IMG/VR virus record: IMGVR_UViG_2671180890_000001
Strand: one strand, 5' to 3'
Source of the DNA: a virus
Taxonomy: Duplodnaviria > Heunggongvirae > Uroviricota > Caudoviricetes
DNA length: 62,572 nt
In this document: one piece after another, positions 1 through 62,572 of the stretch
Position numbering within the stretch: position 1 is the first letter of the stretch
Layout: each line of letters starts with the position of its first letter
Notes under the pieces: generated by a model
Seen by the model: only the letters and a program-made list of their open reading frames with translations
Told to the model about the DNA's origin: nothing
Databases searched by the model: none
Program-made: the position numbers and the translations under genes

Positions 1-1745
1 ACTGCAGCAAAAAACAGCCAGGTTGCAGCAGCCCAAAGCGAGAGCGCGGCAGCCGGTTCTGCGACTTCAGCAGCTGGATCAGCAACTGCTGCGGCTAACA
101 GCCAGAAAGCTGCGAAGACGAGTGAAACTAACGCAAAGTCCAGCCAGACGGCAGCGAAGACCAGCGAAACGAATGCCAAAGCCAGTGAAACTGCGGCGAA
201 AAGCAGTCAGGATGCAGCGGCCCAAAGCGAGAGTGCCGCAGCCAGTTCTGCAAGCGCGGCGGCTGCTTCTGCCACTGCATCAGCTAACAGTCAAAAAGCA
301 GCAAAAACCAGTGAAACCAACGCAAAGGTGAGCGAAACAGCGGCTGCGAACTCAGCGAAAGCATCGGCAGCAAGCCAGACGGCAGCTAAAGCAAGCGAAG
401 ATGCAGCCAGAGAGTACGCAAGCCAGGCTGCGGAGCCGTATAAATATGTCTTACAGCCGCTGCCTGATGTGTGGATACCATTTAACGATTCGCTGGATAT
501 GATTACGGGCTTTTCGCCATCATATAAAAAAATTGTTATTGGTGACGATGAAATAACGATGCCTGGCGACAAGATTGTTAAGTTTAAACGTGCATCGAAA
601 GCAACCTATATTAACAAATCTGGTGTGCTGACAGAGGCTGCCATTGACGAGCCACGATTTGAACGTGATGGTCTGCTTATTGAGGGGCAAAGAACAAACT
701 ACATGCTCAATTCGGAAAGCCCTGCCAGTTGGGGGCGATCGTCAAATATGGATGTGCCCGAAACAGGGACGGATAATTTTGGTTTTACCTATGGAAAGTT
801 TGTCTGCAACGATTCTCTGATTGGGCAAACCTCAGCCATTAATATGGCATCAATTGCTGCAACAAAGTCAGTTGATGTCTCAGGCGATAATAAATATGTG
901 ACAACCTCATGTCGTTTTAAAACAGAACTGCAGGTAAGGTTGCGTATCCGGTTTGATAAATATGACGTAGCGCAACAACTTTTCTTGGTGATGCGTATAT
1001 TGATACACAAAACGCTTGAAATTAATATGACAGGCGGTGCTGCCTCAAGGATTACAGCGAGAGTCAGAAAGGACGAAGCTACCGGATGGATTTTTGCAGA
1101 GGCAACAATTCAGGCAATTGATGGGGAGTTAAAAATAGGTTCTCAGATACAGTATTCTCCTAAGCAGGGCGGGCAACCGTATCTGGTGACTATATTTATC
1201 TGGCCACCCCACAAGTAGAAAATGGGCCTTGTGTATCATCTTTTATTATATCAGGAACGACGGCGGCGACCCGCGCAAGCGATATAGTTACAGTTCCCAT
1301 TAAGAATAATTTTTATAATCTTCCTTTTACGGTTCTTTGTGAGGTACATAAGAACTGGTATAAAACGCCAAATGCAGCGCCGCGTGTTTTTGATACCGGC
1401 GGTCATCAAACCGGAGCGGCTATTATTCTTGGCTTCGGTTCTTCAGCAGATTACGACGGATTTCCTTATTGCGATATTGGAGGAGCTAACAGACGGGTAA
1501 ACGAAAACGCATCGCTTGAAAAAATGGTTATGGGATGCGTGTAAAGTCAGATCAGTCTACGTGCTCAGTAAGTAACGGCGTATATCCAGCGAAACAAAAA
1601 CCACATGGTCCTGTATTCAGAACACCGCAATTATCCGTATTGGAGGCCAGACTACAGCCGGGTTACGTCATTTATTTGGTCATGTCAGGAATTTCAGAAT
1701 ATGGCACAAGGCATTGACTGATGCTCAGGTGGGGAGTCAATCTAA
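1..1745 (+). pseudogene. stf: Side tail fibre gene, C-terminal two thirds, fold-back copy broken by homopolymer frameshifts
   Basis: Frame 1 translation matches the 793 aa product of 10583..12964(-) except at GG>G and AAA>AAAA sites near 970-1010 and an indel near 1185. Confidence 0.75.
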
Positions 1746-2026
1746 TGAAAGATTTAACACTCAAATTTGCCGACAGGGCCGACTTTTCGGCCTTTATGGA
1801 GAGTATTGGCTATTATGATGACGAGTCGATGCAGGATGATATTCTTATTGACGTGATAGGTAACGTGTACAAAGAAACCGGAGAACTTACTGAAGATGGC
1901 GAGCCGGTATGTGTTAAGGAAGACGGATATTTTGTAAACGTGCGCATCATTAATGATGCAAAAAAATCGTCAATATTCGATGAATACGTGGTTGCTGTTG
2001 AGCATCAACTTCGTGGCTGGATGTGA
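1745..2026 (+). CDS. Hypothetical acidic 93 aa protein (fold-back copy of 10302..10583)
   Basis: Identical translation to 10302..10583(-). Confidence 0.5.
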   Translation: MKDLTLKFADRADFSAFMESIGYYDDESMQDDILIDVIGNVYKETGELTEDGEPVCVKEDGYFVNVRIINDAKKSSIFDEYVVAVEHQLRGWM

Positions 2027-2035
2027 GGAAGAAAA

Positions 2036-3076
2036 ATGGCTACATCGACAGTAATTCCTGAAGACATCAAAACGCTAAAATCCGACGTTAGCAAATTAAA
2101 AAACGATCAAGGAAGCTACGCAACAAAATCATATGTAGACAGCAAAGATGAAACCGTTGGTGACTGGTCTGCTTCATGGTATCAGCAGGTATTGCCAACT
2201 AGCGGAGCTATATTTGGGAGAAAACTCCGCTCAACTCACCGGACGGCAGGTGTTGAGGATGCGTATTGCGAACTATACCTCAAAAAATGGATAGACAGTC
2301 CAGGTAACGCAATGGCGCGCCTTAACCTGAACGATAACGGGACAAACATTTGCTGGGACTTTACCAACCTTTATGGCGGTACGATGATTTTTCCCGGTGA
2401 CAGCGGATACCTCAAAATGGGTAACTGCCTTATGTCATACAGCAAGCGTGGAAGTAACGCGCTTATTAAATTTGATTACACCGACACATTACAGATCAAA
2501 TATGCCAATCATGGGTCAACCATGACATTAAACACACAGGGAACCGCTTATGCTGGTGTTACTGCTCAATTGTGGGGCAACTCCAGCCGTCCTGTTGTTT
2601 ATGAAGTCGGTGTTGATGGTGGCGCTTATATGTTCTATGCGCAGAAAAATACCGATAACACCTATATGTTAAGCGTTAATGGTGCATGTCATGCCACCGC
2701 ATTTAACCAGCATTCCGACCGGGATCTGAAAGACAACATTCAGGTGATCGATAATGCAACCGACCGCATCCGTAAAATGAACGGCTATACATACACGCTT
2801 AAAGAAAACGGTATGCCCTATGCTGGTGTCATTGCACAGGAAGCTCTGGAAGCAATCCCAGAAGTTGTAGGTTCCGCAGTGAAATATCAGGACGGTGCAA
2901 GCGGATCGGAAGGTGAAGAAGGTGAACGTTATTACACAGTAGATTATTCTGGTATTACTGGCTTGCTTGTTCAGGTAGCCAGAGAGTCAGACGACAGAAT
3001 AACAGCACTGGAAGAAGAAAACGCAGAATTAAAACAAAGATTATCTGCAATTGAGGCGGCGCTTGCGTCTAAATAA
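2036..3076 (+). CDS. Tail fibre or receptor-binding protein with C-terminal S74-type intramolecular chaperone domain (fold-back copy of 9252..10292)
   Basis: Identical 346 aa translation. Confidence 0.65.
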   Translation: MATSTVIPEDIKTLKSDVSKLKNDQGSYATKSYVDSKDETVGDWSASWYQQVLPTSGAIFGRKLRSTHRTAGVEDAYCELYLKKWIDSPGNAMARLNLNDNGTNICWDFTNLYGGTMIFPGDSGYLKMGNCLMSYSKRGSNALIKFDYTDTLQIKYANHGSTMTLNTQGTAYAGVTAQLWGNSSRPVVYEVGVDGGAYMFYAQKNTDNTYMLSVNGACHATAFNQHSDRDLKDNIQVIDNATDRIRKMNGYTYTLKENGMPYAGVIAQEALEAIPEVVGSAVKYQDGASGSEGEEGERYYTVDYSGITGLLVQVARESDDRITALEEENAELKQRLSAIEAALASK

Positions 3077-3103
3077 TATTAAGGGGCCGAGCGCCCCGTT
3101 TTA

Positions 3104-3412
3104 TTGGGTGGGATGAAAATGGATATAACACCTTTCCTTCATGCACTTTGTGCTGTGGCTGCGCAGGTACTGGTTGGTCTTTTTACCGGAAACTGGGCTT
3201 ACGGAGCGATAGCCGGTTGTACGTTCTTCATTGCGCGTGAACACACCCAGGCAGAATATCGCTGGATTGAAATGTTCGGGCATGGCAAGCGGATTAACAT
3301 GCCGTGGTGGGGCGGTTTTGATCCGCGCGTGTGGGATGTGGCAAGCCTGATGGATTTTGCTGTGCCGGTGGTGGCGTGTCTGCTGGTCTGGCTGTTGGTT
3401 TATCGTGGGTGA
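3104..3412 (+). CDS. Small membrane protein (fold-back copy of 8916..9224)
   Basis: Identical 102 aa translation, hydrophobic segments. Confidence 0.45.
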   Translation: MGGMKMDITPFLHALCAVAAQVLVGLFTGNWAYGAIAGCTFFIAREHTQAEYRWIEMFGHGKRINMPWWGGFDPRVWDVASLMDFAVPVVACLLVWLLVYRG

Positions 3413-3574
3413 AAAAAGGTGAGCTGTATATGCAACGGAGGAAGAAACCCCGTTGCTGGAAGCCTGGAAAAAGTATCGGGTGTTGTTGAATCGTGTTGAT
3501 ACATCACTATCTCCAGATATCGAGTGGCCAAGTCAACCATAAATCAATATCCCCTGCAATGCAGGGGATATTTC

Positions 3575-4540
3575 TTAATTATCAGTAGATTGTTCCTCTA
3601 GTAACAACTCAATTCTGCTTAGTATTTCTTTAGATATTTTTCGGCTATCAATTTTTATAGTTACAAAATTACCTTTATATCTAGCCGTGATCCCTTCCCC
3701 ATATTTTTTCTCGTCTTTTGTTTTTTCCTCGTCGCCAACCAGAACAGAGTCAGATAATATTTGTATAATCCGTGAAGCTTCTAAATCCTCGCCGTTTTTT
3801 TTAATTGCCAGAAGATGATGAGCAGCATTGCTCATGGCAGCCATGTTTTTTTTGTAGACCTTAAACAAAGAATCTCCAGCACGAGCTGACAGTTCTCCTG
3901 GATGATTGAAGATAGCTAATATATCTTTTGGTAGACCAGCTGTATTAATACAGCGAGTGATAATATTTCTGTCTATATTTTCAGCCTCGGCTAATGCTTT
4001 AACGTTACCATCAAAGTCATTTAGCTTGCGTAAGTATCTCTTTCCTCTTTCGTATGCACTAATAGGCCTATAATCGTTACCAATTTGGGATAACCAATGC
4101 ATCTGTTCATCGTCGAGATCACCTATTAAGACGCGATAGTCACATCCTGTTAATATCGCTGCTTTTCTTCTACGTGAGCCGTCAGCGACTTCAACGATTC
4201 CAGACACTTTTCTGGCGAAAGCTGGATTTTGTTGTCCAGACGTTAGAAAAGATGGGATTAAATCGGCTAGAGAGGATTCATTTAATAAATCTTGATCGCG
4301 TTCATTACCTAGCCATACCATTGTTGCCATTTCAACTTTATCTGCGGGAATTGTCTCTAACTTAAAGTTAACATTACGTCCGCATACTGGCAAAGTTATG
4401 CTGTTACCGGTTAATGAACTCAGTTGACGTTTTAAATCACCAACCATAGGTGATACGGGCTGATGTTCAGGGGCATGATGATTATTACTCATAATGCGAT
4501 TAATATCTGGAGCATTTTTTAGAAGAGAGCGCTGTTTCAT
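3575..4540 (-). CDS. sopB: SopB/ParB partition protein (fold-back copy)
   Basis: Identical to 7788..8753(+). Confidence 0.85.
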   Translation of the reverse strand: MKQRSLLKNAPDINRIMSNNHHAPEHQPVSPMVGDLKRQLSSLTGNSITLPVCGRNVNFKLETIPADKVEMATMVWLGNERDQDLLNESSLADLIPSFLTSGQQNPAFARKVSGIVEVADGSRRRKAAILTGCDYRVLIGDLDDEQMHWLSQIGNDYRPISAYERGKRYLRKLNDFDGNVKALAEAENIDRNIITRCINTAGLPKDILAIFNHPGELSARAGDSLFKVYKKNMAAMSNAAHHLLAIKKNGEDLEASRIIQILSDSVLVGDEEKTKDEKKYGEGITARYKGNFVTIKIDSRKISKEILSRIELLLEEQSTDN

Positions 4541-5707
4541 TATTCGTTCTCCCAGCGAGGTTTTATTAGATCATCAAAAATTTCTCGGCAAACAGGGTCC
4601 CATATAGAAACAGCATTTCTCCATGCATTCAATGTTGAACGTTGGTTTGCTGCTTGTTCAAATACTGTTCTCATTTTTATCTGGCCTTTACCTACTTCAT
4701 CGGTAACGCGTACAACCTGACGTAATACCATTGATCCCCATGTATTTCTTATTTGTTCTTCCATCCATCGTGATTGATTCCCTGTAGTGAGACTATATTT
4801 AGTCAGAAGTAAGCGAACGGTTGGCTCAAATCCACCTAGGTCAACGCTTTCCAATAGATCGAGAAGCATTGTGAAAAAACTGTAGAACAGAAGCGTAATC
4901 AAATAATTCTGCAGGTGTAGCAACAACAATAACGTCAGCGGCACAAACAACGTTAATGGTTCCTGTACCGAGGTTCGGAGCACTATCTATAACGATAACA
5001 TCGTAGTTATCCCAAACTGATTCAATAGCTGCGCGCAGCATAAGGTGTGGAGGATGAGGCAATTTACCCTGAGCATGATATTGCATGAGATCTGTTTCTA
5101 TACGATGTAAAGCTAGGCAGCTAGGGATAATGTCTAGCCCAGGCCAACATGTTGGCTTTATAGCATATTCAGCGTTATCGCGTTCTCCTAAGTAAAATGG
5201 CAGTAAAGTATCCTCGGCATGGATATGTAAATCAGGAACATAACCGTGATACATAGAGGCCGTGCCTTGAGGATCGTTACCTTCAACCAAAAGAACACGA
5301 TGACCTTGTAATGCTAACCATTGAGCTTGATGTACCGCAGACGATGTTTTATAAACGCCGCCTTTGTGTGACATAACGGCAAGCACAACAGGGTTTTTAT
5401 CTTGTGGTCGTTGGTTTGGGTTGCCAAAAACTGCTCGCATACTGTTGATTTGATCTATGGTATAACCAGCACGACGTTCAATTCTTCCTCTCATTTCAAA
5501 GTCAGGTGCAGGTAAACGCCCGCTCTTCTCAGCATCTCTAATTGCTTGAGGAGTTACACCAATTAAATCTGCTACTTCAGTTATACCCCATCGGCGGGTG
5601 ATACGCCGAGCTTCAGGACTATCATCACCGAATTGAGCGATAGCAATTGCTTGGGTCATTTCTTGACCTCTCGTAACACAATCTTGCAATAACTTTTTCA
5701 AAGACAT
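4540..5707 (-). pseudogene. sopA: SopA/ParA partition ATPase, fold-back copy with a 1-nt homopolymer frameshift (A6 here versus T5 in the primary copy near 7450)
   Basis: ORFs 4841..5707 and 4540..4983 together reproduce the 388 aa SopA of 6622..7788 in two frames. Confidence 0.8.
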
Positions 5708-6143
5708 ACTGTCATCTCCAGCTTGTAACTTTGCTTAATAATTAAATCTTTGCTTATTTCTAGCAAATTTGCATGAAAAAGGCAAAGCAAAACGAAAAAC
5801 GCAAAGGTGAATATTTGAGCTAAATCATCTTTTGTTCCCCTCCCGAAATGCATAAAACGAACAACGATATAATCATAACTAATTGATATTTATTATCTTT
5901 TTTAAAGAAAGGAAATCATGTAAAACTAGGGAAACATGATAAGAATCATCAATGAGATACGTTTTCTCTATTAGTTCTCCCAATCTTACCAATACGAGAA
6001 CATAAACAGAGAACATAAAAATCAAGTAATGATACAAACACAATAAAGAACATAAATAAAGAATTAAAACCAATGCTAAATAAAGCAGTACATAATATGA
6101 GAACATTACACCAAATGAGAACATTAATCAAGAACACAACGAA

Positions 6144-6185
6144 ACATAATTCCCCATTATACGTGCGTATAATGGGGAATTATGT
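6144..6185. repeat. Left hairpin telomere (telL) read-through: 20 bp arms around a non-self-complementary TG centre at 6164-6165
   Basis: ACATAATTCCCCATTATACG-TG-CGTATAATGGGGAATTATGT; arms closely resemble the N15 telO palindrome. Confidence 0.85.
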
Positions 6186-6189
6186 TTCG

Positions 6190-6460
6190 TTGTGTTCTTG
6201 ATTAATGTTCTCATTTGGTGTAATGTTCTCATATTATGTACTGCTTTATTTAGCATTGGTTTTAATTCTTTATTTATGTTCTTTATTGTGTTTGTATCAT
6301 TACTTGATTTTTATGTTCTCTGTTTATGTTCTCGTATTGGTAAGATTGGGAGAACTAATAGAGAAAACGTATCTCATTGATGATTCTTATCATGTTTCCC
6401 TAGTTTTACATGATTTCCTTTCTTTAAAAAAGATAATAAATATCAATTAGTTATGATTAT
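6190..6460. promoter_or_regulatory. AT-rich iteron array (about 6 copies of TATGTTCTC-like motif) between telL and sopA; candidate sop promoter or protelomerase/partition protein binding region
   Basis: Repeated ATGTTCTC / GTTGTGTTCT motifs read directly; the predicted ORFs here are mirror-symmetric and low complexity. Confidence 0.35.
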
Positions 6461-6621
6461 ATCGTTGTTCGTTTTATGCATTTCGGGAGGGGAACAAAAG
6501 ATGATTTAGCTCAAATATTCACCTTTGCGTTTTTCGTTTTGCTTTGCCTTTTTCATGCAAATTTGCTAGAAATAAGCAAAGATTTAATTATTAAGCAAAG
6601 TTACAAGCTGGAGATGACAGT

Positions 6622-7788
6622 ATGTCTTTGAAAAAGTTATTGCAAGATTGTGTTACGAGAGGTCAAGAAATGACCCAAGCAATTGCTATCGCTCAATTCG
6701 GTGATGATAGTCCTGAAGCTCGGCGTATCACCCGCCGATGGGGTATAACTGAAGTAGCAGATTTAATTGGTGTAACTCCTCAAGCAATTAGAGATGCTGA
6801 GAAGAGCGGGCGTTTACCTGCACCTGACTTTGAAATGAGAGGAAGAATTGAACGTCGTGCTGGTTATACCATAGATCAAATCAACAGTATGCGAGCAGTT
6901 TTTGGCAACCCAAACCAACGACCACAAGATAAAAACCCTGTTGTGCTTGCCGTTATGTCACACAAAGGCGGCGTTTATAAAACATCGTCTGCGGTACATC
7001 AAGCTCAATGGTTAGCATTACAAGGTCATCGTGTTCTTTTGGTTGAAGGTAACGATCCTCAAGGCACGGCCTCTATGTATCACGGTTATGTTCCTGATTT
7101 ACATATCCATGCCGAGGATACTTTACTGCCATTTTACTTAGGAGAACGCGATAACGCTGAATATGCTATAAAGCCAACATGTTGGCCTGGGCTAGACATT
7201 ATCCCTAGCTGCCTAGCTTTACATCGTATAGAAACAGATCTCATGCAATATCATGCTCAGGGTAAATTGCCTCATCCTCCACACCTTATGCTGCGCGCAG
7301 CTATTGAATCAGTTTGGGATAACTACGATGTTATCGTTATAGATAGTGCTCCGAACCTCGGTACAGGAACCATTAACGTTGTTTGTGCCGCTGACGTTAT
7401 TGTTGTTGCTACACCTGCAGAATTATTTGATTACGCTTCTGTTCTACAGTTTTTCACAATGCTTCTCGATCTATTGGAAAGCGTTGACCTAGGTGGATTT
7501 GAGCCAACCGTTCGCTTACTTCTGACTAAATATAGTCTCACTACAGGGAATCAATCACGATGGATGGAAGAACAAATAAGAAATACATGGGGATCAATGG
7601 TATTACGTCAGGTTGTACGCGTTACCGATGAAGTAGGTAAAGGCCAGATAAAAATGAGAACAGTATTTGAACAAGCAGCAAACCAACGTTCAACATTGAA
7701 TGCATGGAGAAATGCTGTTTCTATATGGGACCCTGTTTGCCGAGAAATTTTTGATGATCTAATAAAACCTCGCTGGGAGAACGAATAA
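6622..7788 (+). CDS. sopA: SopA/ParA partition ATPase, F-plasmid SopA type
   Basis: 388 aa; Walker-type KGGVYKTS motif; near full-length resemblance to F SopA (from memory). Confidence 0.95.
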   Translation: MSLKKLLQDCVTRGQEMTQAIAIAQFGDDSPEARRITRRWGITEVADLIGVTPQAIRDAEKSGRLPAPDFEMRGRIERRAGYTIDQINSMRAVFGNPNQRPQDKNPVVLAVMSHKGGVYKTSSAVHQAQWLALQGHRVLLVEGNDPQGTASMYHGYVPDLHIHAEDTLLPFYLGERDNAEYAIKPTCWPGLDIIPSCLALHRIETDLMQYHAQGKLPHPPHLMLRAAIESVWDNYDVIVIDSAPNLGTGTINVVCAADVIVVATPAELFDYASVLQFFTMLLDLLESVDLGGFEPTVRLLLTKYSLTTGNQSRWMEEQIRNTWGSMVLRQVVRVTDEVGKGQIKMRTVFEQAANQRSTLNAWRNAVSIWDPVCREIFDDLIKPRWENE

Positions 7789-8753
7789 TGAAACAGCGCT
7801 CTCTTCTAAAAAATGCTCCAGATATTAATCGCATTATGAGTAATAATCATCATGCCCCTGAACATCAGCCCGTATCACCTATGGTTGGTGATTTAAAACG
7901 TCAACTGAGTTCATTAACCGGTAACAGCATAACTTTGCCAGTATGCGGACGTAATGTTAACTTTAAGTTAGAGACAATTCCCGCAGATAAAGTTGAAATG
8001 GCAACAATGGTATGGCTAGGTAATGAACGCGATCAAGATTTATTAAATGAATCCTCTCTAGCCGATTTAATCCCATCTTTTCTAACGTCTGGACAACAAA
8101 ATCCAGCTTTCGCCAGAAAAGTGTCTGGAATCGTTGAAGTCGCTGACGGCTCACGTAGAAGAAAAGCAGCGATATTAACAGGATGTGACTATCGCGTCTT
8201 AATAGGTGATCTCGACGATGAACAGATGCATTGGTTATCCCAAATTGGTAACGATTATAGGCCTATTAGTGCATACGAAAGAGGAAAGAGATACTTACGC
8301 AAGCTAAATGACTTTGATGGTAACGTTAAAGCATTAGCCGAGGCTGAAAATATAGACAGAAATATTATCACTCGCTGTATTAATACAGCTGGTCTACCAA
8401 AAGATATATTAGCTATCTTCAATCATCCAGGAGAACTGTCAGCTCGTGCTGGAGATTCTTTGTTTAAGGTCTACAAAAAAAACATGGCTGCCATGAGCAA
8501 TGCTGCTCATCATCTTCTGGCAATTAAAAAAAACGGCGAGGATTTAGAAGCTTCACGGATTATACAAATATTATCTGACTCTGTTCTGGTTGGCGACGAG
8601 GAAAAAACAAAAGACGAGAAAAAATATGGGGAAGGGATCACGGCTAGATATAAAGGTAATTTTGTAACTATAAAAATTGATAGCCGAAAAATATCTAAAG
8701 AAATACTAAGCAGAATTGAGTTGTTACTAGAGGAACAATCTACTGATAATTAA
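7788..8753 (+). CDS. sopB: SopB/ParB centromere-binding protein
   Basis: 321 aa; ParB motif GSRRRKAA; start overlaps sopA stop (TAATGA). Confidence 0.9.
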   Translation: MKQRSLLKNAPDINRIMSNNHHAPEHQPVSPMVGDLKRQLSSLTGNSITLPVCGRNVNFKLETIPADKVEMATMVWLGNERDQDLLNESSLADLIPSFLTSGQQNPAFARKVSGIVEVADGSRRRKAAILTGCDYRVLIGDLDDEQMHWLSQIGNDYRPISAYERGKRYLRKLNDFDGNVKALAEAENIDRNIITRCINTAGLPKDILAIFNHPGELSARAGDSLFKVYKKNMAAMSNAAHHLLAIKKNGEDLEASRIIQILSDSVLVGDEEKTKDEKKYGEGITARYKGNFVTIKIDSRKISKEILSRIELLLEEQSTDN

Positions 8754-8754
8754 G

Positions 8755-8783
8755 AAATATCCCCTGCATTGCAGGGGATATTG
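8755..8783. terminator. Bidirectional hairpin terminator after sopB
   Basis: Perfect inverted repeat ATATCCCCTGC-A-TTGCAGGGGATAT. Confidence 0.5.
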
Positions 8784-8915
8784 ATTTATGGTTGACTTGG
8801 CCACTCGATATCTGGAGATAGTGATGTATCAACACGATTCAACAACACCCGATACTTTTTCCAGGCTTCCAGCAACGGGGTTTCTTCCTCCGTTGCATAT
8901 ACAGCTCACCTTTTT

Positions 8916-9224
8916 TCACCCACGATAAACCAACAGCCAGACCAGCAGACACGCCACCACCGGCACAGCAAAATCCATCAGGCTTGCCACATCCCACACG
9001 CGCGGATCAAAACCGCCCCACCACGGCATGTTAATCCGCTTGCCATGCCCGAACATTTCAATCCAGCGATATTCTGCCTGGGTGTGTTCACGCGCAATGA
9101 AGAACGTACAACCGGCTATCGCTCCGTAAGCCCAGTTTCCGGTAAAAAGACCAACCAGTACCTGCGCAGCCACAGCACAAAGTGCATGAAGGAAAGGTGT
9201 TATATCCATTTTCATCCCACCCAA
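8916..9224 (-). CDS. Small integral membrane protein, function unknown
   Basis: 102 aa ORF with hydrophobic segments; start uncertain. Confidence 0.45.
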   Translation of the reverse strand: MGGMKMDITPFLHALCAVAAQVLVGLFTGNWAYGAIAGCTFFIAREHTQAEYRWIEMFGHGKRINMPWWGGFDPRVWDVASLMDFAVPVVACLLVWLLVYRG

Positions 9225-9251
9225 TAAAACGGGGCGCTCGGCCCCTTAATA

Positions 9252-10292
9252 TTATTTAGACGCAAGCGCCGCCTCAATTGCAGATAATCTTTGTTTTAAT
9301 TCTGCGTTTTCTTCTTCCAGTGCTGTTATTCTGTCGTCTGACTCTCTGGCTACCTGAACAAGCAAGCCAGTAATACCAGAATAATCTACTGTGTAATAAC
9401 GTTCACCTTCTTCACCTTCCGATCCGCTTGCACCGTCCTGATATTTCACTGCGGAACCTACAACTTCTGGGATTGCTTCCAGAGCTTCCTGTGCAATGAC
9501 ACCAGCATAGGGCATACCGTTTTCTTTAAGCGTGTATGTATAGCCGTTCATTTTACGGATGCGGTCGGTTGCATTATCGATCACCTGAATGTTGTCTTTC
9601 AGATCCCGGTCGGAATGCTGGTTAAATGCGGTGGCATGACATGCACCATTAACGCTTAACATATAGGTGTTATCGGTATTTTTCTGCGCATAGAACATAT
9701 AAGCGCCACCATCAACACCGACTTCATAAACAACAGGACGGCTGGAGTTGCCCCACAATTGAGCAGTAACACCAGCATAAGCGGTTCCCTGTGTGTTTAA
9801 TGTCATGGTTGACCCATGATTGGCATATTTGATCTGTAATGTGTCGGTGTAATCAAATTTAATAAGCGCGTTACTTCCACGCTTGCTGTATGACATAAGG
9901 CAGTTACCCATTTTGAGGTATCCGCTGTCACCGGGAAAAATCATCGTACCGCCATAAAGGTTGGTAAAGTCCCAGCAAATGTTTGTCCCGTTATCGTTCA
10001 GGTTAAGGCGCGCCATTGCGTTACCTGGACTGTCTATCCATTTTTTGAGGTATAGTTCGCAATACGCATCCTCAACACCTGCCGTCCGGTGAGTTGAGCG
10101 GAGTTTTCTCCCAAATATAGCTCCGCTAGTTGGCAATACCTGCTGATACCATGAAGCAGACCAGTCACCAACGGTTTCATCTTTGCTGTCTACATATGAT
10201 TTTGTTGCGTAGCTTCCTTGATCGTTTTTTAATTTGCTAACGTCGGATTTTAGCGTTTTGATGTCTTCAGGAATTACTGTCGATGTAGCCAT
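9252..10292 (-). CDS. Second tail fibre or receptor-binding protein with C-terminal peptidase S74-type intramolecular chaperone domain
   Basis: 346 aa; C-terminal SDRDLKDNI ... YTVDYSGITGLLVQ ... coiled-coil tail typical of auto-cleaving fibre chaperone domains. Confidence 0.7.
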   Translation of the reverse strand: MATSTVIPEDIKTLKSDVSKLKNDQGSYATKSYVDSKDETVGDWSASWYQQVLPTSGAIFGRKLRSTHRTAGVEDAYCELYLKKWIDSPGNAMARLNLNDNGTNICWDFTNLYGGTMIFPGDSGYLKMGNCLMSYSKRGSNALIKFDYTDTLQIKYANHGSTMTLNTQGTAYAGVTAQLWGNSSRPVVYEVGVDGGAYMFYAQKNTDNTYMLSVNGACHATAFNQHSDRDLKDNIQVIDNATDRIRKMNGYTYTLKENGMPYAGVIAQEALEAIPEVVGSAVKYQDGASGSEGEEGERYYTVDYSGITGLLVQVARESDDRITALEEENAELKQRLSAIEAALASK

Positions 10293-10301
10293 TTTTCTTC
10301 C

Positions 10302-10583
10302 TCACATCCAGCCACGAAGTTGATGCTCAACAGCAACCACGTATTCATCGAATATTGACGATTTTTTTGCATCATTAATGATGCGCACGTTTACAAAATA
10401 TCCGTCTTCCTTAACACATACCGGCTCGCCATCTTCAGTAAGTTCTCCGGTTTCTTTGTACACGTTACCTATCACGTCAATAAGAATATCATCCTGCATC
10501 GACTCGTCATCATAATAGCCAATACTCTCCATAAAGGCCGAAAAGTCGGCCCTGTCGGCAAATTTGAGTGTTAAATCTTTCAT
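10302..10583 (-). CDS. Hypothetical acidic protein between the two fibre genes
   Basis: 93 aa ORF; start overlaps stf stop. Confidence 0.5.
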   Translation of the reverse strand: MKDLTLKFADRADFSAFMESIGYYDDESMQDDILIDVIGNVYKETGELTEDGEPVCVKEDGYFVNVRIINDAKKSSIFDEYVVAVEHQLRGWM

Positions 10584-12964
10584 TAGATTGACTCCCCCAC
10601 CTGAGCATCAGTCAATGCCTTGTGCCATATTCTGAAATTCCTGACATGACCAAATAAATGACGTAACCCGGCTGTAGTCTGGCCTCCAATACGGATAATT
10701 GCGGTGTTCTGAATACAGGACCATGTGGTTTTTGTTTCGCTGGATATACGCCCGTTACTTACTGAGCACGTAGACTGATCTGACTTTACACGCATCCCCA
10801 TAACCATTTTTTCAAGCGATGCGTTTTCGTTTACCCGTCTGTTAGCTCCTCCAATATCGCAATAAGGAAATCCGTCGTAATCTGCTGAAGAACCGAAGCC
10901 AAGAATAATAGCCGCTCCGGTTTGATGACCGCCGGTATCAAAAACACGCGGCGCTGCATTTGGCGTTTTATACCAGTTCTTATGTACCTCACAAAGAACC
11001 GTAAAAGGAAGATTATAAAAATTATTCTTAATGGGAACTGTAACTATATCGCTTGCGCGGGTCGCCGCCGTCGTTCCTGATATAATAAAAGATGATACAC
11101 AAGGCCCATTTTCTACTTGTGGGGTGGCCAGATAAATATAGTCACCAGATACGGTTGCCCCGCCCTGCTTAGGAGAATACTGTATCTGAGAACCTATTTT
11201 TAACTCCCCATCAATTGCCTGAATTGTTGCCTCTGCAAAAATCCATCCGGTAGCTTCGTCCTTTCTGACTCTCGCTGTAATCCTTGAGGCAGCACCGCCT
11301 GTCATATTAATTTCAAGCGTTTGTGTATCAATATACGCATCACCAAGAAAAGTTGTTGCGCTACCGTCATATTTATCAAACCGGATACGCAACCTTACCT
11401 GCAGTTCTGTTTTAAAACGACATGAGGTTGTCACATATTTATTATCGCCTGAGACATCAACTGACTTTGTTGCAGCAATTGATGCCATATTAATGGCTGA
11501 GGTTTGCCCAATCAGAGAATCGTTGCAGACAAACTTTCCATAGGTAAAACCAAAATTATCCGTCCCTGTTTCGGGCACATCCATATTTGACGATCGCCCC
11601 CAACTGGCAGGGCTTTCCGAATTGAGCATGTAGTTTGTTCTTTGCCCCTCAATAAGCAGACCATCACGTTCAAATCGTGGCTCGTCAATGGCAGCCTCTG
11701 TCAGCACACCAGATTTGTTAATATAGGTTGCTTTCGATGCACGTTTAAACTTAACAATCTTGTCGCCAGGCATCGTTATTTCATCGTCACCAATAACAAT
11801 TTTTTTATATGATGGCGAAAAGCCCGTAATCATATCCAGCGAATCGTTAAATGGTATCCACACATCAGGCAGCGGCTGTAAGACATATTTATACGGCTCC
11901 GCAGCCTGGCTTGCGTACTCTCTGGCTGCATCTTCGCTTGCTTTAGCTGCCGTCTGGCTTGCTGCCGATGCTTTCGCTGAGTTCGCAGCCGCTGTTTCGC
12001 TCACCTTTGCGTTGGTTTCACTGGTTTTTGCTGCTTTTTGACTGTTAGCTGATGCAGTGGCAGAAGCAGCCGCCGCGCTTGCAGAACTGGCTGCGGCACT
12101 CTCGCTTTGGGCCGCTGCATCCTGACTGCTTTTCGCCGCAGTTTCACTGGCTTTGGCATTCGTTTCGCTGGTCTTCGCTGCCGTCTGGCTGGACTTTGCG
12201 TTAGTTTCACTCGTCTTCGCAGCTTTCTGGCTGTTAGCCGCAGCAGTTGCTGATCCAGCTGCTGAAGTCGCAGAACCGGCTGCCGCGCTCTCGCTTTGGG
12301 CTGCTGCAACCTGGCTGTTTTTTGCTGCAGTTTCACTGGCTTTAGCATTCGTTTCGCTGGTCTTCGCTGCCGTCTGGCTGGACTTTGCGTTGGTTTCGCT
12401 CGTCTTTGCGGCTGTCTCGCTATTTTTCGCGTTGGTTTCTGATTTTTTAGCTGCTGTCGCGGAGTTTGCCGATGCAGTCTGTGAGGTCGCTGCCGCCTGT
12501 GCGCTGTTAGCTGCATTCGTTTCTGAGGTTTTCGCCGCGTTCTTCGATGATGCCGCTGCAGTTTCGGATTTCTTTGCCGCCGCTGCGCTCTGAGAAGCGG
12601 CTTCGGCGTTGCGTGCCGCTTCTTCCACCATTTCCTGAAAACGGCGCAATGCCTCCGGCATGACATCATCTTCCGTCATGGCACCGAGAAAATCATTCAG
12701 CGTACCTGGTCTGGAGCCTTCATAGACGGTAATGGTCCCGGCATGTGAAGGCGGAAAACCTTCAACCAGCAGGGTGACGCTGTACTGGCCATACTCAACA
12801 TCCATGCTGTAACGCCCGGCTTCATCAGGATTTTCAGAGGCCACCGTGTTCACCAGTACCGTGGTGCTGTTACGCTTTGCCTTCAGTTGAATAGTGCAGT
12901 TCTGTATTGGTTTTCCCGCACCATCTTTCAGCACACCTGAGATTTTTACTGCTGCCATATCCAC
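10583..12964 (-). CDS. stf: Side tail fibre protein: lambda Stf-like N-terminus, Ala/Ser-rich tandem repeats, divergent C-terminal domain
   Basis: 793 aa; N-terminal KISGVLKDG...SHAGTITVYE as in lambda Stf; repeats of KTSETNAKxSxTAA. Confidence 0.85.
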   Translation of the reverse strand: MDMAAVKISGVLKDGAGKPIQNCTIQLKAKRNSTTVLVNTVASENPDEAGRYSMDVEYGQYSVTLLVEGFPPSHAGTITVYEGSRPGTLNDFLGAMTEDDVMPEALRRFQEMVEEAARNAEAASQSAAAAKKSETAAASSKNAAKTSETNAANSAQAAATSQTASANSATAAKKSETNAKNSETAAKTSETNAKSSQTAAKTSETNAKASETAAKNSQVAAAQSESAAAGSATSAAGSATAAANSQKAAKTSETNAKSSQTAAKTSETNAKASETAAKSSQDAAAQSESAAASSASAAAASATASANSQKAAKTSETNAKVSETAAANSAKASAASQTAAKASEDAAREYASQAAEPYKYVLQPLPDVWIPFNDSLDMITGFSPSYKKIVIGDDEITMPGDKIVKFKRASKATYINKSGVLTEAAIDEPRFERDGLLIEGQRTNYMLNSESPASWGRSSNMDVPETGTDNFGFTYGKFVCNDSLIGQTSAINMASIAATKSVDVSGDNKYVTTSCRFKTELQVRLRIRFDKYDGSATTFLGDAYIDTQTLEINMTGGAASRITARVRKDEATGWIFAEATIQAIDGELKIGSQIQYSPKQGGATVSGDYIYLATPQVENGPCVSSFIISGTTAATRASDIVTVPIKNNFYNLPFTVLCEVHKNWYKTPNAAPRVFDTGGHQTGAAIILGFGSSADYDGFPYCDIGGANRRVNENASLEKMVMGMRVKSDQSTCSVSNGRISSETKTTWSCIQNTAIIRIGGQTTAGLRHLFGHVRNFRIWHKALTDAQVGESI

Positions 12965-12967
12965 TCC

Positions 12968-13000
12968 ACAAAAAAGCCCGCCTGAACCGGCGGGCTGTCA
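12968..13000 (-). terminator. Rho-independent terminator downstream of lom
   Basis: GCCCGCC/GGCGGGC stem followed by a T-run on the minus strand. Confidence 0.5.
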
Positions 13001-13022
13001 TAACACTGTGTTACCTGGCTAA

Positions 13023-13622
13023 TCAGAATTTATAACCGACACCCACGATGAAACCGTCAGTGCGCCAGTCACCACTGCCGGAGCCTTCATAAGCAATATC
13101 AATGGCCACGGATTCGGTCGGGTTAAACTGCACGCCAGCCCCCCACGCCAGAGACGTGTTGCTGTGGCGACCGTCATCACTTCCGGTCAGCACATCGTGC
13201 GTTTTCCCCTTGCTGTCAGTTACGCGGAGATAATCCCCGGAAAAAGTCGAAACACGGCTGTAAGCCACACCTGCCATCGCATAAGCACTGAACCATTCAT
13301 TCACGCGTACAGACGGCCCCGCCATCATGCTGAACCAGCGGTTACGCACTGAATCTTCATGCCAGCGGGTATCGCTGTAATGCGTTTTTTGCTCATCTTT
13401 GGCATTGGCATAACTGAATGACGTCACCAGCCCCAGCGTGTCCGTAAATTCATAACGGTATTTCACGTTAATGCCCTTCAGGTCATCGTTGCCGGGCATA
13501 TCAGTATGGGTCTGAAGATACCCGGCGCTTAGTGTGGACTGATGCTCTGCTGCGCTCGCTGGCGTACCAGCGGCGACCAGCCAGACTACTGTGGACAGAA
13601 TAACAGCACATAATTTACGCAT
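13023..13622 (-). CDS. lom: Lom-family outer membrane protein (Ail/Lom)
   Basis: 199 aa; signal peptide; C-terminal AYEGSGSGDWRTDGFIVGVGYKF as in lambda Lom. Confidence 0.85.
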   Translation of the reverse strand: MRKLCAVILSTVVWLVAAGTPASAAEHQSTLSAGYLQTHTDMPGNDDLKGINVKYRYEFTDTLGLVTSFSYANAKDEQKTHYSDTRWHEDSVRNRWFSMMAGPSVRVNEWFSAYAMAGVAYSRVSTFSGDYLRVTDSKGKTHDVLTGSDDGRHSNTSLAWGAGVQFNPTESVAIDIAYEGSGSGDWRTDGFIVGVGYKF

Positions 13623-13635
13623 AATTACCTCTCGC

Positions 13636-13668
13636 TTTTCTGCAATAAAAAAGGCGCCATTTCTGGCG
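13636..13668 (-). terminator. Rho-independent terminator downstream of J
   Basis: GGCGCCA-TTTC-TGGCGCC hairpin followed by a T-run on the minus strand. Confidence 0.45.
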
Positions 13669-13689
13669 CCCGTATCTGGGTTATAAAAT

Positions 13690-16600
13690 TCAGCTGATAC
13701 TGATGCCTGCAGTGGCTTTCTTCATCACAACAACCAGCAAATCGCTGATACTTGCTGTGGGATACCAGCCATTTACCCACCATGCTGATACAGAAAACTC
13801 CAGTGTCATTACGCCACTGCCTGCAGGCATATCAATAACACCCGTGTAAATCAGAGTATTATCCAGAGCCGTTCGGTTATAAATTTCAGCCCCGTTTTTC
13901 TTCACTATCAGGCGGCATGACGAATAAGTATCGCTATTCTCCCGTTCATGTCTGGCACCGCTGAAAGCCACCGCTGGAATAACAATTTGCCGGTCAAACG
14001 GCTGATCGTCATAAACCCTGACGGTAATGGTCCCTGATGGCCACCGCTCCGGTGCACGGGAGTCCCGGGGGAAAGCTTTGCCCACTGTTTTAACGAGATC
14101 GCCTTCAATCTGGTTCGCGGACAGTTTTCCCAGAACCCGACAGTTCTCGTTAATCGTGACGTTGTTGAGCGTCCCGGAGTTCGCATTCACGCTACCGCTG
14201 ATATCGGCATTTTTCGCCGTCAGCCGCCCGTCCGGTGTCAGGGAAAATGCCGGAGGATTACCGCCGCTGGTAATGGTGGGAGCCGTCAGATATTTCAGGA
14301 ACACTTCATTCATGAATATCTGGTTGCCCTGCGCCACAAACATCGGCGTTTCATTCCCGTTTGCCGGGTCAATAAACGCGATACGGTTAGCGGCAACCAG
14401 GAACTGACTCAGTTTGCCTTCCTCCGTATCCTCCATGCTGAGGCCAAGCCCCGCGACATAATGTTTGCCGTCTTTGGTCTGCTCAATTTTGACGCCCCAC
14501 ATGGCATTCCATTTATCGTTGGCATCTTTCCACTCTTTCGAAAACTCATCCAGTCTGCTGGCGTTATCCTCCGTCAGGTCGACTTTTTCCAGCAGCTCCT
14601 TGCCGAGATGGGATTCGGTTATCTGGCCTTTGAAAAAATCCAGGTAACCTTCTGCATCATCGCTCGCCCGACCGACAGCCTCCACGAATGCCGATTTGCC
14701 AACGGTGTTCACACTGCGGATGTAAAAATAATAATCATGGCCCGGCTTGATATTGATACTGGCGGCTATCCAGTACAGCGCCGTACCAAGATAACGTGCG
14801 CTGGTTTCAACCTGCCTGATATCCGTAATCCGCTTTTCCGAGAACCAGAACTCAAACTGTACCGTCGGATCATAAACGGCAAGATGCGGCGTTGCGGTTA
14901 TCTGAAAATAGCCCGGCGTCAGCTCAATCCGCGACGGTGCTGCCGGTGCGGCAATCCGGAACGATACCGACGCCGGATCTCCCTGCTGCCCCCACGCATT
15001 TACCGCCCGGACTGTCAGCCTGTAGTTCCCCAGCGCCAGTTGCGTGAAGCGGTATGTGGTTTCCGTCGTCCGGGCCGTGCTGACCAGCCGCTCACTGCCG
15101 TCGTCCGCTGTTACGGTCAGACGGAGCAGGAAGCTCACGCCCTTCACCACCTTCGGTGTGTCCCATCGCGCCAGCACCTGATATTCCCCGCTGTCTGCAG
15201 TGACTTCTGCGGTCAGGTGCTGCACCGCTGGCGGCGTGACACCGTTCACCGTGCCACTCTGTTCGCCGTCAAAGTGCGCCCCGTTATCCACGATGGCCTC
15301 TTTTTCCGGCACATGCTGCACGGCGGTGATGGCATACGTGCCGTCGTCGTTCTCACGGATACTCACGCAGCGGAACAGTCGCTGGCGCAGCGTCGGCAGC
15401 TTCAGCCCCCATACGCTGTATTCAGCAACACCGTCAGGAACACGGCTCACTTTTACCTTCACGCCGTCGGTGACGGACTGAACCTCCACGCTGACCGGAT
15501 TGCCACTTCCGTCAACCAGGCTTATCAGCGTGGTACCGGAGGATGGCAGCGTGATTTCACGGTCGAGCGTCAGCGTCCGGGTCTGGCTGTTCACCGCCAG
15601 CACACGACCACCGGTGCTGATACCGGCATAGTCATCATCACAGATTTCAATAACATCGCCCGGTACATGGCGAAGCCCTTCTGCGCCGACGCTGAAATCC
15701 ACGGTCTGCGTTTCCAGCAGTTCTGTTTTAATCAGCCACAGCCCGGCGCGGTGTGCCTGCCCCCGGCTGGTACAGCCAAAGGCGTCCATCTTCGTGACGT
15801 TACGACCGTAACGGAGAATGGCCTGCGTATCTTCAACAAGCTCTGTCGCCGTCTCCCAGCCGTTGTTCGGGTCAATCCAGTTCACCTCAACGGCATTATG
15901 GCGGTCCTTCAGGGCGCTGAAACTGTAGCGGAACGGCGCGCCATCATCCGGCATCACCACATTACTGCGGTTATAGGTCCACACCTTATCCGACGGCCGG
16001 TCCTGCACGAACGTCAGCGTCTGCCCGTTCCATACCGGCATACAGCGCATCGCCGAGCAGAAATCACTGAGCACATCCCACGCCTTGCGCTGTGTGGTCA
16101 GGTAAGCGTTACAGGTGATGCGCGGCTCCGTGCCGCCAAAGCCGTCCGGCACCGACTGGTCGCAGTACTGGCCGATGACATACAGCGCCCATTTATCCAC
16201 ATCCGCCGCACCAAGACGTTTCCCCATGCCGTAGCGCGGATGGGTCAGCATATCCCACAGACACCAGGCCATGTTGTTGCTGTATGCCGGTTTAAACGTC
16301 CCGTCCCAGATACCGCTGTATTGCCGCGTCTGCGGGTTATAGTTCGACGGCACCTGCAGAATGCGCCCGCGAAGATGATAATTACGGCTCACCTGCTGGC
16401 TGCCGAACTGCTCCGAATCCACCTGTACGCCGACCAGTGCCGTGTTCGGGTAGCCCTGTTTCACATCGATGATTTCGGTGTATGACGACCAGAGCGTTTT
16501 GTTCTGCAGCTGGTCTGTGGTGCTGTCCGGCGTCATCCTGCGCATCCGGATATTAAACGGGCGCGGCGGCAGGTTATCCACCACCACCGAGGCCAGATAC

Positions 16601-17085
16601 TGCGAGGTGGTTTTGCCCTTAATGGTGATGTCTTTTTCTGTCACCCAGCCACCGTTACGCTGTATCTGAACCAGCAGGCGGACTTCCGATGGATTCCTGT
16701 CCCCCTTTGAGGTGGTTTCCACCAGTGCCTGCACACCGAAGGTAAAGCGCAGACGGTCGATGTTTGCCGACGTGATGGTCCGGGTGATCGGCGTGTCATA
16801 TTTCACTTCCGTACCCAGCACCGTCTCGGAACCGGAGGATTCAAATCCCTCCGGCGGTGTCTGCTCCTGCTCACCTGCCCGGAACACCACCGTGACACCG
16901 GAGATGTTGGTATTCCCCTCACTGTCCAGCACCGGTGTACTGTTCAGCAGCACGCTTTTTAATCCATCCACCGGACCTTCAATCGGCCCTTCGCTGATGG
17001 CATCGATCACACTCAGTAACTGCGTGGATTTCAGGTTATCCTTCGCTTCGCGCGGGGTATGCCCCTTACTGCTGCCTTTACCCAT
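13690..17085 (-). CDS. J: Tail tip / host specificity protein J with a non-lambda C-terminal receptor-binding region
   Basis: 1131 aa; lambda J-like from [19 protein letters not shown] through about residue 980, then divergent last ~150 aa. Confidence 0.95.
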
Positions 17086-17145
17086 TCGTCATGCTCCATA
17101 AACGACAAAACCGCCCGGAGGCGGTTTCACATAAAACATTTTGCA

Positions 17146-17817
17146 TCAGCGACCAATCACCACAACCTGACCACCGTCCCCTTCGTCTGCCGTGCTGATC
17201 TCCTGAGAAACCACCCGCGACCCCACACGCATTTCACCGTACAGAACAGGCAGAACATTGCCCTGAGCAACCATGTTATCCAGTGAGGAAAAATAGGTGT
17301 TCTGTTTGCCGTTATCCGTTGTCTGTGTACGGGGAGTTCTGGCTTTCGGTGCCAGCATCTGCGCCACACCACCGAGCACCATACTGGCACCGAGAGAAAA
17401 CAGGATGCCGGTCATACCACCGGCCCCAATGGCTGCCCCCCATGCTGCAAGGGTGGCTCCGGCAGTAAAGAATGATCCGGCAATGGCGGCAGCTCCCAGG
17501 ACAATCTGGAATACACCACCTGACTTGGCCCCGGCGACTCTGGGAACAATATGAATCACAGCGCCATCAGGCAGAGTCTCATGTAACTGCGCCGTTAATC
17601 CGGACGTGCTGACATCCCGCCCGGCAATCCGTACCTGATACCAGCCGTCGCTCAGTTTCTGACGAAACGCCGGGAGCTGTGTGGCCAGTGCGCGGATGGC
17701 TTCAGCCCCCGTTTTCACACGAAGGTCGATGCGGCGGCCAAATCGTTGCAAATCCCCGTAAAGGCAGATGCGTGCCATTCCCGGTGACGCCAGAGGGAGT
17801 GTGTGCGTCGCTGCCAT
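17146..17817 (-). CDS. I: Tail assembly protein I
   Basis: 223 aa, lambda I-like. Confidence 0.9.
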   Translation of the reverse strand: MAATHTLPLASPGMARICLYGDLQRFGRRIDLRVKTGAEAIRALATQLPAFRQKLSDGWYQVRIAGRDVSTSGLTAQLHETLPDGAVIHIVPRVAGAKSGGVFQIVLGAAAIAGSFFTAGATLAAWGAAIGAGGMTGILFSLGASMVLGGVAQMLAPKARTPRTQTTDNGKQNTYFSSLDNMVAQGNVLPVLYGEMRVGSRVVSQEISTADEGDGGQVVVIGR

Positions 17818-18458
17818 TTGTCGGTATACCTCTCTCGTTTACTCAGTTGTTCAGGAATATGGTGCAGCAGCTCGCCATCACCACAGTAAATGGCGGCATG
17901 ATTCGGCACCGATGAACCAAAGCAGCACAGCAGCACGTCGCCAGGCTGCGCCTCTGTCAGTGCGACACGGTAAAAACCAGTCGCCTCCATATTGTCAAGA
18001 TAGAGATTCTGACCGTTACGCCACCAGTCATCCCCGCGATGAAAATCCGGCATCTCAATCCCCGCCAGATGATAAGCATCCCGGAACAGCGTGTAACAGT
18101 CCGTCACCCCGTGCTCAAAGCGACGCCCGGTGAGATGCGGCACACAGCGGAACTTGTGAATCGCCCCCCGGCAGACCAGCCACCACGGCAAATCACTCTG
18201 CACCTGCAGCCGCCGGTCAGCCTCACTCAGCCAGGGCAGACCACCGGGATGACTGTGGACCAGTGCCACAATCTCACCCTGCATCTCTGCCTGCAGCCAG
18301 TCCTCCGGAGCCATCCGGAAATAATCCTCCGGCTCACCGGAGATATTCACGCAGGGGAAATATCTTTCCCCCTCCGGCGCTCTCACCACGAAGCCGCACG
18401 ACTCCGCTGGCGCACATCGCCGGGCGTGCGCCAGAATCGCTGATTCTGTCTCTGTCAT
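17715..18458 (-). CDS. K: Tail assembly protein K (NlpC/P60-like)
   Basis: Lambda K-like; ORF start may be upstream of the true start. Confidence 0.85.
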   Translation of the reverse strand: MTETESAILAHARRCAPAESCGFVVRAPEGERYFPCVNISGEPEDYFRMAPEDWLQAEMQGEIVALVHSHPGGLPWLSEADRRLQVQSDLPWWLVCRGAIHKFRCVPHLTGRRFEHGVTDCYTLFRDAYHLAGIEMPDFHRGDDWWRNGQNLYLDNMEATGFYRVALTEAQPGDVLLCCFGSSVPNHAAIYCGDGELLHHIPEQLSKRERYTDKWQRRTHSLWRHREWHASAFTGICNDLAAASTFV

Positions 18459-18463
18459 GGGAT

Positions 18464-19162
18464 TTACTGCGAAAGTTTGTTAATGGAAAGGAAGCCGCCA
18501 AAGTTGCCGACGTTATTGCGAAACTTACAGCCGCTCAGGCATTTGCTGCATTTATCCTTCGTGATATCGGACGTTGGCTGGTCATATTCATCCGCGACAG
18601 CCGGACCGCTATAACCGCACTCGTCACCGCGATAGGTCCAGGTGCAGGTGTTGGCCAGCATGATACGTCCCGGAAAAACAGCGCCATCCGTTTCCGTCGG
18701 CGTGGACAGTACAAAGGAGGCACTCACCGCGCTCAGTTCGCTGCACTGCTCAATGCGCCAGCGGCTGATCACCTCCTGCTCCGGATCGGCGTAACTGTTT
18801 CCGTTGACGAAGTTCACCGCATCCAGAAAACGGGCGTAAACCTTACGCCGGACCACCGTTCCGCCGACCAGACTCTGCATATCTTCCGCCATCCCGGTGA
18901 CCATACCGTACAGGTTAGAAACCGTCAGCGTGGGGCGCGTACTGGTGCCTTTGCCATTCAGTTCAAAACCGCTCCCCTGAATGGGATACGGCTGATACTG
19001 TCGCCCCTGCCAGGTGACCGGCTCACCTTTTTCGTTCTGCTCATTACAGAAAAAATAACGTTCTCCACCGACCTCTGTCAGATCGATTTCCCAGAGCACC
19101 ACGCTGGCCGACTGCTCCGCACGGGTGCATTCATTCAGTGTTTCCTGCCGGATATCCTGCAT
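18464..19162 (-). CDS. L: Minor tail protein L
   Basis: 232 aa, lambda L-like. Confidence 0.9.
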   Translation of the reverse strand: MQDIRQETLNECTRAEQSASVVLWEIDLTEVGGERYFFCNEQNEKGEPVTWQGRQYQPYPIQGSGFELNGKGTSTRPTLTVSNLYGMVTGMAEDMQSLVGGTVVRRKVYARFLDAVNFVNGNSYADPEQEVISRWRIEQCSELSAVSASFVLSTPTETDGAVFPGRIMLANTCTWTYRGDECGYSGPAVADEYDQPTSDITKDKCSKCLSGCKFRNNVGNFGGFLSINKLSQ

Positions 19163-19491
19163 CAGTTCACCACCTGTTTAAACTCTGCGCTGAACTCAAC
19201 ACGCAACATACTGACCTGCGACGACCATTTTGCGCAGGTCACCTTTATCTGCCTGTAACCATAAGGCGGCGTCCACAGAAAGGCCTTCCAGCCCCCGTGC
19301 TCAGCCAGAAACGACTCCAGCGCCGTGGCCTCCTCACGGGAGACAGACAGCGTCACGCTGTACGTTTTCAGGTCAGCGTTCAGCCCGGCAGGCGCACGCT
19401 GGGAATAGCCATCACCAAAGCGCACCTCCCTGACGGAAGGAGCCGATGTCACATCCATCCCGGGTTTCACTTTCCAGCGGAAGGTTTTCAT
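19162..19491 (-). CDS. M: Minor tail protein M
   Basis: 109 aa, lambda M-like. Confidence 0.9.
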   Translation of the reverse strand: MKTFRWKVKPGMDVTSAPSVREVRFGDGYSQRAPAGLNADLKTYSVTLSVSREEATALESFLAEHGGWKAFLWTPPYGYRQIKVTCAKWSSQVSMLRVEFSAEFKQVVN

Positions 19492-22049
19492 CGTCCACCT
19501 CCGGAGAACAGACCACCATCGCGCATCTGTGCCTGGATTTCATCACGGGCACCCTTGCGGGCCATGTCATACACCGCCTTCATCATCTGTGGACCTGGCA
19601 GACCATTCGTACCGTCGTTCTGAATCACCACGTTGTTGTTCTGCTCAAACCTGATACCCTCTGAACGCCGCATTTGCGCCGGACTTCCGGTGCCACCGAC
19701 ATAACCGCCGGTGGCATAGCCGCGCATCAGCCGGTAGAGATTTCCCACGCCAATCCGGCTGGTTGCCTCCTTCGTGAAGACAAATTCACCACGGTGAACA
19801 ATCCCCGCTGGCTCATATTTGCCGCCGGTTCCCGTAAATCCTCCGGTCGCAAAATGGAATTTCGCCGCAGCAGCCTGAATGGCTGTACCGCCTGACGCTG
19901 ATGCGCCACCACCGGCAGCACCGCCAATGGCGCTGCCGATACTCCCGACAATTCCCACCATTGCCTGCTTAAGCAGAATTTCTGTCATCATGGACAGCAC
20001 GGAACGGGTGAAGCTGCGCCAGTTCTGTTCACTGCCGGTCAGCATCGCCGCCATATTTTGCGCAATACCATCAAAGGTCTGCGTGGCAGCACTTTTAACC
20101 TGCGACATACTGTCCGTGGCGCTCTCTTCCCACTCACTCCAGCCTGACTTGAGGCCTGCCATCCAGCTCCCGCGAAGCTGGTCTTCAGCTGCCCAGGTCT
20201 TTTTCTGCTCTGACATGACGTTATTCAGCGCCAGCGGATTATCGCCATACTGCTCCTTCAGACGCTGTTCCGTGGCTTCCCGCGCTGCCTGCCGGTCAGT
20301 CAGCCCCCGGCTTTTCGCATCAATGGCGGCCCGTTTTGCCCGTTGCTGCTGTGCAAATTTATCCGCCTGCTGCGCCAGCGCGTTCAGGTGCTCCTGATAC
20401 GTAACCTTGTCGCCAAGTGCAGCCAGCTGGCGTTTGTACTCCAGCGTCTCATCTTTATGCGCCAGCAGGGATTTCTCCTGTGCAGACAGCTGGCGACGTT
20501 GTGCGGCCTCCTCCAGTACCGCGAACTGACTTTCTGCCTTCCACAAATCCCGGCGCTGCTGGCTGATTTTCTCATTCGCTCCGGCATGCTTCTCCAGCGT
20601 CCGGAGTTCTGCCTGAAGCGTCAGAAGGGCAGCATGAGCACTGTCTTCCTGACGATCGCCCGCAGACACCTTCACGCCGGACTGTTTCGGCTTTTTCAGC
20701 GTCGCTTCATAATCCTTTTTCGCCGCCGCCATCAGCGTGTTGTAATCTGCCTGCAGGATTTTCCCGTCCTTCAGTGCCTTGTTCAGTTCTTCCTGACGGG
20801 CGGTATATTTCTCCAGCGGCGTCTGCAGGCGTTCGTAAGCCTTCTGCGCCTCTTCGGTATATTTCAGCCGTGACGCTTCGGTATCGCTCTGCTGCTGCGC
20901 ATTTTTGTCCTGTTGAGTCTGCTGCTCAGCCTTCTTTCGGGCGGCTTCAAGCGCAAGACGGGCCTTTTCACGATCATCCCAGTAACGCGCCCGCGCTTCA
21001 TCGTTAACAAAATAATCATCCTTGCGCAGATTCCAGATGTCGTCTGCTTTCTTAAACGCAGCCTCTGCCTTAATCAGCATCTCCTGCGCGGTATCAGGAC
21101 GACCAATATCCAGCACCGCATCCCACATGGATTTGAATGCCCGCGCTGTCCTCTCTGCCCAGGTCTCCAGCGTGCCCATGTTCTCTTTCAGGCGGCGGGT
21201 CTGGTCATCAAACCCTTTCGTTGCGGCCTCGTTCGCCGCCTGCAATGCTCCGGCTTCATCGCCGGAACGCTGCAACTGAGCAACATACGCAATCTGCTCC
21301 GCCGTCACGTTATGGAACTGGCGTGCCATCGCCGTCAGCCCCGACGTCGGGTCTGTGGTCAGCTTCCCGAAGGCTTCAGCGACCTTGTCCACCTCCACGC
21401 CGGATACAGAGGAGAAACGCGCCACACTCTGGCTGATGGACGCAATCTGAGCCTCACCGCTTACCCCCGCCTTGACCAGTGCGCTGAGTGACTCGCTGGT
21501 CTGGTTAAACGTCAGCCCTGCCGCCTGCCCGGCTCTGGACAGGACCAGCATACGATCTGCCGTCAGTCCCGCCTGATTGCCGGAAAGGACCAGCGTTTTG
21601 TTGAAATCGGACAGGGTTGAGTTGCCCTGATACCAGGCATACGCCAGCGCACCGGTCGCCACCGCCAGCGAGGTGGCCCCCACCATCGGCAGGGTGATCG
21701 CACCGGCAAGCCCCCGGAACATGGGGATCATCCCGCCGAAGGAGTCCTTAACCTGACCCCCCTGTTGCAGCAGGATCAGCCACGGACTTTGCCCGCCTGC
21801 AAGCTGCGTGGCCACGTCGGTGAACTGTGCAGGCAGCATACGCATGGCGGCTTTATACTGCCCGACGGAAATCCCCGCTTTCTGTGCAGCCAGCGCCTGT
21901 CGGCTCAGCGACTGTTCAACGACTGCCGCTGTTTTTTTCGCATCACTTTCCGTACCGGAAAAATGACGCCTGACTCTGGCCATCTGCTCGTCAAATCTGG
22001 CCGCATCCAGACTCAAATCAACGACCAGATCGCCTACCGGTTCAGCCAT
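19488..22049 (-). CDS. H: Tail tape measure protein H
   Basis: 853 aa, same length as lambda H. Confidence 0.95.
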   Translation of the reverse strand: MAEPVGDLVVDLSLDAARFDEQMARVRRHFSGTESDAKKTAAVVEQSLSRQALAAQKAGISVGQYKAAMRMLPAQFTDVATQLAGGQSPWLILLQQGGQVKDSFGGMIPMFRGLAGAITLPMVGATSLAVATGALAYAWYQGNSTLSDFNKTLVLSGNQAGLTADRMLVLSRAGQAAGLTFNQTSESLSALVKAGVSGEAQIASISQSVARFSSVSGVEVDKVAEAFGKLTTDPTSGLTAMARQFHNVTAEQIAYVAQLQRSGDEAGALQAANEAATKGFDDQTRRLKENMGTLETWAERTARAFKSMWDAVLDIGRPDTAQEMLIKAEAAFKKADDIWNLRKDDYFVNDEARARYWDDREKARLALEAARKKAEQQTQQDKNAQQQSDTEASRLKYTEEAQKAYERLQTPLEKYTARQEELNKALKDGKILQADYNTLMAAAKKDYEATLKKPKQSGVKVSAGDRQEDSAHAALLTLQAELRTLEKHAGANEKISQQRRDLWKAESQFAVLEEAAQRRQLSAQEKSLLAHKDETLEYKRQLAALGDKVTYQEHLNALAQQADKFAQQQRAKRAAIDAKSRGLTDRQAAREATEQRLKEQYGDNPLALNNVMSEQKKTWAAEDQLRGSWMAGLKSGWSEWEESATDSMSQVKSAATQTFDGIAQNMAAMLTGSEQNWRSFTRSVLSMMTEILLKQAMVGIVGSIGSAIGGAAGGGASASGGTAIQAAAAKFHFATGGFTGTGGKYEPAGIVHRGEFVFTKEATSRIGVGNLYRLMRGYATGGYVGGTGSPAQMRRSEGIRFEQNNNVVIQNDGTNGLPGPQMMKAVYDMARKGARDEIQAQMRDGGLFSGGGR

Positions 22050-22476
22050 ACCGGACTCCTCCTGCGATCCCTTCTGATACTGTCATCAGCATTACGTCAT
22101 CCTCCGTCATGTCCGCCACATCCGGGGAAGCGGGGATAACTTCATTCCCGTCCGGGACAAAACGAACGCCTCCGGCAAGCCCTGCCGCTTTCTGCATCAG
22201 CACATCATCTTCAGGCTCTTCGTCAGCCTCGCGCCGGTTCAGCAGACTGAAATCCAGCGGATGCATATCCGGATCGCTGAAAAACAGGCTGAGTACGGTG
22301 TACGTCAGCCCGGAAAAGTGCATATCCAGCAGAACATCATGAAAATAATGGGTACTGTAAAAGCGGTGCCAGTCGGCGTACTCCGTGGATGACATCCCGG
22401 CAAGCATGGCGCGCCAGTCGGGTCGCCCCATCTCTCGCGCCAGTTTCAGGGCAAAACTCAGCTCACCGTCGAACAC
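22042..22476 (-). CDS. T: Tail assembly chaperone T segment, expressed as G-T fusion by programmed -1 frameshift
   Basis: Begins at slippery site G GGA AAG at the 3' end of G; lambda T-like. Confidence 0.8.
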   Translation of the reverse strand: MFDGELSFALKLAREMGRPDWRAMLAGMSSTEYADWHRFYSTHYFHDVLLDMHFSGLTYTVLSLFFSDPDMHPLDFSLLNRREADEEPEDDVLMQKAAGLAGGVRFVPDGNEVIPASPDVADMTEDDVMLMTVSEGIAGGVRYG

Positions 22477-22880
22477 TTTCCCGCAGAAACAGGCTCTGCA
22501 GGCCCGGCGTCCTCTGTCTGTTCAGGAGCATCATTCACCACAAACTCATACATACCGGACAGCCGGTACACCACGTTTTCAGCATGAGAAATTGCCTCCG
22601 CGGGCCAGGTGGTAAGCACTTCCTGCTCAATCTGTTTAACGGCTTCATTCATGGACGGCATCTGCGTCTTCTTCGGATGGTTATGCCACAGGGACATCGC
22701 CACCACAAAAGCACCGGTTCTGATAAGGTCTGCCAAAGCAACCTGTTGGTTGCTGTCGGAGTCCGCCTGTTCTGCCTGTCGTTTCATCAGGGCGAGATGC
22801 TCAATACGCTGCAGGGCTGACAGTTCAGAAAGCGTGACGGTCACGCCGTTATGTTCAAATGATTCGGTTTTCAGGAACAT
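22458..22880 (-). CDS. G: Tail assembly chaperone G
   Basis: 140 aa, lambda G-like. Confidence 0.9.
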   Translation of the reverse strand: MFLKTESFEHNGVTVTLSELSALQRIEHLALMKRQAEQADSDSNQQVALADLIRTGAFVVAMSLWHNHPKKTQMPSMNEAVKQIEQEVLTTWPAEAISHAENVVYRLSGMYEFVVNDAPEQTEDAGPAEPVSAGKCSTVS

Positions 22881-22895
22881 CGCTGACTCTCCGGA

Positions 22896-23636
22896 TTAAC
22901 TGGCGGTGACGTTGATTTCTGCAACCGCAGCAAACTCACCATTACCGGATACGACCGGAATGTTGACCTTGCCTGCAGCAACGCCGTTCACGGTGATGGT
23001 CATACCACTGACCGACACGGTGGCTTTTGTTTTATCCGCAGACACCGCACGAAAGCTCTTGTCGGTTACGCCCTCCGGCTGGAAGGCCACGGTCAGCGTG
23101 GTGCTCTGCCCTTTCACCACCGAGGTGCTGGCAGGCGTCACGGTCATGCCGGTTGCCGCTGTTACCGTGCTGCGATCTTCTGCCATCGACGGACGTCCCA
23201 CATTGGTGACTTTCACCGTGCGGGTGATCACTTCCTTCGCCGTCACCGCCTTACCGATACTGCTGACCCAGCCACGGAACACATCGACCGTGCCGTTCGG
23301 GAAGCGGATTTTATAGGCACGGGTATCGCCTTCATTAAACCACGCCAGCAGCGCCTGCTGCCCCTGCTCTCCGGGCATCCACGCCAGCGTGAAGCTGGTA
23401 TCTCCGGCAGATTTCTGCCCCTGCCCGGTCGCAGTCCAGTCTGCATCTTCATCATCGAGATAGCTGTCGTCATAGGACTCAGCGGTCAGTTCGCCGGGCG
23501 TCAGGTCTTTAACTTTTGCCAGACGCGACCAGTCAACGTCTGAAAGCGGATTCGCATAAGGGTCACCGCTCCCCTTATAAACCCACAGGGTGGTCCCGGC
23601 ACCTTTCACCGGCATTGTAGGATTTGGTACAGGCAT
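22896..23636 (-). CDS. V: Major tail tube protein V
   Basis: Lambda V-like from [14 protein letters not shown]; ORF extends 10 codons upstream. Confidence 0.9.
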
Positions 23637-23643
23637 AGCGTCC

Positions 23644-24039
23644 TCACATTTCATAGGTAATGACATAAGTCAGATCGGCTGAACTCCACAGGCCCGCATC
23701 ATCGTCGCGCCGGTAGTCATAGCCGCTGGCCACCATACTGGTGATCAAATCTGACAGTGCCGGGATATCGCTCATCACCGGATAAATCCGGGACTCCATC
23801 CACGCATCCAGCTCTGAATCCGGCACCTGAGCAGGCAGGAAAACTTCGATATGCAGCTCCGCCTGCCAGGTATCGCTGTCCAGCTCTTCGCCCGTGTATT
23901 CAGCGCCGGTGAGATAAACGGCAACTGCCGGAAAATCCGCCTCATCAAAAACAGCGGGGCGACCATCAAAAAGCGTCGCCCCGGTGTCATGCTTCTCCAG
24001 TGCATCCAGTACGGCTGCACGGAGTTCAGTATGTTTCAT
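23644..24039 (-). CDS. U: Tail terminator protein U
   Basis: 131 aa, lambda U-like. Confidence 0.9.
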
Positions 24040-24613
24040 CGCTTTATTACCATTCTCAGTTGATGCTGCAGCGCATAGCCCAGCTCTTTCGGAAGACGTT
24101 CACGCCGTATCCGCTCAATATTCTGTTTAAACGCCGTGGTCAGCGGCACCGCCATCGGGATTTTCACCACATCAATGGGGTAACGGTTTTTCCCGGCCAC
24201 ACGCTGCATGACATGCCACCGGCCATTTTTCAGTTGCTGAATAAACGCGCCGGGAATACGACGGTTTCCCACCACAAGCACGCTACCGCCACCTTTCAGG
24301 GATGAACGCTGCCCCTTTTTACGACGCCTGCGGCGGGACAGGACAACCCGCGCATTCCCCAGCTTGATTACGGGCAAATCCCCCGGTTAACCTTGATTCT
24401 GGCCTGCGGATTTTTGACCGTGGCCCTTTTCAGCCTGGCCCTTTCCTTTACCAGTTTCCGGCGTACCTTTGTCTCACGGGCAACCTGTGCCGCCGACTGC
24501 GATATCGCGGATGAAGCAACGCGGTTAATGGCCATTGCGGCGGCACCGGGCACCGCCGTTCTGCTGATACGGCTGAGGTTTTCAACGGCCTGCTCAAGAC
24601 CTTTTATGGCCAT
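24036..24613 (-). pseudogene. Z: Tail completion protein Z split by a 1-nt frameshift in a G-run near 24375 (probable consensus error)
   Basis: ORFs 24368..24613 and 24036..24377 together match lambda Z (192 aa) in two frames. Confidence 0.75.
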
Positions 24614-24624
24614 ACATCCCCCTT

Positions 24625-24978
24625 TCAGCGGCGACGGTTAACGGCAGGCGGTACGCCCCGCCCAAGCCAGAGATGACAGCTTCCGCCATCATCCGGCGAA
24701 ATCCGGTCTATCCAGAAGTTTTCCTCACCGATGGTCAGCGTGTCGCCGCGCCGCAGCTGCCGCACATCATCAGTCCGGACAAACAGGAACGGGCTGGAGC
24801 CTTCAACGCGCACGCCCTGTCCGGCATAGCTGATATTTTCAGGATCATCAAAAACACCACGTATCACAGCACCGGACTGCTCACCGGATGTCATGGTGGC
24901 TGACGTTCCCATGTACCCGCGTATCGTTTCATCGGCGCGGGCAATGGCAGCATCGAACAGGTTATCGAAATCAGCCAC
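24625..24978 (-). CDS. FII: Head-tail joining protein FII
   Basis: 117 aa, lambda FII-like. Confidence 0.9.
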   Translation of the reverse strand: MADFDNLFDAAIARADETIRGYMGTSATMTSGEQSGAVIRGVFDDPENISYAGQGVRVEGSSPFLFVRTDDVRQLRRGDTLTIGEENFWIDRISPDDGGSCHLWLGRGVPPAVNRRR

Positions 24979-24989
24979 AGCGCCTCCCG

Positions 24990-25385
24990 TTATTGCATTC
25001 TGGCCAGGCCGCGCTCTGTCATTTCAGCTGCCACACCGGCAGAGACACGGAACGCCGTTCCCGGCAGCACAAATGCCACAGGCTCATCCCGCGTGGCGTG
25101 AAGTGCATCAGTATGCAGCGTCACCAGTGCCACAACCGTGACCAGATCAGCCGTATCAGTCACGGTATCCGGCTGCGCTGATACAACCTCATTTTCATGT
25201 CCGGTCAGCGCATTTTCCGGGCTGACAGATGTGTCCTGACCAGCAGCGTCATCCGTGTCATCAAGCTCCTCTTCCAGCTCTGCCACACGGAGTGCCAGTT
25301 CTTCTTTCGTCCCCGTCAGGCTGACATCACGGTTCAGTTGCTCACCCAGCACCTGAAGACGGGCAATCAGTTCATCTTTCGTCAT
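24990..25385 (-). CDS. FI: DNA packaging protein FI
   Basis: Lambda FI-like from MTKDELIARL. Confidence 0.85.
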   Translation of the reverse strand: MTKDELIARLQVLGEQLNRDVSLTGTKEELALRVAELEEELDDTDDAAGQDTSVSPENALTGHENEVVSAQPDTVTDTADLVTVVALVTLHTDALHATRDEPVAFVLPGTAFRVSAGVAAEMTERGLARMQ

Positions 25386-25426
25386 GGACTCCTCCACAGA
25401 GAGAAAATGGCCCCGAAGGGCCATGA

Positions 25427-26452
25427 TTACGCCAGTTGTACGGACACGAACGCATCAGGGTCAGCCAGCAGCATCAGCGGTGCTGACTGAATCATGGTGA
25501 ACTCACGCGCCGGATCGCCGGTGGTCACCCAGTTTTTCGGGTAGCGGGCAGAGGCGTTAATACCTTCGCGCTGTGCGTCCGCATCCTGAATGCAGCCATA
25601 GGTGCGCAGACCGCGTGCCTGAGTGTTCCCCAGCACCATCGTGTTGTCCGGCAGGAAGTTCTTTTTGACGTCGTTTTCCACGTACTGTCCGGAATACACG
25701 ACGATCGCCGTATCGCCATACATCCCCTTATAGGACACCGCTTCGCCCAGGTCTTTTACCGCTGTCTCCAGCTCGGAATTAGAGCCGCGACGGGTATCCA
25801 GCTTCTCCTTGACGGCTTTGAAGGAACGGAACAGCGCCCAGCCTTTCGGATCAAACACGATGATATTCACCACACCGCTGGCGTTCAGCGCGTAGGCTTC
25901 GATATCGTCGGTCGGGTCATACGTGGACTTGTCACGCTTGCTCCACTCCGTACCGCCGGACTGCGTGATGTTGTTCGCCACACTGCGGCCCATATCCACT
26001 TCAACCGGATCGAAGGCTTCACCGGTCATGGTATATTTGCCCTTAAGCACGGCAGAAACGGCCTGCATCTCTTCGACCTGAGCAATGGCCAGCTCTTCGT
26101 CTCGCATGTTCTGCAGAATGATGCGACGGCGGCGGTAAGCCGGGTCCGCCAGATTCTGTGGATCTTCATCCGGCAGGCGACGCAGGGTCATCTGCGGATT
26201 CACCTCATGCTTCGGCTTGACATATCCCGGTGTAAATTCAGAGGTGGAGCCGCCACGGGAGCGGATAACCTCACCGGAAACAATCGGCGAAACGTACAGC
26301 GCCATGTTTACCAGTCCCGGAATTTGTGAGAGATAGACTTTCTCCGTGGTGAAGGGATAGCTCTCACGGAAAAAGAGACGCAGAAACAGCGGATCAAACT
26401 TAAATTTCTTCTCATTTGCCGCCAGCAGCTGGGCGGTTGTGTACATCGACAT
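25427..26452 (-). CDS. E: Major capsid protein E
   Basis: Lambda E-like from MSMYTTAQLLAANE. Confidence 0.95.
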   Translation of the reverse strand: MSMYTTAQLLAANEKKFKFDPLFLRLFFRESYPFTTEKVYLSQIPGLVNMALYVSPIVSGEVIRSRGGSTSEFTPGYVKPKHEVNPQMTLRRLPDEDPQNLADPAYRRRRIILQNMRDEELAIAQVEEMQAVSAVLKGKYTMTGEAFDPVEVDMGRSVANNITQSGGTEWSKRDKSTYDPTDDIEAYALNASGVVNIIVFDPKGWALFRSFKAVKEKLDTRRGSNSELETAVKDLGEAVSYKGMYGDTAIVVYSGQYVENDVKKNFLPDNTMVLGNTQARGLRTYGCIQDADAQREGINASARYPKNWVTTGDPAREFTMIQSAPLMLLADPDAFVSVQLA

Positions 26453-26507
26453 AAAAAAATCCCGTAAAAAAAGCCGCACAGGCGGCCTTTAGTGATGAAG
26501 GGTAAGG

Positions 26508-26840
26508 TTAAACGATGCTGATTGCCGTTCCGGCAAACGCGGTCCGTTTTTTCGTCTCGTCGCTGGCAGCCTCCGGCCAGAGCACATCCTCATAACGGAA
26601 CGTGCCGGACTTGTAGAACGTCAGCGTGGTGCTGGTCTGGTCAGCAGCAACCGCCAGAATGCCAACGGCAGCACCGTCGGTGGTGCCATCCCACACAACC
26701 AGCTTACGGGTGGAGGTGTCCAGCATCAGCGGGGTCATTGCAGGCGCTTTCGCACTCAATCCGCCGGGCGCGGTTGCCGTATGTGCCGGGTCACTGTTGC
26801 CCAGCGGCTGGTAATGGGTAAAGGTTTCTTTGCTCGTCAT
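26508..26840 (-). CDS. D: Head decoration protein D
   Basis: Lambda D-like from [12 protein letters not shown]. Confidence 0.9.
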
Positions 26841-26849
26841 AAACATCCC

Positions 26850-28149
26850 TTACACTGGTGTGTTCAGCAAATCGTTAACGGCATCAGATGCCGGGTTACC
26901 TGCAGCCAGCGGTGCCGGTGCCCCCTGCATCAGACGATCCAGCGCAGTGTCACTGCGCGCCTGTGCACTCTGTGGTGCTGCGGCCAGAATACGGCGGGCC
27001 GTTTCCACGGTCATACCGGGGGTTTCGGCCAGCACGCATGCCTGTTCTTCGCGTCCGTGAGCCTCCTCACAGTTGAGGATCCCCATAATGCGACTGTTTT
27101 CTGCCGCAACCGCTGCGGTGATCTGCGCGTTCACGTCCGGCTGCGCAGCGCTGGCGTTCTCGCCCTCCGTCGCTGGCACCACGCCAGTAACGTCAGCCTG
27201 CGAAGCAGTGGCTGAAACAGTTGTTGATTGAGTCTCTTTGGTCATTCGCCCTCCTGAGAGACGGGATTTACGTGCATCCAGTGCATCACGCATGACGGTG
27301 ATCGCATCGGTACTGTTCACAAGTTCATCAGCCAGTCCGGCATCAATGGCCTCCTGACCGCTGTACACTGCAGCCTCGGTATCCAGCACAGCCTGCACGG
27401 ACAGGCCGGTATATGCCGACACCTTCTGTGCAAACATCCGGCGGGTTGCATCCATCCGGGACTGCAGTGTTTCCCGGACATCATCCGGTAGATGGCTGTA
27501 GGGGTTGCCATCCACCTTATGGCTGCCGCTGTAAATCAGCGTGATTTCCACGCCCTGTTTCTCCAGCGCAGCGCCGTAATTACTGTGAGCCATCATGACG
27601 CCGATGGAGCCTGTCCGGGCGGTCTGCGTGACCAGACGCCGGGAGGCGGCGCTGGCAAGCAGCTGACCTGCACTGCAGTTCATGTCGTTGGCCAGCGCCC
27701 ATACCGGCTTTATGTCACGCACACGGGCGATGATGTCAGCACAGTCAAATGCTCCCGCCACCATCCCGCCCGGTGTGTCCATATCGAGCAGAATGCCGTC
27801 CACCATCGGATCGCTGGCAGCCTGTTGCAGACGAGCGATAATGCCGTTGTAACCGGTCATTCCCGAATACGGCTGCAGCGCCCGCGTCCGGCTGACCAGC
27901 GTACCGGACACCGGCAGCACGGCGATGCCGTTCATGACCTGATAACTGCGGGCCTGTCGTGGTCCGTCATCATCACCGGATAACGCCAGCGCCGCTGGTG
28001 CCTCTCCGGCAGTCAGGCTGTCGCCGGATACTGCATCCGTCAGGCGACTGATCCCAAGCTGGCCTGCAAGCGCACAAAAGAAAACCCGCGCATAGGCGGG
28101 TTCAAGCATCAGCGGCTCATTAAAAGCCATGCTGGCAATATGCGGGAGA

Positions 28150-28169
<20 letters not shown>
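26850..28169 (-). CDS. C: Head protease / scaffold C, with in-frame Nu3
   Basis: Lambda C-like from (V)TAELRNLPHIASMAF; ORF track extends upstream into B. Confidence 0.9.
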
Positions 28170-31850
<3,681 letters not shown>

Positions 31851-31876
<26 letters not shown>

Positions 31877-32396
31877 TCAGCAACCCCGGTATCAGTTCAT
31901 CCAGCGCGGCTGCTTTGTTCATGGCTTTGATGATATCCCGTTTCAGGAAATCAATATGCCGGTTATCCAGCTCAGGAAAACGTCGCTGCACCGACAGAGG
32001 AATACCGTCGAGAATACTGGATATTTCCCTTGCTATACGCGACAGCACGAAAGTACAGAATGCGGTTTCCACCACTTCAGCCGATTCTTTGGCATTTTTC
32101 AGTTCCTGCGCCGTCGCCTGAGCACGGGTCAGGCGATGGCGCTCAAATTCAAGTGTTCCGGGGTGAAGATCTGCCTCGCTGGCCAGCCGCAGTTCTTCAA
32201 CCTCCCGGCGCAGCTTTTCGTTCTCAATTTCAGCATCCCTTTCGGCATACCATTTTATGACGGCGGCAGAATCATAAAGCACCTCATTACCCTTGCCACC
32301 GCCTCGCAGAACGGGCATTCCCTGCTCCTGCCAGTTCTGAATGGTACGGATACTCGCACCGAAAATATCAGCCAGCTGCTTTTTGTTGACTTCCAT
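31851..32396 (-). CDS. nu1: Terminase small subunit Nu1
   Basis: 181 aa, lambda Nu1-like with winged HTH. Confidence 0.95.
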
Positions 32397-32479
32397 TGTT
32401 CATTCCACGGACAAAAACAGAGAAAGGAAACGACAGAGGCCAAAAAGCCCGTTTTCAGCATCTGTCGTTTCCTTTCTTT

Positions 32480-32600
32480 TCAGGGGGTGTTTTAAATAAA
32501 AACATTAAGTTACGGCGAAGAAGAACGGAAACGCCTTAAACCGGAAAATTTTCATAAATAGCGAAAACCCGCGCGCCTTCCGCCCCGTAACAGGCCGGAT
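32480..32600 (-). promoter_or_regulatory. cos packaging site (cosB-like R and I1 elements, cosN region)
   Basis: Reverse complement closely matches lambda cosB (AAACGAAAACCCGC ... CATAAATAGCGAAAAC ... TTAAATAAAAACATTAAG); cohesive-end core differs from lambda. Confidence 0.7.
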
Positions 32601-32685
32601 CGCCGGAAAGGACCCGCAAAGATGAGAATAATTATTACTTGCATTAATATCCGGCTTCTTCCACCATCGCACCGGACGGGCGACT

Positions 32686-32830
32686 ATGAGGGACAAAACC
32701 GCGCACCATAAACGCGGTAAAAACCCGGTGTGCATCGTTTTTGATTATTCCCGCACACTCGCGCAGAAGGAGTTCCCCGTCGGGCTACGGTCATGGTTAA
32801 TGCGGGAATACAGCGACGATACAGCGCATG
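32686..32830. repeat. Direct repeat copy 1 (about 145 bp, ~90 percent identical to 34472..34620), flanking the AT-rich moron
   Basis: Shared core GCGGTAAAAACCCGGTGTGCATCGTTTTTGATTATT...GAGTTCCCCGTCGGGCTACGGTCATGGTTAATGCGG. Confidence 0.7.
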
Positions 32831-32943
32831 ATGTGTCAGGCTTGAATACATTTATCCGTTAAAAGGGATATCAGTTAAGTTATCCCGTGTAGGGTATAAG
32901 CCATTATCAAAGCCACTCAGTAGCGAATGGCTTTTGTAATGGA

Positions 32944-33393
32944 CTATTTAATTAGTGATGCTGCGTATTCGATTAGATATAACTTAGGTGCCAACCAGAT
33001 TTTTAACCATGTCATATTGGTTACTACAGCAATAATAAAACTTACCCACAGAACAAAAACTGCTGCTAATGGTAAGATAAGAAAACTAATCTCACCGTTA
33101 CTTTCCCAAATCATAGTCGGTTTGTATTTAGGCTTCCCTTTTTCCCATGACCATCCGTCATTATCGAACTTACCAATTTCAACTTTTTGGTACTGTTTCT
33201 TCATAAACCAAATAACCAGCGGAATTGTTGAAATTGCTATTAATGTTTTAATCAGGCTATCAACCATATTCCATACCAGCAACTGATGAACAACATCCGG
33301 AATCTGTGCCTGACTGAATGCAATGGCGGAATCAATTCCATCGCTGGCCTTCTTCAATAAATCAACAAGAATTTTATTTGCTTCTTCTTGCAT
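32944..33393 (-). CDS. Moron gene: small membrane protein, function unknown
   Basis: 149 aa, two or three hydrophobic segments, AT-rich coding sequence. Confidence 0.5.
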   Translation of the reverse strand: MQEEANKILVDLLKKASDGIDSAIAFSQAQIPDVVHQLLVWNMVDSLIKTLIAISTIPLVIWFMKKQYQKVEIGKFDNDGWSWEKGKPKYKPTMIWESNGEISFLILPLAAVFVLWVSFIIAVVTNMTWLKIWLAPKLYLIEYAASLIK

Positions 33394-33517
33394 GTTTATA
33401 TCCTGTAAGTTGTAAGCCTGTTCGAAAAAAAATAAACAACTACGAGAGACAGAAAAAATATCTCAGGCTCTCTTTCTATAAGCTTTTAGTTGAGGATGTT
33501 CTGCAAAACAAAACTGG

Positions 33518-34378
33518 TTAGTTATGTAACTGCTTCCGGAATACAACAGCCGACGTGCTACAACGTAAAATTCGCTTGATTGTGGCAGTTGAGGAAACAG
33601 ACTTGCATTTCTCAACATCATCAATAATGACCACATCCGGTACAGGAATGACGCGGGTATGCAATGTTTTTGCACTAATAACATCACAGCCATTCAGTGG
33701 TCGAATATCTGCATCTTCAGGCACTACCAGAAGCACACGTTTTTCCGGTGCAGAAAAGCCAGCAGCAAGAGTGCGTGACAATAAAGTCATTCCGCTGCAT
33801 GGCTTCATACAAATTTCAGAAATATGATTCTTTTCGTCCAAATGATGCTGGACATCATTTTTATCATCACTCAACAACTCTGCTGTTAATACAATCCCTG
33901 CTGTCTCAGATTTCCAGGAAATGCTGATATCCTGATCATCTGCATCAACATCATATTCCATCGAGTAAGGACTAAAGCTACGTCCAACGAACGCATCATT
34001 TACCAGTACACGCCCACCCTGTCTGACCTGAAAGTCAACGCGCCCTGAAAGCTGATTTGCTGTTACAAGCAATGCCTTTTTTCTTTTTGTTTTATTGCTC
34101 ATTGCCACCAACTGTTCAGCCATCTCTCTTGTCACACTACCAGAAACTCTTTCTTGAATTTTCACAGAAAATTTTCTGGATGTAGTAGCATCGACATTAA
34201 AAAATCTGGATGTCATCAGGCAGTTATTAACAATTGGCATCAGCTCACTTACGATTGTAAAAAATTCCCGGTAAAGCTCATTTTGCTTTTCAACACACAG
34301 CTTTCCACAATCGTCCAGCTTACGCTCAAGAGCACTTAACCTTTCCATTATTGAATTAATTTTTTGCAACTCTTTCAT
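33518..34378 (-). CDS. Moron gene: 286 aa protein with N-terminal coiled-coil, function unknown
   Basis: ATG start at MKELQKIN; ORF-track N-terminal extension to 34639 is an artefact of reading through repeat copy 2 and a sopC-like palindrome. Confidence 0.5.
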   Translation of the reverse strand: MKELQKINSIMERLSALERKLDDCGKLCVEKQNELYREFFTIVSELMPIVNNCLMTSRFFNVDATTSRKFSVKIQERVSGSVTREMAEQLVAMSNKTKRKKALLVTANQLSGRVDFQVRQGGRVLVNDAFVGRSFSPYSMEYDVDADDQDISISWKSETAGIVLTAELLSDDKNDVQHHLDEKNHISEICMKPCSGMTLLSRTLAAGFSAPEKRVLLVVPEDADIRPLNGCDVISAKTLHTRVIPVPDVVIIDDVEKCKSVSSTATIKRILRCSTSAVVFRKQLHN

Positions 34379-34402
34379 CAAAACCTCCTGACAAAGATAC
34401 CG

Positions 34403-34418
34403 TGCGACCACGGTCGCA
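34403..34418. promoter_or_regulatory. sopC-like centromere palindrome (TGCGACCACGGTCGCA), site 1
   Basis: 16 bp perfect palindrome; one G-to-C change per half-site from the F sopC core TGGGACCACGGTCCCA. Confidence 0.6.
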
Positions 34419-34471
34419 CGCTCCTGAATACATGCCCTGTTTCTTCCACCCTCGCACAGGACTGGCGAGCA

Positions 34472-34620
34472 TGAGGGACAAACCCGCGAATCATTAGCGC
34501 GGTAAAAACCCGGTGTGCATCGTTTTTGATTATTTCCGCACACTCGCGCAGAGGAGTTCCCCGTCGGGCTACGGTCATGGTTAATGCGGAAATACGGCGA
34601 CGATGCAGCGCGGTATTTAA
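34472..34620. repeat. Direct repeat copy 2 (pairs with 32686..32830)
   Basis: See copy 1. Confidence 0.7.
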
Positions 34621-34622
34621 TG

Positions 34623-34638
34623 TGCGACCACGGTCGCA
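34623..34638. promoter_or_regulatory. sopC-like centromere palindrome, site 2
   Basis: TGCGACCACGGTCGCA. Confidence 0.6.
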
Positions 34639-34658
34639 AACGAGAAACAAAGAGATTT

Positions 34659-34970
34659 TTATGCTACAGAGGAACAAGCTGGCGGGTAATTCAGCGTAGT
34701 GAATACCGGCATCTCCATCTTGTATGCGTAATGATACTCAGCAGTTGCTCCAGCAGACGCTTTCCAGCCAGGAAGCATCAAAATAGCATCAGCACAACGA
34801 AGCATTGCAAAGCAAATATCCATGTATTCACGTTGTGTCAGACCATTAGGCAAAGTGGCTGGATTCAAGACAGAGTGACCATGTCGTGACAAACGATCTG
34901 CCTCTTTATTAAAGGCGTCACGATTAAAGTTCTCATATCCCGTCATTGGCCCGGCAATATAAATTTTCAT
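34659..34970 (-). CDS. DUF4406-like protein (nucleoside 2-deoxyribosyltransferase-like fold)
   Basis: 103 aa; N-terminal MKIYIAGPMTG motif. Confidence 0.55.
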   Translation of the reverse strand: MKIYIAGPMTGYENFNRDAFNKEADRLSRHGHSVLNPATLPNGLTQREYMDICFAMLRCADAILMLPGWKASAGATAEYHYAYKMEMPVFTTLNYPPACSSVA

Positions 34971-35011
34971 TCACTATCCAACAAATTGAGCTCGTTTTTG
35001 ATACAGAGGGA

Positions 35012-35461
35012 TTAATTCAGGCATTGCGTCTTGATGTATTCCTGCAAGTAGTTAACCTGCGCAGTTATCCTGTCGATCCCACTTCGGAGACGGTAATAAT
35101 TGAGTTCAGCATCTGCTGTAAGTCTTGGGCTTTCTCCATTGCCCATGCCGCTGGCTCCGGTCGTTGACTTTGCACAGGTGGCGGCGACTTGCAGGCGCTT
35201 ACGCCCAGCAGAAACATCAGCACGGAGGCTTTCGATAGTCGCGTTAGCATCAGCAAGCTCCTTTGTATATCTGGCATCGAGTTCCGCTACGTCACGTTGA
35301 CGCTTCTGCATATCAGCGATTGTGGATGTGGCTTTATCGCGCTGCTCTTTGTAGGCGATGGCGTTATCACGGTAATGATTAACAGCCCACGACAGGCAGA
35401 CGATGATGCAAATAACCAGAGCGGAGATAATCGCGGTTACCCTGCTCATTGTTGACCCCAC
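35012..35461 (-). CDS. Rz: Spanin inner membrane subunit Rz
   Basis: Lambda Rz-like ([30 protein letters not shown]). Confidence 0.9.
35065..35277 (-). CDS. Rz1: Spanin outer membrane lipoprotein Rz1, embedded in Rz in the +1 frame
   Basis: Lipobox LGVSAC followed by a proline-rich segment; true start probably an internal Met. Confidence 0.75.
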
Positions 35462-35946
35462 AAACAGACTTCACGCTCAATCTCACGACGAGTCATCAGG
35501 CCTTTCCATTGCTTACCGCCAGCAGATATCCAGCGACGTAGCTGATCACATGCGCCTTTGATATCGCCCTGGTTTATTTTGCGAAGAAGCGTCGATGTTC
35601 TGAAATTACCAGCACCCACGTTGTAAACGAACGAGTAAAGAGCGCCGCGCGTTGTTTCCGGTATATCGACTTTGATGTACGGGTTAATTTGTCTGGCGAC
35701 AGTGGCAAGGTCTTTATTCAGGAGAGCTTTGCATTCTGCTTCGGTATACGTTTTACCTAGCATGATGTCTTTTCCAGTGTGTCCGTAACATACAGTCCAT
35801 ACGCCAACAATATCTTTGTATGGTATGTAACTGACACCTTCCAGACCATCGTTACCACTTGGGCCAGTGATGAGCATAGACGCTATGGCAATAGCCCCGC
35901 CACCAATAGCCGCTGTGACAGCTTTGCGTAATGATGACTGCATCAT
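35446..35946 (-). CDS. Endolysin, lysozyme-type with N-terminal signal-anchor-release segment
   Basis: 166 aa; hydrophobic Gly/Ala-rich N-terminus then lysozyme-like core. Confidence 0.8.
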
Positions 35947-36215
35947 ATTTCCTTCGGTGCTCTCTTCCCCAGCTCTCCAATAACCATCGCTGTAGCAGAA
36001 AGATTATTGGTATTAGTTTTATCCAATATGTCCTGCAATATCTTCGTGCGCTTCATCTGCTCGCGTTTATTGAGCCGGTATGTAAGCACACCGAGGATAA
36101 TGCTGAACGCGACACCGATAATGAAGCCCCAATCCTGCAATGACAGGCTGGCAAAGAACGCAGCAAGACCAGCGCTACCATAAGATGCACTGCTGTATCG
36201 TTCATCCATCTTCAT
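35943..36215 (-). CDS. Holin (pinholin-like)
   Basis: 90 aa, hydrophobic transmembrane segments and charged C-terminus, directly upstream of endolysin. Confidence 0.6.
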
Positions 36216-36310
36216 ATCTCTTACCTCGCAATAGTTGCTGAGGTTTCGGCTTGGAAACTATATGGCGAAAATAACCCCTACCAAAAACGGCAGGGGAATA
36301 TATTCTCCAG

Positions 36311-37432
36311 TTACTCAAATAACTTTTTCACTTCATCAACTGTCTGAAGATAACGTTCGCCCTCAATCTCAATACCTATTGCCTGACGTCCTAACTTCAG
36401 CGCAGCTTTAATAGTTGAGCCTGATCCCATAAAGAAATCGGCAACGATATCTCCGGGGCGTGAACTACTCTTTATAATATGTTCCATCATCGCTGCAGGT
36501 TTTTCACATGGGTGCTTGCCAGGATAATATTGCACAGGAGGAAACTCCCATACATCGGTATAAGGTACATCAGCAGTAACATGAAATGGACGGCGTAAAT
36601 TTTCATACTGAGCCTTCAAATCATCATACTGCTTCTTTACTTCCTCATAATGCAATTTCAGATCGCTATAACGCTTTTCATGTTCTGAATAATCAACATT
36701 AAAAGGATATGGACACGGGACACCGAGTGAATCTGCCTTCCTGCGAAATAATTCGCATAGTTTATTAAAATCAATTAATGATGGAAGCCGCCACTGCGAA
36801 TAAGAAAACCAGTGTGAACACATCTGCTTTCCTGTCGCTGAATTAATGTCTGCGGCTGATATATCTAACTGACGGCGAGCCAGCGAAAAAGCATCAATTA
36901 GTGGAGAAAAAATATTTTTTCTTAAATCTGCACATTTTGAAGCATAACCTGACTGACCTTTAGCATAACCTGACGCGCCGTAATGCTCTGCAAATAATAT
37001 TCTTTCAGTAGCAGGAAAATAAGCCCTTAAACTTTCTTTATGACAACCGCGCCACATACCACTGGGTTTAGCCCAAATGATATGGTTCAGAACATTGAAA
37101 CGGTCGCGAGTTAATAATTCAATTTTTGACGCAAGGCGAGAGCCGGTAAACATATACAGGCTGCCATTAGGGGCCAATATCCGCCAAAATTCTGCCAAAA
37201 ATTCGTCAATCCACCCCAAAAAGTCAGCATCGCTATCCCACTGGTTATCCCATGCGTTAGCCTTTACGCCGAAGTATGGTGGGTCTGTTGCAATCAAATT
37301 GACCGAGTTATCAGGGATGGTTTTGATAAATTGCAGAGAATCTGCGCAAACGAGTTGTGCGCCATGAATATTAGTGGTTTTGAACATAGCTATTATTTTT
37401 TTGCCTGGGTAAGCTAACCCGGCGATGCGCAT
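36311..37432 (-). CDS. Orphan DNA methyltransferase (N6-adenine or N4-cytosine, DPPY class)
   Basis: DPPY catalytic motif near the N-terminus and FxGSGST AdoMet motif near the C-terminus; no adjacent restriction enzyme gene. Confidence 0.85.
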   Translation of the reverse strand: MRIAGLAYPGKKIIAMFKTTNIHGAQLVCADSLQFIKTIPDNSVNLIATDPPYFGVKANAWDNQWDSDADFLGWIDEFLAEFWRILAPNGSLYMFTGSRLASKIELLTRDRFNVLNHIIWAKPSGMWRGCHKESLRAYFPATERILFAEHYGASGYAKGQSGYASKCADLRKNIFSPLIDAFSLARRQLDISAADINSATGKQMCSHWFSYSQWRLPSLIDFNKLCELFRRKADSLGVPCPYPFNVDYSEHEKRYSDLKLHYEEVKKQYDDLKAQYENLRRPFHVTADVPYTDVWEFPPVQYYPGKHPCEKPAAMMEHIIKSSSRPGDIVADFFMGSGSTIKAALKLGRQAIGIEIEGERYLQTVDEVKKLFE

Positions 37433-37517
37433 CGCGGGTGGGCTTTAGGTTCAGCCTATAGCTCTGGCATGGGTTGACCGCAGGACAAGCTGCAACTTGT
37501 CCTGCGCCCACTTTTCA

Positions 37518-37550
37518 GGCACAAAAAAACCGCCATAAAGGCGGCTTGTT
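37518..37550 (-). terminator. Strong Rho-independent terminator (candidate tR-prime-like late terminator) upstream of the methyltransferase
   Basis: GCCGCC-TTTAT-GGCGGC followed by T7 on the minus strand; additional hairpins nearby. Confidence 0.45.
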
Positions 37551-37632
37551 GGCTGTTGGGTACAAAAAACCCAACTTAACAAAACAATAACTAAAAACCG
37601 TCATTTTGCCAAGCTTTTTCGTTTTTGTGCTG

Positions 37633-37648
37633 TGCGACCGTGGTCGCA
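37633..37648. promoter_or_regulatory. sopC-like centromere palindrome, site 3
   Basis: TGCGACCGTGGTCGCA within the 20 bp palindrome TGTGCGACCGTGGTCGCACA. Confidence 0.6.
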
Positions 37649-37654
37649 CAGCTT

Positions 37655-37882
37655 TTAGAAAGTTGCCTGCTTATATTCATCGGTCAAAGAATATCGACCA
37701 GATCCGCTACGCTTTGCAACCCCAAAACAGATCATCTGTTCGATGATAAATTCAACGGCAGCTTGACTCAAAAAACAGGCTTCGCTTAACTCTTTCAGGG
37801 AAATGCGTGGGTATCCACGCATAACACATTCCACACTCAGGGCCGCTTCAGTCATATTTCCACGAATTTCATTAATATTCAT
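37655..37882 (-). CDS. Hypothetical small protein
   Basis: 75 aa ORF. Confidence 0.4.
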   Translation of the reverse strand: MNINEIRGNMTEAALSVECVMRGYPRISLKELSEACFLSQAAVEFIIEQMICFGVAKRSGSGRYSLTDEYKQATF

Positions 37883-37895
37883 AACGCCTCTCTAA

Positions 37896-38135
37896 TCAAT
37901 CTTGAAACTGGAAATCAACATCAGCCATAAAGCGGTTCAACTCAGCCAGTTTTGGCCCCATAGTCCCAACTAAGCGACCAGCCAGTCGGTCTGTTAGGTT
38001 GGTACTGTTGAAACCATATTCCTTTTCGAAACGTTCAATCTTCTGCCACAACTCATACAGTTCGTTAGCTATCTCCGCAACGTCGTCGCGCATTTTTTCG
38101 TTACCTTGATAATTCATAATATCCTCCAAATTCAT
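37896..38135 (-). CDS. Hypothetical small protein
   Basis: 79 aa ORF. Confidence 0.4.
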   Translation of the reverse strand: MNLEDIMNYQGNEKMRDDVAEIANELYELWQKIERFEKEYGFNSTNLTDRLAGRLVGTMGPKLAELNRFMADVDFQFQD

Positions 38136-38282
38136 ATAGTTAGTGGGTTATTACCCCTCAATGACACGAACTGTAACTCTGCCAAACGAACACATCCAGT
38201 GTTATTTTTCGCTTTTTAGTGAAATTTTTAATTTGCGTTGTTTTCTTGTTTTAGTGTATTTTATGGATATGGAGGCTATAAT

Positions 38283-38594
38283 ATGTTTAACGTGATAACC
38301 CACCCTGCAGCACTGGATGAACTGCTTGAACTACCAGATGATTTGCGAGGTCGCATGACCAGATTAATTGAGCGACTGGAGAAAGAAGGCAACAAACTGA
38401 AGATGCCCCATAGCCGTGTAATAGGTGGAGGGCTTTTTGAACTACGAGTAGGGGATAAAAACATCGCAAGAACGCTGTACGCCTACGCGACTGGTAACGA
38501 AATTTATCTATTGCATGCATTTGTAAAAAAGACACAGAAAACACCGGTGAAGGCTATCGAAATCGCCAGAACTCGCCTGAAGGAGATGAACTGA
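38283..38594 (+). CDS. Type II toxin, RelE/HigB superfamily (phage Gp49-like)
   Basis: About 103 aa from MFNVITHP; toxin precedes antitoxin as in hig modules. Confidence 0.7.
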   Translation: MFNVITHPAALDELLELPDDLRGRMTRLIERLEKEGNKLKMPHSRVIGGGLFELRVGDKNIARTLYAYATGNEIYLLHAFVKKTQKTPVKAIEIARTRLKEMN

Positions 38595-38881
38595 TGAAAG
38601 CGAAAGGCATCCCGTTTAACGAAGTAAAAGAAAAACTCCTCAACACTCCAGAAGCCGTCAAAGGATATGAAGAGGCCGACAAAGAGCTGGAGATGGTCGA
38701 AATGTTATACGAAATGAGGGAAAGAGCAGGTTTAACGAAATCAGCTCTGGCTGAACGAATGGGGTTGCGACCGTCAGCCATCAGCCGCCTGGAAAGCAAT
38801 CCTTTAGGGGCAAGTATGAAAACTTTGGCTAAATATGCTCATGCCTGCGGCGCAACCATCGATATTCGCGCTGTTTATTAA
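38594..38881 (+). CDS. HTH (XRE-type) antitoxin, HigA-like
   Basis: 95 aa; HTH segment LTKSALAERMGLRPSAISRLE; ATGA overlap with the toxin stop. Confidence 0.7.
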   Translation: MKAKGIPFNEVKEKLLNTPEAVKGYEEADKELEMVEMLYEMRERAGLTKSALAERMGLRPSAISRLESNPLGASMKTLAKYAHACGATIDIRAVY

Positions 38882-38923
38882 TTAGACTCTTTTACTACCC
38901 CGTCCAGAAGGGCGGGGTGTGCA

Positions 38924-39127
38924 TCAATGATGTGAACGCTCAACAGCGATAGTTTGCTGACAATGCTGGGCAATCTCTCGCGACATGTTGATGAGTCGTG
39001 AAACCTCACCAATATGTAGGCTGGCTTCTGGAGAAGCCAGGGTGACGCTAACCAGATCCAGAACGGCGTCAATATCTCTTAAATTTGAATCGAGTTGTTC
39101 AAGAGTTGATACGGCTGCTTCAGACAT
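38924..39127 (-). CDS. Hypothetical protein
   Basis: 67 aa ORF. Confidence 0.35.
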   Translation of the reverse strand: MSEAAVSTLEQLDSNLRDIDAVLDLVSVTLASPEASLHIGEVSRLINMSREIAQHCQQTIAVERSHH

Positions 39128-39209
39128 TAAATCTCATACCATTTAACTAAAAAAGGTTATTTATACTGTATAAAATTACAGGGTAAAACTCAAACTTTAC
39201 GGTCAATTT

Positions 39210-39452
39210 TCAATGAATTAACTGCGTAAACTGCTGTGTGACCCGATACTTATGCTCTCTCCCTATGCCACGATCAACTTTCTCAAGAAGTCCAGTACGG
39301 ACAGCAGAATCAAGCATCCTTTTAACAATTCTGCTATTTAACCCAACATCAAAAGAAAGCATCGAAGCGAAAACAAAACCATCACCACCATCAGAAAAGC
39401 TCTTTTCGCTCCGTTTTCGTATCATTTCAAAAAGCAATGCCTTTTTATCCAT
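39210..39452 (-). CDS. Hypothetical protein, possible winged-helix DNA-binding
   Basis: 80 aa ORF. Confidence 0.4.
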   Translation of the reverse strand: MDKKALLFEMIRKRSEKSFSDGGDGFVFASMLSFDVGLNSRIVKRMLDSAVRTGLLEKVDRGIGREHKYRVTQQFTQLIH

Positions 39453-39470
39453 TTATCCCTCCGTGACCAG

Positions 39471-39797
39471 TCACGCTTTGAGCGCAAGTTTCAGCCTCGT
39501 GGTTGTAAGGTGGCATGACCCTTCGCCATCAAAAATGCATTCTGAAACAGGCATTTTTTGACCACATCGCTGGCAAGTAGTAGATAGCTGCTTCTGCAGC
39601 TCCTTATAGTTTTTCCTGATCAGCAAACCAATGACTTCGTTCTCCGAATATGGAACTCGCCCTGGTCTACGCAATACACAAATTTCCCCCAACATACGTA
39701 ACTCGTCAGGTTCTAGAATCCAGTCCCGTCTTGATGTGCCTTCCTTCTTCAACCGTTCCCTGCGTCTCCTTTGCCGTTCTGCCGGTGTCAGCGCCAT
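39471..39797 (-). CDS. Hypothetical protein with basic N-terminus and Cys-rich C-terminus
   Basis: 108 aa ORF. Confidence 0.4.
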   Translation of the reverse strand: MALTPAERQRRRRERLKKEGTSRRDWILEPDELRMLGEICVLRRPGRVPYSENEVIGLLIRKNYKELQKQLSTTCQRCGQKMPVSECIFDGEGSCHLTTTRLKLALKA

Positions 39798-39812
39798 AAA
39801 TCCTCCTGAAAA

Positions 39813-40343
39813 TTACTTAACCCAATTAACTACACCGCCAGCGGCCACAACCGCCCTTTCACAGTCACGCTCATATCTCAAAGGTTGAAATACACCATCA
39901 ATAAAATATTTATCTCCACCAAACGCTGCAGGAAGTGAAACAGAAAACTGAATATGACCATCCAGAGTTACCGGAGAGTTGCCAGCCAGTCTACGCAACA
40001 CAGCCTTAACGGCCTCAATACGGTCATCATCAACTTTTTCTACAATATTGGAATTTAAATACTTCGAAGCCTTGCTATGCCAATCGCTGGTTTTAGGGTC
40101 TTGTCCATCCATCAAACGCCAAGCTTCAGCGATTAACTCATAGCCAGTGACAGTGGCTTCCTGCGCATCACCAATAAGTCGTGTAATCTCTCTTTCAAGC
40201 CGACCGCCTAGCTCTGTTTTAGTGCAATGTTCTGACCAATCGCCAGCCTCAAGCAGCGCGAGAATGCTTAAAATATCGTCCAATAGAACGGTAGTATTAT
40301 CGACTTCCTTCTGAAACTCACCGGCTACTGATTTATGCATCAT
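39813..40343 (-). CDS. Hypothetical protein
   Basis: 176 aa ORF. Confidence 0.45.
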   Translation of the reverse strand: MMHKSVAGEFQKEVDNTTVLLDDILSILALLEAGDWSEHCTKTELGGRLEREITRLIGDAQEATVTGYELIAEAWRLMDGQDPKTSDWHSKASKYLNSNIVEKVDDDRIEAVKAVLRRLAGNSPVTLDGHIQFSVSLPAAFGGDKYFIDGVFQPLRYERDCERAVVAAGGVVNWVK

Positions 40344-40642
40344 TCGTCATCCTCATCTGAGTCATCCTCATCACAGGATGAGAGTAGTGGGTTAGTCATT
40401 CGCCCTACTTGAGTGGCGTAGCCACGCCGACAGAGATTGCGCAGCACACTGTATATTTCGAACATCTCGGTTCGTTCATCACCAACATCAAGCTCAGATG
40501 CTATAGCGTGGCATTCAGTCGCGAGAGCCGATATTTTCTGAAATAACTCTGCTTTATTCACTCTTCGACTCCTGCGGCGGTTCTGGTAGTGGCATCCAGT
40601 GAGTTGCTTGCTCAATACCATTACCCGGCTTAATCGTTGCAT
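40340..40642 (-). CDS. Hypothetical protein with poly-acidic C-terminal tail
   Basis: 100 aa ORF ending CDEDDSDEDDE; start overlaps the upstream gene so one start is wrong. Confidence 0.4.
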   Translation of the reverse strand: MQRLSRVMVLSKQLTGCHYQNRRRSRRVNKAELFQKISALATECHAIASELDVGDERTEMFEIYSVLRNLCRRGYATQVGRMTNPLLSSCDEDDSDEDDE

Positions 40643-41303
40643 CTCCGCGCCGAAAGGTGCTTCCGGTATAGCGTGCGGAGCATATTAGCGGTTCAACCAG
40701 AGAGCTATCGAAATTCACCGAAATAAGCACGTTCTGGCCCTTTTCAGGCATTCGCTCACTACAGCTTATCCAACCATCCGGAGTTACCGGATAGTTGCCA
40801 GCCTCATACGCGACCCTTATCCAGTGCATAAGCATTTCAGTACTTACACATCCACAATCAACATCAATTTTGTCATGCTGCTGTTCCAGCCATTGCTCAA
40901 AAGTTAACTTGTAAGTTTGGCTTACAGGTTTGGCTTCCAGTTCTGCTATGTGATTTTTGGCTGATTCCAACTCAATCGACAATTTTTCCAACTGCTCTTT
41001 ATGATTTTTATATTCCTGATATGCGTGCCAGGACTGACCTTTGCGCACACTATCAGTGATATCAGTAATCTGTTCTGGTGTTAGCGTGGTCAGTGGCTGT
41101 GATGGGAAAATAAGCACTTTCCCGGAATCCCAATCAAAACCAGCGTGAATTGACTGAACCTCAACTGAAGGTGTTGAACCAATGCTGCCAGGCGAATGAA
41201 CAACGATTGTTACATCCATATCGCGACGATGGCTGTGGTTGTTGGACAAAATACGATTCAACAAAATACGATTCACCAACTCAGAAAATTTAGAAAATTT
41301 CAT
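40554..41303 (-). CDS. DUF551-type phage protein
   Basis: C-terminal PDGWISCSERMPE ... HWMPLPEPP pattern. Confidence 0.5.
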   Translation of the reverse strand: MKFSKFSELVNRILLNRILSNNHSHRRDMDVTIVVHSPGSIGSTPSVEVQSIHAGFDWDSGKVLIFPSQPLTTLTPEQITDITDSVRKGQSWHAYQEYKNHKEQLEKLSIELESAKNHIAELEAKPVSQTYKLTFEQWLEQQHDKIDVDCGCVSTEMLMHWIRVAYEAGNYPVTPDGWISCSERMPEKGQNVLISVNFDSSLVEPLICSARYTGSTFRRGDATIKPGNGIEQATHWMPLPEPPQESKSE

Positions 41304-41668
41304 GCTGATTCACCTTTCTCTGCTCTCTCCTGTCGGAACATCACTATCATCAGGTCGCCTTTTGTCGCTATCTTGGCTGTTGTGCCTGGCTCAATGCGGC
41401 TAAGTTCAAATGCGTCATAGAACGCCTCCAACGCTTTCTGGCGTTTTTCCTGTTTGCGGCGCTTTCCCCACTGCTTTAGAAAAACAGAGGCCGCCCACTT
41501 CCCCGCACTGAACATGATGTAAAACCAACCGAGAAGTGCCAGACCGGTATTTAGGGCCGTATCGATCGTTATCGTGGTGTCGATATTCACTACGCCACCT
41601 CCTGAAAATTTCCCTGATAAAACGCCAACACACGCTGCATAACTTCGCTCTTCCGACAATCGTGACAA
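41300..41668 (-). CDS. Hypothetical membrane-associated protein
   Basis: 122 aa ORF with one hydrophobic segment. Confidence 0.4.
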   Translation of the reverse strand: MSRLSEERSYAACVGVLSGKFSGGGVVNIDTTITIDTALNTGLALLGWFYIMFSAGKWAASVFLKQWGKRRKQEKRQKALEAFYDAFELSRIEPGTTAKIATKGDLMIVMFRQERAEKGESA

Positions 41669-42009
41669 ATCATGTTCAAGCGCCTGTCGTAACGACGTAT
41701 TTCTCCGTCAGGTAATGACCAGATAAGGTCTGGATCAACCACTACCGATTTCTTCGGCTTTACTCTTGATAGTTTTTTACGGGCGTTTTGCCAGTCCTTG
41801 CGTGCTTGTGCAGACAGAAATATCCCGGAGCCAGAGATATACAAATCACCACTGGCAGCAAGCTCTCTTGATAAACGACTAACAGCACACCGGCTAATAC
41901 CAGTTTCATCCGCAAGTTGCCTAACCGTTCCTCGTCCATTCAGGCGCACGAGTTCCACAATTTGTTTATTCAGTTCTTCCCTCTGTTCTGGTGTAAAAGC
42001 CTTTGCCAT
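41590..42009 (-). CDS. HTH DNA-binding protein
   Basis: 139 aa; HTH-like RQLADETGISRCAVSRL. Confidence 0.5.
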   Translation of the reverse strand: MAKAFTPEQREELNKQIVELVRLNGRGTVRQLADETGISRCAVSRLSRELAASGDLYISGSGIFLSAQARKDWQNARKKLSRVKPKKSVVVDPDLIWSLPDGEIRRYDRRLNMICHDCRKSEVMQRVLAFYQGNFQEVA

Positions 42010-42608
42010 TACGATTCTCCTTGCCCTTTTACAAGACGGGAGAAAATTGCGGATACATATTTAGCCTGATGAATAGCATCAGCCAGGGCATTGTGTCGTT
42101 CGCCATCAAATGGCATATCTTTTTTAGGATTAAAACCAATAAACTGACCAAGATTAACGATTGTTCGAACATCCTGATCATTAAAATATTCCCACGGACA
42201 GGCTAAGCCAACGCGCTCATAAGCACCGCGTAAAATTACATTATCGAACGTTGCTCCATTTCCCCATACTTTCAATTTTTTTAAATTACATGCATGGCAA
42301 GTAATAAAGTGTGATAATTCAAAAAGTGCATCCTTAATATCAAGGACATCATTAGTACAAATAGCGGCTCTGGCTTCCTTGCTCTGTTTCAACCACCATA
42401 AAATGGTATCACCATCGGCGATACCACCATTCAACATCGAGCTTCTGAGATTCACTGGCACATAAAAAGTAGGACCTAATTCCTCACTTTCTGGAGAAAA
42501 AAACACTGCCCCGATAGAAACAATTGGAGCACATGTGTTAGTACCCATTGTTTCAAGGTCAATCATTACATCAGACCGTTTCCTGTCGTAAATAATCTGA
42601 TTAGTCAC
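42009..42608 (-). CDS. 3'-5' exonuclease, DEDD family
   Basis: 199 aa; DLETMG exo I motif and C-terminal H...D motif. Confidence 0.7.
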   Translation of the reverse strand: MTNQIIYDRKRSDVMIDLETMGTNTCAPIVSIGAVFFSPESEELGPTFYVPVNLRSSMLNGGIADGDTILWWLKQSKEARAAICTNDVLDIKDALFELSHFITCHACNLKKLKVWGNGATFDNVILRGAYERVGLACPWEYFNDQDVRTIVNLGQFIGFNPKKDMPFDGERHNALADAIHQAKYVSAIFSRLVKGQGES

Positions 42609-42631
42609 GAATAATTCTCCTCAACGTTTAT

Positions 42632-42835
42632 CTATACCCAAATTTTCTGTTGATATGTTCTGGATGGTTTTGGCGTTCTTTCTGATTCAGGTAAATGAAC
42701 ATAAACGCAATATCCATCACCTAAAAAATCAGAACGAACAACCAGAACTTTCTTACCACGCCGCCGATAAGTATCTGAAAGACGCTCTGCTTCATCATGC
42801 GTCATCGGCCCCTGCTTAAATGGCGTTATTTTCAT
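42632..42835 (-). CDS. Hypothetical small protein
   Basis: Start taken at MKITPFKQ; the ORF-track extension reads through a sopC-like palindrome. Confidence 0.4.
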   Translation of the reverse strand: MKITPFKQGPMTHDEAERLSDTYRRRGKKVLVVRSDFLGDGYCVYVHLPESERTPKPSRTYQQKIWV

Positions 42836-43136
42836 TTTCTTGTGCGACCACGGTCGCACCCTCTCTGATTTCCAAGTAACGCTTAATCCAAAGATTTTCT
42901 ATATGCTTATTACCTGGCTGATTTGATAAATACCAATCGGCAATTACAGACTGCTTATTACTATCTGGTCGTGTCCTGTAACCACAAGTTGGACACCAGA
43001 TAACATATTCATTTCTTACCCCCGAATACCTTAATTCTGGCTTCGACGGTTTCCTGAACATAACTTGTTTACAAAGACAGAATGGCACTTCCTGCCCGAT
43101 GGCGTTTGATGATTTCACTGCGCTTCTCCGCCGCAT
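42816..43136 (-). CDS. Zinc-ribbon protein, possibly Lar-family restriction alleviation
   Basis: CxC ... CPTCG cysteine pairs; start uncertain. Confidence 0.35.
   Translation of the reverse strand: MRRRSAVKSSNAIGQEVPFCLCKQVMFRKPSKPELRYSGVRNEYVIWCPTCGYRTRPDSNKQSVIADWYLSNQPGNKHIENLWIKRYLEIREGATVVAQENENNAI
42843..42858. promoter_or_regulatory. sopC-like centromere palindrome, site 4
   Basis: TGCGACCACGGTCGCA. Confidence 0.6.
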
Positions 43137-43779
43137 TTAATAATGCAGTTCGATTTAAGCTCAGACATCGCGACTTAATTAAAAGCCAGCGTTCTTTATA
43201 ATCTTGTCTCCAGCTATCAATAGATATATTCAGTAGAAAACTCAGATGCCTGTCCTGTTCTCTCTCATCAACTGCCTCAGCACACGTAAGTTCTGATTTA
43301 ACCTGTTGTGCCGCGTAATAAATCAATTTCCGCATGGCTTTTTTCGTGGAGGCCTTCATTTTTTTAAAGCCGCCCCCCGAATGAGCAACCAGAAAATCAA
43401 GCCATAACCACTGACAAACAATCACATCATTGTTGTAATCAGGCTTGCATCCGTAGCAATAATAAAGCCAGGCTGATTCCTCGTTATTCAACTGACCAAT
43501 AGCCCTGCGCCAGCTGGCGCTCTGAAAATCAATATCAGTGAGCAACATTGATGATTGTTTAAATGTTTTCCCCTGGTGGAATCTAACCGGCTCAGCAGGA
43601 ACGGACACTTCGTATGAGTTATCATCCCCCACACTGATTGACCGGACTGGTTTATTGTTAAACCGTCCTGATCTACCGAGACGCATCTGCTCAAGCTGGA
43701 CCTCCAGAATGCCACGCTGGCGATAATGAACATCAGCCAATGCCGTAGAGACGCAGCTGCGTATATACTCAAGCTCCAC
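43069..43779 (-). CDS. Putative late antitermination protein Q-like
   Basis: 236 aa; position immediately downstream of cro on the same strand; family assignment not verified. Confidence 0.4.
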   Translation of the reverse strand: MELEYIRSCVSTALADVHYRQRGILEVQLEQMRLGRSGRFNNKPVRSISVGDDNSYEVSVPAEPVRFHQGKTFKQSSMLLTDIDFQSASWRRAIGQLNNEESAWLYYCYGCKPDYNNDVIVCQWLWLDFLVAHSGGGFKKMKASTKKAMRKLIYYAAQQVKSELTCAEAVDEREQDRHLSFLLNISIDSWRQDYKERWLLIKSRCLSLNRTALLNAAEKRSEIIKRHRAGSAILSL

Positions 43780-44017
43780 GCTTACGACTCTCCTTAATCG
43801 ACTGCTTTACCCGCCGAGTTGTAAAGTCACTCTTCAGCTTATAAGCAGTACGAACTTCAATATCGCTTTGCCGCAATGAAGGAATCTCTCCAGCGGTTAA
43901 CCATTGGTAAACAGCTCCGGGTGTTACACCTACCCCTGCCGCTGCTTTTTCTACACTGCCAAAATGGCGAATAAGTTCTTCTGGTTTCATGTTGTTATTA
44001 TAAACAATAAACAACAA
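43769..44017 (-). CDS. cro: Cro-like repressor
   Basis: 82 aa with HTH (VGVTPGAVYQWL), divergent from the CI-like repressor. Confidence 0.6.
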   Translation of the reverse strand: MLFIVYNNNMKPEELIRHFGSVEKAAAGVGVTPGAVYQWLTAGEIPSLRQSDIEVRTAYKLKSDFTTRRVKQSIKESRKRGA

Positions 44018-44081
44018 TTAAAGCCAGCTATAATAAATAAATTTTATAGCCAGCTATAAGAAGATCATTTATGATTACAGT
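44018..44081. promoter_or_regulatory. Divergent promoter/operator region between cro and cB
   Basis: Repeated AGCCAGCTATAA / TTATAGCCAGCTATAA motifs. Confidence 0.5.
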
Positions 44082-44678
44082 ATGAAAACACGAGGCGAAC
44101 GACTGAAAGCACGCCGTTTAGAGATGAAGCTGACGTTGCGAGAAGTTGCTGAGGCTGTCGATATCTCTATAGCAGGCGTCCAAAACTTAGAACGTGGCGA
44201 CGTAATGCCGTCACTGGAGATAGGTATTGCCCTGGCTAAGTGCTTACGCAAGCCAGTGCATTGGGTGCTATATGGGACAGAATATGACCCTGATCGCATT
44301 CCTGTTATTGGCACAACTGAAAGTGGGCCGGATGAAGAGTGGAAGCCGGGACAGGTTCCAAATACTGAGCGATTCCTGCCATTCATCAGCCAGCGCAATA
44401 CTGTGTATGCGTTAACTATCAGCAATCTTACGCAGGGAAACTATCAGCCAGGCGATTTTCTCCTGGTCGATTCTGCGCTGGAACTGGTCCCCGGCGAGGA
44501 TGTTCTGGTTCGTGATACTGCAGGAAATATCACTATCCAGCGCCTGGCCCGTTTTGATGATGAAAATTACTATCTGGATGGAACAAACTCACAACGCGCC
44601 ATCTTCAGGAAAAGCGATCTTGAATTTGTTCACCAAATAGTCGGAACGATCAAATCATTCATGGTTGAGGGTAGATGA
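44082..44678 (+). CDS. cB: Prophage repressor, CI/CB-like (HTH plus C-terminal S24-like domain)
   Basis: 198 aa; N-terminal HTH_XRE LTLREVAEAVDISIAGVQNLERG. Confidence 0.8.
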   Translation: MKTRGERLKARRLEMKLTLREVAEAVDISIAGVQNLERGDVMPSLEIGIALAKCLRKPVHWVLYGTEYDPDRIPVIGTTESGPDEEWKPGQVPNTERFLPFISQRNTVYALTISNLTQGNYQPGDFLLVDSALELVPGEDVLVRDTAGNITIQRLARFDDENYYLDGTNSQRAIFRKSDLEFVHQIVGTIKSFMVEGR

Positions 44679-44923
44679 CTTAATACGGGGTTTATTGTTT
44701 GCTGTAAATCTGGTTTAATGCAGGGCATATGTTCTGTGGGTTGACTCAGGTTACAGCAGCAGAAAAAAGACGAAAAAAAACCCGAGTCGGCAAACTCGGG
44801 TCCTTTTCAGGAAGCAGCCACAGTAACGCGACGGATTCCGTCAATTCAAGATGCGTTTATTGTGGCTGCTCCTGCGGATTTTTTCAACCCGAAAAAACAT
44901 AATTCGCATGGAATTGCTAAAAA

Positions 44924-47900
44924 ATGACATTAAACGATTTCTATGCGGATCGCTTTGGCAGCGATCCGTTCTCGCTAATTGAAGCAGCACGGGATGAACT
45001 AACCGAGCTGGCACAGATGGCTGGTATCAACTGGCCTGCCTGTTCCGACAACATCCAACTCAACCCTCGCGGGGGGGTTGAGCGTTACTCTTCATACAAT
45101 AAAACATCTCCAGAAGCTCTCGAAAAGAGCCTGAAAGGACGCGTAGAAATTTACTCCAGGCTGGAACACAGCAAAGGGATTGATTACCCGTTCATTAACT
45201 TCGTCCATAAAGGCAGCGATGCTGGCTCATGGAGCGGTTTCTCCTTCCTGTTTTCTGAATATCGCCGTGAGCAACAACGGAATAATGCGACCGTGGTCGC
45301 ACAACCGGAAGAAGAACGGGAAAGAATAGAACGTCAGGCCGAAGCACGTCGTCGCCGTGAAGAACAAAAACGAATTAATGACCTGAAAAACAACCAAATG
45401 GACCATGAACGTTTGCTGGGATGGCTGGCATTCCACAGCGCGTGGGAACATGCTCCGGCTGAAGACGGCTCATGGCCATATGCGATTAAAAAAGGTATTC
45501 GTGACGTTTTTAGTTCATGTGATGTGCGTCGCGTGACCAGTCACGACAGTGCGAAATGGAGCCGGGGGCCAACCACATATATGGCTATCCCTCTGGCTCA
45601 CCTGGACAGTCGTTATGATGGTCGTATTGTGGGTTGGCAGCGAATCGACAAACAAGGTGGGAAATACCAGACCAGCGCAGTAACCAGCGGCGATTTCGTC
45701 GGTGCCTGCTTTGTTATCGGTGAGCTGAAAGGGGCGCAAAACATCGCTGTTACAGAAGGTTTTGCTACTGGTGCATCCATCTGGCTTGCCACGAAAAAAG
45801 ATAAACGCTTTGACGCTGTGGTTGTCGCTGTATCCGCTAACAACATGGTTCATGTTGTGGAACAACTGGTAAACATGTACCCGGCGGCAAAAATCACCTG
45901 CGCACTGGATAATGACCGGAAATCTGCCACAGAAGGAAAAGGGAATACCGGCCTGCGGACTGGCTATGAAATCTTATCGAAATTCAACGATGTCCGCTGC
46001 GTCTATCCAACTTTTGAAGACGATCCGCAAATGGAGTGCAGTGACTTCAACGACCTGCACAAACTACGTGGACTTCGTGAAACAGCACGTCAACTGTTTG
46101 CAACAGCAAACCGCCTGAAAACCGGTACTGATTTGCTATCTCTGACGCTCAACCGCCTGAAGACAATTAAGCGGGATAACCGTCGTACTTTTGCCAAAGA
46201 GCTGCTGAGAGCGGTGGATATTGGCATGCTAACCTGTCCGGTTCCTAACAGTCCGTCAGATTTATTTAACATGTTCTGCATCGTTCTGCGTGAAATGGGA
46301 CTGGAAAATATCTATCGTGCTACGGTAAAAGACCACATTGCCCGTCGCCTGAATAAAAAGTGCCGTATTGCCCAGGCTCCGCGCTCTTTCAGCGAACGCA
46401 TAACTGATCCCAATAAACGACCTCAACATATCACCTATAAGCGTTTTGAAACTTCGGTAATGACCGATGATGTCCTGAAGTACGTGCAATCACTACAGGG
46501 GATAGTCATCGTCCGTGCTGGTATGGGTTCCGGCAAATCTACTGGATTGTTACGACCGTTAATGCATAGCTCAGAACGTGGTATCTCTGTTGCTCACCGT
46601 GTCTCCCTTATTGGTGGCCTGTGGGAAATGATGACAGAAGGAAAAGGTGTAAAAGCCGATATCCTGCACTATCAGGATCCTGGCTATCAGGAAATGGCTC
46701 CATACGCCAGTAAACTGACCATCTGCATAAACTCGATTGTTAAAAACTGCTGGCAACCGTTGATGCGCCAGCACGACTATTTTGGCTTTGACGAGGCCAC
46801 ACAAGGGCTACGTGCCGTTCTTTCCGGTCGGGCTATGGAAAACCCGGTGGCTGTATTCAATACGCTAATTGACGCGCTGGCCAGAACGGAACAACACCCA
46901 ATCATGGTGGATGCTGATGCGAACGATCTGCTGGTTGACCTGGCTGAACTGGCTATGAAACGCCGTGAAGAACTAGGTTTACCGGCATGGCTGCAGATCC
47001 ACGTAATTGAATTACCTGTTGATGTTCGCAACCGCGAAACAGGTGAGCCAATCCGGGTTTTTTATACAGAAAAAGATCGCATCATGACCGAGGTGGTGAA
47101 AGCTGTATCGGATGGCGAAAAAATCATGTTGGCCACCGACAGCTCCACCTTTGCAGAAGATGTGACAGCCACCCTGAGAATGCATTTTCCTGGTAAGAAA
47201 TTTCTGTGTGTAAACCAGAAAAACAAACCAGAGCCAGAAGTTGAAGCATTTACCAATCAACCGAAAAAGATGGTCAAAAAATACGACGGCCTGATTTATA
47301 GCCCGTCTATTTCATCCGGCGTGTCGATTGAGCAAAAACATTTTGACCGTCATTTCGGCATGTTCTGTGGTGAAGTTGTACCCAGCGACGCAGTGCAAAT
47401 GCTACGCCGCGACCGTACAGCAAAAGAATTTATTATCGGCTTTGATAAAGCTCGTGCAAAACGTGAAACTGACCCGCAAAAAATAGAACGAGCATTCGCC
47501 CAGGCATTGCTTGCTACTGCAGGTATGAACGGTGAACTGACGGATGTCGTTTTCGATGGCGACCGTATATCAATGGGGGTGGCCAATACCGACTTTACCA
47601 GGATGAAAATTAAAGCAGCCGCAATTGAAGCGTCTGCACGTAACGACTACGCCAGCAACATGATCTGCATCATGCACAGCGACGGTTATAAGATATCGCC
47701 GCTGGCCACCGATTATGCTGCAAATGATATCGGTAAAGATCTGCGTAAAGAAGCGCGGGATATTGTGTGGGAACAGACACTGGATCTGCATCTCAATACA
47801 GAAACTCCACAAGAATCAGAGCGTGAAGAACTGCTAAAAAAACGCGCGCTGACGCTTGAAGAACAGGCAAAACTTGTCCGCTGGGATATTGAGAACGAAC

Positions 47901-48919
47901 TGAAACTACCGGTTGAAGAAGGCACGCTGAAATTCTATTTCGATGGTGCTCGAGACAAAGTTCGCCGCTATGAAACAATGCTTTTAGATGAGGTAACAGC
48001 TCGTCGTTACGACCGGGAAGAAGCAGCCATCAATTTTACCTACGCATACCGTCAGGCGGGACAGTGGCAATATTTTGTAGTGACCGCAATGACTCGCGAG
48101 CAGGCTGATGATGTCTTTAAAACTAAATTCCCTGGAATAATCGACTACAAGGTAAAAGCTACTCCTACTGTTGAAGTCGGGGCGCGCGGTTTCTATGCGC
48201 TTAAATCAGCAACTCTCCGGCAGTACTTTATCGACTGCGGTATCAACCCTGAGACTATGACCGGCGAGGCGACTCAGGAGCGTCTCAAATTTGCTCGAGA
48301 TAACCTCATGACAGCCGAACGCCGTGACCTGTTGAATAACGTTCTGCACATTGGTGGTTTTATGACGCCAAAAGGGAAGCCTAAAGTGCCGGAAGCGTTG
48401 TTTAAAAACATTTGCGACTCTCTTGGCCTTAAAACAGGTAAACGTCGCGGCAGAGACGGCGATAAGCGTCCAACCTTGCGTTTTGTTGAGCCTGAATCAG
48501 CGGCATTTATGCTGGATATTCTTGCTCAGCGTCAGAAAGATGGCCTAACCCTGAAAACGCGTAAAGCCGAGAAGACTGCCATCGAAATGGATCGCGATTT
48601 GGATCTCAATATATATATGGATGATAAAACGCGATCCACAAACGAGCAGGTTCAAAACGCCCCTCATTCAGTAATTTCTGAGGCTTTGGCTGTGTTGCCA
48701 GTGGTTGTACCTGAGTCCTGGGCGATGAGTGCGCTTTCCGGTGAGGAGCTGGCCACTATGTCATCATGGTCATCAGCTAGCATAGCTATGACGTTTGCAT
48801 CTCTGTACCTCACAGAGTTCATGGATCACTTATCCAGCAATGAACTGCGGCGGTTACGTGAATACATTACCGGGAATAGCCCATGCAGCTACGAAGAGCA
48901 GGGCGCTTTCTATGGGTAA
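44924..48919 (+). CDS. repA: RepA multifunctional replication protein (primase plus helicase), N15 RepA-like
   Basis: 1331 aa; TOPRIM-like CALDNDRK region; Walker A GMGSGKST. Confidence 0.9.
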   Translation: MTLNDFYADRFGSDPFSLIEAARDELTELAQMAGINWPACSDNIQLNPRGGVERYSSYNKTSPEALEKSLKGRVEIYSRLEHSKGIDYPFINFVHKGSDAGSWSGFSFLFSEYRREQQRNNATVVAQPEEERERIERQAEARRRREEQKRINDLKNNQMDHERLLGWLAFHSAWEHAPAEDGSWPYAIKKGIRDVFSSCDVRRVTSHDSAKWSRGPTTYMAIPLAHLDSRYDGRIVGWQRIDKQGGKYQTSAVTSGDFVGACFVIGELKGAQNIAVTEGFATGASIWLATKKDKRFDAVVVAVSANNMVHVVEQLVNMYPAAKITCALDNDRKSATEGKGNTGLRTGYEILSKFNDVRCVYPTFEDDPQMECSDFNDLHKLRGLRETARQLFATANRLKTGTDLLSLTLNRLKTIKRDNRRTFAKELLRAVDIGMLTCPVPNSPSDLFNMFCIVLREMGLENIYRATVKDHIARRLNKKCRIAQAPRSFSERITDPNKRPQHITYKRFETSVMTDDVLKYVQSLQGIVIVRAGMGSGKSTGLLRPLMHSSERGISVAHRVSLIGGLWEMMTEGKGVKADILHYQDPGYQEMAPYASKLTICINSIVKNCWQPLMRQHDYFGFDEATQGLRAVLSGRAMENPVAVFNTLIDALARTEQHPIMVDADANDLLVDLAELAMKRREELGLPAWLQIHVIELPVDVRNRETGEPIRVFYTEKDRIMTEVVKAVSDGEKIMLATDSSTFAEDVTATLRMHFPGKKFLCVNQKNKPEPEVEAFTNQPKKMVKKYDGLIYSPSISSGVSIEQKHFDRHFGMFCGEVVPSDAVQMLRRDRTAKEFIIGFDKARAKRETDPQKIERAFAQALLATAGMNGELTDVVFDGDRISMGVANTDFTRMKIKAAAIEASARNDYASNMICIMHSDGYKISPLATDYAANDIGKDLRKEARDIVWEQTLDLHLNTETPQESEREELLKKRALTLEEQAKLVRWDIENELKLPVEEGTLKFYFDGARDKVRRYETMLLDEVTARRYDREEAAINFTYAYRQAGQWQYFVVTAMTREQADDVFKTKFPGIIDYKVKATPTVEVGARGFYALKSATLRQYFIDCGINPETMTGEATQERLKFARDNLMTAERRDLLNNVLHIGGFMTPKGKPKVPEALFKNICDSLGLKTGKRRGRDGDKRPTLRFVEPESAAFMLDILAQRQKDGLTLKTRKAEKTAIEMDRDLDLNIYMDDKTRSTNEQVQNAPHSVISEALAVLPVVVPESWAMSALSGEELATMSSWSSASIAMTFASLYLTEFMDHLSSNELRRLREYITGNSPCSYEEQGAFYG
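45286..45301. promoter_or_regulatory. sopC-like centromere palindrome, site 5, inside repA codons 121-127
   Basis: TGCGACCGTGGTCGCA encoding NATVVAQ. Confidence 0.6.
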
Positions 48920-49103
48920 TCAGTGGATATTATCTTTGTGTCTCTTGCTTTGTGTGTTCCAGCAATGGTTTTGGTTCATAGATCGAAAGTCTCACAAGGA
49001 AAACATGAAGGCCAGGAAGGCGATGTTTCGTGGTGAACAACTCGCGCAGACTTATCGTATGTGGAAACGTTTCTATCGTGATTTTTCGGTGAACGGGGAG
49101 TAA
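48912..49103 (+). CDS. Hypothetical small membrane protein
   Basis: Internal Met MGNQWILSLCLLLC; overlaps repA stop. Confidence 0.4.
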   Translation: MGNQWILSLCLLLCVFQQWFWFIDRKSHKENMKARKAMFRGEQLAQTYRMWKRFYRDFSVNGE

Positions 49104-49107
49104 AAAT

Positions 49108-49434
49108 ATGTCTACTACTGCATTTTTGGACAAACTTGATTACCGTCAGCTGCAGTTTTGCCGGGATGAATGCGATCGACGCATTAAGGCTATCCAGGAG
49201 GAAGAAAAAAAGGTTGCCTGGGCTGTAACAGATCGTGGCCTTATCTTTGGCTGGTTCCGTACGGAGGATTATCTGAAAGCAGTGGAATTATTGGCGCGTG
49301 AGGCTGCTGAGCGTTGGGAACGAGCCGACAAGGAAAACCCGGAGACGAAGTATGAACTGAATCTCTACATCGAGGGCAACCGTCTACCATTGTCAGAGTA
49401 TAACGCTTTGTTTGCTGATGGTGAGTGGGGTTAA
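49108..49434 (+). CDS. Hypothetical protein
   Basis: 108 aa ORF. Confidence 0.5.
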   Translation: MSTTAFLDKLDYRQLQFCRDECDRRIKAIQEEEKKVAWAVTDRGLIFGWFRTEDYLKAVELLAREAAERWERADKENPETKYELNLYIEGNRLPLSEYNALFADGEWG

Positions 49435-49832
49435 AAATGGCTGTTCAATCATACAAATACGAATCCCCTTTGGATAAGGGATACATTCGTATCAAGTTAA
49501 GTCGTTCTCAACATAAGGCTATTTTTAAGGTAAGGAAAATTCGCATATTGGATGCGTATGCGTATTACTACAACGGTGAAAATGTTGTTGTTGAACACTT
49601 TCTTGCACGATGGTTTGTAGCTCTGATTTTTGTCCCTCTCCTGTTAATTGGTACTTTTGTGGATGGTTTTCCTAGTACATGGCGGGAGATAAAGAAAGGC
49701 CTATTCCCGCGTAAGTACGGCAGATTTTCGCAAGATAGCTGGCGAGTTATACCTGGTAAACATTCTGTGGATGAGCAGCCGATTGTTGATTACTGGTTGA
49801 AGCGTATGGCTGATGCTAAAAAAGTTGATTGA
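49425..49832 (+). CDS. Hypothetical membrane protein
   Basis: 135 aa ORF with a central hydrophobic segment. Confidence 0.5.
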   Translation: MGLKMAVQSYKYESPLDKGYIRIKLSRSQHKAIFKVRKIRILDAYAYYYNGENVVVEHFLARWFVALIFVPLLLIGTFVDGFPSTWREIKKGLFPRKYGRFSQDSWRVIPGKHSVDEQPIVDYWLKRMADAKKVD

Positions 49833-49921
49833 ATAGTGATGACTGTTCAAGTTAAACCGTTCTCGGCATATTTTATTTAATGGAATAACATATTATTAAT
49901 CAAATAGGTTAAGTTAATATT

Positions 49922-50734
49922 ATGCGTAACAAAAAAACAACAGCTTTATTACTCTCTATCTTGTTATTATCTGGATGCACTTATCAATATGATAATAAGG
50001 CATCAACGGACGTTGAGTATAAATTCGAAAAAGAAAAAAGAGTACCTATCAACTCTGTTGGTGATTTTAGCAGCAAAATACTCACAGGTAAGGAATTTAA
50101 TAGAATTATTGCATCAAAGATAGATGATGGTTCATGGCGTGGATATGTCGTTCACTCATTAACATACGCGCCATACAACAACGTTTTAACATCTCAAGGT
50201 TTGTCTATCCCTAGAAGTATCACATACTCAGGAACATATCTTAACCGTGATTTTGTTGAGAATAGCGGTAGTGATAGCGTGATAACATCTCGAGATATGT
50301 CTGGATGGTATGGTTTTCATGTCGATTCCTCTGAAATAACAAAGCATGGAAGCTATGTTGGTGCTAATGCTTTTGGAATATCTGCTGATGTAGAAGTGTT
50401 AAATACTTTAGGTGCCGAAATTATCTTTGGTAGTACACAAATAAATGAAGGGAACCCTGAAACAATATGGGCAGATATTGATATAAAAGGACAAATACCA
50501 AAAGATGTTAATGTAAAAGACCTTAGAATTGAATATTTAGCAAAGATAAATGGGTTAAGCAGTAATCATATTGATATAACATCACCTACTATTTTTAACC
50601 CGTCAGATATGAGCCATAAAACTCAGGTTTTTATGGGTGAGTTATTAGCCGCGCGCCTAATAAATATTAAAACGGGAGAAATTTATCCAGTACAGCTAGA
50701 GTGGGTGTTCCGTTCGCGTGAGGCTTTCTTATAA
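49922..50734 (+). CDS. Moron lipoprotein, function unknown
   Basis: 270 aa; signal peptide with lipobox LLSGC; strongly AT-rich gene. Confidence 0.6.
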   Translation: MRNKKTTALLLSILLLSGCTYQYDNKASTDVEYKFEKEKRVPINSVGDFSSKILTGKEFNRIIASKIDDGSWRGYVVHSLTYAPYNNVLTSQGLSIPRSITYSGTYLNRDFVENSGSDSVITSRDMSGWYGFHVDSSEITKHGSYVGANAFGISADVEVLNTLGAEIIFGSTQINEGNPETIWADIDIKGQIPKDVNVKDLRIEYLAKINGLSSNHIDITSPTIFNPSDMSHKTQVFMGELLAARLINIKTGEIYPVQLEWVFRSREAFL

Positions 50735-50864
50735 CGGAACAATAACATTGTTCATGTTCTGATCGTTTGTTCAAGCAAACTATAAAAACACCTGTCCCCG
50801 TGACTGGTCACGGGGTAAAATGTCTTTGCAAATTATTGACGTGTGCGTCGTTTTGGAGGTAAAG

Positions 50865-50950
50865 TCACCTCGCTGCGGTAAATCCCGCAGTCGGGACTTC
50901 GCAATCCTGGCAAAACGAAGCGCACAACACGCGCCAGCGTGTTTTTTTGT
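50865..50950 (+). ncRNA. Candidate c4-like cis-antisense regulatory RNA upstream of icd-ant
   Basis: TTGACG and TAAAGT promoter-like hexamers, CTGCGG/CCGCAG stem-loop, ACACGC/GCGTGT terminator plus T7; two 8 nt blocks complementary to a site about 100 nt downstream. Confidence 0.4.
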
Positions 50951-51111
50951 GTGTATAGACCTGCGCATATCCGAATTATGGTGGCTCAGGTGGGGCTGAC
51001 TTCGGTCGGGCCGGTTTCTTCGTTTACCGGTATTGCGAACCCCGCCTGGGCTACCACCAATAAAGAGATTCGCAACTCTGGTGGTAGCACGACCAATAAA
51101 ACGGAGTGCAT

Positions 51112-51279
51112 ACCATGTTCAAATTCAAATTTGCGGCAGTCGTTCGCACAGACAAAAAGTCCCACATTCATCATCTTTCCACTATCGCGTCATCTGAACG
51201 GGAAGCTCGTCGCCAGTTCGCCAGCCGGTTTGTCCTGGTATTGTCTGCCCGTATTCCGGTGCGCGAGGTGGCTGCATGA
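51112..51279 (+). CDS. icd: Icd-like cell division inhibitor (55 aa)
   Basis: MFKFKFAAVVRTDKK ... SSEREARRQFAS pattern; not in the ORF track because under 60 aa; coordinates approximate. Confidence 0.45.
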   Translation, partial: TMFKFKFAAVVRTDKKSHIHHLSTIASSEREARRQFASRFVLVLSARIPVREVAA

Positions 51280-51509
51280 ATCAGGTAAAAATGAACACTG
51301 TTGGCCTGCTGGAATCGTTGGATGAACGTCTGGCTCAGGTCTATGCGCTCGTATCATCAGCCCATCGGACAGTCTCCAGTTGTGAGGCGTCGATTTACCT
51401 CTCAGAGGCTGGAAAACTTCTGCAGATTGCGTGTGAGTTAACGCATGAAGCACAGGGATATTCTGCGTCTCTCTCGTCGCACTTGCTGCGCGATAAGGAG
51501 GCTGAATGA
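51276..51509 (+). CDS. Hypothetical protein in the antirepressor operon
   Basis: 77 aa ORF, translationally coupled to the flanking genes. Confidence 0.5.
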   Translation: MNQVKMNTVGLLESLDERLAQVYALVSSAHRTVSSCEASIYLSEAGKLLQIACELTHEAQGYSASLSSHLLRDKEAE

Positions 51510-52288
51510 GCGCGTTAGCAGTCTTTTCCTTTCAGGAAGAGCATCAGGTTCGTGTAGTGATGATTAACGGTGAGCCGTGGTTTGTGGCTAAGGATGTATG
51601 TGATGCTTTAAGACTCGTTAATTCCCGGAAGGCGCTAATGTCTCTGGATGAGGATGAAAAGGGTGTAACTTTAAGTTACACCCCTGGCGGAGAGCAAAAG
51701 CTAAATATTATTTCAGAGTCAGGTCTATACACCCTGATCCTCCGCTGCCGTGACGCGGTGAAGCAAGGCACAACAGCTTGGCGGTTTCGCAAATGGGTAA
51801 CGAACGAAGTCTTGCCCTCTATTCGCAAAAATGGAGAGTACGTTTACATCGAGCCTGAGCCAATGCGAGCAGCGGAGCCGTTGAACTGGAGGCAGAAAGA
51901 GTATCTGCGAGGGCTGATTAACGATATAGCACAAAGTTTTCAGTACCGAAATGCCTGGATTAGCGGTGTATGGTTAGCTTTGCGTCGGGCGTGTCGTAAT
52001 CCATCCCCGAACCCCATAACGGTTGATGATTTGCCAGCAATTACGGCAGAACTGCGCCGGATTTTGACGGCTGCTGAGTCGGCATTGGGGAACATGCGCA
52101 CGTATGAACGAGAGTTGTTGCGTGATGTTGTTCGTGGGGGTAGGCGGAGTATGTCGTGTGGTGATTTACCCATCACCGATATTAACTCTGATCTGGAAAA
52201 GGCGTTACCCGCGCATTTTGAACTGGCAGTTCAAAAACTTGAGCAGTTATCCGCGCAGCTAAAGCCAGCAGAAATCACCAATAAATAG
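51506..52288 (+). CDS. Antirepressor with Bro-N domain
   Basis: 260 aa; N-terminal FSFQEEHQVRVVMINGEPWFVAKDVCDAL. Confidence 0.75.
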   Translation: MSALAVFSFQEEHQVRVVMINGEPWFVAKDVCDALRLVNSRKALMSLDEDEKGVTLSYTPGGEQKLNIISESGLYTLILRCRDAVKQGTTAWRFRKWVTNEVLPSIRKNGEYVYIEPEPMRAAEPLNWRQKEYLRGLINDIAQSFQYRNAWISGVWLALRRACRNPSPNPITVDDLPAITAELRRILTAAESALGNMRTYERELLRDVVRGGRRSMSCGDLPITDINSDLEKALPAHFELAVQKLEQLSAQLKPAEITNK

Positions 52289-52459
52289 GGTTGACCAGCC
52301 CGAATTTATGCCCTTCTTAGAGAAGGGAAGCCTCGCAGTCGGGGCGGTGATGTCTGTGGTTGCAGCCGCGTTTCCTCCGTTACTTCTGCCCTTTGCAGGG
52401 GGCAGGCGAGGTAGGTCACACAACAAGGCACCGTTAATTCGGTGCCTTTACTGTATGCT

Positions 52460-54355
52460 TTAACCGAAATATGTCAGCCATGCTAACTGCATTGCTGACA
52501 TGGGGCTGTTTGCACTGCCGGACCACGCATAATTCTGGCCATTATAATGAAACTCAACAACGTATGAGCCATCACCAATATTTCTCACCGGCTTAAATAC
52601 CGGCTTAGATACAGGCGAAGAAGGTGCAGGCGGTTGCTGTTCTTCTACGCTATCTTCCTCTTCCTCTTCCTCTATCTCAATTTCGTCGTCATCCAGATCG
52701 TCATCCTCTGATAATTCATCCGCCAGTTCAGGTATTGCTTCCAGTTCTTCTTCGTCAGGCATAACGATTTCTGGAGTATCTATTTTCAGTTGCCATTGTC
52801 CGTTTTCGCCAACAAATTGCCCCAGAGCATCAGCAGCAAATTCCAGGTATCGACTAATCATTGTTGGGCTAAATTTGAACGCTCTTAGAGTGCTGTTCGT
52901 GATTTTTATAGAGGGGTCCTGCTCTACCAGCTGCTTAACTGTGTTATGCAGACGAACCCCGGCATCTCCTCTGGCGAATCCAGGCATTTCGTCATCAAGC
53001 TGCTGCAATGCTTCCAGCCTGGTATTTTCGTTTCCAGTATTTGGCCTCCATGTCTTTGAGAAGTTGGCCAGCTTGAATTGCTTATAGTGTAATTGAGTGT
53101 TTTCATCGTCATGGCCTAAAATTTCCATAAAGAAAACATCTTCATCTACGTTTTTCCAACGAGGATCTACGCGGAAAAACATTTCATACGCAATACGGGC
53201 ATAAATAGCACGACTATCTTTATAAACACGGCGGTCATCTTTGAAAAATGATTTAACCCACGGGTTAAAAGCCTTTGCTAATATGGCATTAATACGTCCG
53301 TTTTCAGAGCGTGTGTCGTTATCTCCATAACCTTTAACGACATCATCAAAATCAGATGCTGCTGGGCATGAGCGAAGTACATTTATTAAATAAACAAATG
53401 TTTTTGCTTCGCATAATGTATATATTTTTCTGGTTATATCATCAGAAGTTCTTTTTTTAGCTTGGCCTAAAAAATCAACGGTATACTTACCAGAAACAGT
53501 AAATGTACCTTGATACATAATCTCAATCATTCGTCTTCCTGACAATGCAGCAAGTGCAAATGCCAAAGGAGCCATACCTGAACGAGTGTTTAGATTATTT
53601 AATGTAGCAGGGCTATTTATAATATCGTAAATAGCTTGCATATATTTAGGGTAATCAATGACCACCACGTTACGTTTCTTATTGTGCAGAACGTCCGCCC
53701 ATCGTTGCTGGATAGATGCACGTTCGGCAGGGCTTAGTTGAAGATGATAGAGAATCTCATGGTTAACTTTTAGCTGATTCAACTCCTCAAGTAAGGCAGA
53801 TCCTTGCTGTAGTAATTTATATAAATAATCGCGCTTATCTTTCCAGTTATCGCTAGTTAAATCAGAAATGGCGAATTGCCACTCTTTATATTTATTTGAT
53901 AATTTCAATAACTTATTATGACTTTTGTTATCGCCAATTCTGATATTAGATAAATCTTCTGATAGAGGGAGAATTAATTTTAATTTTGCCTGTAAAGCTG
54001 ACATTCTCTGGCGAATATCGGCAGCAGGTAGAGAAAGCCATGACAATAGCTCCTCATTATATAAAGGATACTTTTCAGATAGGCGATGTATATTTTTTTC
54101 AAAGCTATGATGAAGTTTATCATCAAACCGTTTTCTGGCCCTGCTCATATAGGCATTGAATGTGTTGGCTGTAATTCTTTTTTCTAATCCTTTCCCCCTA
54201 AACTTTCGCTTGTCATTAAATAATGCATTTTTAAATTTTAATGCAACAGCCTTTATTTTTTTTGTTTTCTCCCCTTGAGGACGGTCAGAGTTATCTATTG
54301 ACTCAACATCGCTAACAAGTGAGTTTATTAATTCACCGATTTTTACTTTGCTCAT
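52460..54355 (-). CDS. telN: Protelomerase TelN
   Basis: 631 aa; adjacent to the telomere palindrome; N15 TelN-like length and position. Confidence 0.9.
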   Translation of the reverse strand: MSKVKIGELINSLVSDVESIDNSDRPQGEKTKKIKAVALKFKNALFNDKRKFRGKGLEKRITANTFNAYMSRARKRFDDKLHHSFEKNIHRLSEKYPLYNEELLSWLSLPAADIRQRMSALQAKLKLILPLSEDLSNIRIGDNKSHNKLLKLSNKYKEWQFAISDLTSDNWKDKRDYLYKLLQQGSALLEELNQLKVNHEILYHLQLSPAERASIQQRWADVLHNKKRNVVVIDYPKYMQAIYDIINSPATLNNLNTRSGMAPLAFALAALSGRRMIEIMYQGTFTVSGKYTVDFLGQAKKRTSDDITRKIYTLCEAKTFVYLINVLRSCPAASDFDDVVKGYGDNDTRSENGRINAILAKAFNPWVKSFFKDDRRVYKDSRAIYARIAYEMFFRVDPRWKNVDEDVFFMEILGHDDENTQLHYKQFKLANFSKTWRPNTGNENTRLEALQQLDDEMPGFARGDAGVRLHNTVKQLVEQDPSIKITNSTLRAFKFSPTMISRYLEFAADALGQFVGENGQWQLKIDTPEIVMPDEEELEAIPELADELSEDDDLDDDEIEIEEEEEEDSVEEQQPPAPSSPVSKPVFKPVRNIGDGSYVVEFHYNGQNYAWSGSANSPMSAMQLAWLTYFG

Positions 54356-54525
54356 CTTTCCTCTCCTGATTATCCGCTCGGATTATCGTAACACAATTTG
54401 AGAATAAGATAACTAATAACGCGTTAACTTAGGCACAAACTAACAGAACACAACAACGGATAATAAATAAAAACACAATATCGGAACGTTAAAATTTGTT
54501 CCTTGACTTTGTTCTGAAAATCAGC

Positions 54526-54567
54526 ACATAATTCCCCATTATACGCACGTATAATGGGGAATTATGT
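54526..54567. repeat. Right hairpin telomere (telR) read-through: same 20 bp arms around a CA centre at 54546-54547
   Basis: ACATAATTCCCCATTATACG-CA-CGTATAATGGGGAATTATGT. Confidence 0.85.
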
Positions 54568-54737
54568 GCTGATTTTCAGAACAAAGTCAAGGAACAAATT
54601 TTAACGTTCCGATATTGTGTTTTTATTTATTATCCGTTGTTGTGTTCTGTTAGTTTGTGCCTAAGTTAACGCGTTATTAGTTATCTTATTCTCAAATTGT
54701 GTTACGATAATCCGAGCGGATAATCAGGAGAGGAAAG

Positions 54738-56633
54738 ATGAGCAAAGTAAAAATCGGTGAATTAATAAACTCACTTGTTAGCGATGTTGAGTCAATAGAT
54801 AACTCTGACCGTCCTCAAGGGGAGAAAACAAAAAAAATAAAGGCTGTTGCATTAAAATTTAAAAATGCATTATTTAATGACAAGCGAAAGTTTAGGGGGA
54901 AAGGATTAGAAAAAAGAATTACAGCCAACACATTCAATGCCTATATGAGCAGGGCCAGAAAACGGTTTGATGATAAACTTCATCATAGCTTTGAAAAAAA
55001 TATACATCGCCTATCTGAAAAGTATCCTTTATATAATGAGGAGCTATTGTCATGGCTTTCTCTACCTGCTGCCGATATTCGCCAGAGAATGTCAGCTTTA
55101 CAGGCAAAATTAAAATTAATTCTCCCTCTATCAGAAGATTTATCTAATATCAGAATTGGCGATAACAAAAGTCATAATAAGTTATTGAAATTATCAAATA
55201 AATATAAAGAGTGGCAATTCGCCATTTCTGATTTAACTAGCGATAACTGGAAAGATAAGCGCGATTATTTATATAAATTACTACAGCAAGGATCTGCCTT
55301 ACTTGAGGAGTTGAATCAGCTAAAAGTTAACCATGAGATTCTCTATCATCTTCAACTAAGCCCTGCCGAACGTGCATCTATCCAGCAACGATGGGCGGAC
55401 GTTCTGCACAATAAGAAACGTAACGTGGTGGTCATTGATTACCCTAAATATATGCAAGCTATTTACGATATTATAAATAGCCCTGCTACATTAAATAATC
55501 TAAACACTCGTTCAGGTATGGCTCCTTTGGCATTTGCACTTGCTGCATTGTCAGGAAGACGAATGATTGAGATTATGTATCAAGGTACATTTACTGTTTC
55601 TGGTAAGTATACCGTTGATTTTTTAGGCCAAGCTAAAAAAAGAACTTCTGATGATATAACCAGAAAAATATATACATTATGCGAAGCAAAAACATTTGTT
55701 TATTTAATAAATGTACTTCGCTCATGCCCAGCAGCATCTGATTTTGATGATGTCGTTAAAGGTTATGGAGATAACGACACACGCTCTGAAAACGGACGTA
55801 TTAATGCCATATTAGCAAAGGCTTTTAACCCGTGGGTTAAATCATTTTTCAAAGATGACCGCCGTGTTTATAAAGATAGTCGTGCTATTTATGCCCGTAT
55901 TGCGTATGAAATGTTTTTCCGCGTAGATCCTCGTTGGAAAAACGTAGATGAAGATGTTTTCTTTATGGAAATTTTAGGCCATGACGATGAAAACACTCAA
56001 TTACACTATAAGCAATTCAAGCTGGCCAACTTCTCAAAGACATGGAGGCCAAATACTGGAAACGAAAATACCAGGCTGGAAGCATTGCAGCAGCTTGATG
56101 ACGAAATGCCTGGATTCGCCAGAGGAGATGCCGGGGTTCGTCTGCATAACACAGTTAAGCAGCTGGTAGAGCAGGACCCCTCTATAAAAATCACGAACAG
56201 CACTCTAAGAGCGTTCAAATTTAGCCCAACAATGATTAGTCGATACCTGGAATTTGCTGCTGATGCTCTGGGGCAATTTGTTGGCGAAAACGGACAATGG
56301 CAACTGAAAATAGATACTCCAGAAATCGTTATGCCTGACGAAGAAGAACTGGAAGCAATACCTGAACTGGCGGATGAATTATCAGAGGATGACGATCTGG
56401 ATGACGACGAAATTGAGATAGAGGAAGAGGAAGAGGAAGATAGCGTAGAAGAACAGCAACCGCCTGCACCTTCTTCGCCTGTATCTAAGCCGGTATTTAA
56501 GCCGGTGAGAAATATTGGTGATGGCTCATACGTTGTTGAGTTTCATTATAATGGCCAGAATTATGCGTGGTCCGGCAGTGCAAACAGCCCCATGTCAGCA
56601 ATGCAGTTAGCATGGCTGACATATTTCGGTTAA
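54738..56633 (+). CDS. telN: Protelomerase TelN (fold-back copy)
   Basis: Identical 631 aa translation. Confidence 0.85.
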   Translation: MSKVKIGELINSLVSDVESIDNSDRPQGEKTKKIKAVALKFKNALFNDKRKFRGKGLEKRITANTFNAYMSRARKRFDDKLHHSFEKNIHRLSEKYPLYNEELLSWLSLPAADIRQRMSALQAKLKLILPLSEDLSNIRIGDNKSHNKLLKLSNKYKEWQFAISDLTSDNWKDKRDYLYKLLQQGSALLEELNQLKVNHEILYHLQLSPAERASIQQRWADVLHNKKRNVVVIDYPKYMQAIYDIINSPATLNNLNTRSGMAPLAFALAALSGRRMIEIMYQGTFTVSGKYTVDFLGQAKKRTSDDITRKIYTLCEAKTFVYLINVLRSCPAASDFDDVVKGYGDNDTRSENGRINAILAKAFNPWVKSFFKDDRRVYKDSRAIYARIAYEMFFRVDPRWKNVDEDVFFMEILGHDDENTQLHYKQFKLANFSKTWRPNTGNENTRLEALQQLDDEMPGFARGDAGVRLHNTVKQLVEQDPSIKITNSTLRAFKFSPTMISRYLEFAADALGQFVGENGQWQLKIDTPEIVMPDEEELEAIPELADELSEDDDLDDDEIEIEEEEEEDSVEEQQPPAPSSPVSKPVFKPVRNIGDGSYVVEFHYNGQNYAWSGSANSPMSAMQLAWLTYFG

Positions 56634-56804
56634 AGCATACAGTAAAGGCACCGAATTAACGGTGCCTTGTTGTGTGACCTACCTCGCCTGCCCCCTGCAA
56701 AGGGCAGAAGTAACGGAGGAAACGCGGCTGCAACCACAGACATCACCGCCCCGACTGCGAGGCTTCCCTTCTCTAAGAAGGGCATAAATTCGGGCTGGTC
56801 AACC

Positions 56805-57587
56805 CTATTTATTGGTGATTTCTGCTGGCTTTAGCTGCGCGGATAACTGCTCAAGTTTTTGAACTGCCAGTTCAAAATGCGCGGGTAACGCCTTTTCCAG
56901 ATCAGAGTTAATATCGGTGATGGGTAAATCACCACACGACATACTCCGCCTACCCCCACGAACAACATCACGCAACAACTCTCGTTCATACGTGCGCATG
57001 TTCCCCAATGCCGACTCAGCAGCCGTCAAAATCCGGCGCAGTTCTGCCGTAATTGCTGGCAAATCATCAACCGTTATGGGGTTCGGGGATGGATTACGAC
57101 ACGCCCGACGCAAAGCTAACCATACACCGCTAATCCAGGCATTTCGGTACTGAAAACTTTGTGCTATATCGTTAATCAGCCCTCGCAGATACTCTTTCTG
57201 CCTCCAGTTCAACGGCTCCGCTGCTCGCATTGGCTCAGGCTCGATGTAAACGTACTCTCCATTTTTGCGAATAGAGGGCAAGACTTCGTTCGTTACCCAT
57301 TTGCGAAACCGCCAAGCTGTTGTGCCTTGCTTCACCGCGTCACGGCAGCGGAGGATCAGGGTGTATAGACCTGACTCTGAAATAATATTTAGCTTTTGCT
57401 CTCCGCCAGGGGTGTAACTTAAAGTTACACCCTTTTCATCCTCATCCAGAGACATTAGCGCCTTCCGGGAATTAACGAGTCTTAAAGCATCACATACATC
57501 CTTAGCCACAAACCACGGCTCACCGTTAATCATCACTACACGAACCTGATGCTCTTCCTGAAAGGAAAAGACTGCTAACGCGCTCAT
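56805..57587 (-). CDS. Bro-N antirepressor (fold-back copy)
   Basis: Identical 260 aa translation. Confidence 0.7.
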   Translation of the reverse strand: MSALAVFSFQEEHQVRVVMINGEPWFVAKDVCDALRLVNSRKALMSLDEDEKGVTLSYTPGGEQKLNIISESGLYTLILRCRDAVKQGTTAWRFRKWVTNEVLPSIRKNGEYVYIEPEPMRAAEPLNWRQKEYLRGLINDIAQSFQYRNAWISGVWLALRRACRNPSPNPITVDDLPAITAELRRILTAAESALGNMRTYERELLRDVVRGGRRSMSCGDLPITDINSDLEKALPAHFELAVQKLEQLSAQLKPAEITNK

Positions 57588-57817
57588 TCAGCCTCCTTAT
57601 CGCGCAGCAAGTGCGACGAGAGAGACGCAGAATATCCCTGTGCTTCATGCGTTAACTCACACGCAATCTGCAGAAGTTTTCCAGCCTCTGAGAGGTAAAT
57701 CGACGCCTCACAACTGGAGACTGTCCGATGGGCTGATGATACGAGCGCATAGACCTGAGCCAGACGTTCATCCAACGATTCCAGCAGGCCAACAGTGTTC
57801 ATTTTTACCTGATTCAT
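57584..57817 (-). CDS. Hypothetical 77 aa protein (fold-back copy of 51276..51509)
   Basis: Identical translation. Confidence 0.45.
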   Translation of the reverse strand: MNQVKMNTVGLLESLDERLAQVYALVSSAHRTVSSCEASIYLSEAGKLLQIACELTHEAQGYSASLSSHLLRDKEAE

Positions 57818-58357
57818 GCAGCCACCTCGCGCACCGGAATACGGGCAGACAATACCAGGACAAACCGGCTGGCGAACTGGCGACGAGCTTCCCGTTCAGA
57901 TGACGCGATAGTGGAAAGATGATGAATGTGGGACTTTTTGTCTGTGCGAACGACTGCCGCAAATTTGAATTTGAACATGGTATGCACTCCGTTTTATTGG
58001 TCGTGCTACCACCAGAGTTGCGAATCTCTTTATTGGTGGTAGCCCAGGCGGGGTTCGCAATACCGGTAAACGAAGAAACCGGCCCGACCGAAGTCAGCCC
58101 CACCTGAGCCACCATAATTCGGATATGCGCAGGTCTATACACACAAAAAAACACGCTGGCGCGTGTTGTGCGCTTCGTTTTGCCAGGATTGCGAAGTCCC
58201 GACTGCGGATTTACCGCAGCGAGGTGACTTTACCTCCAAAACGACGCACACGTCAATAATTTGCAAAGACATTTTACCCCGTGACCAGTCACGGGGACAG
58301 GTGTTTTTATAGTTTGCTTGAACAAACGATCAGAACATGAACAATGTTATTGTTCCG

Positions 58358-59170
58358 TTATAAGAAAGCCTCACGCGAACGGAACACCCACTCTAGCTGT
58401 ACTGGATAAATTTCTCCCGTTTTAATATTTATTAGGCGCGCGGCTAATAACTCACCCATAAAAACCTGAGTTTTATGGCTCATATCTGACGGGTTAAAAA
58501 TAGTAGGTGATGTTATATCAATATGATTACTGCTTAACCCATTTATCTTTGCTAAATATTCAATTCTAAGGTCTTTTACATTAACATCTTTTGGTATTTG
58601 TCCTTTTATATCAATATCTGCCCATATTGTTTCAGGGTTCCCTTCATTTATTTGTGTACTACCAAAGATAATTTCGGCACCTAAAGTATTTAACACTTCT
58701 ACATCAGCAGATATTCCAAAAGCATTAGCACCAACATAGCTTCCATGCTTTGTTATTTCAGAGGAATCGACATGAAAACCATACCATCCAGACATATCTC
58801 GAGATGTTATCACGCTATCACTACCGCTATTCTCAACAAAATCACGGTTAAGATATGTTCCTGAGTATGTGATACTTCTAGGGATAGACAAACCTTGAGA
58901 TGTTAAAACGTTGTTGTATGGCGCGTATGTTAATGAGTGAACGACATATCCACGCCATGAACCATCATCTATCTTTGATGCAATAATTCTATTAAATTCC
59001 TTACCTGTGAGTATTTTGCTGCTAAAATCACCAACAGAGTTGATAGGTACTCTTTTTTCTTTTTCGAATTTATACTCAACGTCCGTTGATGCCTTATTAT
59101 CATATTGATAAGTGCATCCAGATAATAACAAGATAGAGAGTAATAAAGCTGTTGTTTTTTTGTTACGCAT
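58358..59170 (-). CDS. Moron lipoprotein (fold-back copy)
   Basis: Identical 270 aa translation. Confidence 0.55.
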   Translation of the reverse strand: MRNKKTTALLLSILLLSGCTYQYDNKASTDVEYKFEKEKRVPINSVGDFSSKILTGKEFNRIIASKIDDGSWRGYVVHSLTYAPYNNVLTSQGLSIPRSITYSGTYLNRDFVENSGSDSVITSRDMSGWYGFHVDSSEITKHGSYVGANAFGISADVEVLNTLGAEIIFGSTQINEGNPETIWADIDIKGQIPKDVNVKDLRIEYLAKINGLSSNHIDITSPTIFNPSDMSHKTQVFMGELLAARLINIKTGEIYPVQLEWVFRSREAFL

Positions 59171-59259
59171 AATATTAACTTAACCTATTTGATTAATAAT
59201 ATGTTATTCCATTAAATAAAATATGCCGAGAACGGTTTAACTTGAACAGTCATCACTAT

Positions 59260-59667
59260 TCAATCAACTTTTTTAGCATCAGCCATACGCTTCAACCAGT
59301 AATCAACAATCGGCTGCTCATCCACAGAATGTTTACCAGGTATAACTCGCCAGCTATCTTGCGAAAATCTGCCGTACTTACGCGGGAATAGGCCTTTCTT
59401 TATCTCCCGCCATGTACTAGGAAAACCATCCACAAAAGTACCAATTAACAGGAGAGGGACAAAAATCAGAGCTACAAACCATCGTGCAAGAAAGTGTTCA
59501 ACAACAACATTTTCACCGTTGTAGTAATACGCATACGCATCCAATATGCGAATTTTCCTTACCTTAAAAATAGCCTTATGTTGAGAACGACTTAACTTGA
59601 TACGAATGTATCCCTTATCCAAAGGGGATTCGTATTTGTATGATTGAACAGCCATTTTTAACCCCAC
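59260..59667 (-). CDS. Hypothetical membrane protein (fold-back copy of 49425..49832)
   Basis: Identical translation. Confidence 0.45.
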   Translation of the reverse strand: MGLKMAVQSYKYESPLDKGYIRIKLSRSQHKAIFKVRKIRILDAYAYYYNGENVVVEHFLARWFVALIFVPLLLIGTFVDGFPSTWREIKKGLFPRKYGRFSQDSWRVIPGKHSVDEQPIVDYWLKRMADAKKVD

Positions 59668-59984
59668 TCACCATCAGCAAACAAAGCGTTATACTCTGAC
59701 AATGGTAGACGGTTGCCCTCGATGTAGAGATTCAGTTCATACTTCGTCTCCGGGTTTTCCTTGTCGGCTCGTTCCCAACGCTCAGCAGCCTCACGCGCCA
59801 ATAATTCCACTGCTTTCAGATAATCCTCCGTACGGAACCAGCCAAAGATAAGGCCACGATCTGTTACAGCCCAGGCAACCTTTTTTTCTTCCTCCTGGAT
59901 AGCCTTAATGCGTCGATCGCATTCATCCCGGCAAAACTGCAGCTGACGGTAATCAAGTTTGTCCAAAAATGCAGTAGTAGACAT
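59658..59984 (-). CDS. Hypothetical protein (fold-back copy of 49108..49434)
   Basis: Identical translation. Confidence 0.45.
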   Translation of the reverse strand: MSTTAFLDKLDYRQLQFCRDECDRRIKAIQEEEKKVAWAVTDRGLIFGWFRTEDYLKAVELLAREAAERWERADKENPETKYELNLYIEGNRLPLSEYNALFADGEWG

Positions 59985-60172
59985 ATTTTTACTCCCCGTT
60001 CACCGAAAAATCACGATAGAAACGTTTCCACATACGATAAGTCTGCGCGAGTTGTTCACCACGAAACATCGCCTTCCTGGCCTTCATGTTTTCCTTGTGA
60101 GACTTTCGATCTATGAACCAAAACCATTGCTGGAACACACAAAGCAAGAGACACAAAGATAATATCCACTGA

Positions 60173-62151
60173 TTACCCATAGAAAGCGCCCTGCTCTTCG
60201 TAGCTGCATGGGCTATTCCCGGTAATGTATTCACGTAACCGCCGCAGTTCATTGCTGGATAAGTGATCCATGAACTCTGTGAGGTACAGAGATGCAAACG
60301 TCATAGCTATGCTAGCTGATGACCATGATGACATAGTGGCCAGCTCCTCACCGGAAAGCGCACTCATCGCCCAGGACTCAGGTACAACCACTGGCAACAC
60401 AGCCAAAGCCTCAGAAATTACTGAATGAGGGGCGTTTTGAACCTGCTCGTTTGTGGATCGCGTTTTATCATCCATATATATATTGAGATCCAAATCGCGA
60501 TCCATTTCGATGGCAGTCTTCTCGGCTTTACGCGTTTTCAGGGTTAGGCCATCTTTCTGACGCTGAGCAAGAATATCCAGCATAAATGCCGCTGATTCAG
60601 GCTCAACAAAACGCAAGGTTGGACGCTTATCGCCGTCTCTGCCGCGACGTTTACCTGTTTTAAGGCCAAGAGAGTCGCAAATGTTTTTAAACAACGCTTC
60701 CGGCACTTTAGGCTTCCCTTTTGGCGTCATAAAACCACCAATGTGCAGAACGTTATTCAACAGGTCACGGCGTTCGGCTGTCATGAGGTTATCTCGAGCA
60801 AATTTGAGACGCTCCTGAGTCGCCTCGCCGGTCATAGTCTCAGGGTTGATACCGCAGTCGATAAAGTACTGCCGGAGAGTTGCTGATTTAAGCGCATAGA
60901 AACCGCGCGCCCCGACTTCAACAGTAGGAGTAGCTTTTACCTTGTAGTCGATTATTCCAGGGAATTTAGTTTTAAAGACATCATCAGCCTGCTCGCGAGT
61001 CATTGCGGTCACTACAAAATATTGCCACTGTCCCGCCTGACGGTATGCGTAGGTAAAATTGATGGCTGCTTCTTCCCGGTCGTAACGACGAGCTGTTACC
61101 TCATCTAAAAGCATTGTTTCATAGCGGCGAACTTTGTCTCGAGCACCATCGAAATAGAATTTCAGCGTGCCTTCTTCAACCGGTAGTTTCAGTTCGTTCT
61201 CAATATCCCAGCGGACAAGTTTTGCCTGTTCTTCAAGCGTCAGCGCGCGTTTTTTAGCAGTTCTTCACGCTCTGATTCTTGTGGAGTTTCTGTATTGAGA
61301 TGCAGATCCAGTGTCTGTTCCCACACAATATCCCGCGCTTCTTTACGCAGATCTTTACCGATATCATTTGCAGCATAATCGGTGGCCAGCGGCGATATCT
61401 TATAACCGTCGCTGTGCATGATGCAGATCATGTTGCTGGCGTAGTCGTTACGTGCAGACGCTTCAATTGCGGCTGCTTTAATTTTCATCCTGGTAAAGTC
61501 GGTATTGGCCACCCCCATTGATATACGGTCGCCATCGAAAACGACATCCGTCAGTTCACCGTTCATACCTGCAGTAGCAAGCAATGCCTGGGCGAATGCT
61601 CGTTCTATTTTTTGCGGGTCAGTTTCACGTTTTGCACGAGCTTTATCAAAGCCGATAATAAATTCTTTTGCTGTACGGTCGCGGCGTAGCATTTGCACTG
61701 CGTCGCTGGGTACAACTTCACCACAGAACATGCCGAAATGACGGTCAAAATGTTTTTGCTCAATCGACACGCCGGATGAAATAGACGGGCTATAAATCAG
61801 GCCGTCGTATTTTTTGACCATCTTTTTCGGTTGATTGGTAAATGCTTCAACTTCTGGCTCTGGTTTGTTTTTCTGGTTTACACACAGAAATTTCTTACCA
61901 GGAAAATGCATTCTCAGGGTGGCTGTCACATCTTCTGCAAAGGTGGAGCTGTCGGTGGCCAACATGATTTTTTCGCCATCCGATACAGCTTTCACCACCT
62001 CGGTCATGATGCGATCTTTTTCTGTATAAAAAACCCGGATTGGCTCACCTGTTTCGCGGTTGCGAACATCAACAGGTAATTCAATTACGTGGATCTGCAG
62101 CCATGCCGGTAAACCTAGTTCTTCACGGCGTTTCATAGCCAGTTCAGCCAG
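60173..62151 (-). pseudogene. repA: repA 3' two thirds, fold-back copy, frameshifted (T6 here versus A7 in the primary copy near 47838) and truncated at the chimeric junction
   Basis: ORFs 60173..61114 and 61240..62136 match RepA residues from about 673 onward in two frames. Confidence 0.75.
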
Positions 62152-62572
62152 CCGCCTTCACATGCCGGACCATTACCGTCTATGAAGGCTCCAGACCAGG
62201 TACGCTGAATGATTTTCCTCGGTGCCATGACGGAAGATGATGTCATGCCGGAGGCATTGCGCCGTTTTCAGGAAATGGTGGAAGAAGCGGCACGCAACGC
62301 CGAAGCCGCTTCTCAGAGCGCAGCGGCGGCAAAGAATCCGAAACTGCAGCGGCATCATCGAAGAACGCGGCGAAAACCTCAGAAACGAATGCAGCTAACA
62401 GCGCACAGGCGGCAGCGACCTCACAGACTGCATCGGCAAACTCCGCGACAGCAGCTAAAAAATCAGAAACCAACGCGAAAAATAGCGAGACAGCCGCAAA
62501 GACGAGCGAAACCAACGCAAAGTCCAGCCAGACGCAGCGAAGACCAGCGAAACGAATGCTAAAGCCAGTGAA
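62152..62572 (+). repeat. stf: Fold-back copy of stf codons about 70-210 (primary 12333..12753), continuous with window position 1
   Basis: Translation ...FLGAMTEDDVMPEALRRFQEMVEEAARNAEAASQSAAAAK... with three homopolymer indels; last codons KASE join first codons TAAKNSQ as in the primary copy. Confidence 0.7.

Follow-up and report, generated by a model that had tools for sequence, protein, structure and literature searches.

Genes and operators of a primary immunity region (immB), very probably of an N15-type linear plasmid-prophage

Gene content of the region

The window (the whole stretch of DNA analysed, 62,572 nucleotides) carries the following genes in and beside the region at 43069–44678:

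43069–43779, minus strand: Q, late-gene antiterminator, 236 aa, starting at a GTG like N15 Q
43769–43990, minus strand: cro, lytic repressor, 73 aa, identified by the P22_Cro HMM and orthology to N15 Cro
44082–44678, plus strand: cB, prophage repressor, 198 aa, with an N-terminal HTH_3 domain and a degenerate S24-like C-terminal domain
44924–48919, plus strand: repA, primase/helicase replication protein, 1331 aa, an ORF annotated as primase/repA in relatives

Q and cro are read leftward and cB and repA rightward, with the OR operators between cro and cB and the OL operators between cB and repA, an order that ORFs and HMM searches found to be collinear with N15, phiKO2 and YDC107_1. The divergent repressor/Cro pair of the original prediction was recovered as ORFs 44082–44678 (plus) and 43769–44017 (minus), and the Q-like ORF placed beside it is present. 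The Q ORF runs 11 nt over the cro stop; Q matches Phage_antiter_Q (PF06323) over profile positions 2–219 of 220 (E 4e-84, 282 bits against a cutoff of 25) and the Q-like PHROGs family phrog_304 (E 2e-72), and is 67% identical to N15 Q.

The leftward member of the pair is Cro by HMM (Pfam P22_Cro, PF14549, E 2.5e-22, 78.9 bits against a cutoff of 30.2) and matches a PHROGs regulator (3e-22). From Met1 it is 87% identical to N15 Cro (PDB 2HIN/6ON0, E 2e-32), whose recognition helix, PGAVYQ, it shares unchanged. The extent first given to it, 43769–44017, is the maximal ORF (82 aa), which starts at a TTG and reads through OR1, but most likely the protein begins at ATG 43990, which aligns with Met1 of crystallised N15 Cro; the Pfam domain starts from residue 11 of the long ORF. 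We rejected TTG 44017 as the start, as the extension consists of OR1 and promoter DNA, shows no protein-level conservation and lies ahead of Met1 in the crystallised protein. No clear Shine–Dalgarno sequence was found upstream of cro or cB. N15 Cro binds OR3 with a KD of 90 nM and binds neither OR1 nor OR2 (PMC6649833), and OR3 is the only Cro site shown experimentally in N15 and phiKO2 (PMC4997575, PMC6649833).

HTH-repressor homology, on which the prediction of a CI-like repressor had been staked, was found in CB (HTH_3, E 3e-11); the protein also matches a PHROGs transcriptional repressor (2e-25) and is 78% identical to N15 CB. Its N-terminus is 4 aa shorter than that annotated in N15, whose upstream start ATG is not in frame here. 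The promoter scan placed one element ahead of the gene:

44047–44075, plus strand: putative cB promoter, TAGCCA, 17-nt spacer, TATGAT

In U45242, a putative N15 cB promoter is annotated with the same two hexamers. Here OR3 contains the −35, and 6 nt separate the end of the −10 from the cB ATG; the cB transcript may therefore be leaderless.

The C-terminal domain of CB matches Peptidase_S24 below threshold (21.3 bits against a cutoff of 23.3). The column of the catalytic Lys holds Gln153, both in the MAFFT alignment and in three of three phmmer alignments, and 41 of 43 CB sequences have Gln in place of this Lys. Depending on the aligner, the catalytic Ser column falls on Asn115, Thr117 or a gap, and the position of the Ala-Gly (or Cys-Gly) cleavage site reads Ser-Gly (TESGPD). 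CB is thus predicted from its residues not to cleave itself, and a self-cleaving repressor was ruled out because both the Ser-Lys dyad and the Ala-Gly site are missing. The CB proteins of N15 and phiKO2 likewise lack the cleavage site and the Ser/Lys residues (PMC4997575).

Operators between cro and cB

Three 16-bp sites carrying a T-A-N10-T-A motif lie between cro and cB, in register with the annotated OR1–3 of N15:

43995–44010: OR1, TTATTATAAACAATAA, positional homologue of annotated N15 OR1 with 1 difference
44018–44033: OR2, TTAAAGCCAGCTATAA, differing from OR3 only at base pair 4 of the left half-site
44044–44059: OR3, TTATAGCCAGCTATAA, a 7+2+7 near-palindrome identical to OR3 of N15 and phiKO2

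OR2 and OR3 share the 16-bp near-palindromic consensus TTA(T/A)AGC-CA-GCTATAA. OR1 overlaps a minus-strand −10, TATAAT (43997–44002), 6 nt before the cro ATG.

The predicted AT-rich spacer of 64 bp holds as 44018–44081, but grows to 91 bp if Cro starts at ATG 43990; GC is 22% over 43990–44079. The half-palindromes said to repeat within it are there twice, although each 12-mer is in fact the centre and right half of a full 16-bp near-palindrome, and a third site, OR1, had been missed inside the TTG-extended Cro ORF. Exact copies of the 12-mer, AGCCAGCTATAA, number two in the 62.5-kb window (44022 and 44048), both inside the spacer. With up to one mismatch, 0.26 matches were expected and two were reached in 2 of 100 shuffles; the repeat is not due to chance, as it is conserved in relatives. 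The operator motif does differ, as had been proposed, from the sopC-like palindrome GTGCGACC-NN-GGTCGCAC, which occurs in 5 copies against 0 expected, two of them (42842 and 45285) flanking immB.

In operator alignments of six phages, OR3 was invariant and OR1, OR2, OL1 and OL2 were in register. A position weight matrix (PWM) trained only on the operators of N15, phiKO2 and KpLi5 was scanned over the ~62,500 positions of the window, and ranked OR3 first (21.8), OR2 second (20.1), OR1 fourth (15.4) and OL2 fifth (14.8).

Operators and antisense RNA at the repA promoter

Downstream of cB, the following features precede repA:

44692–44707: OL2, TTATTGTTTGCTGTAA, at the position of N15 OL2, overlapping the −35 of PL, the repA promoter
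44715–44730: OL1, TTAATGCAGGGCATAT, overlapping the −10 of PL; positional homologue of N15 OL1
44773–44808: bidirectional terminator in the repA leader (terminator scan), annotated as such in N15 and phiKO2
44859–44887, minus strand: Pinc-like promoter of an antisense RNA against the repA leader, TTGAAA, 17-nt spacer, CACAAT (promoter scan)

Both OL sites retain the TA-N10-TA motif. OL2 has 4 of its 16 positions changed relative to N15 OL2, and OL1 has a PWM score within noise, outside the top 25 matches. The core of the terminator is invariant in 6 phages, and the element probably terminates transcription of the leader as well as of the antisense (inc) RNA. The Pinc-like promoter sits at the position of annotated N15 Pinc, and the antisense RNA, 44852–44765, folds with z = −3.7. 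By analogy with N15, repA transcription would be the second target of CB.

In the genome-wide operator search that had been proposed, with repA and telN in view, the repA promoter has OL2 and OL1, and a match at the telN stop (52448) was within shuffle noise. Sites scoring at least 12 numbered 9 against 2.9 expected (shuffle maximum 8), several of them mirror duplicates. A further candidate at 32632–32647, near a lambda-like cos, was a strong outlier (17.2); it is absent from the homologous N15 sequence and was put down to chance. Three-mismatch sites at 50770 (upstream of the immA RNA genes), at its mirror 58307 and at 52448 were within shuffle noise, as were those at the telomere centres 54539 and 6157, and none of these sites is claimed as an operator. 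The telomere-centre sequence TTATACGCACGTATAA and OR3 have the outer TTATA..TATAA in common.

Antirepressor and immA

Two further loci bear on immunity:

38924–39127, minus strand: AntC-like small antirepressor, 67 aa, recognised by a LexA box, similarity to an N15 ORF and a PHROG match
50974–51061, plus strand: C4-type antisense RNA of immA, matching Rfam RF01695 at 82.3 bits (gathering score 45)

A LexA-box search found CTGTATAAAATTACAG at 39166–39181, 39 nt upstream of the AntC-like start. Between its genes 47 and 48, N15 carries an unannotated ORF that has a LexA box too and shares 55.6% identity with this one. The ORF here also matches the anti-repressor family phrog_10889 weakly (E 7e-8); the identity, the box and this weak match together suggest an AntC function. 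The gene sits outside the immunity region, as in the LexA-controlled antirepressor type of induction, which reportedly is that of N15 AntC, 186 Tum and Gifsy.

The C4 RNA has a mirrored copy at 58032–58119, and downstream of it lie ORFs with Phage_ASH and Bro-N domains. The C4-like module invoked for a second layer of immunity is therefore real, but two layers leave out a third locus, the LexA-box AntC-like antirepressor.

Identity of the locus

Taken together, 43069–44678 very likely serves as immB, the primary immunity region of a linear N15-type plasmid-prophage (Ravinvirus), and works as an N15-type switch. Such an immB is the main lysis/lysogeny switch, already well studied, and this one is ordinary, with nothing new in its design. 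The N15 record U45242 annotates cB, cro, Q, OR1–3, OL1–2, PL, Pinc and the terminators at homologous positions. N15 immB (U45242/AF064539; Lobocka et al. 1996) resembles the window in gene order, orientation and overlaps, in three 16-bp OR sites with start-to-start spacings of 23 bp and 26 bp plus two OL sites over the repA promoter, in an identical OR3 and Cro recognition helix, in the repA-leader terminator and Pinc, and in a CB without the catalytic Lys. It differs in nucleotide sequence (identity ~75%; CB 78%), in the start of the CB helix, in OR2, where the window has GCT for GGT in the right half-site and C for T at the centre, and at several positions of OL2 and OL1. The immB of phiKO2, from a Klebsiella host and another genus, is alike in architecture with an identical OR3 at ~75% nucleotide identity (Hammerl et al. 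2016, PMC4997575); its OR2, TTAAAGCCAGGTATAA, differs from that of the window at one position.

Over the whole of immB, nucleotide identity is 99.6% to YDC107_1, 97.6% to PhiR46_1 and ~75% to N15 and phiKO2, with gene order kept. YDC107_1 (CP025712), PhiR46_1 (PV340565) and ~28 Escherichia/Shigella plasmid records share 97–99.9% identity and equal OR1–3 and OL sites with the window, show point differences only and represent one immB allele; their product names are automatic or similarity-based, and the stretches examined carry no operator features. In complete genomes of E. coli, the immB region was found at 20 places, all 20 on plasmids and none chromosomal. An exact search with the OR2–OR3 42-mer found none in the contigs of a one-genome-per-species set, whose representative genomes lack the plasmid. 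The window itself is an assembly artefact from a hairpin telomere; it contains TelN domains of a protelomerase, and its palindrome centres are telRL-like telomere centres matching N15 telRL.

Among 73 IMG/VR loci with the OR3 16-mer, a CB homologue was present in 49 and a Cro homologue in 48. These counts bear on the notion that the HTH/S24 and Cro-like proteins are an unrelated XRE-family pair, or a defence or toxin–antitoxin module, beside repeats that are incidental AT-rich sequence. HTH proteins of the XRE family abound, and public annotations say only 'XRE family' or 'Cro/CI family', but the orthology to N15 immB, which genetics and biochemistry have defined, the operators in register across 49 loci and the company of Q, repA, telN and telomeres in a telomere-phage genome leave this reading with a negligible probability. 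The labels cB, cro, Q, OR1–3 and OL1–2 of an N15-type phage-plasmid can be given with confidence; beyond annotation (a corrected Cro start and a CB explicitly not self-cleaving), its importance is small.

Proposed switch

Built on the genes, operators, lost lysine, LexA box and C4 RNA seen here, and on experiments with N15 and phiKO2 for every binding and regulatory step, an N15-type switch may operate as follows. In the prophage state, CB would bind OR1–3, with HTH_3 for DNA binding and the S24-like domain for oligomerisation, shutting off the leftward cro–Q transcripts; in EMSA, phiKO2 CB binds all five sites, OR1–3 and OL1–2 (PMC4997575). At the OR operators it may also tune its own promoters, and at OL2 and OL1, over the repA promoter, it would hold down plasmid copy number. 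Once CB is gone, cro and Q would be transcribed; Cro, an all-alpha dimer, would bind OR3 and block cB transcription, and Q would antiterminate late transcription. Without self-cleavage of CB, DNA damage should act indirectly: LexA cleavage would derepress the AntC-like antirepressor (38924–39127), which would inactivate CB. immA, with its C4-type RNA, would act as a second anti-immunity locus and a further layer.

The original prediction had called the pair lambda-like, and in layout it is: lambda too has its repressor and Cro genes diverging around three near-palindromic operators, further operators past the repressor gene, and Q. A literal lambda-type switch, with graded Cro binding at three OR sites, repression of its own promoter and RecA-driven self-cleavage of CB, could draw in addition on the weak S24 match and on an OR2 nearly equal to OR3 in this lineage. 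We consider it very improbable. Cro of N15 and phiKO2 binds OR3 alone (PMC6649833, PMC4997575), and CB is without the self-cleavage machinery of LexA and CI, scoring under the Pfam cutoff for S24, with Gln153 for the general-base Lys, Ser-Gly for Ala-Gly and Asn, Thr or a gap at the catalytic Ser; an antirepressor with a LexA box is present. Lambda operators are 17 bp against 16 bp here, Cro here has the all-alpha P22-Cro fold, none of the lambda genes N, cII and cIII was found here, S24 self-cleavage of the lambda/LexA kind needs the Ser-Lys dyad and Ala-Gly site that CB lacks, and the OL operators, unlike those of lambda, control a plasmid replication gene.

Two immB alleles

In this E. coli-associated immB allele, the sole feature specific to the lineage is an OR2 that is a one-base variant of OR3, co-segregating with the change from LP to IA in the CB helix and with diverged OL sites. 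OR2 has the TTAAAGCCAGCTATAA form in all 16 sequences (the window and 15 IMG/VR loci) with a CB matching that of the window at 99% identity or more, and ends in ..AGGTATAA in all 27 with an N15/phiKO2-type CB. Sorted by helix, 16 of 16 ISIAGVQN sequences have OR2 ..GCCAGCTATAA, OL2 TTATTGTTTGCTGTAA and OL1 TTAATGCAG(G/A)GCATAT, and 27 of 27 ISLPGVQN sequences have OR2 ..AGGTATAA. N15-like phages with a common OR3 thus fall into two discrete immB alleles, differing in OR2, OL1, OL2 and the start of the CB recognition helix.

This strict co-segregation raises the question of a distinct immunity, in which Cro also binds OR2 (autoregulation), or the specificity of CB has shifted, or both, making the phage heteroimmune to N15. 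The proposed reason why Cro rejects OR2 of N15 is a pair of changes, at base pair 4 in one half-site and base pair 6 in the other (PMC6649833), and OR2 of the window keeps only the base-pair-4 change. Base pair 4 is nevertheless contacted directly by Gln H6 of Cro (PMC6649833), and one change may still abolish binding; OR3 is identical to that of N15 and OR1 nearly so; phiKO2 CB binds the N15 operators with low specificity (PMC4997575); and the two classes are two clades, which makes their co-segregation one evolutionary event. We regard a distinct immunity as unlikely, though worth more weight than a literal lambda-type switch. The two alleles are a natural experiment on operator discrimination by N15-type Cro and CB.

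The recognition helix of CB starts IAG here and LPG in N15, and its specificity could differ somewhat.

The locus is an N15-type immB region

The region at 43069–44678 of this N15-like linear plasmid-prophage of Escherichia coli is a textbook N15-type immB region, near-identical to deposited sequences and already known. The three open reading frames of the original prediction, a divergent repressor/Cro pair followed by a Q-like gene, were all found, with Pfam matches to each and PHROGs categories in agreement for CB, Cro and Q.

Genes of immB
43069–43779, minus strand: Q, late-gene antiterminator, 236 aa, GTG start; Phage_antiter_Q (Pfam), E = 4e-84, full length
43769–44017, minus strand: cro, maximal open reading frame, 82 aa, TTG start; P22_Cro (Pfam), E = 2.5e-22
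44082–44678, plus strand: cB, prophage repressor, 198 aa; HTH_3 (Pfam), E = 3e-11
44047–44075: promoter-like TAGCCA-17-TATGAT, its −10 ending 6 nt ahead of the cB ATG at 44082; also annotated in N15

By megablast against phage records, the region was 99.6% identical to Escherichia phage YDC107_1 and 97.6% to PhiR46_1, and matched N15, phiKO2 and several relatives from Klebsiella and Enterobacter at ~75% along its whole length. The N15 record U45242, titled ‘immB region’, annotates cB, cro, Q, the promoters PL and Pinc and leader terminators, with operators OR1–OR3 between cro and cB, and OL1 and OL2 between cB and repA, the primase/helicase replication gene. This collinear annotation, with the homology of CB (78% identical to N15), Cro (87%) and Q (67%), supports the predicted primary immunity region with minor corrections. 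Window Cro also matched structures determined for N15 Cro (2HIN, 6ON0; E = 2e-32).

One correction concerns the start of cro. The P22_Cro domain begins at residue 11 of the TTG-started frame, and ATG 43990 lines up with Met1 of the crystallised N15 Cro; extension to TTG 44017 would run through OR1 and a TATAAT box, adding 9 unconserved residues. The gene is thus most likely 43769–43990 (73 aa), and the cro–cB spacer, 64 bp as predicted from the TTG start, becomes 91 bp. The N15-annotated upstream cB ATG is out of frame in the window through a 1-nt deletion, which favours MKTRGERL at 44082 as the conserved CB start. The TATAAT within OR1 ends 6 nt ahead of the cro ATG, as the cB −10 box does ahead of its own, so both mRNAs may be leaderless.

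Two further reading frames were seen. A 116-aa frame antisense to cB (44075–44425, minus strand), comparable to an ‘unknown’ CDS annotated with a ribosome-binding site in U45242, may be a simple by-product of cB codon usage. Downstream of Q and sharing 68 nt with its end, 42816–43136 (minus strand) encodes a Lar-like restriction-alleviation protein (phrog_6795, E = 1.5e-45; Pfam Lar_restr_allev weak), named only ‘orf QD1’ in YDC107_1.

Operators and predicted regulation

Taking the N15 operators from its record and aligning six phages, we located five operators.

Operators of immB
43995–44010: OR1, TTATTATAAACAATAA; one difference from N15
44018–44033: OR2, TTAAAGCCAGCTATAA
44044–44059: OR3, TTATAGCCAGCTATAA; same in all six phages
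44692–44707: OL2, TTATTGTTTGCTGTAA
44715–44730: OL1, TTAATGCAGGGCATAT

The T-A-N10-T-A motif known from N15 and phiKO2 (PMC4997575) is retained in all five, and the OR sites are spaced 23 and 26 bp start to start, as in N15. The spacer was strongly AT-rich, as predicted (22% GC across 43990–44079), and the repeat reported there, AGCCAGCTATAA, is real, occurring exactly twice in the 62.5-kb window and both times between cro and cB. It is not a half-palindrome, however: the alignment shows the 12-mer to span the middle and right half of both OR2 and OR3, OR3 itself being a 7+2+7 near-palindrome. With one mismatch or fewer allowed, OR2 and OR3 were the sole matches to the 16-mer pattern in the window. 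A matrix built from N15, phiKO2 and KpLi5 operators only ranked OR3 first, OR2 second, OR1 fourth and OL2 fifth over all window positions. The exact OR3 16-mer was present in 73 IMG/VR loci, with a CB homologue in 49 and a Cro homologue in 48; wherever CB was found, the flanking cro-OR1-OR2-OR3-cB sequence was the same. We also considered TTATTACTTGCATTAA (32632–32647), ~50 bp from a lambda-like cosN, as an extra CB operator; it outscored OR1 on this matrix but is not conserved in N15, and is probably a chance match.

Experiments on N15 and phiKO2 place CB on all five operators, where it represses cro and Q, cB itself and repA and, through repA, holds down copy number (PMC4997575), while Cro binds OR3 only (KD 90 nM for N15, 44 nM for phiKO2), with no binding of N15 Cro to OR1 or OR2 up to ~1 µM (PMC6649833). 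As the window shares with N15 both its Cro recognition helix (PGAVYQ) and its OR3, the same behaviour is expected here: CB would bind OR1–3 and OL1–2, repressing cro/Q, cB and repA and so limiting copy number, and Cro would bind OR3 alone.

Two discrete alleles were apparent among OR3-sharing sequences. With a CB recognition helix starting ISIAGVQN (the window and 15 IMG/VR loci), OR2 was ..GCCAGCTATAA, differing from OR3 only at base pair 4, and OL2 and OL1 were window-like, in 16 of 16. With the N15/phiKO2-type start ISLPGVQN, OR2 was ..AGGTATAA in 27 of 27 and the OL sites were N15-like. The alleles form two clades and so represent one evolutionary event, which does not demonstrate co-adaptation of helix and operators. 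[quoted passage not shown]

An AntC-like gene and immA

The CB C-terminal domain is S24-like (sub-threshold in Pfam: Peptidase_S24 21.3 bits, cutoff 23.3) and predicted from its sequence to be catalytically dead. The general-base Lys column is Gln153 (MAFFT and 3 of 3 phmmer alignments), a replacement seen in 41 of 43 CB sequences examined; at the catalytic Ser position the alignments place Asn, Thr or a gap (MAFFT, phmmer), and the Ala-Gly cleavage site is Ser-Gly. The same absence was noted earlier in N15 and phiKO2 CB (PMC4997575). Consistent with such a repressor, the window carries a good LexA box and an antirepressor-like gene.

Further regulatory features
38924–39127: AntC-like open reading frame, 67 aa, 55.6% identical to an unannotated N15 frame; anti-repressor PHROG match
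39166–39181: LexA box CTGTATAAAATTACAG, 39 nt upstream of the 67-aa frame
50872–51061: RNAs of immA, an isrK-like sRNA (52.8 bits) directly upstream of a C4 antisense RNA (50974–51061, 82.3 bits; mirror copy 58032–58119)

The N15 homologue lies between genes 47 and 48 and is likewise preceded by a LexA box, and a LexA-controlled AntC antirepressor of N15 is published, as cited in PMC4488713 and PMC3121763; the frame, labelled gp47, hypothetical protein or nothing in public records of it or its homologues, is probably AntC. Adjoining it, 38238–38881 encodes a Gp49-like protein (PF05973, E = 4e-29) and then a 95-aa HTH_3 protein, stop and start overlapping by 1 nt; the pair looks like a HigB/HigA-type toxin–antitoxin.

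Of the two immunity layers predicted, the second, immA, is present with its C4 RNA, an isrK-like RNA, and Phage_ASH-domain and Bro-N-domain frames; the AntC-like locus brings the regulatory loci to three, all known from N15. The mirror copy of isrK missed the gathering score, even though the window's two arms share 99.96% identity.

The repA leader (44765–44887) holds a bidirectional terminator (44773–44808), its core invariant in six phages, and a minus-strand Pinc-like promoter (44859–44887). Together these would yield an ~88-nt antisense RNA (fold z = −3.7), fitting the copy-number control RNA annotated in N15. The sopC-like centromere palindrome GTGCGACC-NN-GGTCGCAC occurs five times (0 expected), at 34402, 34622, 37632, 42842 and 45285. 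Those at 42842 and 45285 lie on either side of immB, the first in the orf QD1 region and the second within repA; another two bracket a 172-bp segment (34441–34611) that is repeated at 32656–32827 with 91% identity.

Hairpin read-through in the assembly

Self-BLAST of the window revealed two giant near-perfect palindromes, 46940–62151 (centre near 54546) and 1–12331 (centre near 6166), the latter running on across the window ends, since 62152–62572 is the reverse complement of 12332–12754. Both centres match the N15 protelomerase target telRL, and telN, immA, sopAB and other genes occur twice in mirror image. The pattern is typical of hairpin telomeres read through in long-read assemblies. The window is not a natural molecule but a circularised read-through artefact, the real linear hairpin-ended genome being ~48.4 kb (about 6166–54545); immB lies in the unique part, outside the mirrored arms. 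At the telomere centre (54539–54554 and 6157–6172) the sequence is TTATACGCACGTATAA (CGCACG), compared with the symmetric CGCGCG of telRL; the odd base at the hairpin tip may reflect either a true difference or a mistake in sequencing or assembly.

The immB region was found in 17 of 5426 complete E. coli genomes, on plasmids every time, and in 213 PLSDB plasmid records (176 Klebsiella, 27 Escherichia, 10 Enterobacter/Citrobacter/Shigella). Two copies of it occur in several odd-length plasmid records in public databases, which probably share the hairpin read-through artefact.

Follow-up and report, generated by a model that had tools for sequence, protein, structure and literature searches.

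What does a predicted lipoprotein gene, set in an AT-rich segment next to the immunity RNA of a plasmid-prophage, do for the element that carries it? We asked this of positions 49922 to 50734 in a viral DNA of 62,572 nucleotides (IMG/VR record IMGVR_UViG_2671180890_000001), referred to here as the window, which belongs to the class of N15-like linear plasmid-prophages. A sequence-only reading of the window had described a 270-residue lipoprotein with a signal peptide and an LLSGC lipobox, encoded in a sharply AT-rich segment with its own terminator hairpin, between repA-proximal small genes and a c4-like RNA; it called the gene a moron and proposed a role in superinfection exclusion or receptor masking. 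The nearest deposited phage is Escherichia phage PhiR46_1 (PV340565), which matches at 99% over the parts in common, and the E. albertii plasmid pEA8_3 is identical to the window across the lipoprotein gene region.

The lipoprotein gene and its cassette

The gene and its surroundings comprise the following features.

44924-48919: RepA (1331 aa)
49833..49921, plus strand: upstream intergenic region, AT-rich, with a weak Shine-Dalgarno sequence (sequence read; promoter scan)
49848..50756, plus strand: variable cargo cassette of 909 bp with the lipoprotein gene (BLAST boundaries against PV340565)
49922..50734, plus strand: prolipoprotein coding sequence, 270 aa (open reading frame; AF2 model; family signature; purifying selection)
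49922..49978, plus strand: predicted signal peptide II with lipobox LLSG/C, MRNKKTTALLLSILLLSGC (rule-based check)
about 50796..50815, no strand assigned: GC-rich inverted repeat CCCCGTGAC-TG-GTCACGGGG (hairpin prediction)
50836..51061, plus strand: neighbouring immunity locus (Rfam; promoter and terminator scan; PHROG and Pfam matches)
50836-50865, plus strand: promoter-like site (promoter scan)
50872-50947, plus strand: isrK/c4-target-like leader with terminator (Rfam RF01394, 52.8 bits; terminator scan)
50974-51061, plus strand: C4 antisense RNA (Rfam RF01695, 82.3 bits against a gathering score of 45)
52460-54355, minus strand: protelomerase

No rival long open reading frame is present at 49922-50734 on either strand. 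Among homologues with 53–63% identity the synonymous sites are saturated and dN is only 0.23–0.47, and the E. fergusonii allele, which is 96% identical, has 15 synonymous and 11 non-synonymous codon differences; the lipoprotein gene is therefore a real gene under purifying selection. A match to the Rfam family snoZ196 within the reading frame (E 0.094, 30 bits where the gathering score is 55) was set aside as due to chance. The placement given by the sequence-only reading is correct: the gene is flanked by the small genes 3' of repA (108 aa and 135 aa) and by the C4 antisense RNA, which starts 240 nt from its stop codon and is followed on its 3' side by Icd-like, 77-aa and Bro-N anti-repressor genes (PHROG and Pfam matches). 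The description of the segment as sharply AT-rich also holds, with a GC content of 0.353 (GC3 0.258) in the gene and 0.343 over the 909-bp cassette, compared with 0.494 for the replicon and 0.48–0.49 for repA and ant.

The region preceding the gene (49833-49921) is almost identical in the E. fergusonii allele. On reading the sequence we saw a weak Shine-Dalgarno element (AGG at 49906-49908, AAG at 49911-49913) in an AT-rich context with partial -10-like hexamers only, and a promoter scan of the plus strand of the same interval detected no consensus sigma-70 promoter. Because every gene from repA through ant has the same orientation as the lipoprotein gene and no consensus promoter precedes it, read-through from the repA operon would be the simplest route to its expression. 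With no promoter or terminator of its own detected, expression in the lysogen is assumed, a point that counts against an exclusion role.

Comparison with PhiR46_1 shows that the gene lies in a swappable segment. In BLAST alignments the flanks (48801-49847 and 50757-51601) match PhiR46_1 at 98.6% and the middle is unaligned; in PhiR46_1 the same slot holds a 322-bp cassette encoding a secreted protein of 95 aa, with a Sec signal peptide and several cysteines. The sequence-only reading had suggested looking for presence or absence in related phage-plasmids, and both states were found in PLSDB, with the full segment in six Escherichia N15-like plasmids and the flanks alone in about 18 plasmids of E. 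coli/Shigella; the 95-aa gene was confirmed in the two flanks-only plasmids that we checked. A 59%-identical version of the lipoprotein is found at this slot in another N15-like backbone (Enterobacter and metagenomes). In one E. albertii plasmid an IS2 element is inserted at the 5' end of the lipoprotein gene, which is therefore dispensable for the element.

These comparisons give good support to the conclusion that an N15-like linear plasmid-prophage acquired the gene horizontally, as an accessory cassette. Whether it is also a moron depends on which elements of the Juhala/Hendrix definition are considered. Presence or absence between close relatives is clear (a 909-bp versus a 322-bp cassette in backbones that are about 99% identical), as is a distinct base composition, the GC deficit recurring in 14 further loci, and the IS2-disrupted copy agrees with accessory status; a terminator of its own is the part of the claim that failed, and a consensus promoter of its own was not detected. 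The hairpin that had been read as the terminator of the gene lies outside the swapped cassette, whose right boundary is at 50756/50757, and it is kept in all five N15-like elements aligned (the window, PhiR46_1, YDC107_1, N15 and L004) whatever gene is upstream. It is followed by TAAAATG with no U-run, and was passed over by the terminator scan. The hairpin is thus conserved N15-type backbone upstream of the anti-repressor promoter and not a part of the cassette.

The position of the cassette bears on one possible function, that of a periplasmic immunity protein or inhibitor acting against a bacteriocin, a telocin, a type VI effector, or a phage or host peptidoglycan hydrolase. Small Col-type plasmids classically bear bacteriocin immunity, and the alternative allele of the slot is annotated in PV340565 as 'Spackle', a lysozyme inhibitor. 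We dropped this label for the 95-aa protein, as Pfam and PDB sequence searches were empty and its PHROG match is to a family of unknown function, and no homology to Spackle was found for the window lipoprotein. Klebsiella telomere phages hold telocin and immunity pairs in the same slot, and in phage NAR688 both the telocin and the immunity protein encoded between RepA and the protelomerase are present in the lysogen proteome (PMC12042878). Like these TelA/ImmA loci, the window cassette lies between RepA and the protelomerase and varies among close relatives; unlike them, it consists of one lipoprotein gene only and lacks a partner toxin, and no toxin gene stands alongside a family member in any context that we examined. 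Moreover, known immunity proteins against pore-formers are helical inner-membrane proteins (PMC12042878), and the window lipoprotein has no similarity either to pore-forming bacteriocins or to their four-helix immunity proteins. An immunity function is, on balance, improbable.

The predicted protein and its family

The protein itself is as the sequence-only reading described it. Its signal passes a rule of the PROSITE PS51257 type (positive n-region, hydrophobic h-region, [LVI][ASTVI][GAS]C, and a cysteine at positions 15–35), with R2, K4 and K5 preceding the hydrophobic core, L-S-G-C ending at Cys19, and threonine at +2. The same rule is passed by 17 of 19 family members, none of which has aspartate at +2, and Cys19 is at least 90% conserved in the family. 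Under the E. coli Lol rule, lack of aspartate at +2 corresponds to outer-membrane sorting. The protein is thus predicted to be lipidated at Cys19 and, having threonine at +2, to be taken to the outer membrane by the Lol pathway.

An AF2 model built from 18 sequences (pLDDT 85.1, pTM 0.77) has a disordered tether at about residues 20–37, one long helix, and a beta-rich body with strands of 18–21 residues; the beta-rich globular domain spans residues 38–270 and includes the signature Y145-x-G-x-N149-A150-F-G152. Foldseek searches of the model against PDB and BFVD gave no match at E ≤ 0.001, so that the modelled fold is without detectable relatives among solved or viral structures. Sequence searches were similarly empty: there was no Pfam match at E ≤ 0.1 (TraT, PF05818, included), none in NCBIfam or among PDB sequences, and no defence-protein family of PADLOC-DB 2.0 at E ≤ 1. 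PHROGs gave a marginal match only, to a family of similar length and unknown function; none of the exclusion-annotated PHROGs was matched. The sequence-only reading had named one finding of homology that would speak against its proposal, that to a characterised periplasmic enzyme; no such homology came out of the Pfam, NCBIfam and PDB sequence searches or of Foldseek against PDB and BFVD.

Several weaker similarities were considered and rejected. Weak PHROG matches to an Rz-like spanin and to a 'lipoprotein' family cover the signal peptide only, and a role in lysis was rejected because the gene is outside any lysis cassette and occurs alone on plasmids. HMMER matches of residues 194–231 to repeats of giant PKD/Ig-domain proteins (P0013 and P0024) reflect local beta-strand similarity and not homology.

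The family to which the protein belongs is unannotated. A profile search of 1.84 billion representative proteins gave only 20 matches at E ≤ 0.001, all of them labelled hypothetical by every source; a scan of genome contigs with one alignment yielded no relatives, and a search with another alignment gave distant matches only. The wider family extends through Enterobacterales, Xanthomonas, Sphingobium, Comamonadaceae, Dechloromonas, cyanobacteria (Nostocales), Chitinophagaceae and Terracidiphilus, and all of its members have signal peptides and the motif Y-x-G-x-N-A-[FY]-G, and none has a Pfam match. The full signature, to which the window protein conforms, is Y-x-[GA]-x-N-A-[FY]-G ... P-T-x(3)-P ... 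[LI]-x-A-A-R-L. In 21 sequences from several phyla, Y145, N149, A150 and G152 are invariant and T223 and P227 are at least 90% conserved, and there is no conserved set of His, Asp, Ser or Cys. Only Tyr, Asn, Ala and Gly are invariant, a set of the catalytic type is not conserved, and no enzyme family matches; the conservation pattern therefore speaks for binding rather than catalysis. Many of the distant relatives keep two further conserved cysteines, which would fit an oxidising, extracytoplasmic location. An exported-protein family without annotation is thus newly defined here, and lysogenic-conversion lipoproteins of prophages and plasmids are a known kind.

Genomic sites of the relatives and candidate roles

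The relatives are spread over different types of mobile element, and at 15 of 15 loci measured the GC content of the gene is 4–20 points under that of its surroundings. On plasmids of 2.4–4.4 kb in Klebsiella, Enterobacter, Salmonella and E. coli the relative is the only gene besides those for replication or mobilisation; these small-plasmid copies are 60–63% identical to the window protein, with one further copy at 27%. Genes for 143-aa and 194-aa proteins upstream on small plasmids were considered as partners and dropped, as the proteins have the look of winged-helix Rep proteins or regulators and were treated as plasmid backbone. From its status as sole cargo on such tiny plasmids it follows that the lipoprotein acts autonomously and benefits its carrier. 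In siphophage prophages the relative is inside the tail module at all seven loci examined, and no more than one gene from the tape-measure gene (TMP) at six of them. The gene orders, with X denoting the family member, are as follows.

L038, Klebsiella michiganensis: T-X-TMP
L042, metagenomic phage: T-X-TMP
L047, Providencia: T-X-TMP
L041, Serratia: TMP-X-M
L046: TMP-M-X-L
L017: TMP-138 aa-X
L025: K..lom..ant-X-I-J (lom, Lom/Ail-like)

Elsewhere, a Xanthomonas prophage has a relative directly 3' of, and co-oriented with, an S24 CI-type repressor gene, which is the rexAB-type position, and one relative adjoins resolvase and relaxase genes on a mobilisable element. In distant phyla the contexts are mixed, with toxin-antitoxin-like genes, transposases and housekeeping genes as neighbours. 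Strains isolated from blood, urine and faeces, belonging to E. coli, E. albertii, Klebsiella and Enterobacter, are among the carriers. These distributions establish the lipoprotein as an autonomous accessory envelope protein that mobile elements have captured again and again, at sites where lysogen-expressed cargo is known.

The order T-X-TMP is that of HK97 gene 15, the founding moron, whose product confers superinfection exclusion by blocking genome injection with a specificity that depends on the tail (PMC3594210). Relatives of the window protein take this exact site in three unrelated prophages, others being within one gene of the tape-measure gene, and the window gene is likewise an AT-rich add-on whose product may act in the envelope. 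The two proteins are not homologous, gp15 being a small inner-membrane protein related to YebO and the window protein a 270-aa predicted outer-membrane lipoprotein; gp15 is also encoded in the tail operon, in contrast to the RepA-to-anti-repressor slot of the window gene.

From this genomic context, the best-supported role for the lipoprotein is envelope-level exclusion of, or defence against, incoming phages, a reading that we hold tentatively. The HK97 gp15 site, the position downstream of CI and the N15-type cargo slot are all occupied by the family, and the other allele of the N15-type slot, the 95-aa protein, is also exported. The proposal of superinfection exclusion or receptor masking made by the sequence-only reading is thus plausible in respect of the sites, which are of the exclusion type, and finds no counterpart in homology to Cor, TraT or an exclusion PHROG, or in co-variation with the C-terminus of the tail-tip protein J. 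Morons that do other things, Lom and Bor among them, are also found in tail modules and next to repressor genes, so that exclusion and other envelope functions are not told apart by context. Literature searches by accession gave nothing relevant on the family proteins, nor was anything found on small-plasmid lipoproteins in phage resistance.

If the lipoprotein excludes phages, the steps might be as follows. The cassette would be transcribed in the lysogen, probably by read-through of the repA operon, repA being needed for plasmid maintenance, and the product, once exported and lipidated at Cys19, would be carried to the outer membrane, from which a beta-rich domain of about 230 residues, with no recognisable catalytic motif, would hang into the periplasm on a short flexible tether. 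An incoming siphophage would then probably be blocked after adsorption, through periplasmic interference with genome delivery mediated by the tail tip or the tape measure. Three points make such a post-adsorption block seem likelier than masking of the receptor that the element itself uses: the recurrent neighbour is the tape-measure gene and not the receptor-binding gene; J C-terminus types are common to lipoprotein-positive and lipoprotein-negative elements, the positive ones having at least two or three types and negative ones sharing the type of the window; and the gene stands as sole cargo on plasmids that carry no phage. We note that the link to the tape measure is one of gene adjacency only.

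Receptor masking in the style of Cor and Llp, in which a lipoprotein locks an outer-membrane protein used as phage or colicin receptor from its periplasmic face and blocks adsorption, would protect lysogens and spare progeny from wasteful binding to cell debris. Cor (of N15, phi80, T1 and HK022) and Llp (of T5) resemble the window protein in being lipoproteins of phages or prophages with a classical lipobox, LLLSGC in N15 Cor also, and predicted outer-membrane sorting, and in being accessory genes of temperate or siphophage genomes. A tblastn search of the window with N15 Cor (E ≤ 1) found no homologue and the J C-terminus of the window phage is unrelated to that of N15 J, so a different exclusion factor would be expected; in addition, the relative at L025 is just upstream of the tail-tip genes I and J. 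The sequences, however, are unrelated (tblastn E > 1, no shared PHROG or Pfam match), and the window protein is much larger: its mature form has about 250 aa where Cor and Llp have about 60, and it exceeds Cor (78 aa) or Llp three- to fourfold. Unlike Cor and Llp, the window gene lies over 30 kb away from J, elements with and without it show no matching difference in the receptor-binding C-terminus of J, and six of the seven siphophage loci are near the tape-measure gene rather than the receptor-binding gene. We regard receptor masking as unlikely, although Cor-like action on a different receptor is a rival to be reckoned with.

A parallel to a post-adsorption block is Ltp of Streptococcus phage TP-J34, reportedly a prophage lipoprotein that blocks DNA injection via the tape-measure protein. 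Ltp belongs to a Gram-positive host, has a different, helical-repeat fold and is not known to be homologous to the window protein. The likeness lies in its lysogeny or accessory position and in the proposed tape-measure-dependent block to entry outside the cytoplasmic membrane, which is the mode that we favour here.

A further reading sees in the protein a lipoprotein for host fitness or virulence, acting in serum or complement resistance, adhesion or envelope stress as do Bor/Iss, TraT and Lom. Morons of this type are carried at similar sites, the window phage having Lom and the L025 relative a Lom/Ail-like gene nearby; the carriers come in part from blood, urine and faeces, and sole-cargo status on small plasmids would suit any trait that benefits the host. 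Against this, there is no similarity to TraT or to such Pfam and PHROG families, and relatives are carried by environmental non-pathogens (Sphingobium, cyanobacteria, Chitinophagaceae and Dechloromonas), which argues that host interaction is not general to the family. We consider this reading rather improbable. Lom is encoded beside J in the window phage, at 13023-13622; that the phage already has this protein is an observation that also counts against exclusion.

TraT invites comparison for another reason, as it is similar in size (about 245–270 aa), plasmid-borne and protective, and an outer-membrane lipoprotein. A TraT-like entry or surface exclusion, blocking conjugative or mobilised DNA, would accord with the several carriers that are mobilisable MOBP/ColE1-type plasmids with the gene beside a relaxase, NikA or MbeD/MobD gene. 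Yet the contexts are mostly prophages and phage-plasmids that are not conjugative, the family being found mainly on phages and non-conjugative plasmids; mobilisation genes are absent from some carriers (among them a 2.4-kb contig that has a Rep-like gene besides the lipoprotein gene, and a 2.7-kb ColRNAI plasmid), and TraT homology is lacking. We therefore think it very improbable that the lipoprotein acts in plasmid entry exclusion. As judged by these comparisons, the window protein would belong to none of the Cor/Llp, gp15 or Ltp families nor to TraT, and we infer that it works most like Cor/Llp, gp15 and Ltp.

A more specific form of the exclusion reading is that the window protein is the enterobacterial, lipidated branch of a large, multi-phylum exported family with a fold not seen before, and that this family would be a new class of periplasmic anti-phage barrier, borne by mobile elements, which intercepts the ejection of siphophage genomes by tape measure or tail tip. 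This we regard as doubtful, although it would explain both the frequent adjacency to the tape-measure gene and the sole carriage on plasmids of 2.4–4.4 kb. No layer of phage defence is less well catalogued than that of envelope-level exclusion proteins, which are small, diverse and missed by searches of defence islands, and the candidate family described here combines a confident structural model and no known relatives with a very clear comparative-genomic signature. If genome entry is blocked, the protein would be a new outer-membrane or periplasmic player in the poorly understood crossing of the periplasm by siphophage DNA and would offer a handle on tape-measure function; it would also explain the upkeep of some 'cryptic' small plasmids of Enterobacteriaceae, and be relevant to the host range of therapeutic phages. 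Should there be no phage phenotype, the gene would be an ordinary lysogenic-conversion gene.

The second copy of the gene in the assembly

The window contains the lipoprotein gene twice, the second copy being the following.

58358..59170, minus strand: second copy of the lipoprotein gene, a mirror image from telomere read-through assembly (open reading frame list)

BLAST self-comparison shows inverted duplications that indicate that the assembly runs through both hairpin telomeres. One is an inverted self-match at 46940-62151, with 99.96% identity and a centre at about 54545; the other consists of 62152-62572 together with 1-12754. We considered a paralogue and rejected it, because the assembly reads through the hairpin telomere and the inverted duplication accounts for the second copy.

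Alleles of the lipoprotein gene and of its slot

Natural variation in the lipoprotein gene, and the allele that replaces it in the RepA-to-anti-repressor cargo slot of related elements, fall at these positions.

Locus L031, 1629-3652: IS2-disrupted lipoprotein gene, E. albertii p2011C-4180-1
Window 50324-50374: lipoprotein residues 135-151, cluster of differences
Window 50447-50452: lipoprotein residues 176-177, cluster of differences
Loci L001, 3861-4148 (PhiR46_1), L032, 1442-1729, and L033, 1439-1726: alternative-allele gene, 95-aa protein

The allele of p2011C-4180-1 carries IS2 at the 5' end of the gene, such that the signal peptide is lost and the remainder is 100% identical; this allele is a natural knockout. 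We also compared the window lipoprotein with an E. fergusonii allele (96% identical), from which it differs at 11 amino acids, with seven of these confined to two short stretches (D135G, K141T, S144N, A148V and F151L in one, E176K and G177E in the other). F151L lies inside the signature motif of the lipoprotein family (Y-x-G-x-N-A-[FY]-G). Residues 135-151 and 176-177 may form a variable interaction surface, as judged from a single allele pair, which is too few for a test of positive selection.

The 95-aa protein encoded in the slot of PhiR46_1, the closest deposited phage, has a Sec signal peptide (VKSFILVLCFAFSAAVYA, followed by QED...) and several cysteines; with the lipoprotein, this makes two exported cargo proteins that are uncharacterised. 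Its label of 'Spackle exclusion protein' in the PV340565 annotation is unsupported by Pfam, by PHROG function or by PDB sequence search.

Other family members and their neighbours

Locus L064, 5353-7037: distant family member and downstream ORF, Dechloromonas MAG
Locus L055, 3081-8260: family member and neighbours, viral contig IMG/VR UViG_3300037833_000028

In the Dechloromonas locus the family member and the start of the downstream ORF overlap by 4 nt, and by eye the N-terminus of the downstream product (...FFVSYAH...) resembles a TIR domain; beyond this putative TIR ORF lie IS66-type genes. The family member on the viral contig is one of four signal-peptide proteins encoded in a row, preceded by genes that, again by eye, resemble an XRE-type repressor and an ImmA/IrrE-like gene. 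The end of this contig carries an integrase-like gene.

Conserved block and RNA elements upstream of C4

Window 50757-50870: conserved block
Window 50872-50947: Rfam isrK match, upstream of C4
Window 50926-50943: strong terminator, followed by a T-run

The block is strongly kept in all five N15-like elements aligned (the window, PhiR46_1, YDC107_1, N15 and L004) and contains, in order, TTCTGATC...AAGCAAACTATAAAAACACCTGT, the hairpin CCCCGTGACTGGTCACGGGG, TAAAAT, and a promoter-like TTGACG-18-TAAAGT site. The hairpin contains a perfect palindrome. The block resembles an operator or a regulatory site for the anti-repressor (C4) operon more than it does a terminator. The isrK match scores 52.8 bits, only just above the Rfam gathering score of 50, and is overlapped by a sub-threshold c4-a1b1 target match. 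The strong terminator lies at the 3' end of the isrK match region and corresponds to the annotated terminator of N15.

True replicon, tail genes and host records

Window 62152-62572 plus 1-12754: near-perfect inverted duplication, centred at ~6166 beside sopAB
Window 46940-62151: near-perfect inverted duplication, centred at ~54545 beside telN
Window 60173-62136: mirrored repA copy, with frame breaks
Window 9252-17085 (-): tail gene region, with lambda-type J (1131 aa), Lom (13023-13622) and side tail fibre genes

Start and end of the window join to give a circle; the assembly has run on through the hairpin telomere at each end of a linear plasmid, whose true size is ~48.4 kb. The same telomere read-through artefact was seen in IMG/VR contig UViG_3300045988_113976.

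A Cor homologue is absent from the window phage, and the C-terminus of its J is unrelated to that of N15 J, which binds FhuA. Plasmids that are alike in other respects have mosaic J C-termini. Records H127-H129 are 48.5 kb N15-like plasmids that share one J segment at identical percent identity; their recorded hosts are Salmonella enterica, Stenotrophomonas maltophilia and Paenibacillus sonchi. The latter two hosts are implausible, which suggests that the S. maltophilia and P. sonchi records are contaminated or mislabelled.

Follow-up and report, generated by a model that had tools for sequence, protein, structure and literature searches.

The DNA analyzed here, hereafter the window, is a 62,572-nt stretch of an N15-like telomere phage-plasmid. 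Its + strand carries a promoter, a leader RNA, a C4-type RNA gene, and icd in that order, followed by two further genes of the operon; telN (52460-54355, minus strand) lies directly downstream, and the locus is 100% identical to Escherichia albertii plasmids. The features are as follows.

50836-50865, + strand: sigma70-like promoter, homologue of N15 Pa and P4 PLE (consensus scan)
50872-50947, + strand: IsrK/seqA-like leader RNA (Rfam isrK RF01394, 52.8 bits)
50898-50905, + strand: a1, TTCGCAAT, exact 8-nt complement of a' ATTGCGAA (51032-51039)
50913-50920, + strand: b1, AAACGAAG, exact 8-nt complement of b' CTTCGTTT (51018-51025)
50926-50950, + strand: intrinsic terminator of the leader (terminator scan)
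50974-51061, + strand: C4-type antisense RNA gene, homologue of N15 CA, P4 CI, and P1 c4 (Rfam C4 RF01695)
51018-51025, + strand: b', CUUCGUUU, located in the loop (12 nt) of C4 hairpin 2 (cmscan structure line)
51032-51039, + strand: a', AUUGCGAA, in the single-stranded joint from hairpin 2 to the basal stem (cmscan structure line)
51069-51075, + strand: a2, TTCGCAA, complementary to a' (read from the sequence)
51080-51088, + strand: segment X, GGTGGTAGC, fully complementary to GCTACCACC (51050-51058) at the 3' end of the C4 basal stem
51099-51106, + strand: b2, AAACGGAG, complementary to b' with one G-U pair
51115-51279, + strand: icd-like gene, 54 aa (NCBIfam NF033153 phage_ICD_like, 67 bits)
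51276-51509, + strand: homologue of N15 gp31, 77 aa (63% identical)
51506-52288, + strand: Bro-N antirepressor-type protein, 260 aa, homologue of N15 gp30 (Pfam Bro-N, 77.8 bits)
56805-58220, - strand: mirror copy of the whole locus within a fold-back duplication (second C4 match, inverted repeat arms, indel map)

The promoter reads TTGACG-18-TAAAGT, with the -35 element TTGACG at 50836-50841, an 18-nt spacer, and the -10 element TAAAGT at 50860-50865, and aligned relatives keep a -35 TTGAC and a TAnnGT -10 at the equivalent position. Transcription probably begins near 50872, where the match to the isrK model starts. The leader folds into a first hairpin (50872-50891) with compensatory changes in 5/7 pairs (RNAalifold, 21 leaders), a second hairpin (50892-50909) with a1 in its loop, a single-stranded b1, and then the intrinsic terminator, whose stem AACACGC/GCGTGTT (50926-50943) is followed by T7 to 50950. 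This terminator corresponds to the N15 "putative rho-independent terminator" annotated at 2685-2707 of L002, which, from the GenBank annotation, we take to be Ta in both position and role; its 26-mer recurs unchanged in N15 and in 35 IMG/VR loci. Promoter and terminator bracket some 76-79 nt, so that an earlier note on this DNA, which placed a promoter-to-terminator unit of about 85 nt upstream of the Icd-like open reading frame (ORF), was right about its presence. The isrK score of the leader (52.8 bits) is marginal against the gathering score of 50, and the orthologous leaders of N15 and P4 reach 62.4 and 60.8 bits; against c4-a1b1 (RF03163, "a1, b1 targets of C4"), the leader gives a weak 24.8 bits, below the gathering score of 46.7. 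Like IsrK and seqA, it has its own promoter, an intrinsic terminator, a C4-type RNA immediately downstream, and a middle part complementary to C4.

The C4 match is strong (82.3 bits against a gathering score of 45) and full length, spanning model positions 1-87 of 87. It has the C4 form of a long basal stem, two hairpins, and a 3' ...ACCACC tail, and, as in the C4 family, it lies on the same strand as, and in the leader of, the operon that it would control, upstream of an icd-like first ORF. From the annotated P1 c4 misc_RNA ends, set against the Rfam match, homology predicts a mature RNA spanning approximately 50980-51058, and the sequence is compatible with a processed stable RNA of about 77 nt with an RNase P 5' end and a CCA-like 3' end. 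The earlier note had instead taken the upstream unit to be c4-like and proposed a covariance model search for c4. That search does find C4, at 50974-51061 and not in the flagged unit, where a permissive covariance scan of 50780-51180 returned only isrK and a weak c4-a1b1. With C4 downstream and isrK/c4-a1b1 upstream, regulator and target (or decoy) had therefore been exchanged, and the site read as a mere target on the transcript is inside the C4 RNA gene, its two blocks being b' and a'.

The complementarity itself is exact. Two 8-nt blocks pair 50898-50905 with 51032-51039 and 50913-50920 with 51018-51025, as had been noticed (CTTCGCAATCCTGGCAAAACGAAG is found at 50897-50920), although the downstream site extends over 51018-51039 rather than ~51026..51049, a displacement of about 8-10 nt. 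In 20,000 dinucleotide shuffles of the leader, the chance of at least two exact 8-mers complementary to the C4 segment was 0.0018, and chance complementarity was rejected on this frequency. The arrangement had also been called cis-antisense. All complementary blocks, however, lie on the + strand, 100-200 nt apart, within one transcription unit, and scanning for promoters turned up a single promoter-like site on the minus strand, at 52477-52450 before telN, and none within 50836-52288. P1, P4, and N15 likewise carry all of their elements on the same strand in a single transcription unit.

A second, translationally relevant target pair, a2 (51069-51075) and b2 (51099-51106), had escaped the earlier note. 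A small hairpin (51064-51079, stem AGAG/CTCT) holds a2 in its loop; the stem is present in 20-21/22 sequences, yet invariant, and the longest cognate a'/a2 run is 7 nt. The b2 segment overlaps the icd Shine-Dalgarno sequence GGAG (51103-51106), and the b'/b2 duplex has an energy of -8.4 kcal/mol over 8 bp (RNAduplex), with only 5 consecutive Watson-Crick pairs and one G-U in the window. The a' and b' segments are accordingly complementary both to upstream a1/b1 and to downstream a2/b2, with b2 over the ribosome-binding site, as in the C4 family. Between a2 and b2 lies segment X, whose duplexes with the C4 basal stem reach -16 to -20 kcal/mol in all loci scored and whose pairing is compensated in P4; in P1 and L015, it was compared by eye. 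Segment X is also able to pair with the icd start region, and the minimum free energy (MFE) fold of the window shows such pairing. We do not claim an RBS-sequestering hairpin from it, because the RNAalifold consensus for 22 sequences is weak (-3.05 kcal/mol, 1 compensatory pair).

The 27 related loci hold 8 a' alleles and 11 b' alleles in 19 combinations. Exact-run length discriminates poorly among b alleles because many share UCGUUU, and duplex energies with permutation were used instead. Mean energies of cognate versus non-cognate pairings were -6.9 versus -3.6 kcal/mol for a'/a1, -9.0 versus -3.8 kcal/mol for a'/a2, -11.2 versus -7.0 kcal/mol for b'/b1, and -9.5 versus -6.1 kcal/mol for b'/b2 (permutation p<=2e-4 in each case). 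The blocks thus co-vary between relatives in all four pairings, as they do between P1 and P7, and conservation of the complementarity in related phages, whose absence the earlier note had named as a refutation, is borne out. The elements, their structures, and their complementarities are, like this co-variation, direct results of the analysis.

The three downstream ORFs are as first described: an Icd-like protein, a 77-aa protein, and a Bro-N protein, with ATGA stop/start overlaps joining icd to the gp31 homologue and the gp31 homologue to the gp30 homologue. The analogy drawn earlier with a secondary immunity region of N15 also proved sound, N15 immA being syntenic and its proteins 94%, 63%, and 74% identical to the Icd-like, 77-aa, and Bro-N proteins, respectively; Icd is further 50% identical to the P4 ORF downstream of CI RNA. 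The 77-aa protein, which matches phrog_6301 and phrog_10889 and of which no homologue was found in PY54, is probably AntB, and the Bro-N protein, which matches PHROG anti-repressor Ant families, is probably AntA. Neither Icd nor the 77-aa protein had a meaningful Pfam match; NCBIfam and PHROGs supplied the matches.

Judged by sequence, the closest relative of the locus is N15 immA. This anti-immunity region, as Ravin, Svarchevsky and Deho are said to have described it in 1999, consists of the Pa promoter, a leader, CA RNA, icd, and antA/antB. According to the title of Ravin et al. 1999, as cited in PMC4488713, a small processed RNA controls the N15 antirepressor. Both loci lie directly beside telN (N15 genes 32/31/30 are syntenic), both have an isrK-like leader with terminator, a C4-type RNA, icd, gp31, and gp30 in that order, and their DNA is 79% identical over 712 nt; isrK and then C4 matches are found, in that order, in N15, YDC107_1, and P4 as well. 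They differ in the upstream neighbor, which is gp33-36 in N15 and a lipoprotein-like ORF in the window, and in the blocks themselves, a' being GUUGAGAA and b' CUUCUUGU in N15 versus AUUGCGAA and CUUCGUUU in the window. The a1, b1, a2, and b2 segments carry changes that match these differences, so the two elements would be predicted to be heteroimmune for the antirepressor switch.

The operon architecture, as far as it can be read from the sequence, matches that of P1 immI and of the P4 immunity region. In P1 and P7, immI reportedly comprises the c4 antisense RNA, icd, and ant1/ant2, a description that goes back to Citron and Schuster in 1990. The P1 record annotates P1c4/P2c4, a1, b1, c4, a2, b2, icd, and ant1/2, which is the order of the window with almost the same distances (7 nt separate a1 from b1 in each, and a2 and b2 stand 22 nt apart in P1 versus 23 nt in the window). 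P1 also has a C4 family match (68.8 bits), and its leader, which includes a terminator-like hairpin, scores 51 bits with c4-a1b1 and a weak 35 bits with isrK, whereas the window leader falls below the c4-a1b1 threshold (24.8 versus 46.7 bits). The shared logic, according to the notes in the P1 record, is that icd is repressed at translation and ant expression is coupled to it; the earlier note had proposed such a c4/icd/ant scheme, and both the RNA-controlled antirepressor operon and the role of the complementarity as the functional one agree with it. P1 differs in that its promoters are under a C1 operator (Oc4) and in that its antirepressor is Ant1/Ant2 rather than the pair of gp31 homologue and Bro-N protein, and a tblastn search with the window Icd found no match to P1 Icd at E<=1e-3.

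The P4 region consists of PLE, seqA, CI RNA (seqB), seqC, and the first ORF, with isrK (60.8 bits) and then C4 (74.9 bits) both above the gathering score. Its a1/b1 precede a terminator-like hairpin, its a2/b2 come after C4 with b2 on the Shine-Dalgarno sequence (UUCACAGGAGG), its following ORF is Icd-like and 50% identical, and complementarity to segment X is kept with compensatory changes. Unlike the window locus, the P4 module is the primary immunity, and the genes under its control serve replication and are not an antirepressor (PMC4825925); its leader-to-C4 spacer is 107 nt versus 26 nt, its b allele is another one, and its a' AUUCUCAC, common to some N15-like loci, is absent from the window. 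A further comparison, resting on the published description and on the Rfam isrK model match to the window leader, is with isrK-orf45-anrP of Gifsy-1 in Salmonella (Hershko-Shalev et al. 2016). There, too, a promoter-to-terminator small RNA is made, the middle part of IsrK is complementary to a downstream element, and the read-through transcript carries the processed C4-like RNA STnc1160 and an antirepressor-like gene, IsrK being considered a structural homologue of seqA with STnc1160 downstream (PMC4825925). The IsrK-C4 pair has likewise been equated with P4 seqA/CI and said to be in use by P1, P7, and N15 (PMC3632133). Gifsy-1 differs in its emphasis on a short IsrK that activates translation in trans (PMC4825925), in a first ORF, orf45, reported as a coupling ORF and not Icd, and in its host element, a lambdoid prophage rather than a telomere phage-plasmid.

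We therefore read the locus as an N15-type C4 RNA anti-immunity switch, that is, the immA-type secondary-immunity operon of an N15-like telomere phage-plasmid, and assign this reading a probability of about 0.88. The feature is genuine and of an ordinary, already known kind, a textbook-type phage RNA immunity module; in N15-, P1-, and P4-type phages, the switch is a well-described small RNA that holds an antirepressor operon silent. Promoter use, terminator read-through, RNA processing, and repression in the window are modeled on these homologues, as follows. Transcription from the promoter (50836-50865) would yield a leader (50872-50947) with a1 in a hairpin loop, b1 single stranded, and an intrinsic terminator, and read-through transcripts would carry the C4-type RNA (50974-51061), to be excised as a stable RNA of approximately 79 nt, by analogy with P1 c4 and P4 CI through RNase P cleavage at the base of the tRNA-acceptor-like stem ending in ACCACC. 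The b' (hairpin 2 loop) and a' (joint) segments of C4 would pair with b2 and a2 just downstream on the read-through mRNA, and because b' pairing would cover the icd Shine-Dalgarno sequence, icd would go untranslated; the gp31 homologue and the Bro-N antirepressor would then be silenced through lost translational coupling and probably through polarity as well. The a and b blocks would be the specificity (heteroimmunity) determinants. Pairing of a'/b' with leader a1/b1 may, in addition, either reinforce termination at the leader terminator or allow the abundant short leader RNA to titrate C4, like IsrK in Gifsy-1. N15 CA RNA acts by reinforcing termination at the leader terminator. The literature on relatives is divided on the effect, CI and CA RNA promoting termination in P4 and N15 and short IsrK activating translation in Gifsy-1 (PMC4825925), and we infer the direction of regulation as well as the outcome of a1/b1 pairing.

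The model of the earlier note, updated, would assign the main riboregulatory role in trans over icd and ant to the short RNA made between promoter and terminator (50872-50947), with the downstream region of read-through transcripts, or free C4 RNA, as its partner. We regard this as possible though doubtful. The unit is complete from promoter to terminator and matches the isrK model, its a1/b1 co-vary with a'/b', and the short IsrK of Gifsy-1, made likewise, binds the read-through transcript in trans and raises orf45/anrP translation more than 100-fold (PMC4825925); P4-like prophages, moreover, seem from TraDIS data to need their IsrK-like elements (PMC3632133). By analogy with IsrK, however, such an RNA would be an activator or anti-antisense and not a c4-like repressor, and activation, the sign to be expected if it is regulatory, is the opposite of what had been proposed. 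The covariance models also do not class the leader as C4-like, it is the C4/CI/CA RNA that genetics has defined as the immunity factor in P1, P4, and N15 (P1 annotation; PMC3632133), and a decoy role for the leader would complement the C4 switch without replacing it.

Purely cis action, in which a1/b1 and a'/b' would fold the read-through transcript into an inactive form with no diffusible RNA, accords with the presence of every site on one transcript and with "structure A" of isrK-orf45 in Gifsy-1, where compensatory mutations demonstrated that the IsrK middle part pairs with the downstream region of its own molecule (PMC4825925). We nevertheless consider it very improbable: the MFE fold of 50866-51130 leaves C4 independent and very stable with a1/b1 unpaired with a'/b', the three-site co-variation, which includes a2/b2 over the Shine-Dalgarno sequence, exceeds the needs of a two-partner fold, and the descriptions of C4 in P1, CI in P4, and CA in N15 have these RNAs processed and acting in trans (P1 annotation; PMC3632133). 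That the region encodes a protein repressor ("cA", gp32, or "ash family protein"; approximately ORF 50939-51325), with the blocks incidental, is hardly credible, even though N15 GenBank records annotate here a cA CDS, "secondary immunity repressor," and gp32, and RefSeq has a partial "ash family protein" pseudogene. The full-length covariance model match with its conserved RNA structure, and variation that compensates RNA-RNA pairing and not codons, led us to reject it; the equivalent P4 "cI protein" ORF, moreover, spans the stretch now read as CI RNA (C4 family) and the Icd-like ORF.

Within the C4 switch, a two-RNA toggle with a combinatorial specificity code can be put forward tentatively, and we think it rather unlikely. 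The terminated IsrK/seqA-like leader RNA, being abundant, would serve as a C4 decoy, so that expression of the antirepressor operon would be set by the leader:C4 ratio, and the conserved segment X could be a third, processing-sensitive switch element. If this is true, freely reassorting a/b alleles would define cross-immunity groups among N15-like phage-plasmids and might even link N15-like plasmids to P4-like satellites, since the P4 a' recurs in several N15-like loci.

For discovery, the locus is of small importance; Rfam recognizes the module outright. Neither RNA, though, is annotated in the genome records of the widespread Escherichia and Klebsiella telomere phage-plasmids, which wrongly present the C4 gene as a protein, "cA," or as a pseudogene of an "ash family protein," and the table of a/b alleles offers a simple predictor of which N15-like plasmids would be heteroimmune for the antirepressor switch.

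As a separate observation, the locus occurs a second time in the window, in a 7.6-kb fold-back around the hairpin telomere, which warns against reading the window as a true linear map of the replicon. This fold-back may stem from read-through of the hairpin telomere, from a replication intermediate, or from a chimeric assembly. In the mirror copy, C4 lies at 58032-58119 (the second Rfam C4 match), and the leader is without one C of the CCC at 50884-50886 (indel map).

The complementarity between the leader and the C4 RNA of this operon is real and functionally meaningful, and the copy in the window is orthologous to N15 immA, from which it differs in its specificity alleles. The gene picture of the earlier note (Icd-like, 77-aa, and Bro-N ORFs) was borne out by the sequence of 50500-52700 and an ORF listing.

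Open reading frames of the operon and its 3' neighbour
ATG 51115 to 51279, + strand: Icd-like ORF, 54 aa (ORF listing; NCBIfam)
51276-51509, + strand: 77-aa ORF, gp31 homologue (ORF listing; PHROGs)
51506-52288, + strand: Bro-N protein, 260 aa (Pfam Bro-N, 77.8 bits)
52460-54355, minus strand: protelomerase-like ORF (telN), 631 aa, 3' of the Bro-N ORF

At 67 bits against a cut-off of 25, NCBIfam assigned the first ORF to "host cell division inhibitor Icd-like," anti-repressor families in PHROGs claim the 77-aa and Bro-N ORFs, and ATGA stop/start overlaps chain all three genes. Among phages, tblastn matches to the gp31 homologue were confined to the N15/phiKO2 group (14 records), and PY54 gave no tblastn match to it. 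Since PY54 has been reported to carry antA and icd and to lack antB (PMC4488713), gp31 probably corresponds to AntB, and gp30, the Bro-N protein, to AntA. Directly upstream of the promoter, which resembles the N15 operon promoter Pa, lies a 270-aa ORF (49922-50734, + strand) with a lipoprotein-type signal (MRNKKTTALLLSILLLSGC...), possibly acquired as cargo or a moron; in N15, this place is occupied by gp33-36.

A consensus scan of the upstream region identified a single + strand promoter-like site (TTGACG-18-TAAAGT, 50836-50865), followed by an intrinsic terminator (stem at 50926-50943, then T7). The string CTTCGCAATCCTGGCAAAACGAAG, singled out by the earlier note, was located at 50897-50920. 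When all complementary k-mers were listed, TTCGCAAT (50898-50905) was an exact 8-mer complement of ATTGCGAA (51032-51039), as was AAACGAAG (50913-50920) of CTTCGTTT (51018-51025). Among 20,000 shuffles that kept the dinucleotides of the leader, the frequency of at least two such blocks was 0.0018. Both exact 8-mers of the two-block complementarity first described are therefore present, with downstream coordinates (~51026-51049) that had been set ~8-10 nt too high.

The roles of the two RNAs must, however, be reassigned. An Rfam scan of the whole window returned three matches at gathering thresholds. The unit at 50865-50950, originally taken for the c4-like RNA, is instead a leader carrying the sites a1 and b1: it matched isrK (RF01394; 50872-50947, 52.8 bits; gathering score, 50) and, below threshold, RF03163, "a1, b1 targets of C4 antisense RNA" (50859-50913, 24.8 bits, E = 3e-4; gathering score, 46.7), and gave no C4 match even in a permissive Rfam scan of 50780-51180. 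In an RNAalifold alignment of 21 leaders, including those of P4 and P1, hairpin 1 showed compensatory changes in 5 of its 7 pairs, a1 lay in the loop of hairpin 2, and the terminator was conserved. The C4 antisense RNA (RF01695; gathering score, 45) was matched at full length at 50974-51061 (+ strand, 82.3 bits), and the downstream blocks, proposed as a target site, fall inside it as its exposed segments. In the C4 alignment, CUUCGUUU lies within the 12-nt loop of the second hairpin (b') and AUUGCGAA in the single-stranded joint ahead of the 3' strand of the basal stem (a'). Because these are the positions named b' and a' in P1 c4, the supposed target is the active, pairing part of the C4 RNA. 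The original c4/icd/ant-type immunity reading thus named the right kind of system, with the C4 RNA being the downstream element. Alignment with the annotated ends of P1 c4 predicts a mature C4 RNA of ~50980-51058, with the 3' end ...GCUACCACC.

Two further sites lie downstream of the C4 RNA. Site a2 (TTCGCAA, 51069-75) is looped out by a short AGAG/CTCT stem. Site b2 (AAACGGAG, 51099-106) pairs with b' through base pairs that include one G-U, and it spans the icd Shine-Dalgarno sequence GGAG (51103-06), with the ATG 8 nt beyond. Between them, segment X (GGUGGUAGC, 51080-88) could pair without mismatch with the final 9 nt of the predicted mature C4 RNA (51050-58; 3' end of the basal stem). This pairing scored -16 to -20 kcal/mol in all N15-like loci scored by script, was kept by compensation in P4 (GGCGAUAGC / GCUAUCGCC), and, by eye, was compensated in the related locus L015 (GGUGACGA / UCGUCACC) and nearly so in P1. 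X may be a structural switch; its alternative partner in the minimum free energy fold of 50866-51130 is the icd start region (51107-51117), with weak formal support for that hairpin.

Conservation of the complementarity was assessed from 35 IMG/VR loci retrieved with the leader terminator 26-mer, of which 27 were aligned after duplicates and truncated copies were dropped and from which a', b', and the leader and downstream segments were cut out by anchors. Across these loci, 8 a' alleles were combined with 11 b' alleles in 19 ways, and changes in a' or b' were all mirrored in a1/a2 or b1/b2.

Alleles in N15 and in a related locus
N15: a' GUUGAGAA, a1 UCUCAAC, a2 UUCUCAAC; b' CUUCUUGU, b1 ACAAGAAG, b2 UACAAGA
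L021: a' UUGUCAC, a1 GUGACAA, a2 GUGACAA; b' CUGAUUGUG, b1 CACAAUCAG, b2 CAAUCAG

Cognate versus non-cognate pairing (RNAduplex, kcal/mol)
a'/a1: -6.9 versus -3.6
a'/a2: -9.0 versus -3.8
b'/b1: -11.2 versus -7.0
b'/b2: -9.5 versus -6.1

For each pairing, the observed cognate mean was reached by 0 of 5,000 permutations of unique pairs (p<=2e-4, phylogeny ignored), such that the complementarity, whose absence from related phages would have counted against the earlier proposal, co-varies across the 27 loci. That a and b alleles reassort independently speaks against simple common descent as the explanation. Seven of the N15-like phage-plasmid loci (L004, L005, L008, L014, L016, L028, and L038) share with P4 the CI a' allele AUUCUCAC, together with its a1/a2 partners GUGAGAA. 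The N15-like loci sharing this allele carry different b alleles (the P4 C4 RNA is at 1026-1113 of the P4 locus L039), and its recurrence is a hint that satellites and telomere phages exchange modules or partly cross-talk.

The system is already well known (P1 c4, P4 CI/seqA, N15 CA, and Gifsy-1 IsrK), and existing covariance models recognize the window copy. In P4, a 50%-identical tblastn match to the window Icd lies inside the old "cI gene product" ORF, in a stretch matching isrK (60.8 bits) and then C4 (74.9 bits). P4 seqA has GUGAGAA and UUCACAGG ahead of a terminator-like hairpin, the CI RNA has CCUGUGAA in a loop and AUUCUCAC in the joint, and the downstream sites are GUGAGAAC and, on the Shine-Dalgarno sequence, UUCACAGGAGG. 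The P1 record gives the order promoters P2c4/P1c4, a1, b1, c4 (77 nt), a2, b2 ("repression of icd ant translation"), icd, and ant1/ant2. Its spacing agrees with that of the window, with 7 nt between a1 and b1 in each and 22 nt (P1) versus 23 nt (window) between a2 and b2. The P1 leader, including a terminator-like hairpin, matched c4-a1b1 (51 bits) and isrK (35 bits).

The N15 counterpart comprises genes 32/31/30, adjoining telN (gene 29), with protein identities to the window of 94% (Icd), 63% (gp31), and 74% (gp30). Matches to isrK and then C4 were found at equivalent positions in N15 (62.4 and 78.8 bits) and YDC107_1 (54.9 and 71.8 bits), and the N15 record annotates a "putative rho-independent terminator" at the place of the leader terminator. 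The N15 CA RNA reportedly promotes premature termination of the Pa transcript. Phage megablast matches were N15 (79% identity over 712 nt), YDC107_1 (90%), and PhiR46_1 (99% over the first half). The 1601-nt query was 100% identical to the Escherichia albertii plasmids pEA8_3 (NZ_CP117561.1) and NZ_CP126913.1, among 135 matching plasmid records, mainly from Klebsiella and Escherichia, and matched in 66 complete E. coli genomes. Public records treat the C4 RNA gene as protein-coding: N15 records carry "cA" and gp32 CDSs (L001, 413-715; L002, 2748-3038), the label in the older of these records, U63086, being "cA, secondary immunity repressor," and RefSeq has a partial "ash family protein" pseudogene (L042, NZ_LT906558.1, 640-762). 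Both the leader RNA and the C4 RNA are unannotated in those N15 and RefSeq records.

Directly seen here are a promoter-like site, a leader that carries a1/b1 and a terminator, a C4 fold that exposes a'/b', and a pair of sites, a2/b2, of which b2 lies on the Shine-Dalgarno sequence. The ATGA coupling of the genes and the three-site co-variation were seen as well. By homology, the leader terminator would stop most transcripts, and processed C4 RNA would arise from those that read through. Pairing of the C4 RNA with a2/b2 would then block icd translation, and this block would silence the downstream antirepressor genes via coupling or polarity. Pairing at a1/b1 may raise termination, as in the view held for P4 and N15, or the short leader may titrate the C4 RNA and so lead to activation of expression, as in that for Gifsy-1; the two effects may also coexist. 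In Gifsy-1, some isrK transcripts run past the terminator, IsrK base-pairs through its middle part with sequence farther downstream, short IsrK in trans activates orf45/anrP translation, and a processed RNA downstream of isrK, STnc1160, may act like P4 CI (PMC4825925).

A second, identical C4 copy was matched by Rfam on the minus strand (58032-58119) because the locus is duplicated by a fold-back. The arms of a perfect inverted repeat (46940-54545 and 54548-62151, 7.6 kb; centre, 54546/54547) differ only by two 1-nt indels, at ~47836 and ~50884, the latter being CCC versus CC in leader hairpin 1. At the centre of the repeat, just upstream of telN, is a tel-like palindrome (...CCCCATTATACG CA CGTATAATGGGG...), so that repA(3')-immA-telN is duplicated in inverted orientation; 62152-62572 is the reverse complement of 12332-12754. 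In pEA8_3, by contrast, there is no mirror image and telN is succeeded by sopA, as it is in related records. The fold-back looks like the product of read-through at the hairpin telomere, of a dimer junction, or of chimeric assembly. Since many public N15-like assemblies, both IMG/VR contigs and plasmid records, hold double inverted copies or are about twice unit length, the same problem seems widespread for hairpin-ended plasmids. Examples are L036 (1903+ / 7141-), L018 and L023 on one 92,470-nt contig, and L010 and L011 on one 56,122-nt contig, and some plasmid records match the query in "2 places."

Follow-up and report, generated by a model that had tools for sequence, protein, structure and literature searches.

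Closure of a hairpin-ended linear N15-like phage-plasmid into what is very probably a false 62.6-kb circle in an Escherichia coli plasmid record

The stretch of DNA analysed here (the window; 62,572 nucleotides) is GenBank record CP014491.1 of GCA_001566635.1, replicon pG749_3 of E. coli ST131 strain G749, which carries two back-to-back copies of telN. An internal joint at 62151/62152 is very probably an artefact, produced when a hairpin-ended linear phage-plasmid was assembled and its two fold-back arms were joined into a false 62.6-kb circle. The real replicon, at 6166..54545 (+), would be a linear N15-like phage-plasmid of 48,380 bp (48,382 bp if one apex base per end is included).

Self-comparison of the window revealed two giant inverted repeats. 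In the first, the sequence 46940-54545 is repeated in inverted orientation as 54548-62151 (arm of 7,604 nt, central spacer of 2 nt); in the second, 6166-12754 is repeated in the same manner as the circular stretch 62152-62572 plus 1-6163 (arm of 6,584 nt, central spacer of 2 nt). Since arms of 6.6-7.6 kb differ by 1-nt indels alone, with no substitutions, chance is impossible as an explanation. The right extension arm (54548..62151; 7,604 nt), a redundant reverse-complement copy of 46940-54545, contains the second telN copy together with a repA that lacks its first ~672 codons. The left extension arm is written in two parts: 62152..62572 (421 nt) is the reverse complement of 12332-12754, within stf, and 1..6163 (6,163 nt), the reverse complement of 6166-12331, directly continues position 62572 and holds stf, tail-fibre accessory genes, sopB, and sopA. 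The window wraps without a gap, 12332 pairing with 62572 and 12331 with 1, and a 334-aa peptide read across 62536..62572 and 1..967 matches Stf residues 200-533 exactly and in frame. No unique sequence was found in the extension arms, which are inverted duplicates centred exactly on the telomeres described below. A preliminary description had presented the contig as written as a circle, consisting of the whole genome and two partial fold-back arms (7.6 and 6.6 kb) and running on in frame and in repeat register from 62572 into position 1. Self-comparison, base pairing, and the Stf peptide bear out these statements.

The joint lies exactly at 62151..62152, where the mirror of mid-repA meets the mirror of stf: 62151 is the reverse complement of 46940, and it abuts 62152, the reverse complement of 12754. 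The switch without homology that had been placed near 62151 was thus located to the base, and its counterpart in stf, given as about 12753, proved to be in the right locus but one base away from the actual position, 12754. Breakpoint 46940 is within repA (44924..48919, +), at about codon 672; breakpoint 12754 is within stf (10583..12964, -), at about codon 70, near the 5' end of the gene. Topologically, the mirror strand looks as if 12755-46939 (34,185 nt) had been deleted from it, the two flanks having a common orientation. Two 5'-truncated genes, repA and stf, stand head to head at the joint, so no gene or functional fusion is created by it.

Breakpoint comparison revealed neither inserted bases nor microhomology at 62151/62152, a result with which illegitimate joining would also be compatible. 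No homology was found between the 150-nt flanks on either side of the two breakpoints, as local alignment scores were 9 in the forward and 11 in the reverse orientation, while shuffled sequences gave a mean of 8.2 and a maximum of 14. Neither the 5,426 complete E. coli genomes searched nor the 72,556 PLSDB plasmids include a joint-spanning record, all matches there ending at 62151 or beginning at 62152, and the exact 35-mer at the joint was not found in IMG/VR, GTDB genomes, or JGI metagenomes. A genuine deletion or recombination junction would be recognized by homology at the breakpoints or by recurrence in independent assemblies; neither was seen.

The positions of the two fold-backs are non-random: each has a hairpin telomere of an N15-like linear prophage at its centre. 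The left (sop-side) telomere apex, at 6164..6165, is the centre of CCCCATTATA-CGTGCG-TATAATGGGG and marks the left end of the real genome; the right (telN-side) apex, at 54546..54547, is the centre of CCCCATTATA-CGCACG-TATAATGGGG. Both centres fall, to the base, in the middle of the protelomerase target palindrome CCCCATTATACGnnCGTATAATGGGG, the telRL core of N15, which is annotated in NC_001901 as "cut site for prophage formation". They also match the positions of telL and telR as annotated in PhiR46_1 (PV340565.1), which was deposited as a linear prophage with telL as its first and telR as its last 22 bases, so that the ends of that record are at the fold-back centres of the window. The core at the left apex is the same as N15 telRL and the annotated telR of PhiR46_1, and telL (position 1 of the PhiR46_1 record) aligns at the right apex. 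An intact telN is located 191 nt from the right fold-back centre. Telomere resolvases make cuts 6 bp apart in the middle of their palindromic target, and the overhangs are refolded into hairpins (PMC10686437). In the window, the continuity of the strand through both ends is seen as exact fold-backs, the sequence signature of closed hairpins. Judged from the sequence, the fold-backs appear to be real hairpin telomeres that were read through by the sequencer, and only the extensions and the joint appear to be artificial. The fold-back centres give the telomere positions to the base, with no experiment needed.

Between the telomeres, the sequence 6166-54545 is collinear over its whole length with both PhiR46_1 and NZ_CP104505.1. 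Its gene for the protelomerase that forms hairpin ends, telN (52460..54355, -), is intact and codes for 631 aa; the product matches TelK_N, TelK_muzzle, ResT-TelK_cat, and TelK_stirrup, all above Pfam cut-offs, and has 77% identity to N15 TelN along its entire length (631 aa versus 631 aa). The primary copy of repA is intact (1,331 aa) and yields Pfam matches to Toprim and an origin-binding helicase; in relatives, the gene is annotated as 'plasmid replication protein, CyRepA1 family'. The gene for the side tail fibre, stf, is likewise intact in the primary copy (793 aa), and its product matches phage_tail_N (E = 4e-66). The partition genes sopA and sopB (6622..8753, +; AAA_31/CbiA and SoPB_HTH matches) adjoin the left telomere. 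In addition to repA, telN, and sopAB, the gene content includes lambda-like head, tail, and lysis genes and cI/cro/Q. The terminase, portal, capsid, tail, and lysis genes have 95-98% nucleotide identity to those of PhiR46_1, 2G7b, and others. The element thus has a protelomerase, a telRL-type palindrome by telN, RepA together with SopAB, and lambda-like virion and lysis modules, as an N15-like telomere phage-plasmid does. In its natural state it should be a linear prophage with covalently closed hairpin ends made by TelN; the biology of N15-like hairpin-telomere phage-plasmids is already known.

Escherichia phage N15 (Ravinvirus N15), whose prophage is a linear plasmid with hairpin telomeres, has the same telRL core (CCCATTATACG..CGTATAATGG), located, as here, between sopA and telN, and shares repA, sopAB, and the lambda-like structural module. 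It differs in the tail-fibre region, in several accessory genes, and in the central hexamer, which is CGCGCG in N15 but CGTGCG/CGCACG here. Nucleotide similarity is far higher to PhiR46_1, YDC107_1, and NZ_CP104505.1 (E. coli plasmid/phage records) than to N15. PhiR46_1 itself has neither the extension arms nor the joint, and is diverged in the stf-to-sop region (84-93% identity or unaligned).

Comparison of the extension arms with the primary copy revealed 13 differences, all of them 1-nt homopolymer indels. Only two are in the right arm, both deletions (at 61256 and 58209), and at these sites relatives have the primary-copy allele. The 421-nt segment 62152..62572 has four single-base indels and is the poorest consensus in the window; segment 1..6163 has seven, six of which fall at 968-1735, close to the joint and distant from the hairpin. 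Altogether, ten of the 13 indels are no more than 2.2 kb from the joint, on its stf side. On the repA side of the joint the consensus is clean, its last 900 nt being free of indels. Relatives were informative at nine of the 13 sites and had the primary allele at all nine; the remaining four are inside stf, which is an intact ORF in the primary copy only. The mirror stf is frameshifted, whereas repA, stf, and sopA all have undamaged ORFs in the primary copy. Given these ORFs and the alleles of the relatives, it is the extension arms that represent the poorer consensus. Every arm difference that could be judged appears to be an error in the extension copy; with the four stf sites assigned by ORF integrity, all 13 count as such.

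According to the published description of strain G749, PacBio RSII sequencing was carried out with SMRTbell libraries prepared from unsheared DNA that had been size-selected at >7 kb, and reads were assembled with HGAP3 and Quiver (PMC4933990); the PacBio data are under BioProject PRJNA307507. Replicons that were "completed and circular" were "reoriented" and then polished again (PMC4933990). Because of this reorientation, the joint is not at the record ends, and instead lies 421 nt from the end of the window. For pG749_3, the paper gives the size only and does not discuss the replicon (PMC4933990).

Long reads are known to run on beyond hairpin ends onto the other strand (PMC13293297), and assemblers 'erroneously extend hairpin ends'; Autocycler trims such 'hairpin overlaps' (PMC12460055). 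In hairpin-overlap misassemblies of Agrobacterium and other Rhizobiaceae, the contig continues past the hairpin into a redundant, telomere-centred inverted copy, as it does here: both duplicates in the window are centred on telomeres and contain no unique sequence, and the consensus of the extension copies is poorer. An ordinary hairpin overlap is at a contig end, whereas here the extensions were, in addition, joined and rotated, which placed the false joint inside the record.

We infer the exact way in which the assembler or the authors closed the circle to have been as follows. A hairpin-ended fragment is one continuous strand, and a read that rounds the hairpin would be palindromic, with twice the length of the fragment. 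HGAP3 would then extend the contig beyond both telomeres into the opposite strand (the 'hairpin overlap'), yielding the redundant arms 54548-62151 and 62152-6163. Past the right hairpin, the reads would already have been used in the forward copy, leaving no true continuation for the layout. The mirror of repA would then have been linked to the mirror of stf, most likely through a single chimeric read or insert, or by forced closure. The path would next round the left hairpin and re-enter sequence that had already been assembled, and the resulting apparent self-overlap would lead to the contig being called circular, rotated, and polished again. Read support at 62151/62152 is accordingly expected to be absent under this scheme.

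The same fault was observed in related records. Among the 26 PLSDB records that match the telN-side end, 11 contain a complete telR-telR palindrome, eight contain an ordinary telRL junction, and seven match by the record end only, six beginning and one ending within ~100 nt of the telomere. NZ_LT906558.1 (61,544 bp, linear) consists of the genome and two arms with no joint (palindromes at 1-18478 and 48358-61544), and NZ_CP104505.1 has one extension arm. CP088738.1 (77,165 bp, 'circular') contains palindromes at 1-26543 and 45166-77165, and the closing point of its circle, different from that of the window and equally arbitrary, joins mirror copies of a tail gene and an early gene. Thus, the position of the joint is idiosyncratic for each assembly, as is expected of an artefact and not of biology. 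The fault therefore affects about 40% (11/26) of the related PLSDB records, several of which are labelled circular. In the case of CP014491.1, what is filed as a complete circular plasmid of 62.6 kb would be a linear molecule of 48.4 kb to which 14.2 kb of redundant sequence, riddled with frameshifts, has been added. Duplicated genes and broken ORFs from such arms get into protein databases, and the inflated size and wrong topology skew surveys of plasmids and phage-plasmids; the practical value of the present analysis is in database hygiene, that is, in the correction of CP014491.1 and similar records.

The artificial nature of the joint, which the preliminary description had asserted, is strongly favoured by the lack of a database match, by the worst consensus being located beside the joint, and by the closure of the sister record elsewhere, though it is not proven. 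Three observations run against it. The clean repA side of the joint does not look obviously thin in coverage; the topology is that of a simple deletion, as a real deletion variant would give; and the published account of the assembly documents no route by which a non-overlapping joint would pass HGAP and manual circularization (PMC4933990). The additional assertion that no real molecule has the joint is slightly too strong, since the term would also cover a chimeric insert in the library or a rare molecule with a deletion.

A joint that is real and resides on a second molecule, a 14.2-kb hairpin-ended deletion derivative (delta 12755-46939) accompanying the full-length plasmid, is unlikely, even though it would account for the deletion topology and the common orientation of the flanks. 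In that case, the assembler would have followed the full-length path on one strand and the deletion path on the return strand. Such a derivative would retain both telomeres, telN, sopAB, and the 3' half of repA. The origin of N15 has been reported to lie inside repA, and if the same is true here, replication of the derivative in trans is conceivable. Its truncated repA, however, would lack Toprim and the N-terminal part of the protein. The lack of microhomology and of the joint in any other record also speaks against a deletion derivative, as does the equally arbitrary closure of sister record CP088738.1 at another place, and the four indels per 421 nt at the joint argue against many supporting molecules. 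It is accordingly quite improbable that G749 also harbours a 14.2-kb stf'-'repA mini-derivative, i.e., a defective, parasitic linear mini-replicon that is replicated in trans.

The contig could, alternatively, be right as written, the element being a 62.6-kb circular double-stranded plasmid with two giant palindromes. The record was deposited as a complete circular plasmid and its wrap is seamless, but we consider this reading very unlikely. A circle of this kind would hold two replicated-telomere junctions together with two intact telN genes, and telomere resolvases cut such junctions into hairpins (PMC10686437). Resolution of both junctions would produce linear molecules of 48.4 and 14.2 kb, so the circle as written is no maintainable replicon. 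Homopolymer indels that break ORFs in one of the copies are, moreover, a signature of consensus error and not of two evolving copies, and relatives with a size of about 46-48 kb correspond collinearly to 6166-54545 only.

Subreads with missed SMRTbell adapters are palindromic and might therefore have produced the fold-backs as pure library artefacts of a replicon without hairpin ends, but this is just as improbable as a true circle, because both centres are exactly at the centre of the protelomerase palindrome and match telL and telR of PhiR46_1, 11 other records fold back at the same site, and no SMRTbell or ONT adapter sequence was found in the whole window with up to 6 errors allowed.

Replication of a hairpin-ended molecule leads to a circular inverted-repeat dimer, which is resolved again (PMC10686437). 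The dimer has telL-telL and telR-telR palindromic junctions within a circle, as does the contig. It was rejected as an identity for the window: two complete copies would amount to 2 x 48,382 = 96,764 bp versus the 62,572 observed, and the dimer is complete, whereas the contig lacks 12755-46939, or 34,185 nt, of the second copy.

The central hexamers of the two telomeres, CGTGCG at the left and CGCACG at the right, are mutually reverse complementary, the apex bases being T,G and C,A instead of C,G. The corresponding sequence is CGCGCG in every relative examined, including five contigs with an identical TelN protein. A search for the T-variant core in three collections yielded no exact matches, and the canonical core was found in 35 IMG/VR stretches. 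The complementarity of the two hexamers might be taken to prove that one telRL site was cut with a 6-bp stagger; this argument was rejected, because a read that folds back symmetrically aligns to the reference in both orientations. Replication would yield both forms of the hexamer at each end, and the form shown for a given end is therefore arbitrary and uninformative. The T variant may be a private substitution that telRL had already acquired when lysogeny was established, or else an error of the consensus at the hairpin apex. If the T:A change exactly in the middle of the palindrome is a real private substitution, each telomere might exist in two 'flip/flop' forms.

The genes in the extension arms of the window (54548-62151 and 1-6163), which are mirror copies of the replicon's ends, are spurious duplicates. 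Some of them are disrupted by consensus indels: a 270-aa ORF at positions 49922-50734 has its mirror at approximately 58359-59171, in the right extension arm, where the copy is called as 145 aa, and the mirror of stf, the side tail fibre gene, is fragmented. The proteins of such extension-arm genes in the GenBank record are artefactual.

A full telR-telR palindrome, an inverted duplicate centred on the telomere, was found in 11 of the 26 related PLSDB plasmid records, and results from hairpin read-through in these records. Five of them (CP088738.1, CP088379.1, CP088810.1, CP088430.1, and NZ_CP126957.1), comprising every record whose topology was looked up, are labelled "circular"; the others are CP088562.1, CP088559.1, NZ_CP019258.1, NZ_CP031108.1, NZ_LR883007.1, and NZ_LT906558.1. 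The 11 records range in size from 4.4 to 91.5 kb, and the palindrome layout was dissected for two of them (CP088738.1 and NZ_LT906558.1). For CP088430.1, which is 91,525 bp long, the record may represent the element completely at double length. Two IMG/VR contigs, IMGVR_UViG_2791355284_000001 (92,470 bp) and IMGVR_UViG_2907875362_000001 (52,919 bp), contain the canonical telomere core two or three times, and are probably additional telomere-phage contigs with hairpin read-through or a double-length representation. Many other canonical-core matches in IMG/VR appear to lie no more than a few dozen bases from an end of the retrieved stretch; breakage of short-read assemblies at the palindrome would produce such a pattern.

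The window itself differs from its relatives at the centre of the telomere palindrome. The central hexamer is CGTGCG in the left telomere (6162-6167) and CGCACG in the right telomere (54544-54549), whereas it is CGCGCG in N15, in the collinear relative PhiR46_1, and in all other relatives checked, including five contigs that encode an identical TelN protelomerase. The telomere core with the T variant had no exact match in the three collections searched; the canonical core was present in 35 IMG/VR stretches. Two readings of the T-variant hexamer are considered: an error in the consensus at the hairpin apex, or a private substitution, which if true would imply flip/flop telomeres.

In the deposited linear record of PhiR46_1 (PV340565.1), the entire 22-bp palindrome is present at each end (1-22 and 46269-46290). 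The record thus runs 11 nt too far beyond the hairpin apex at either end, which is a minor issue of convention.

The "repeat register" named in the preliminary description corresponds to imperfect repeats inside stf (window 11900-12500; ca. 190 nt each, 79-91% identity), whose mirror occupies positions 1-344 and 62335-62572. The repeats encode an alanine/serine-rich '...KTSETNAKSSQTAAKTSETNAKASETAAK...' segment; internal repeats of this type are ordinary in lambdoid side tail fibres.
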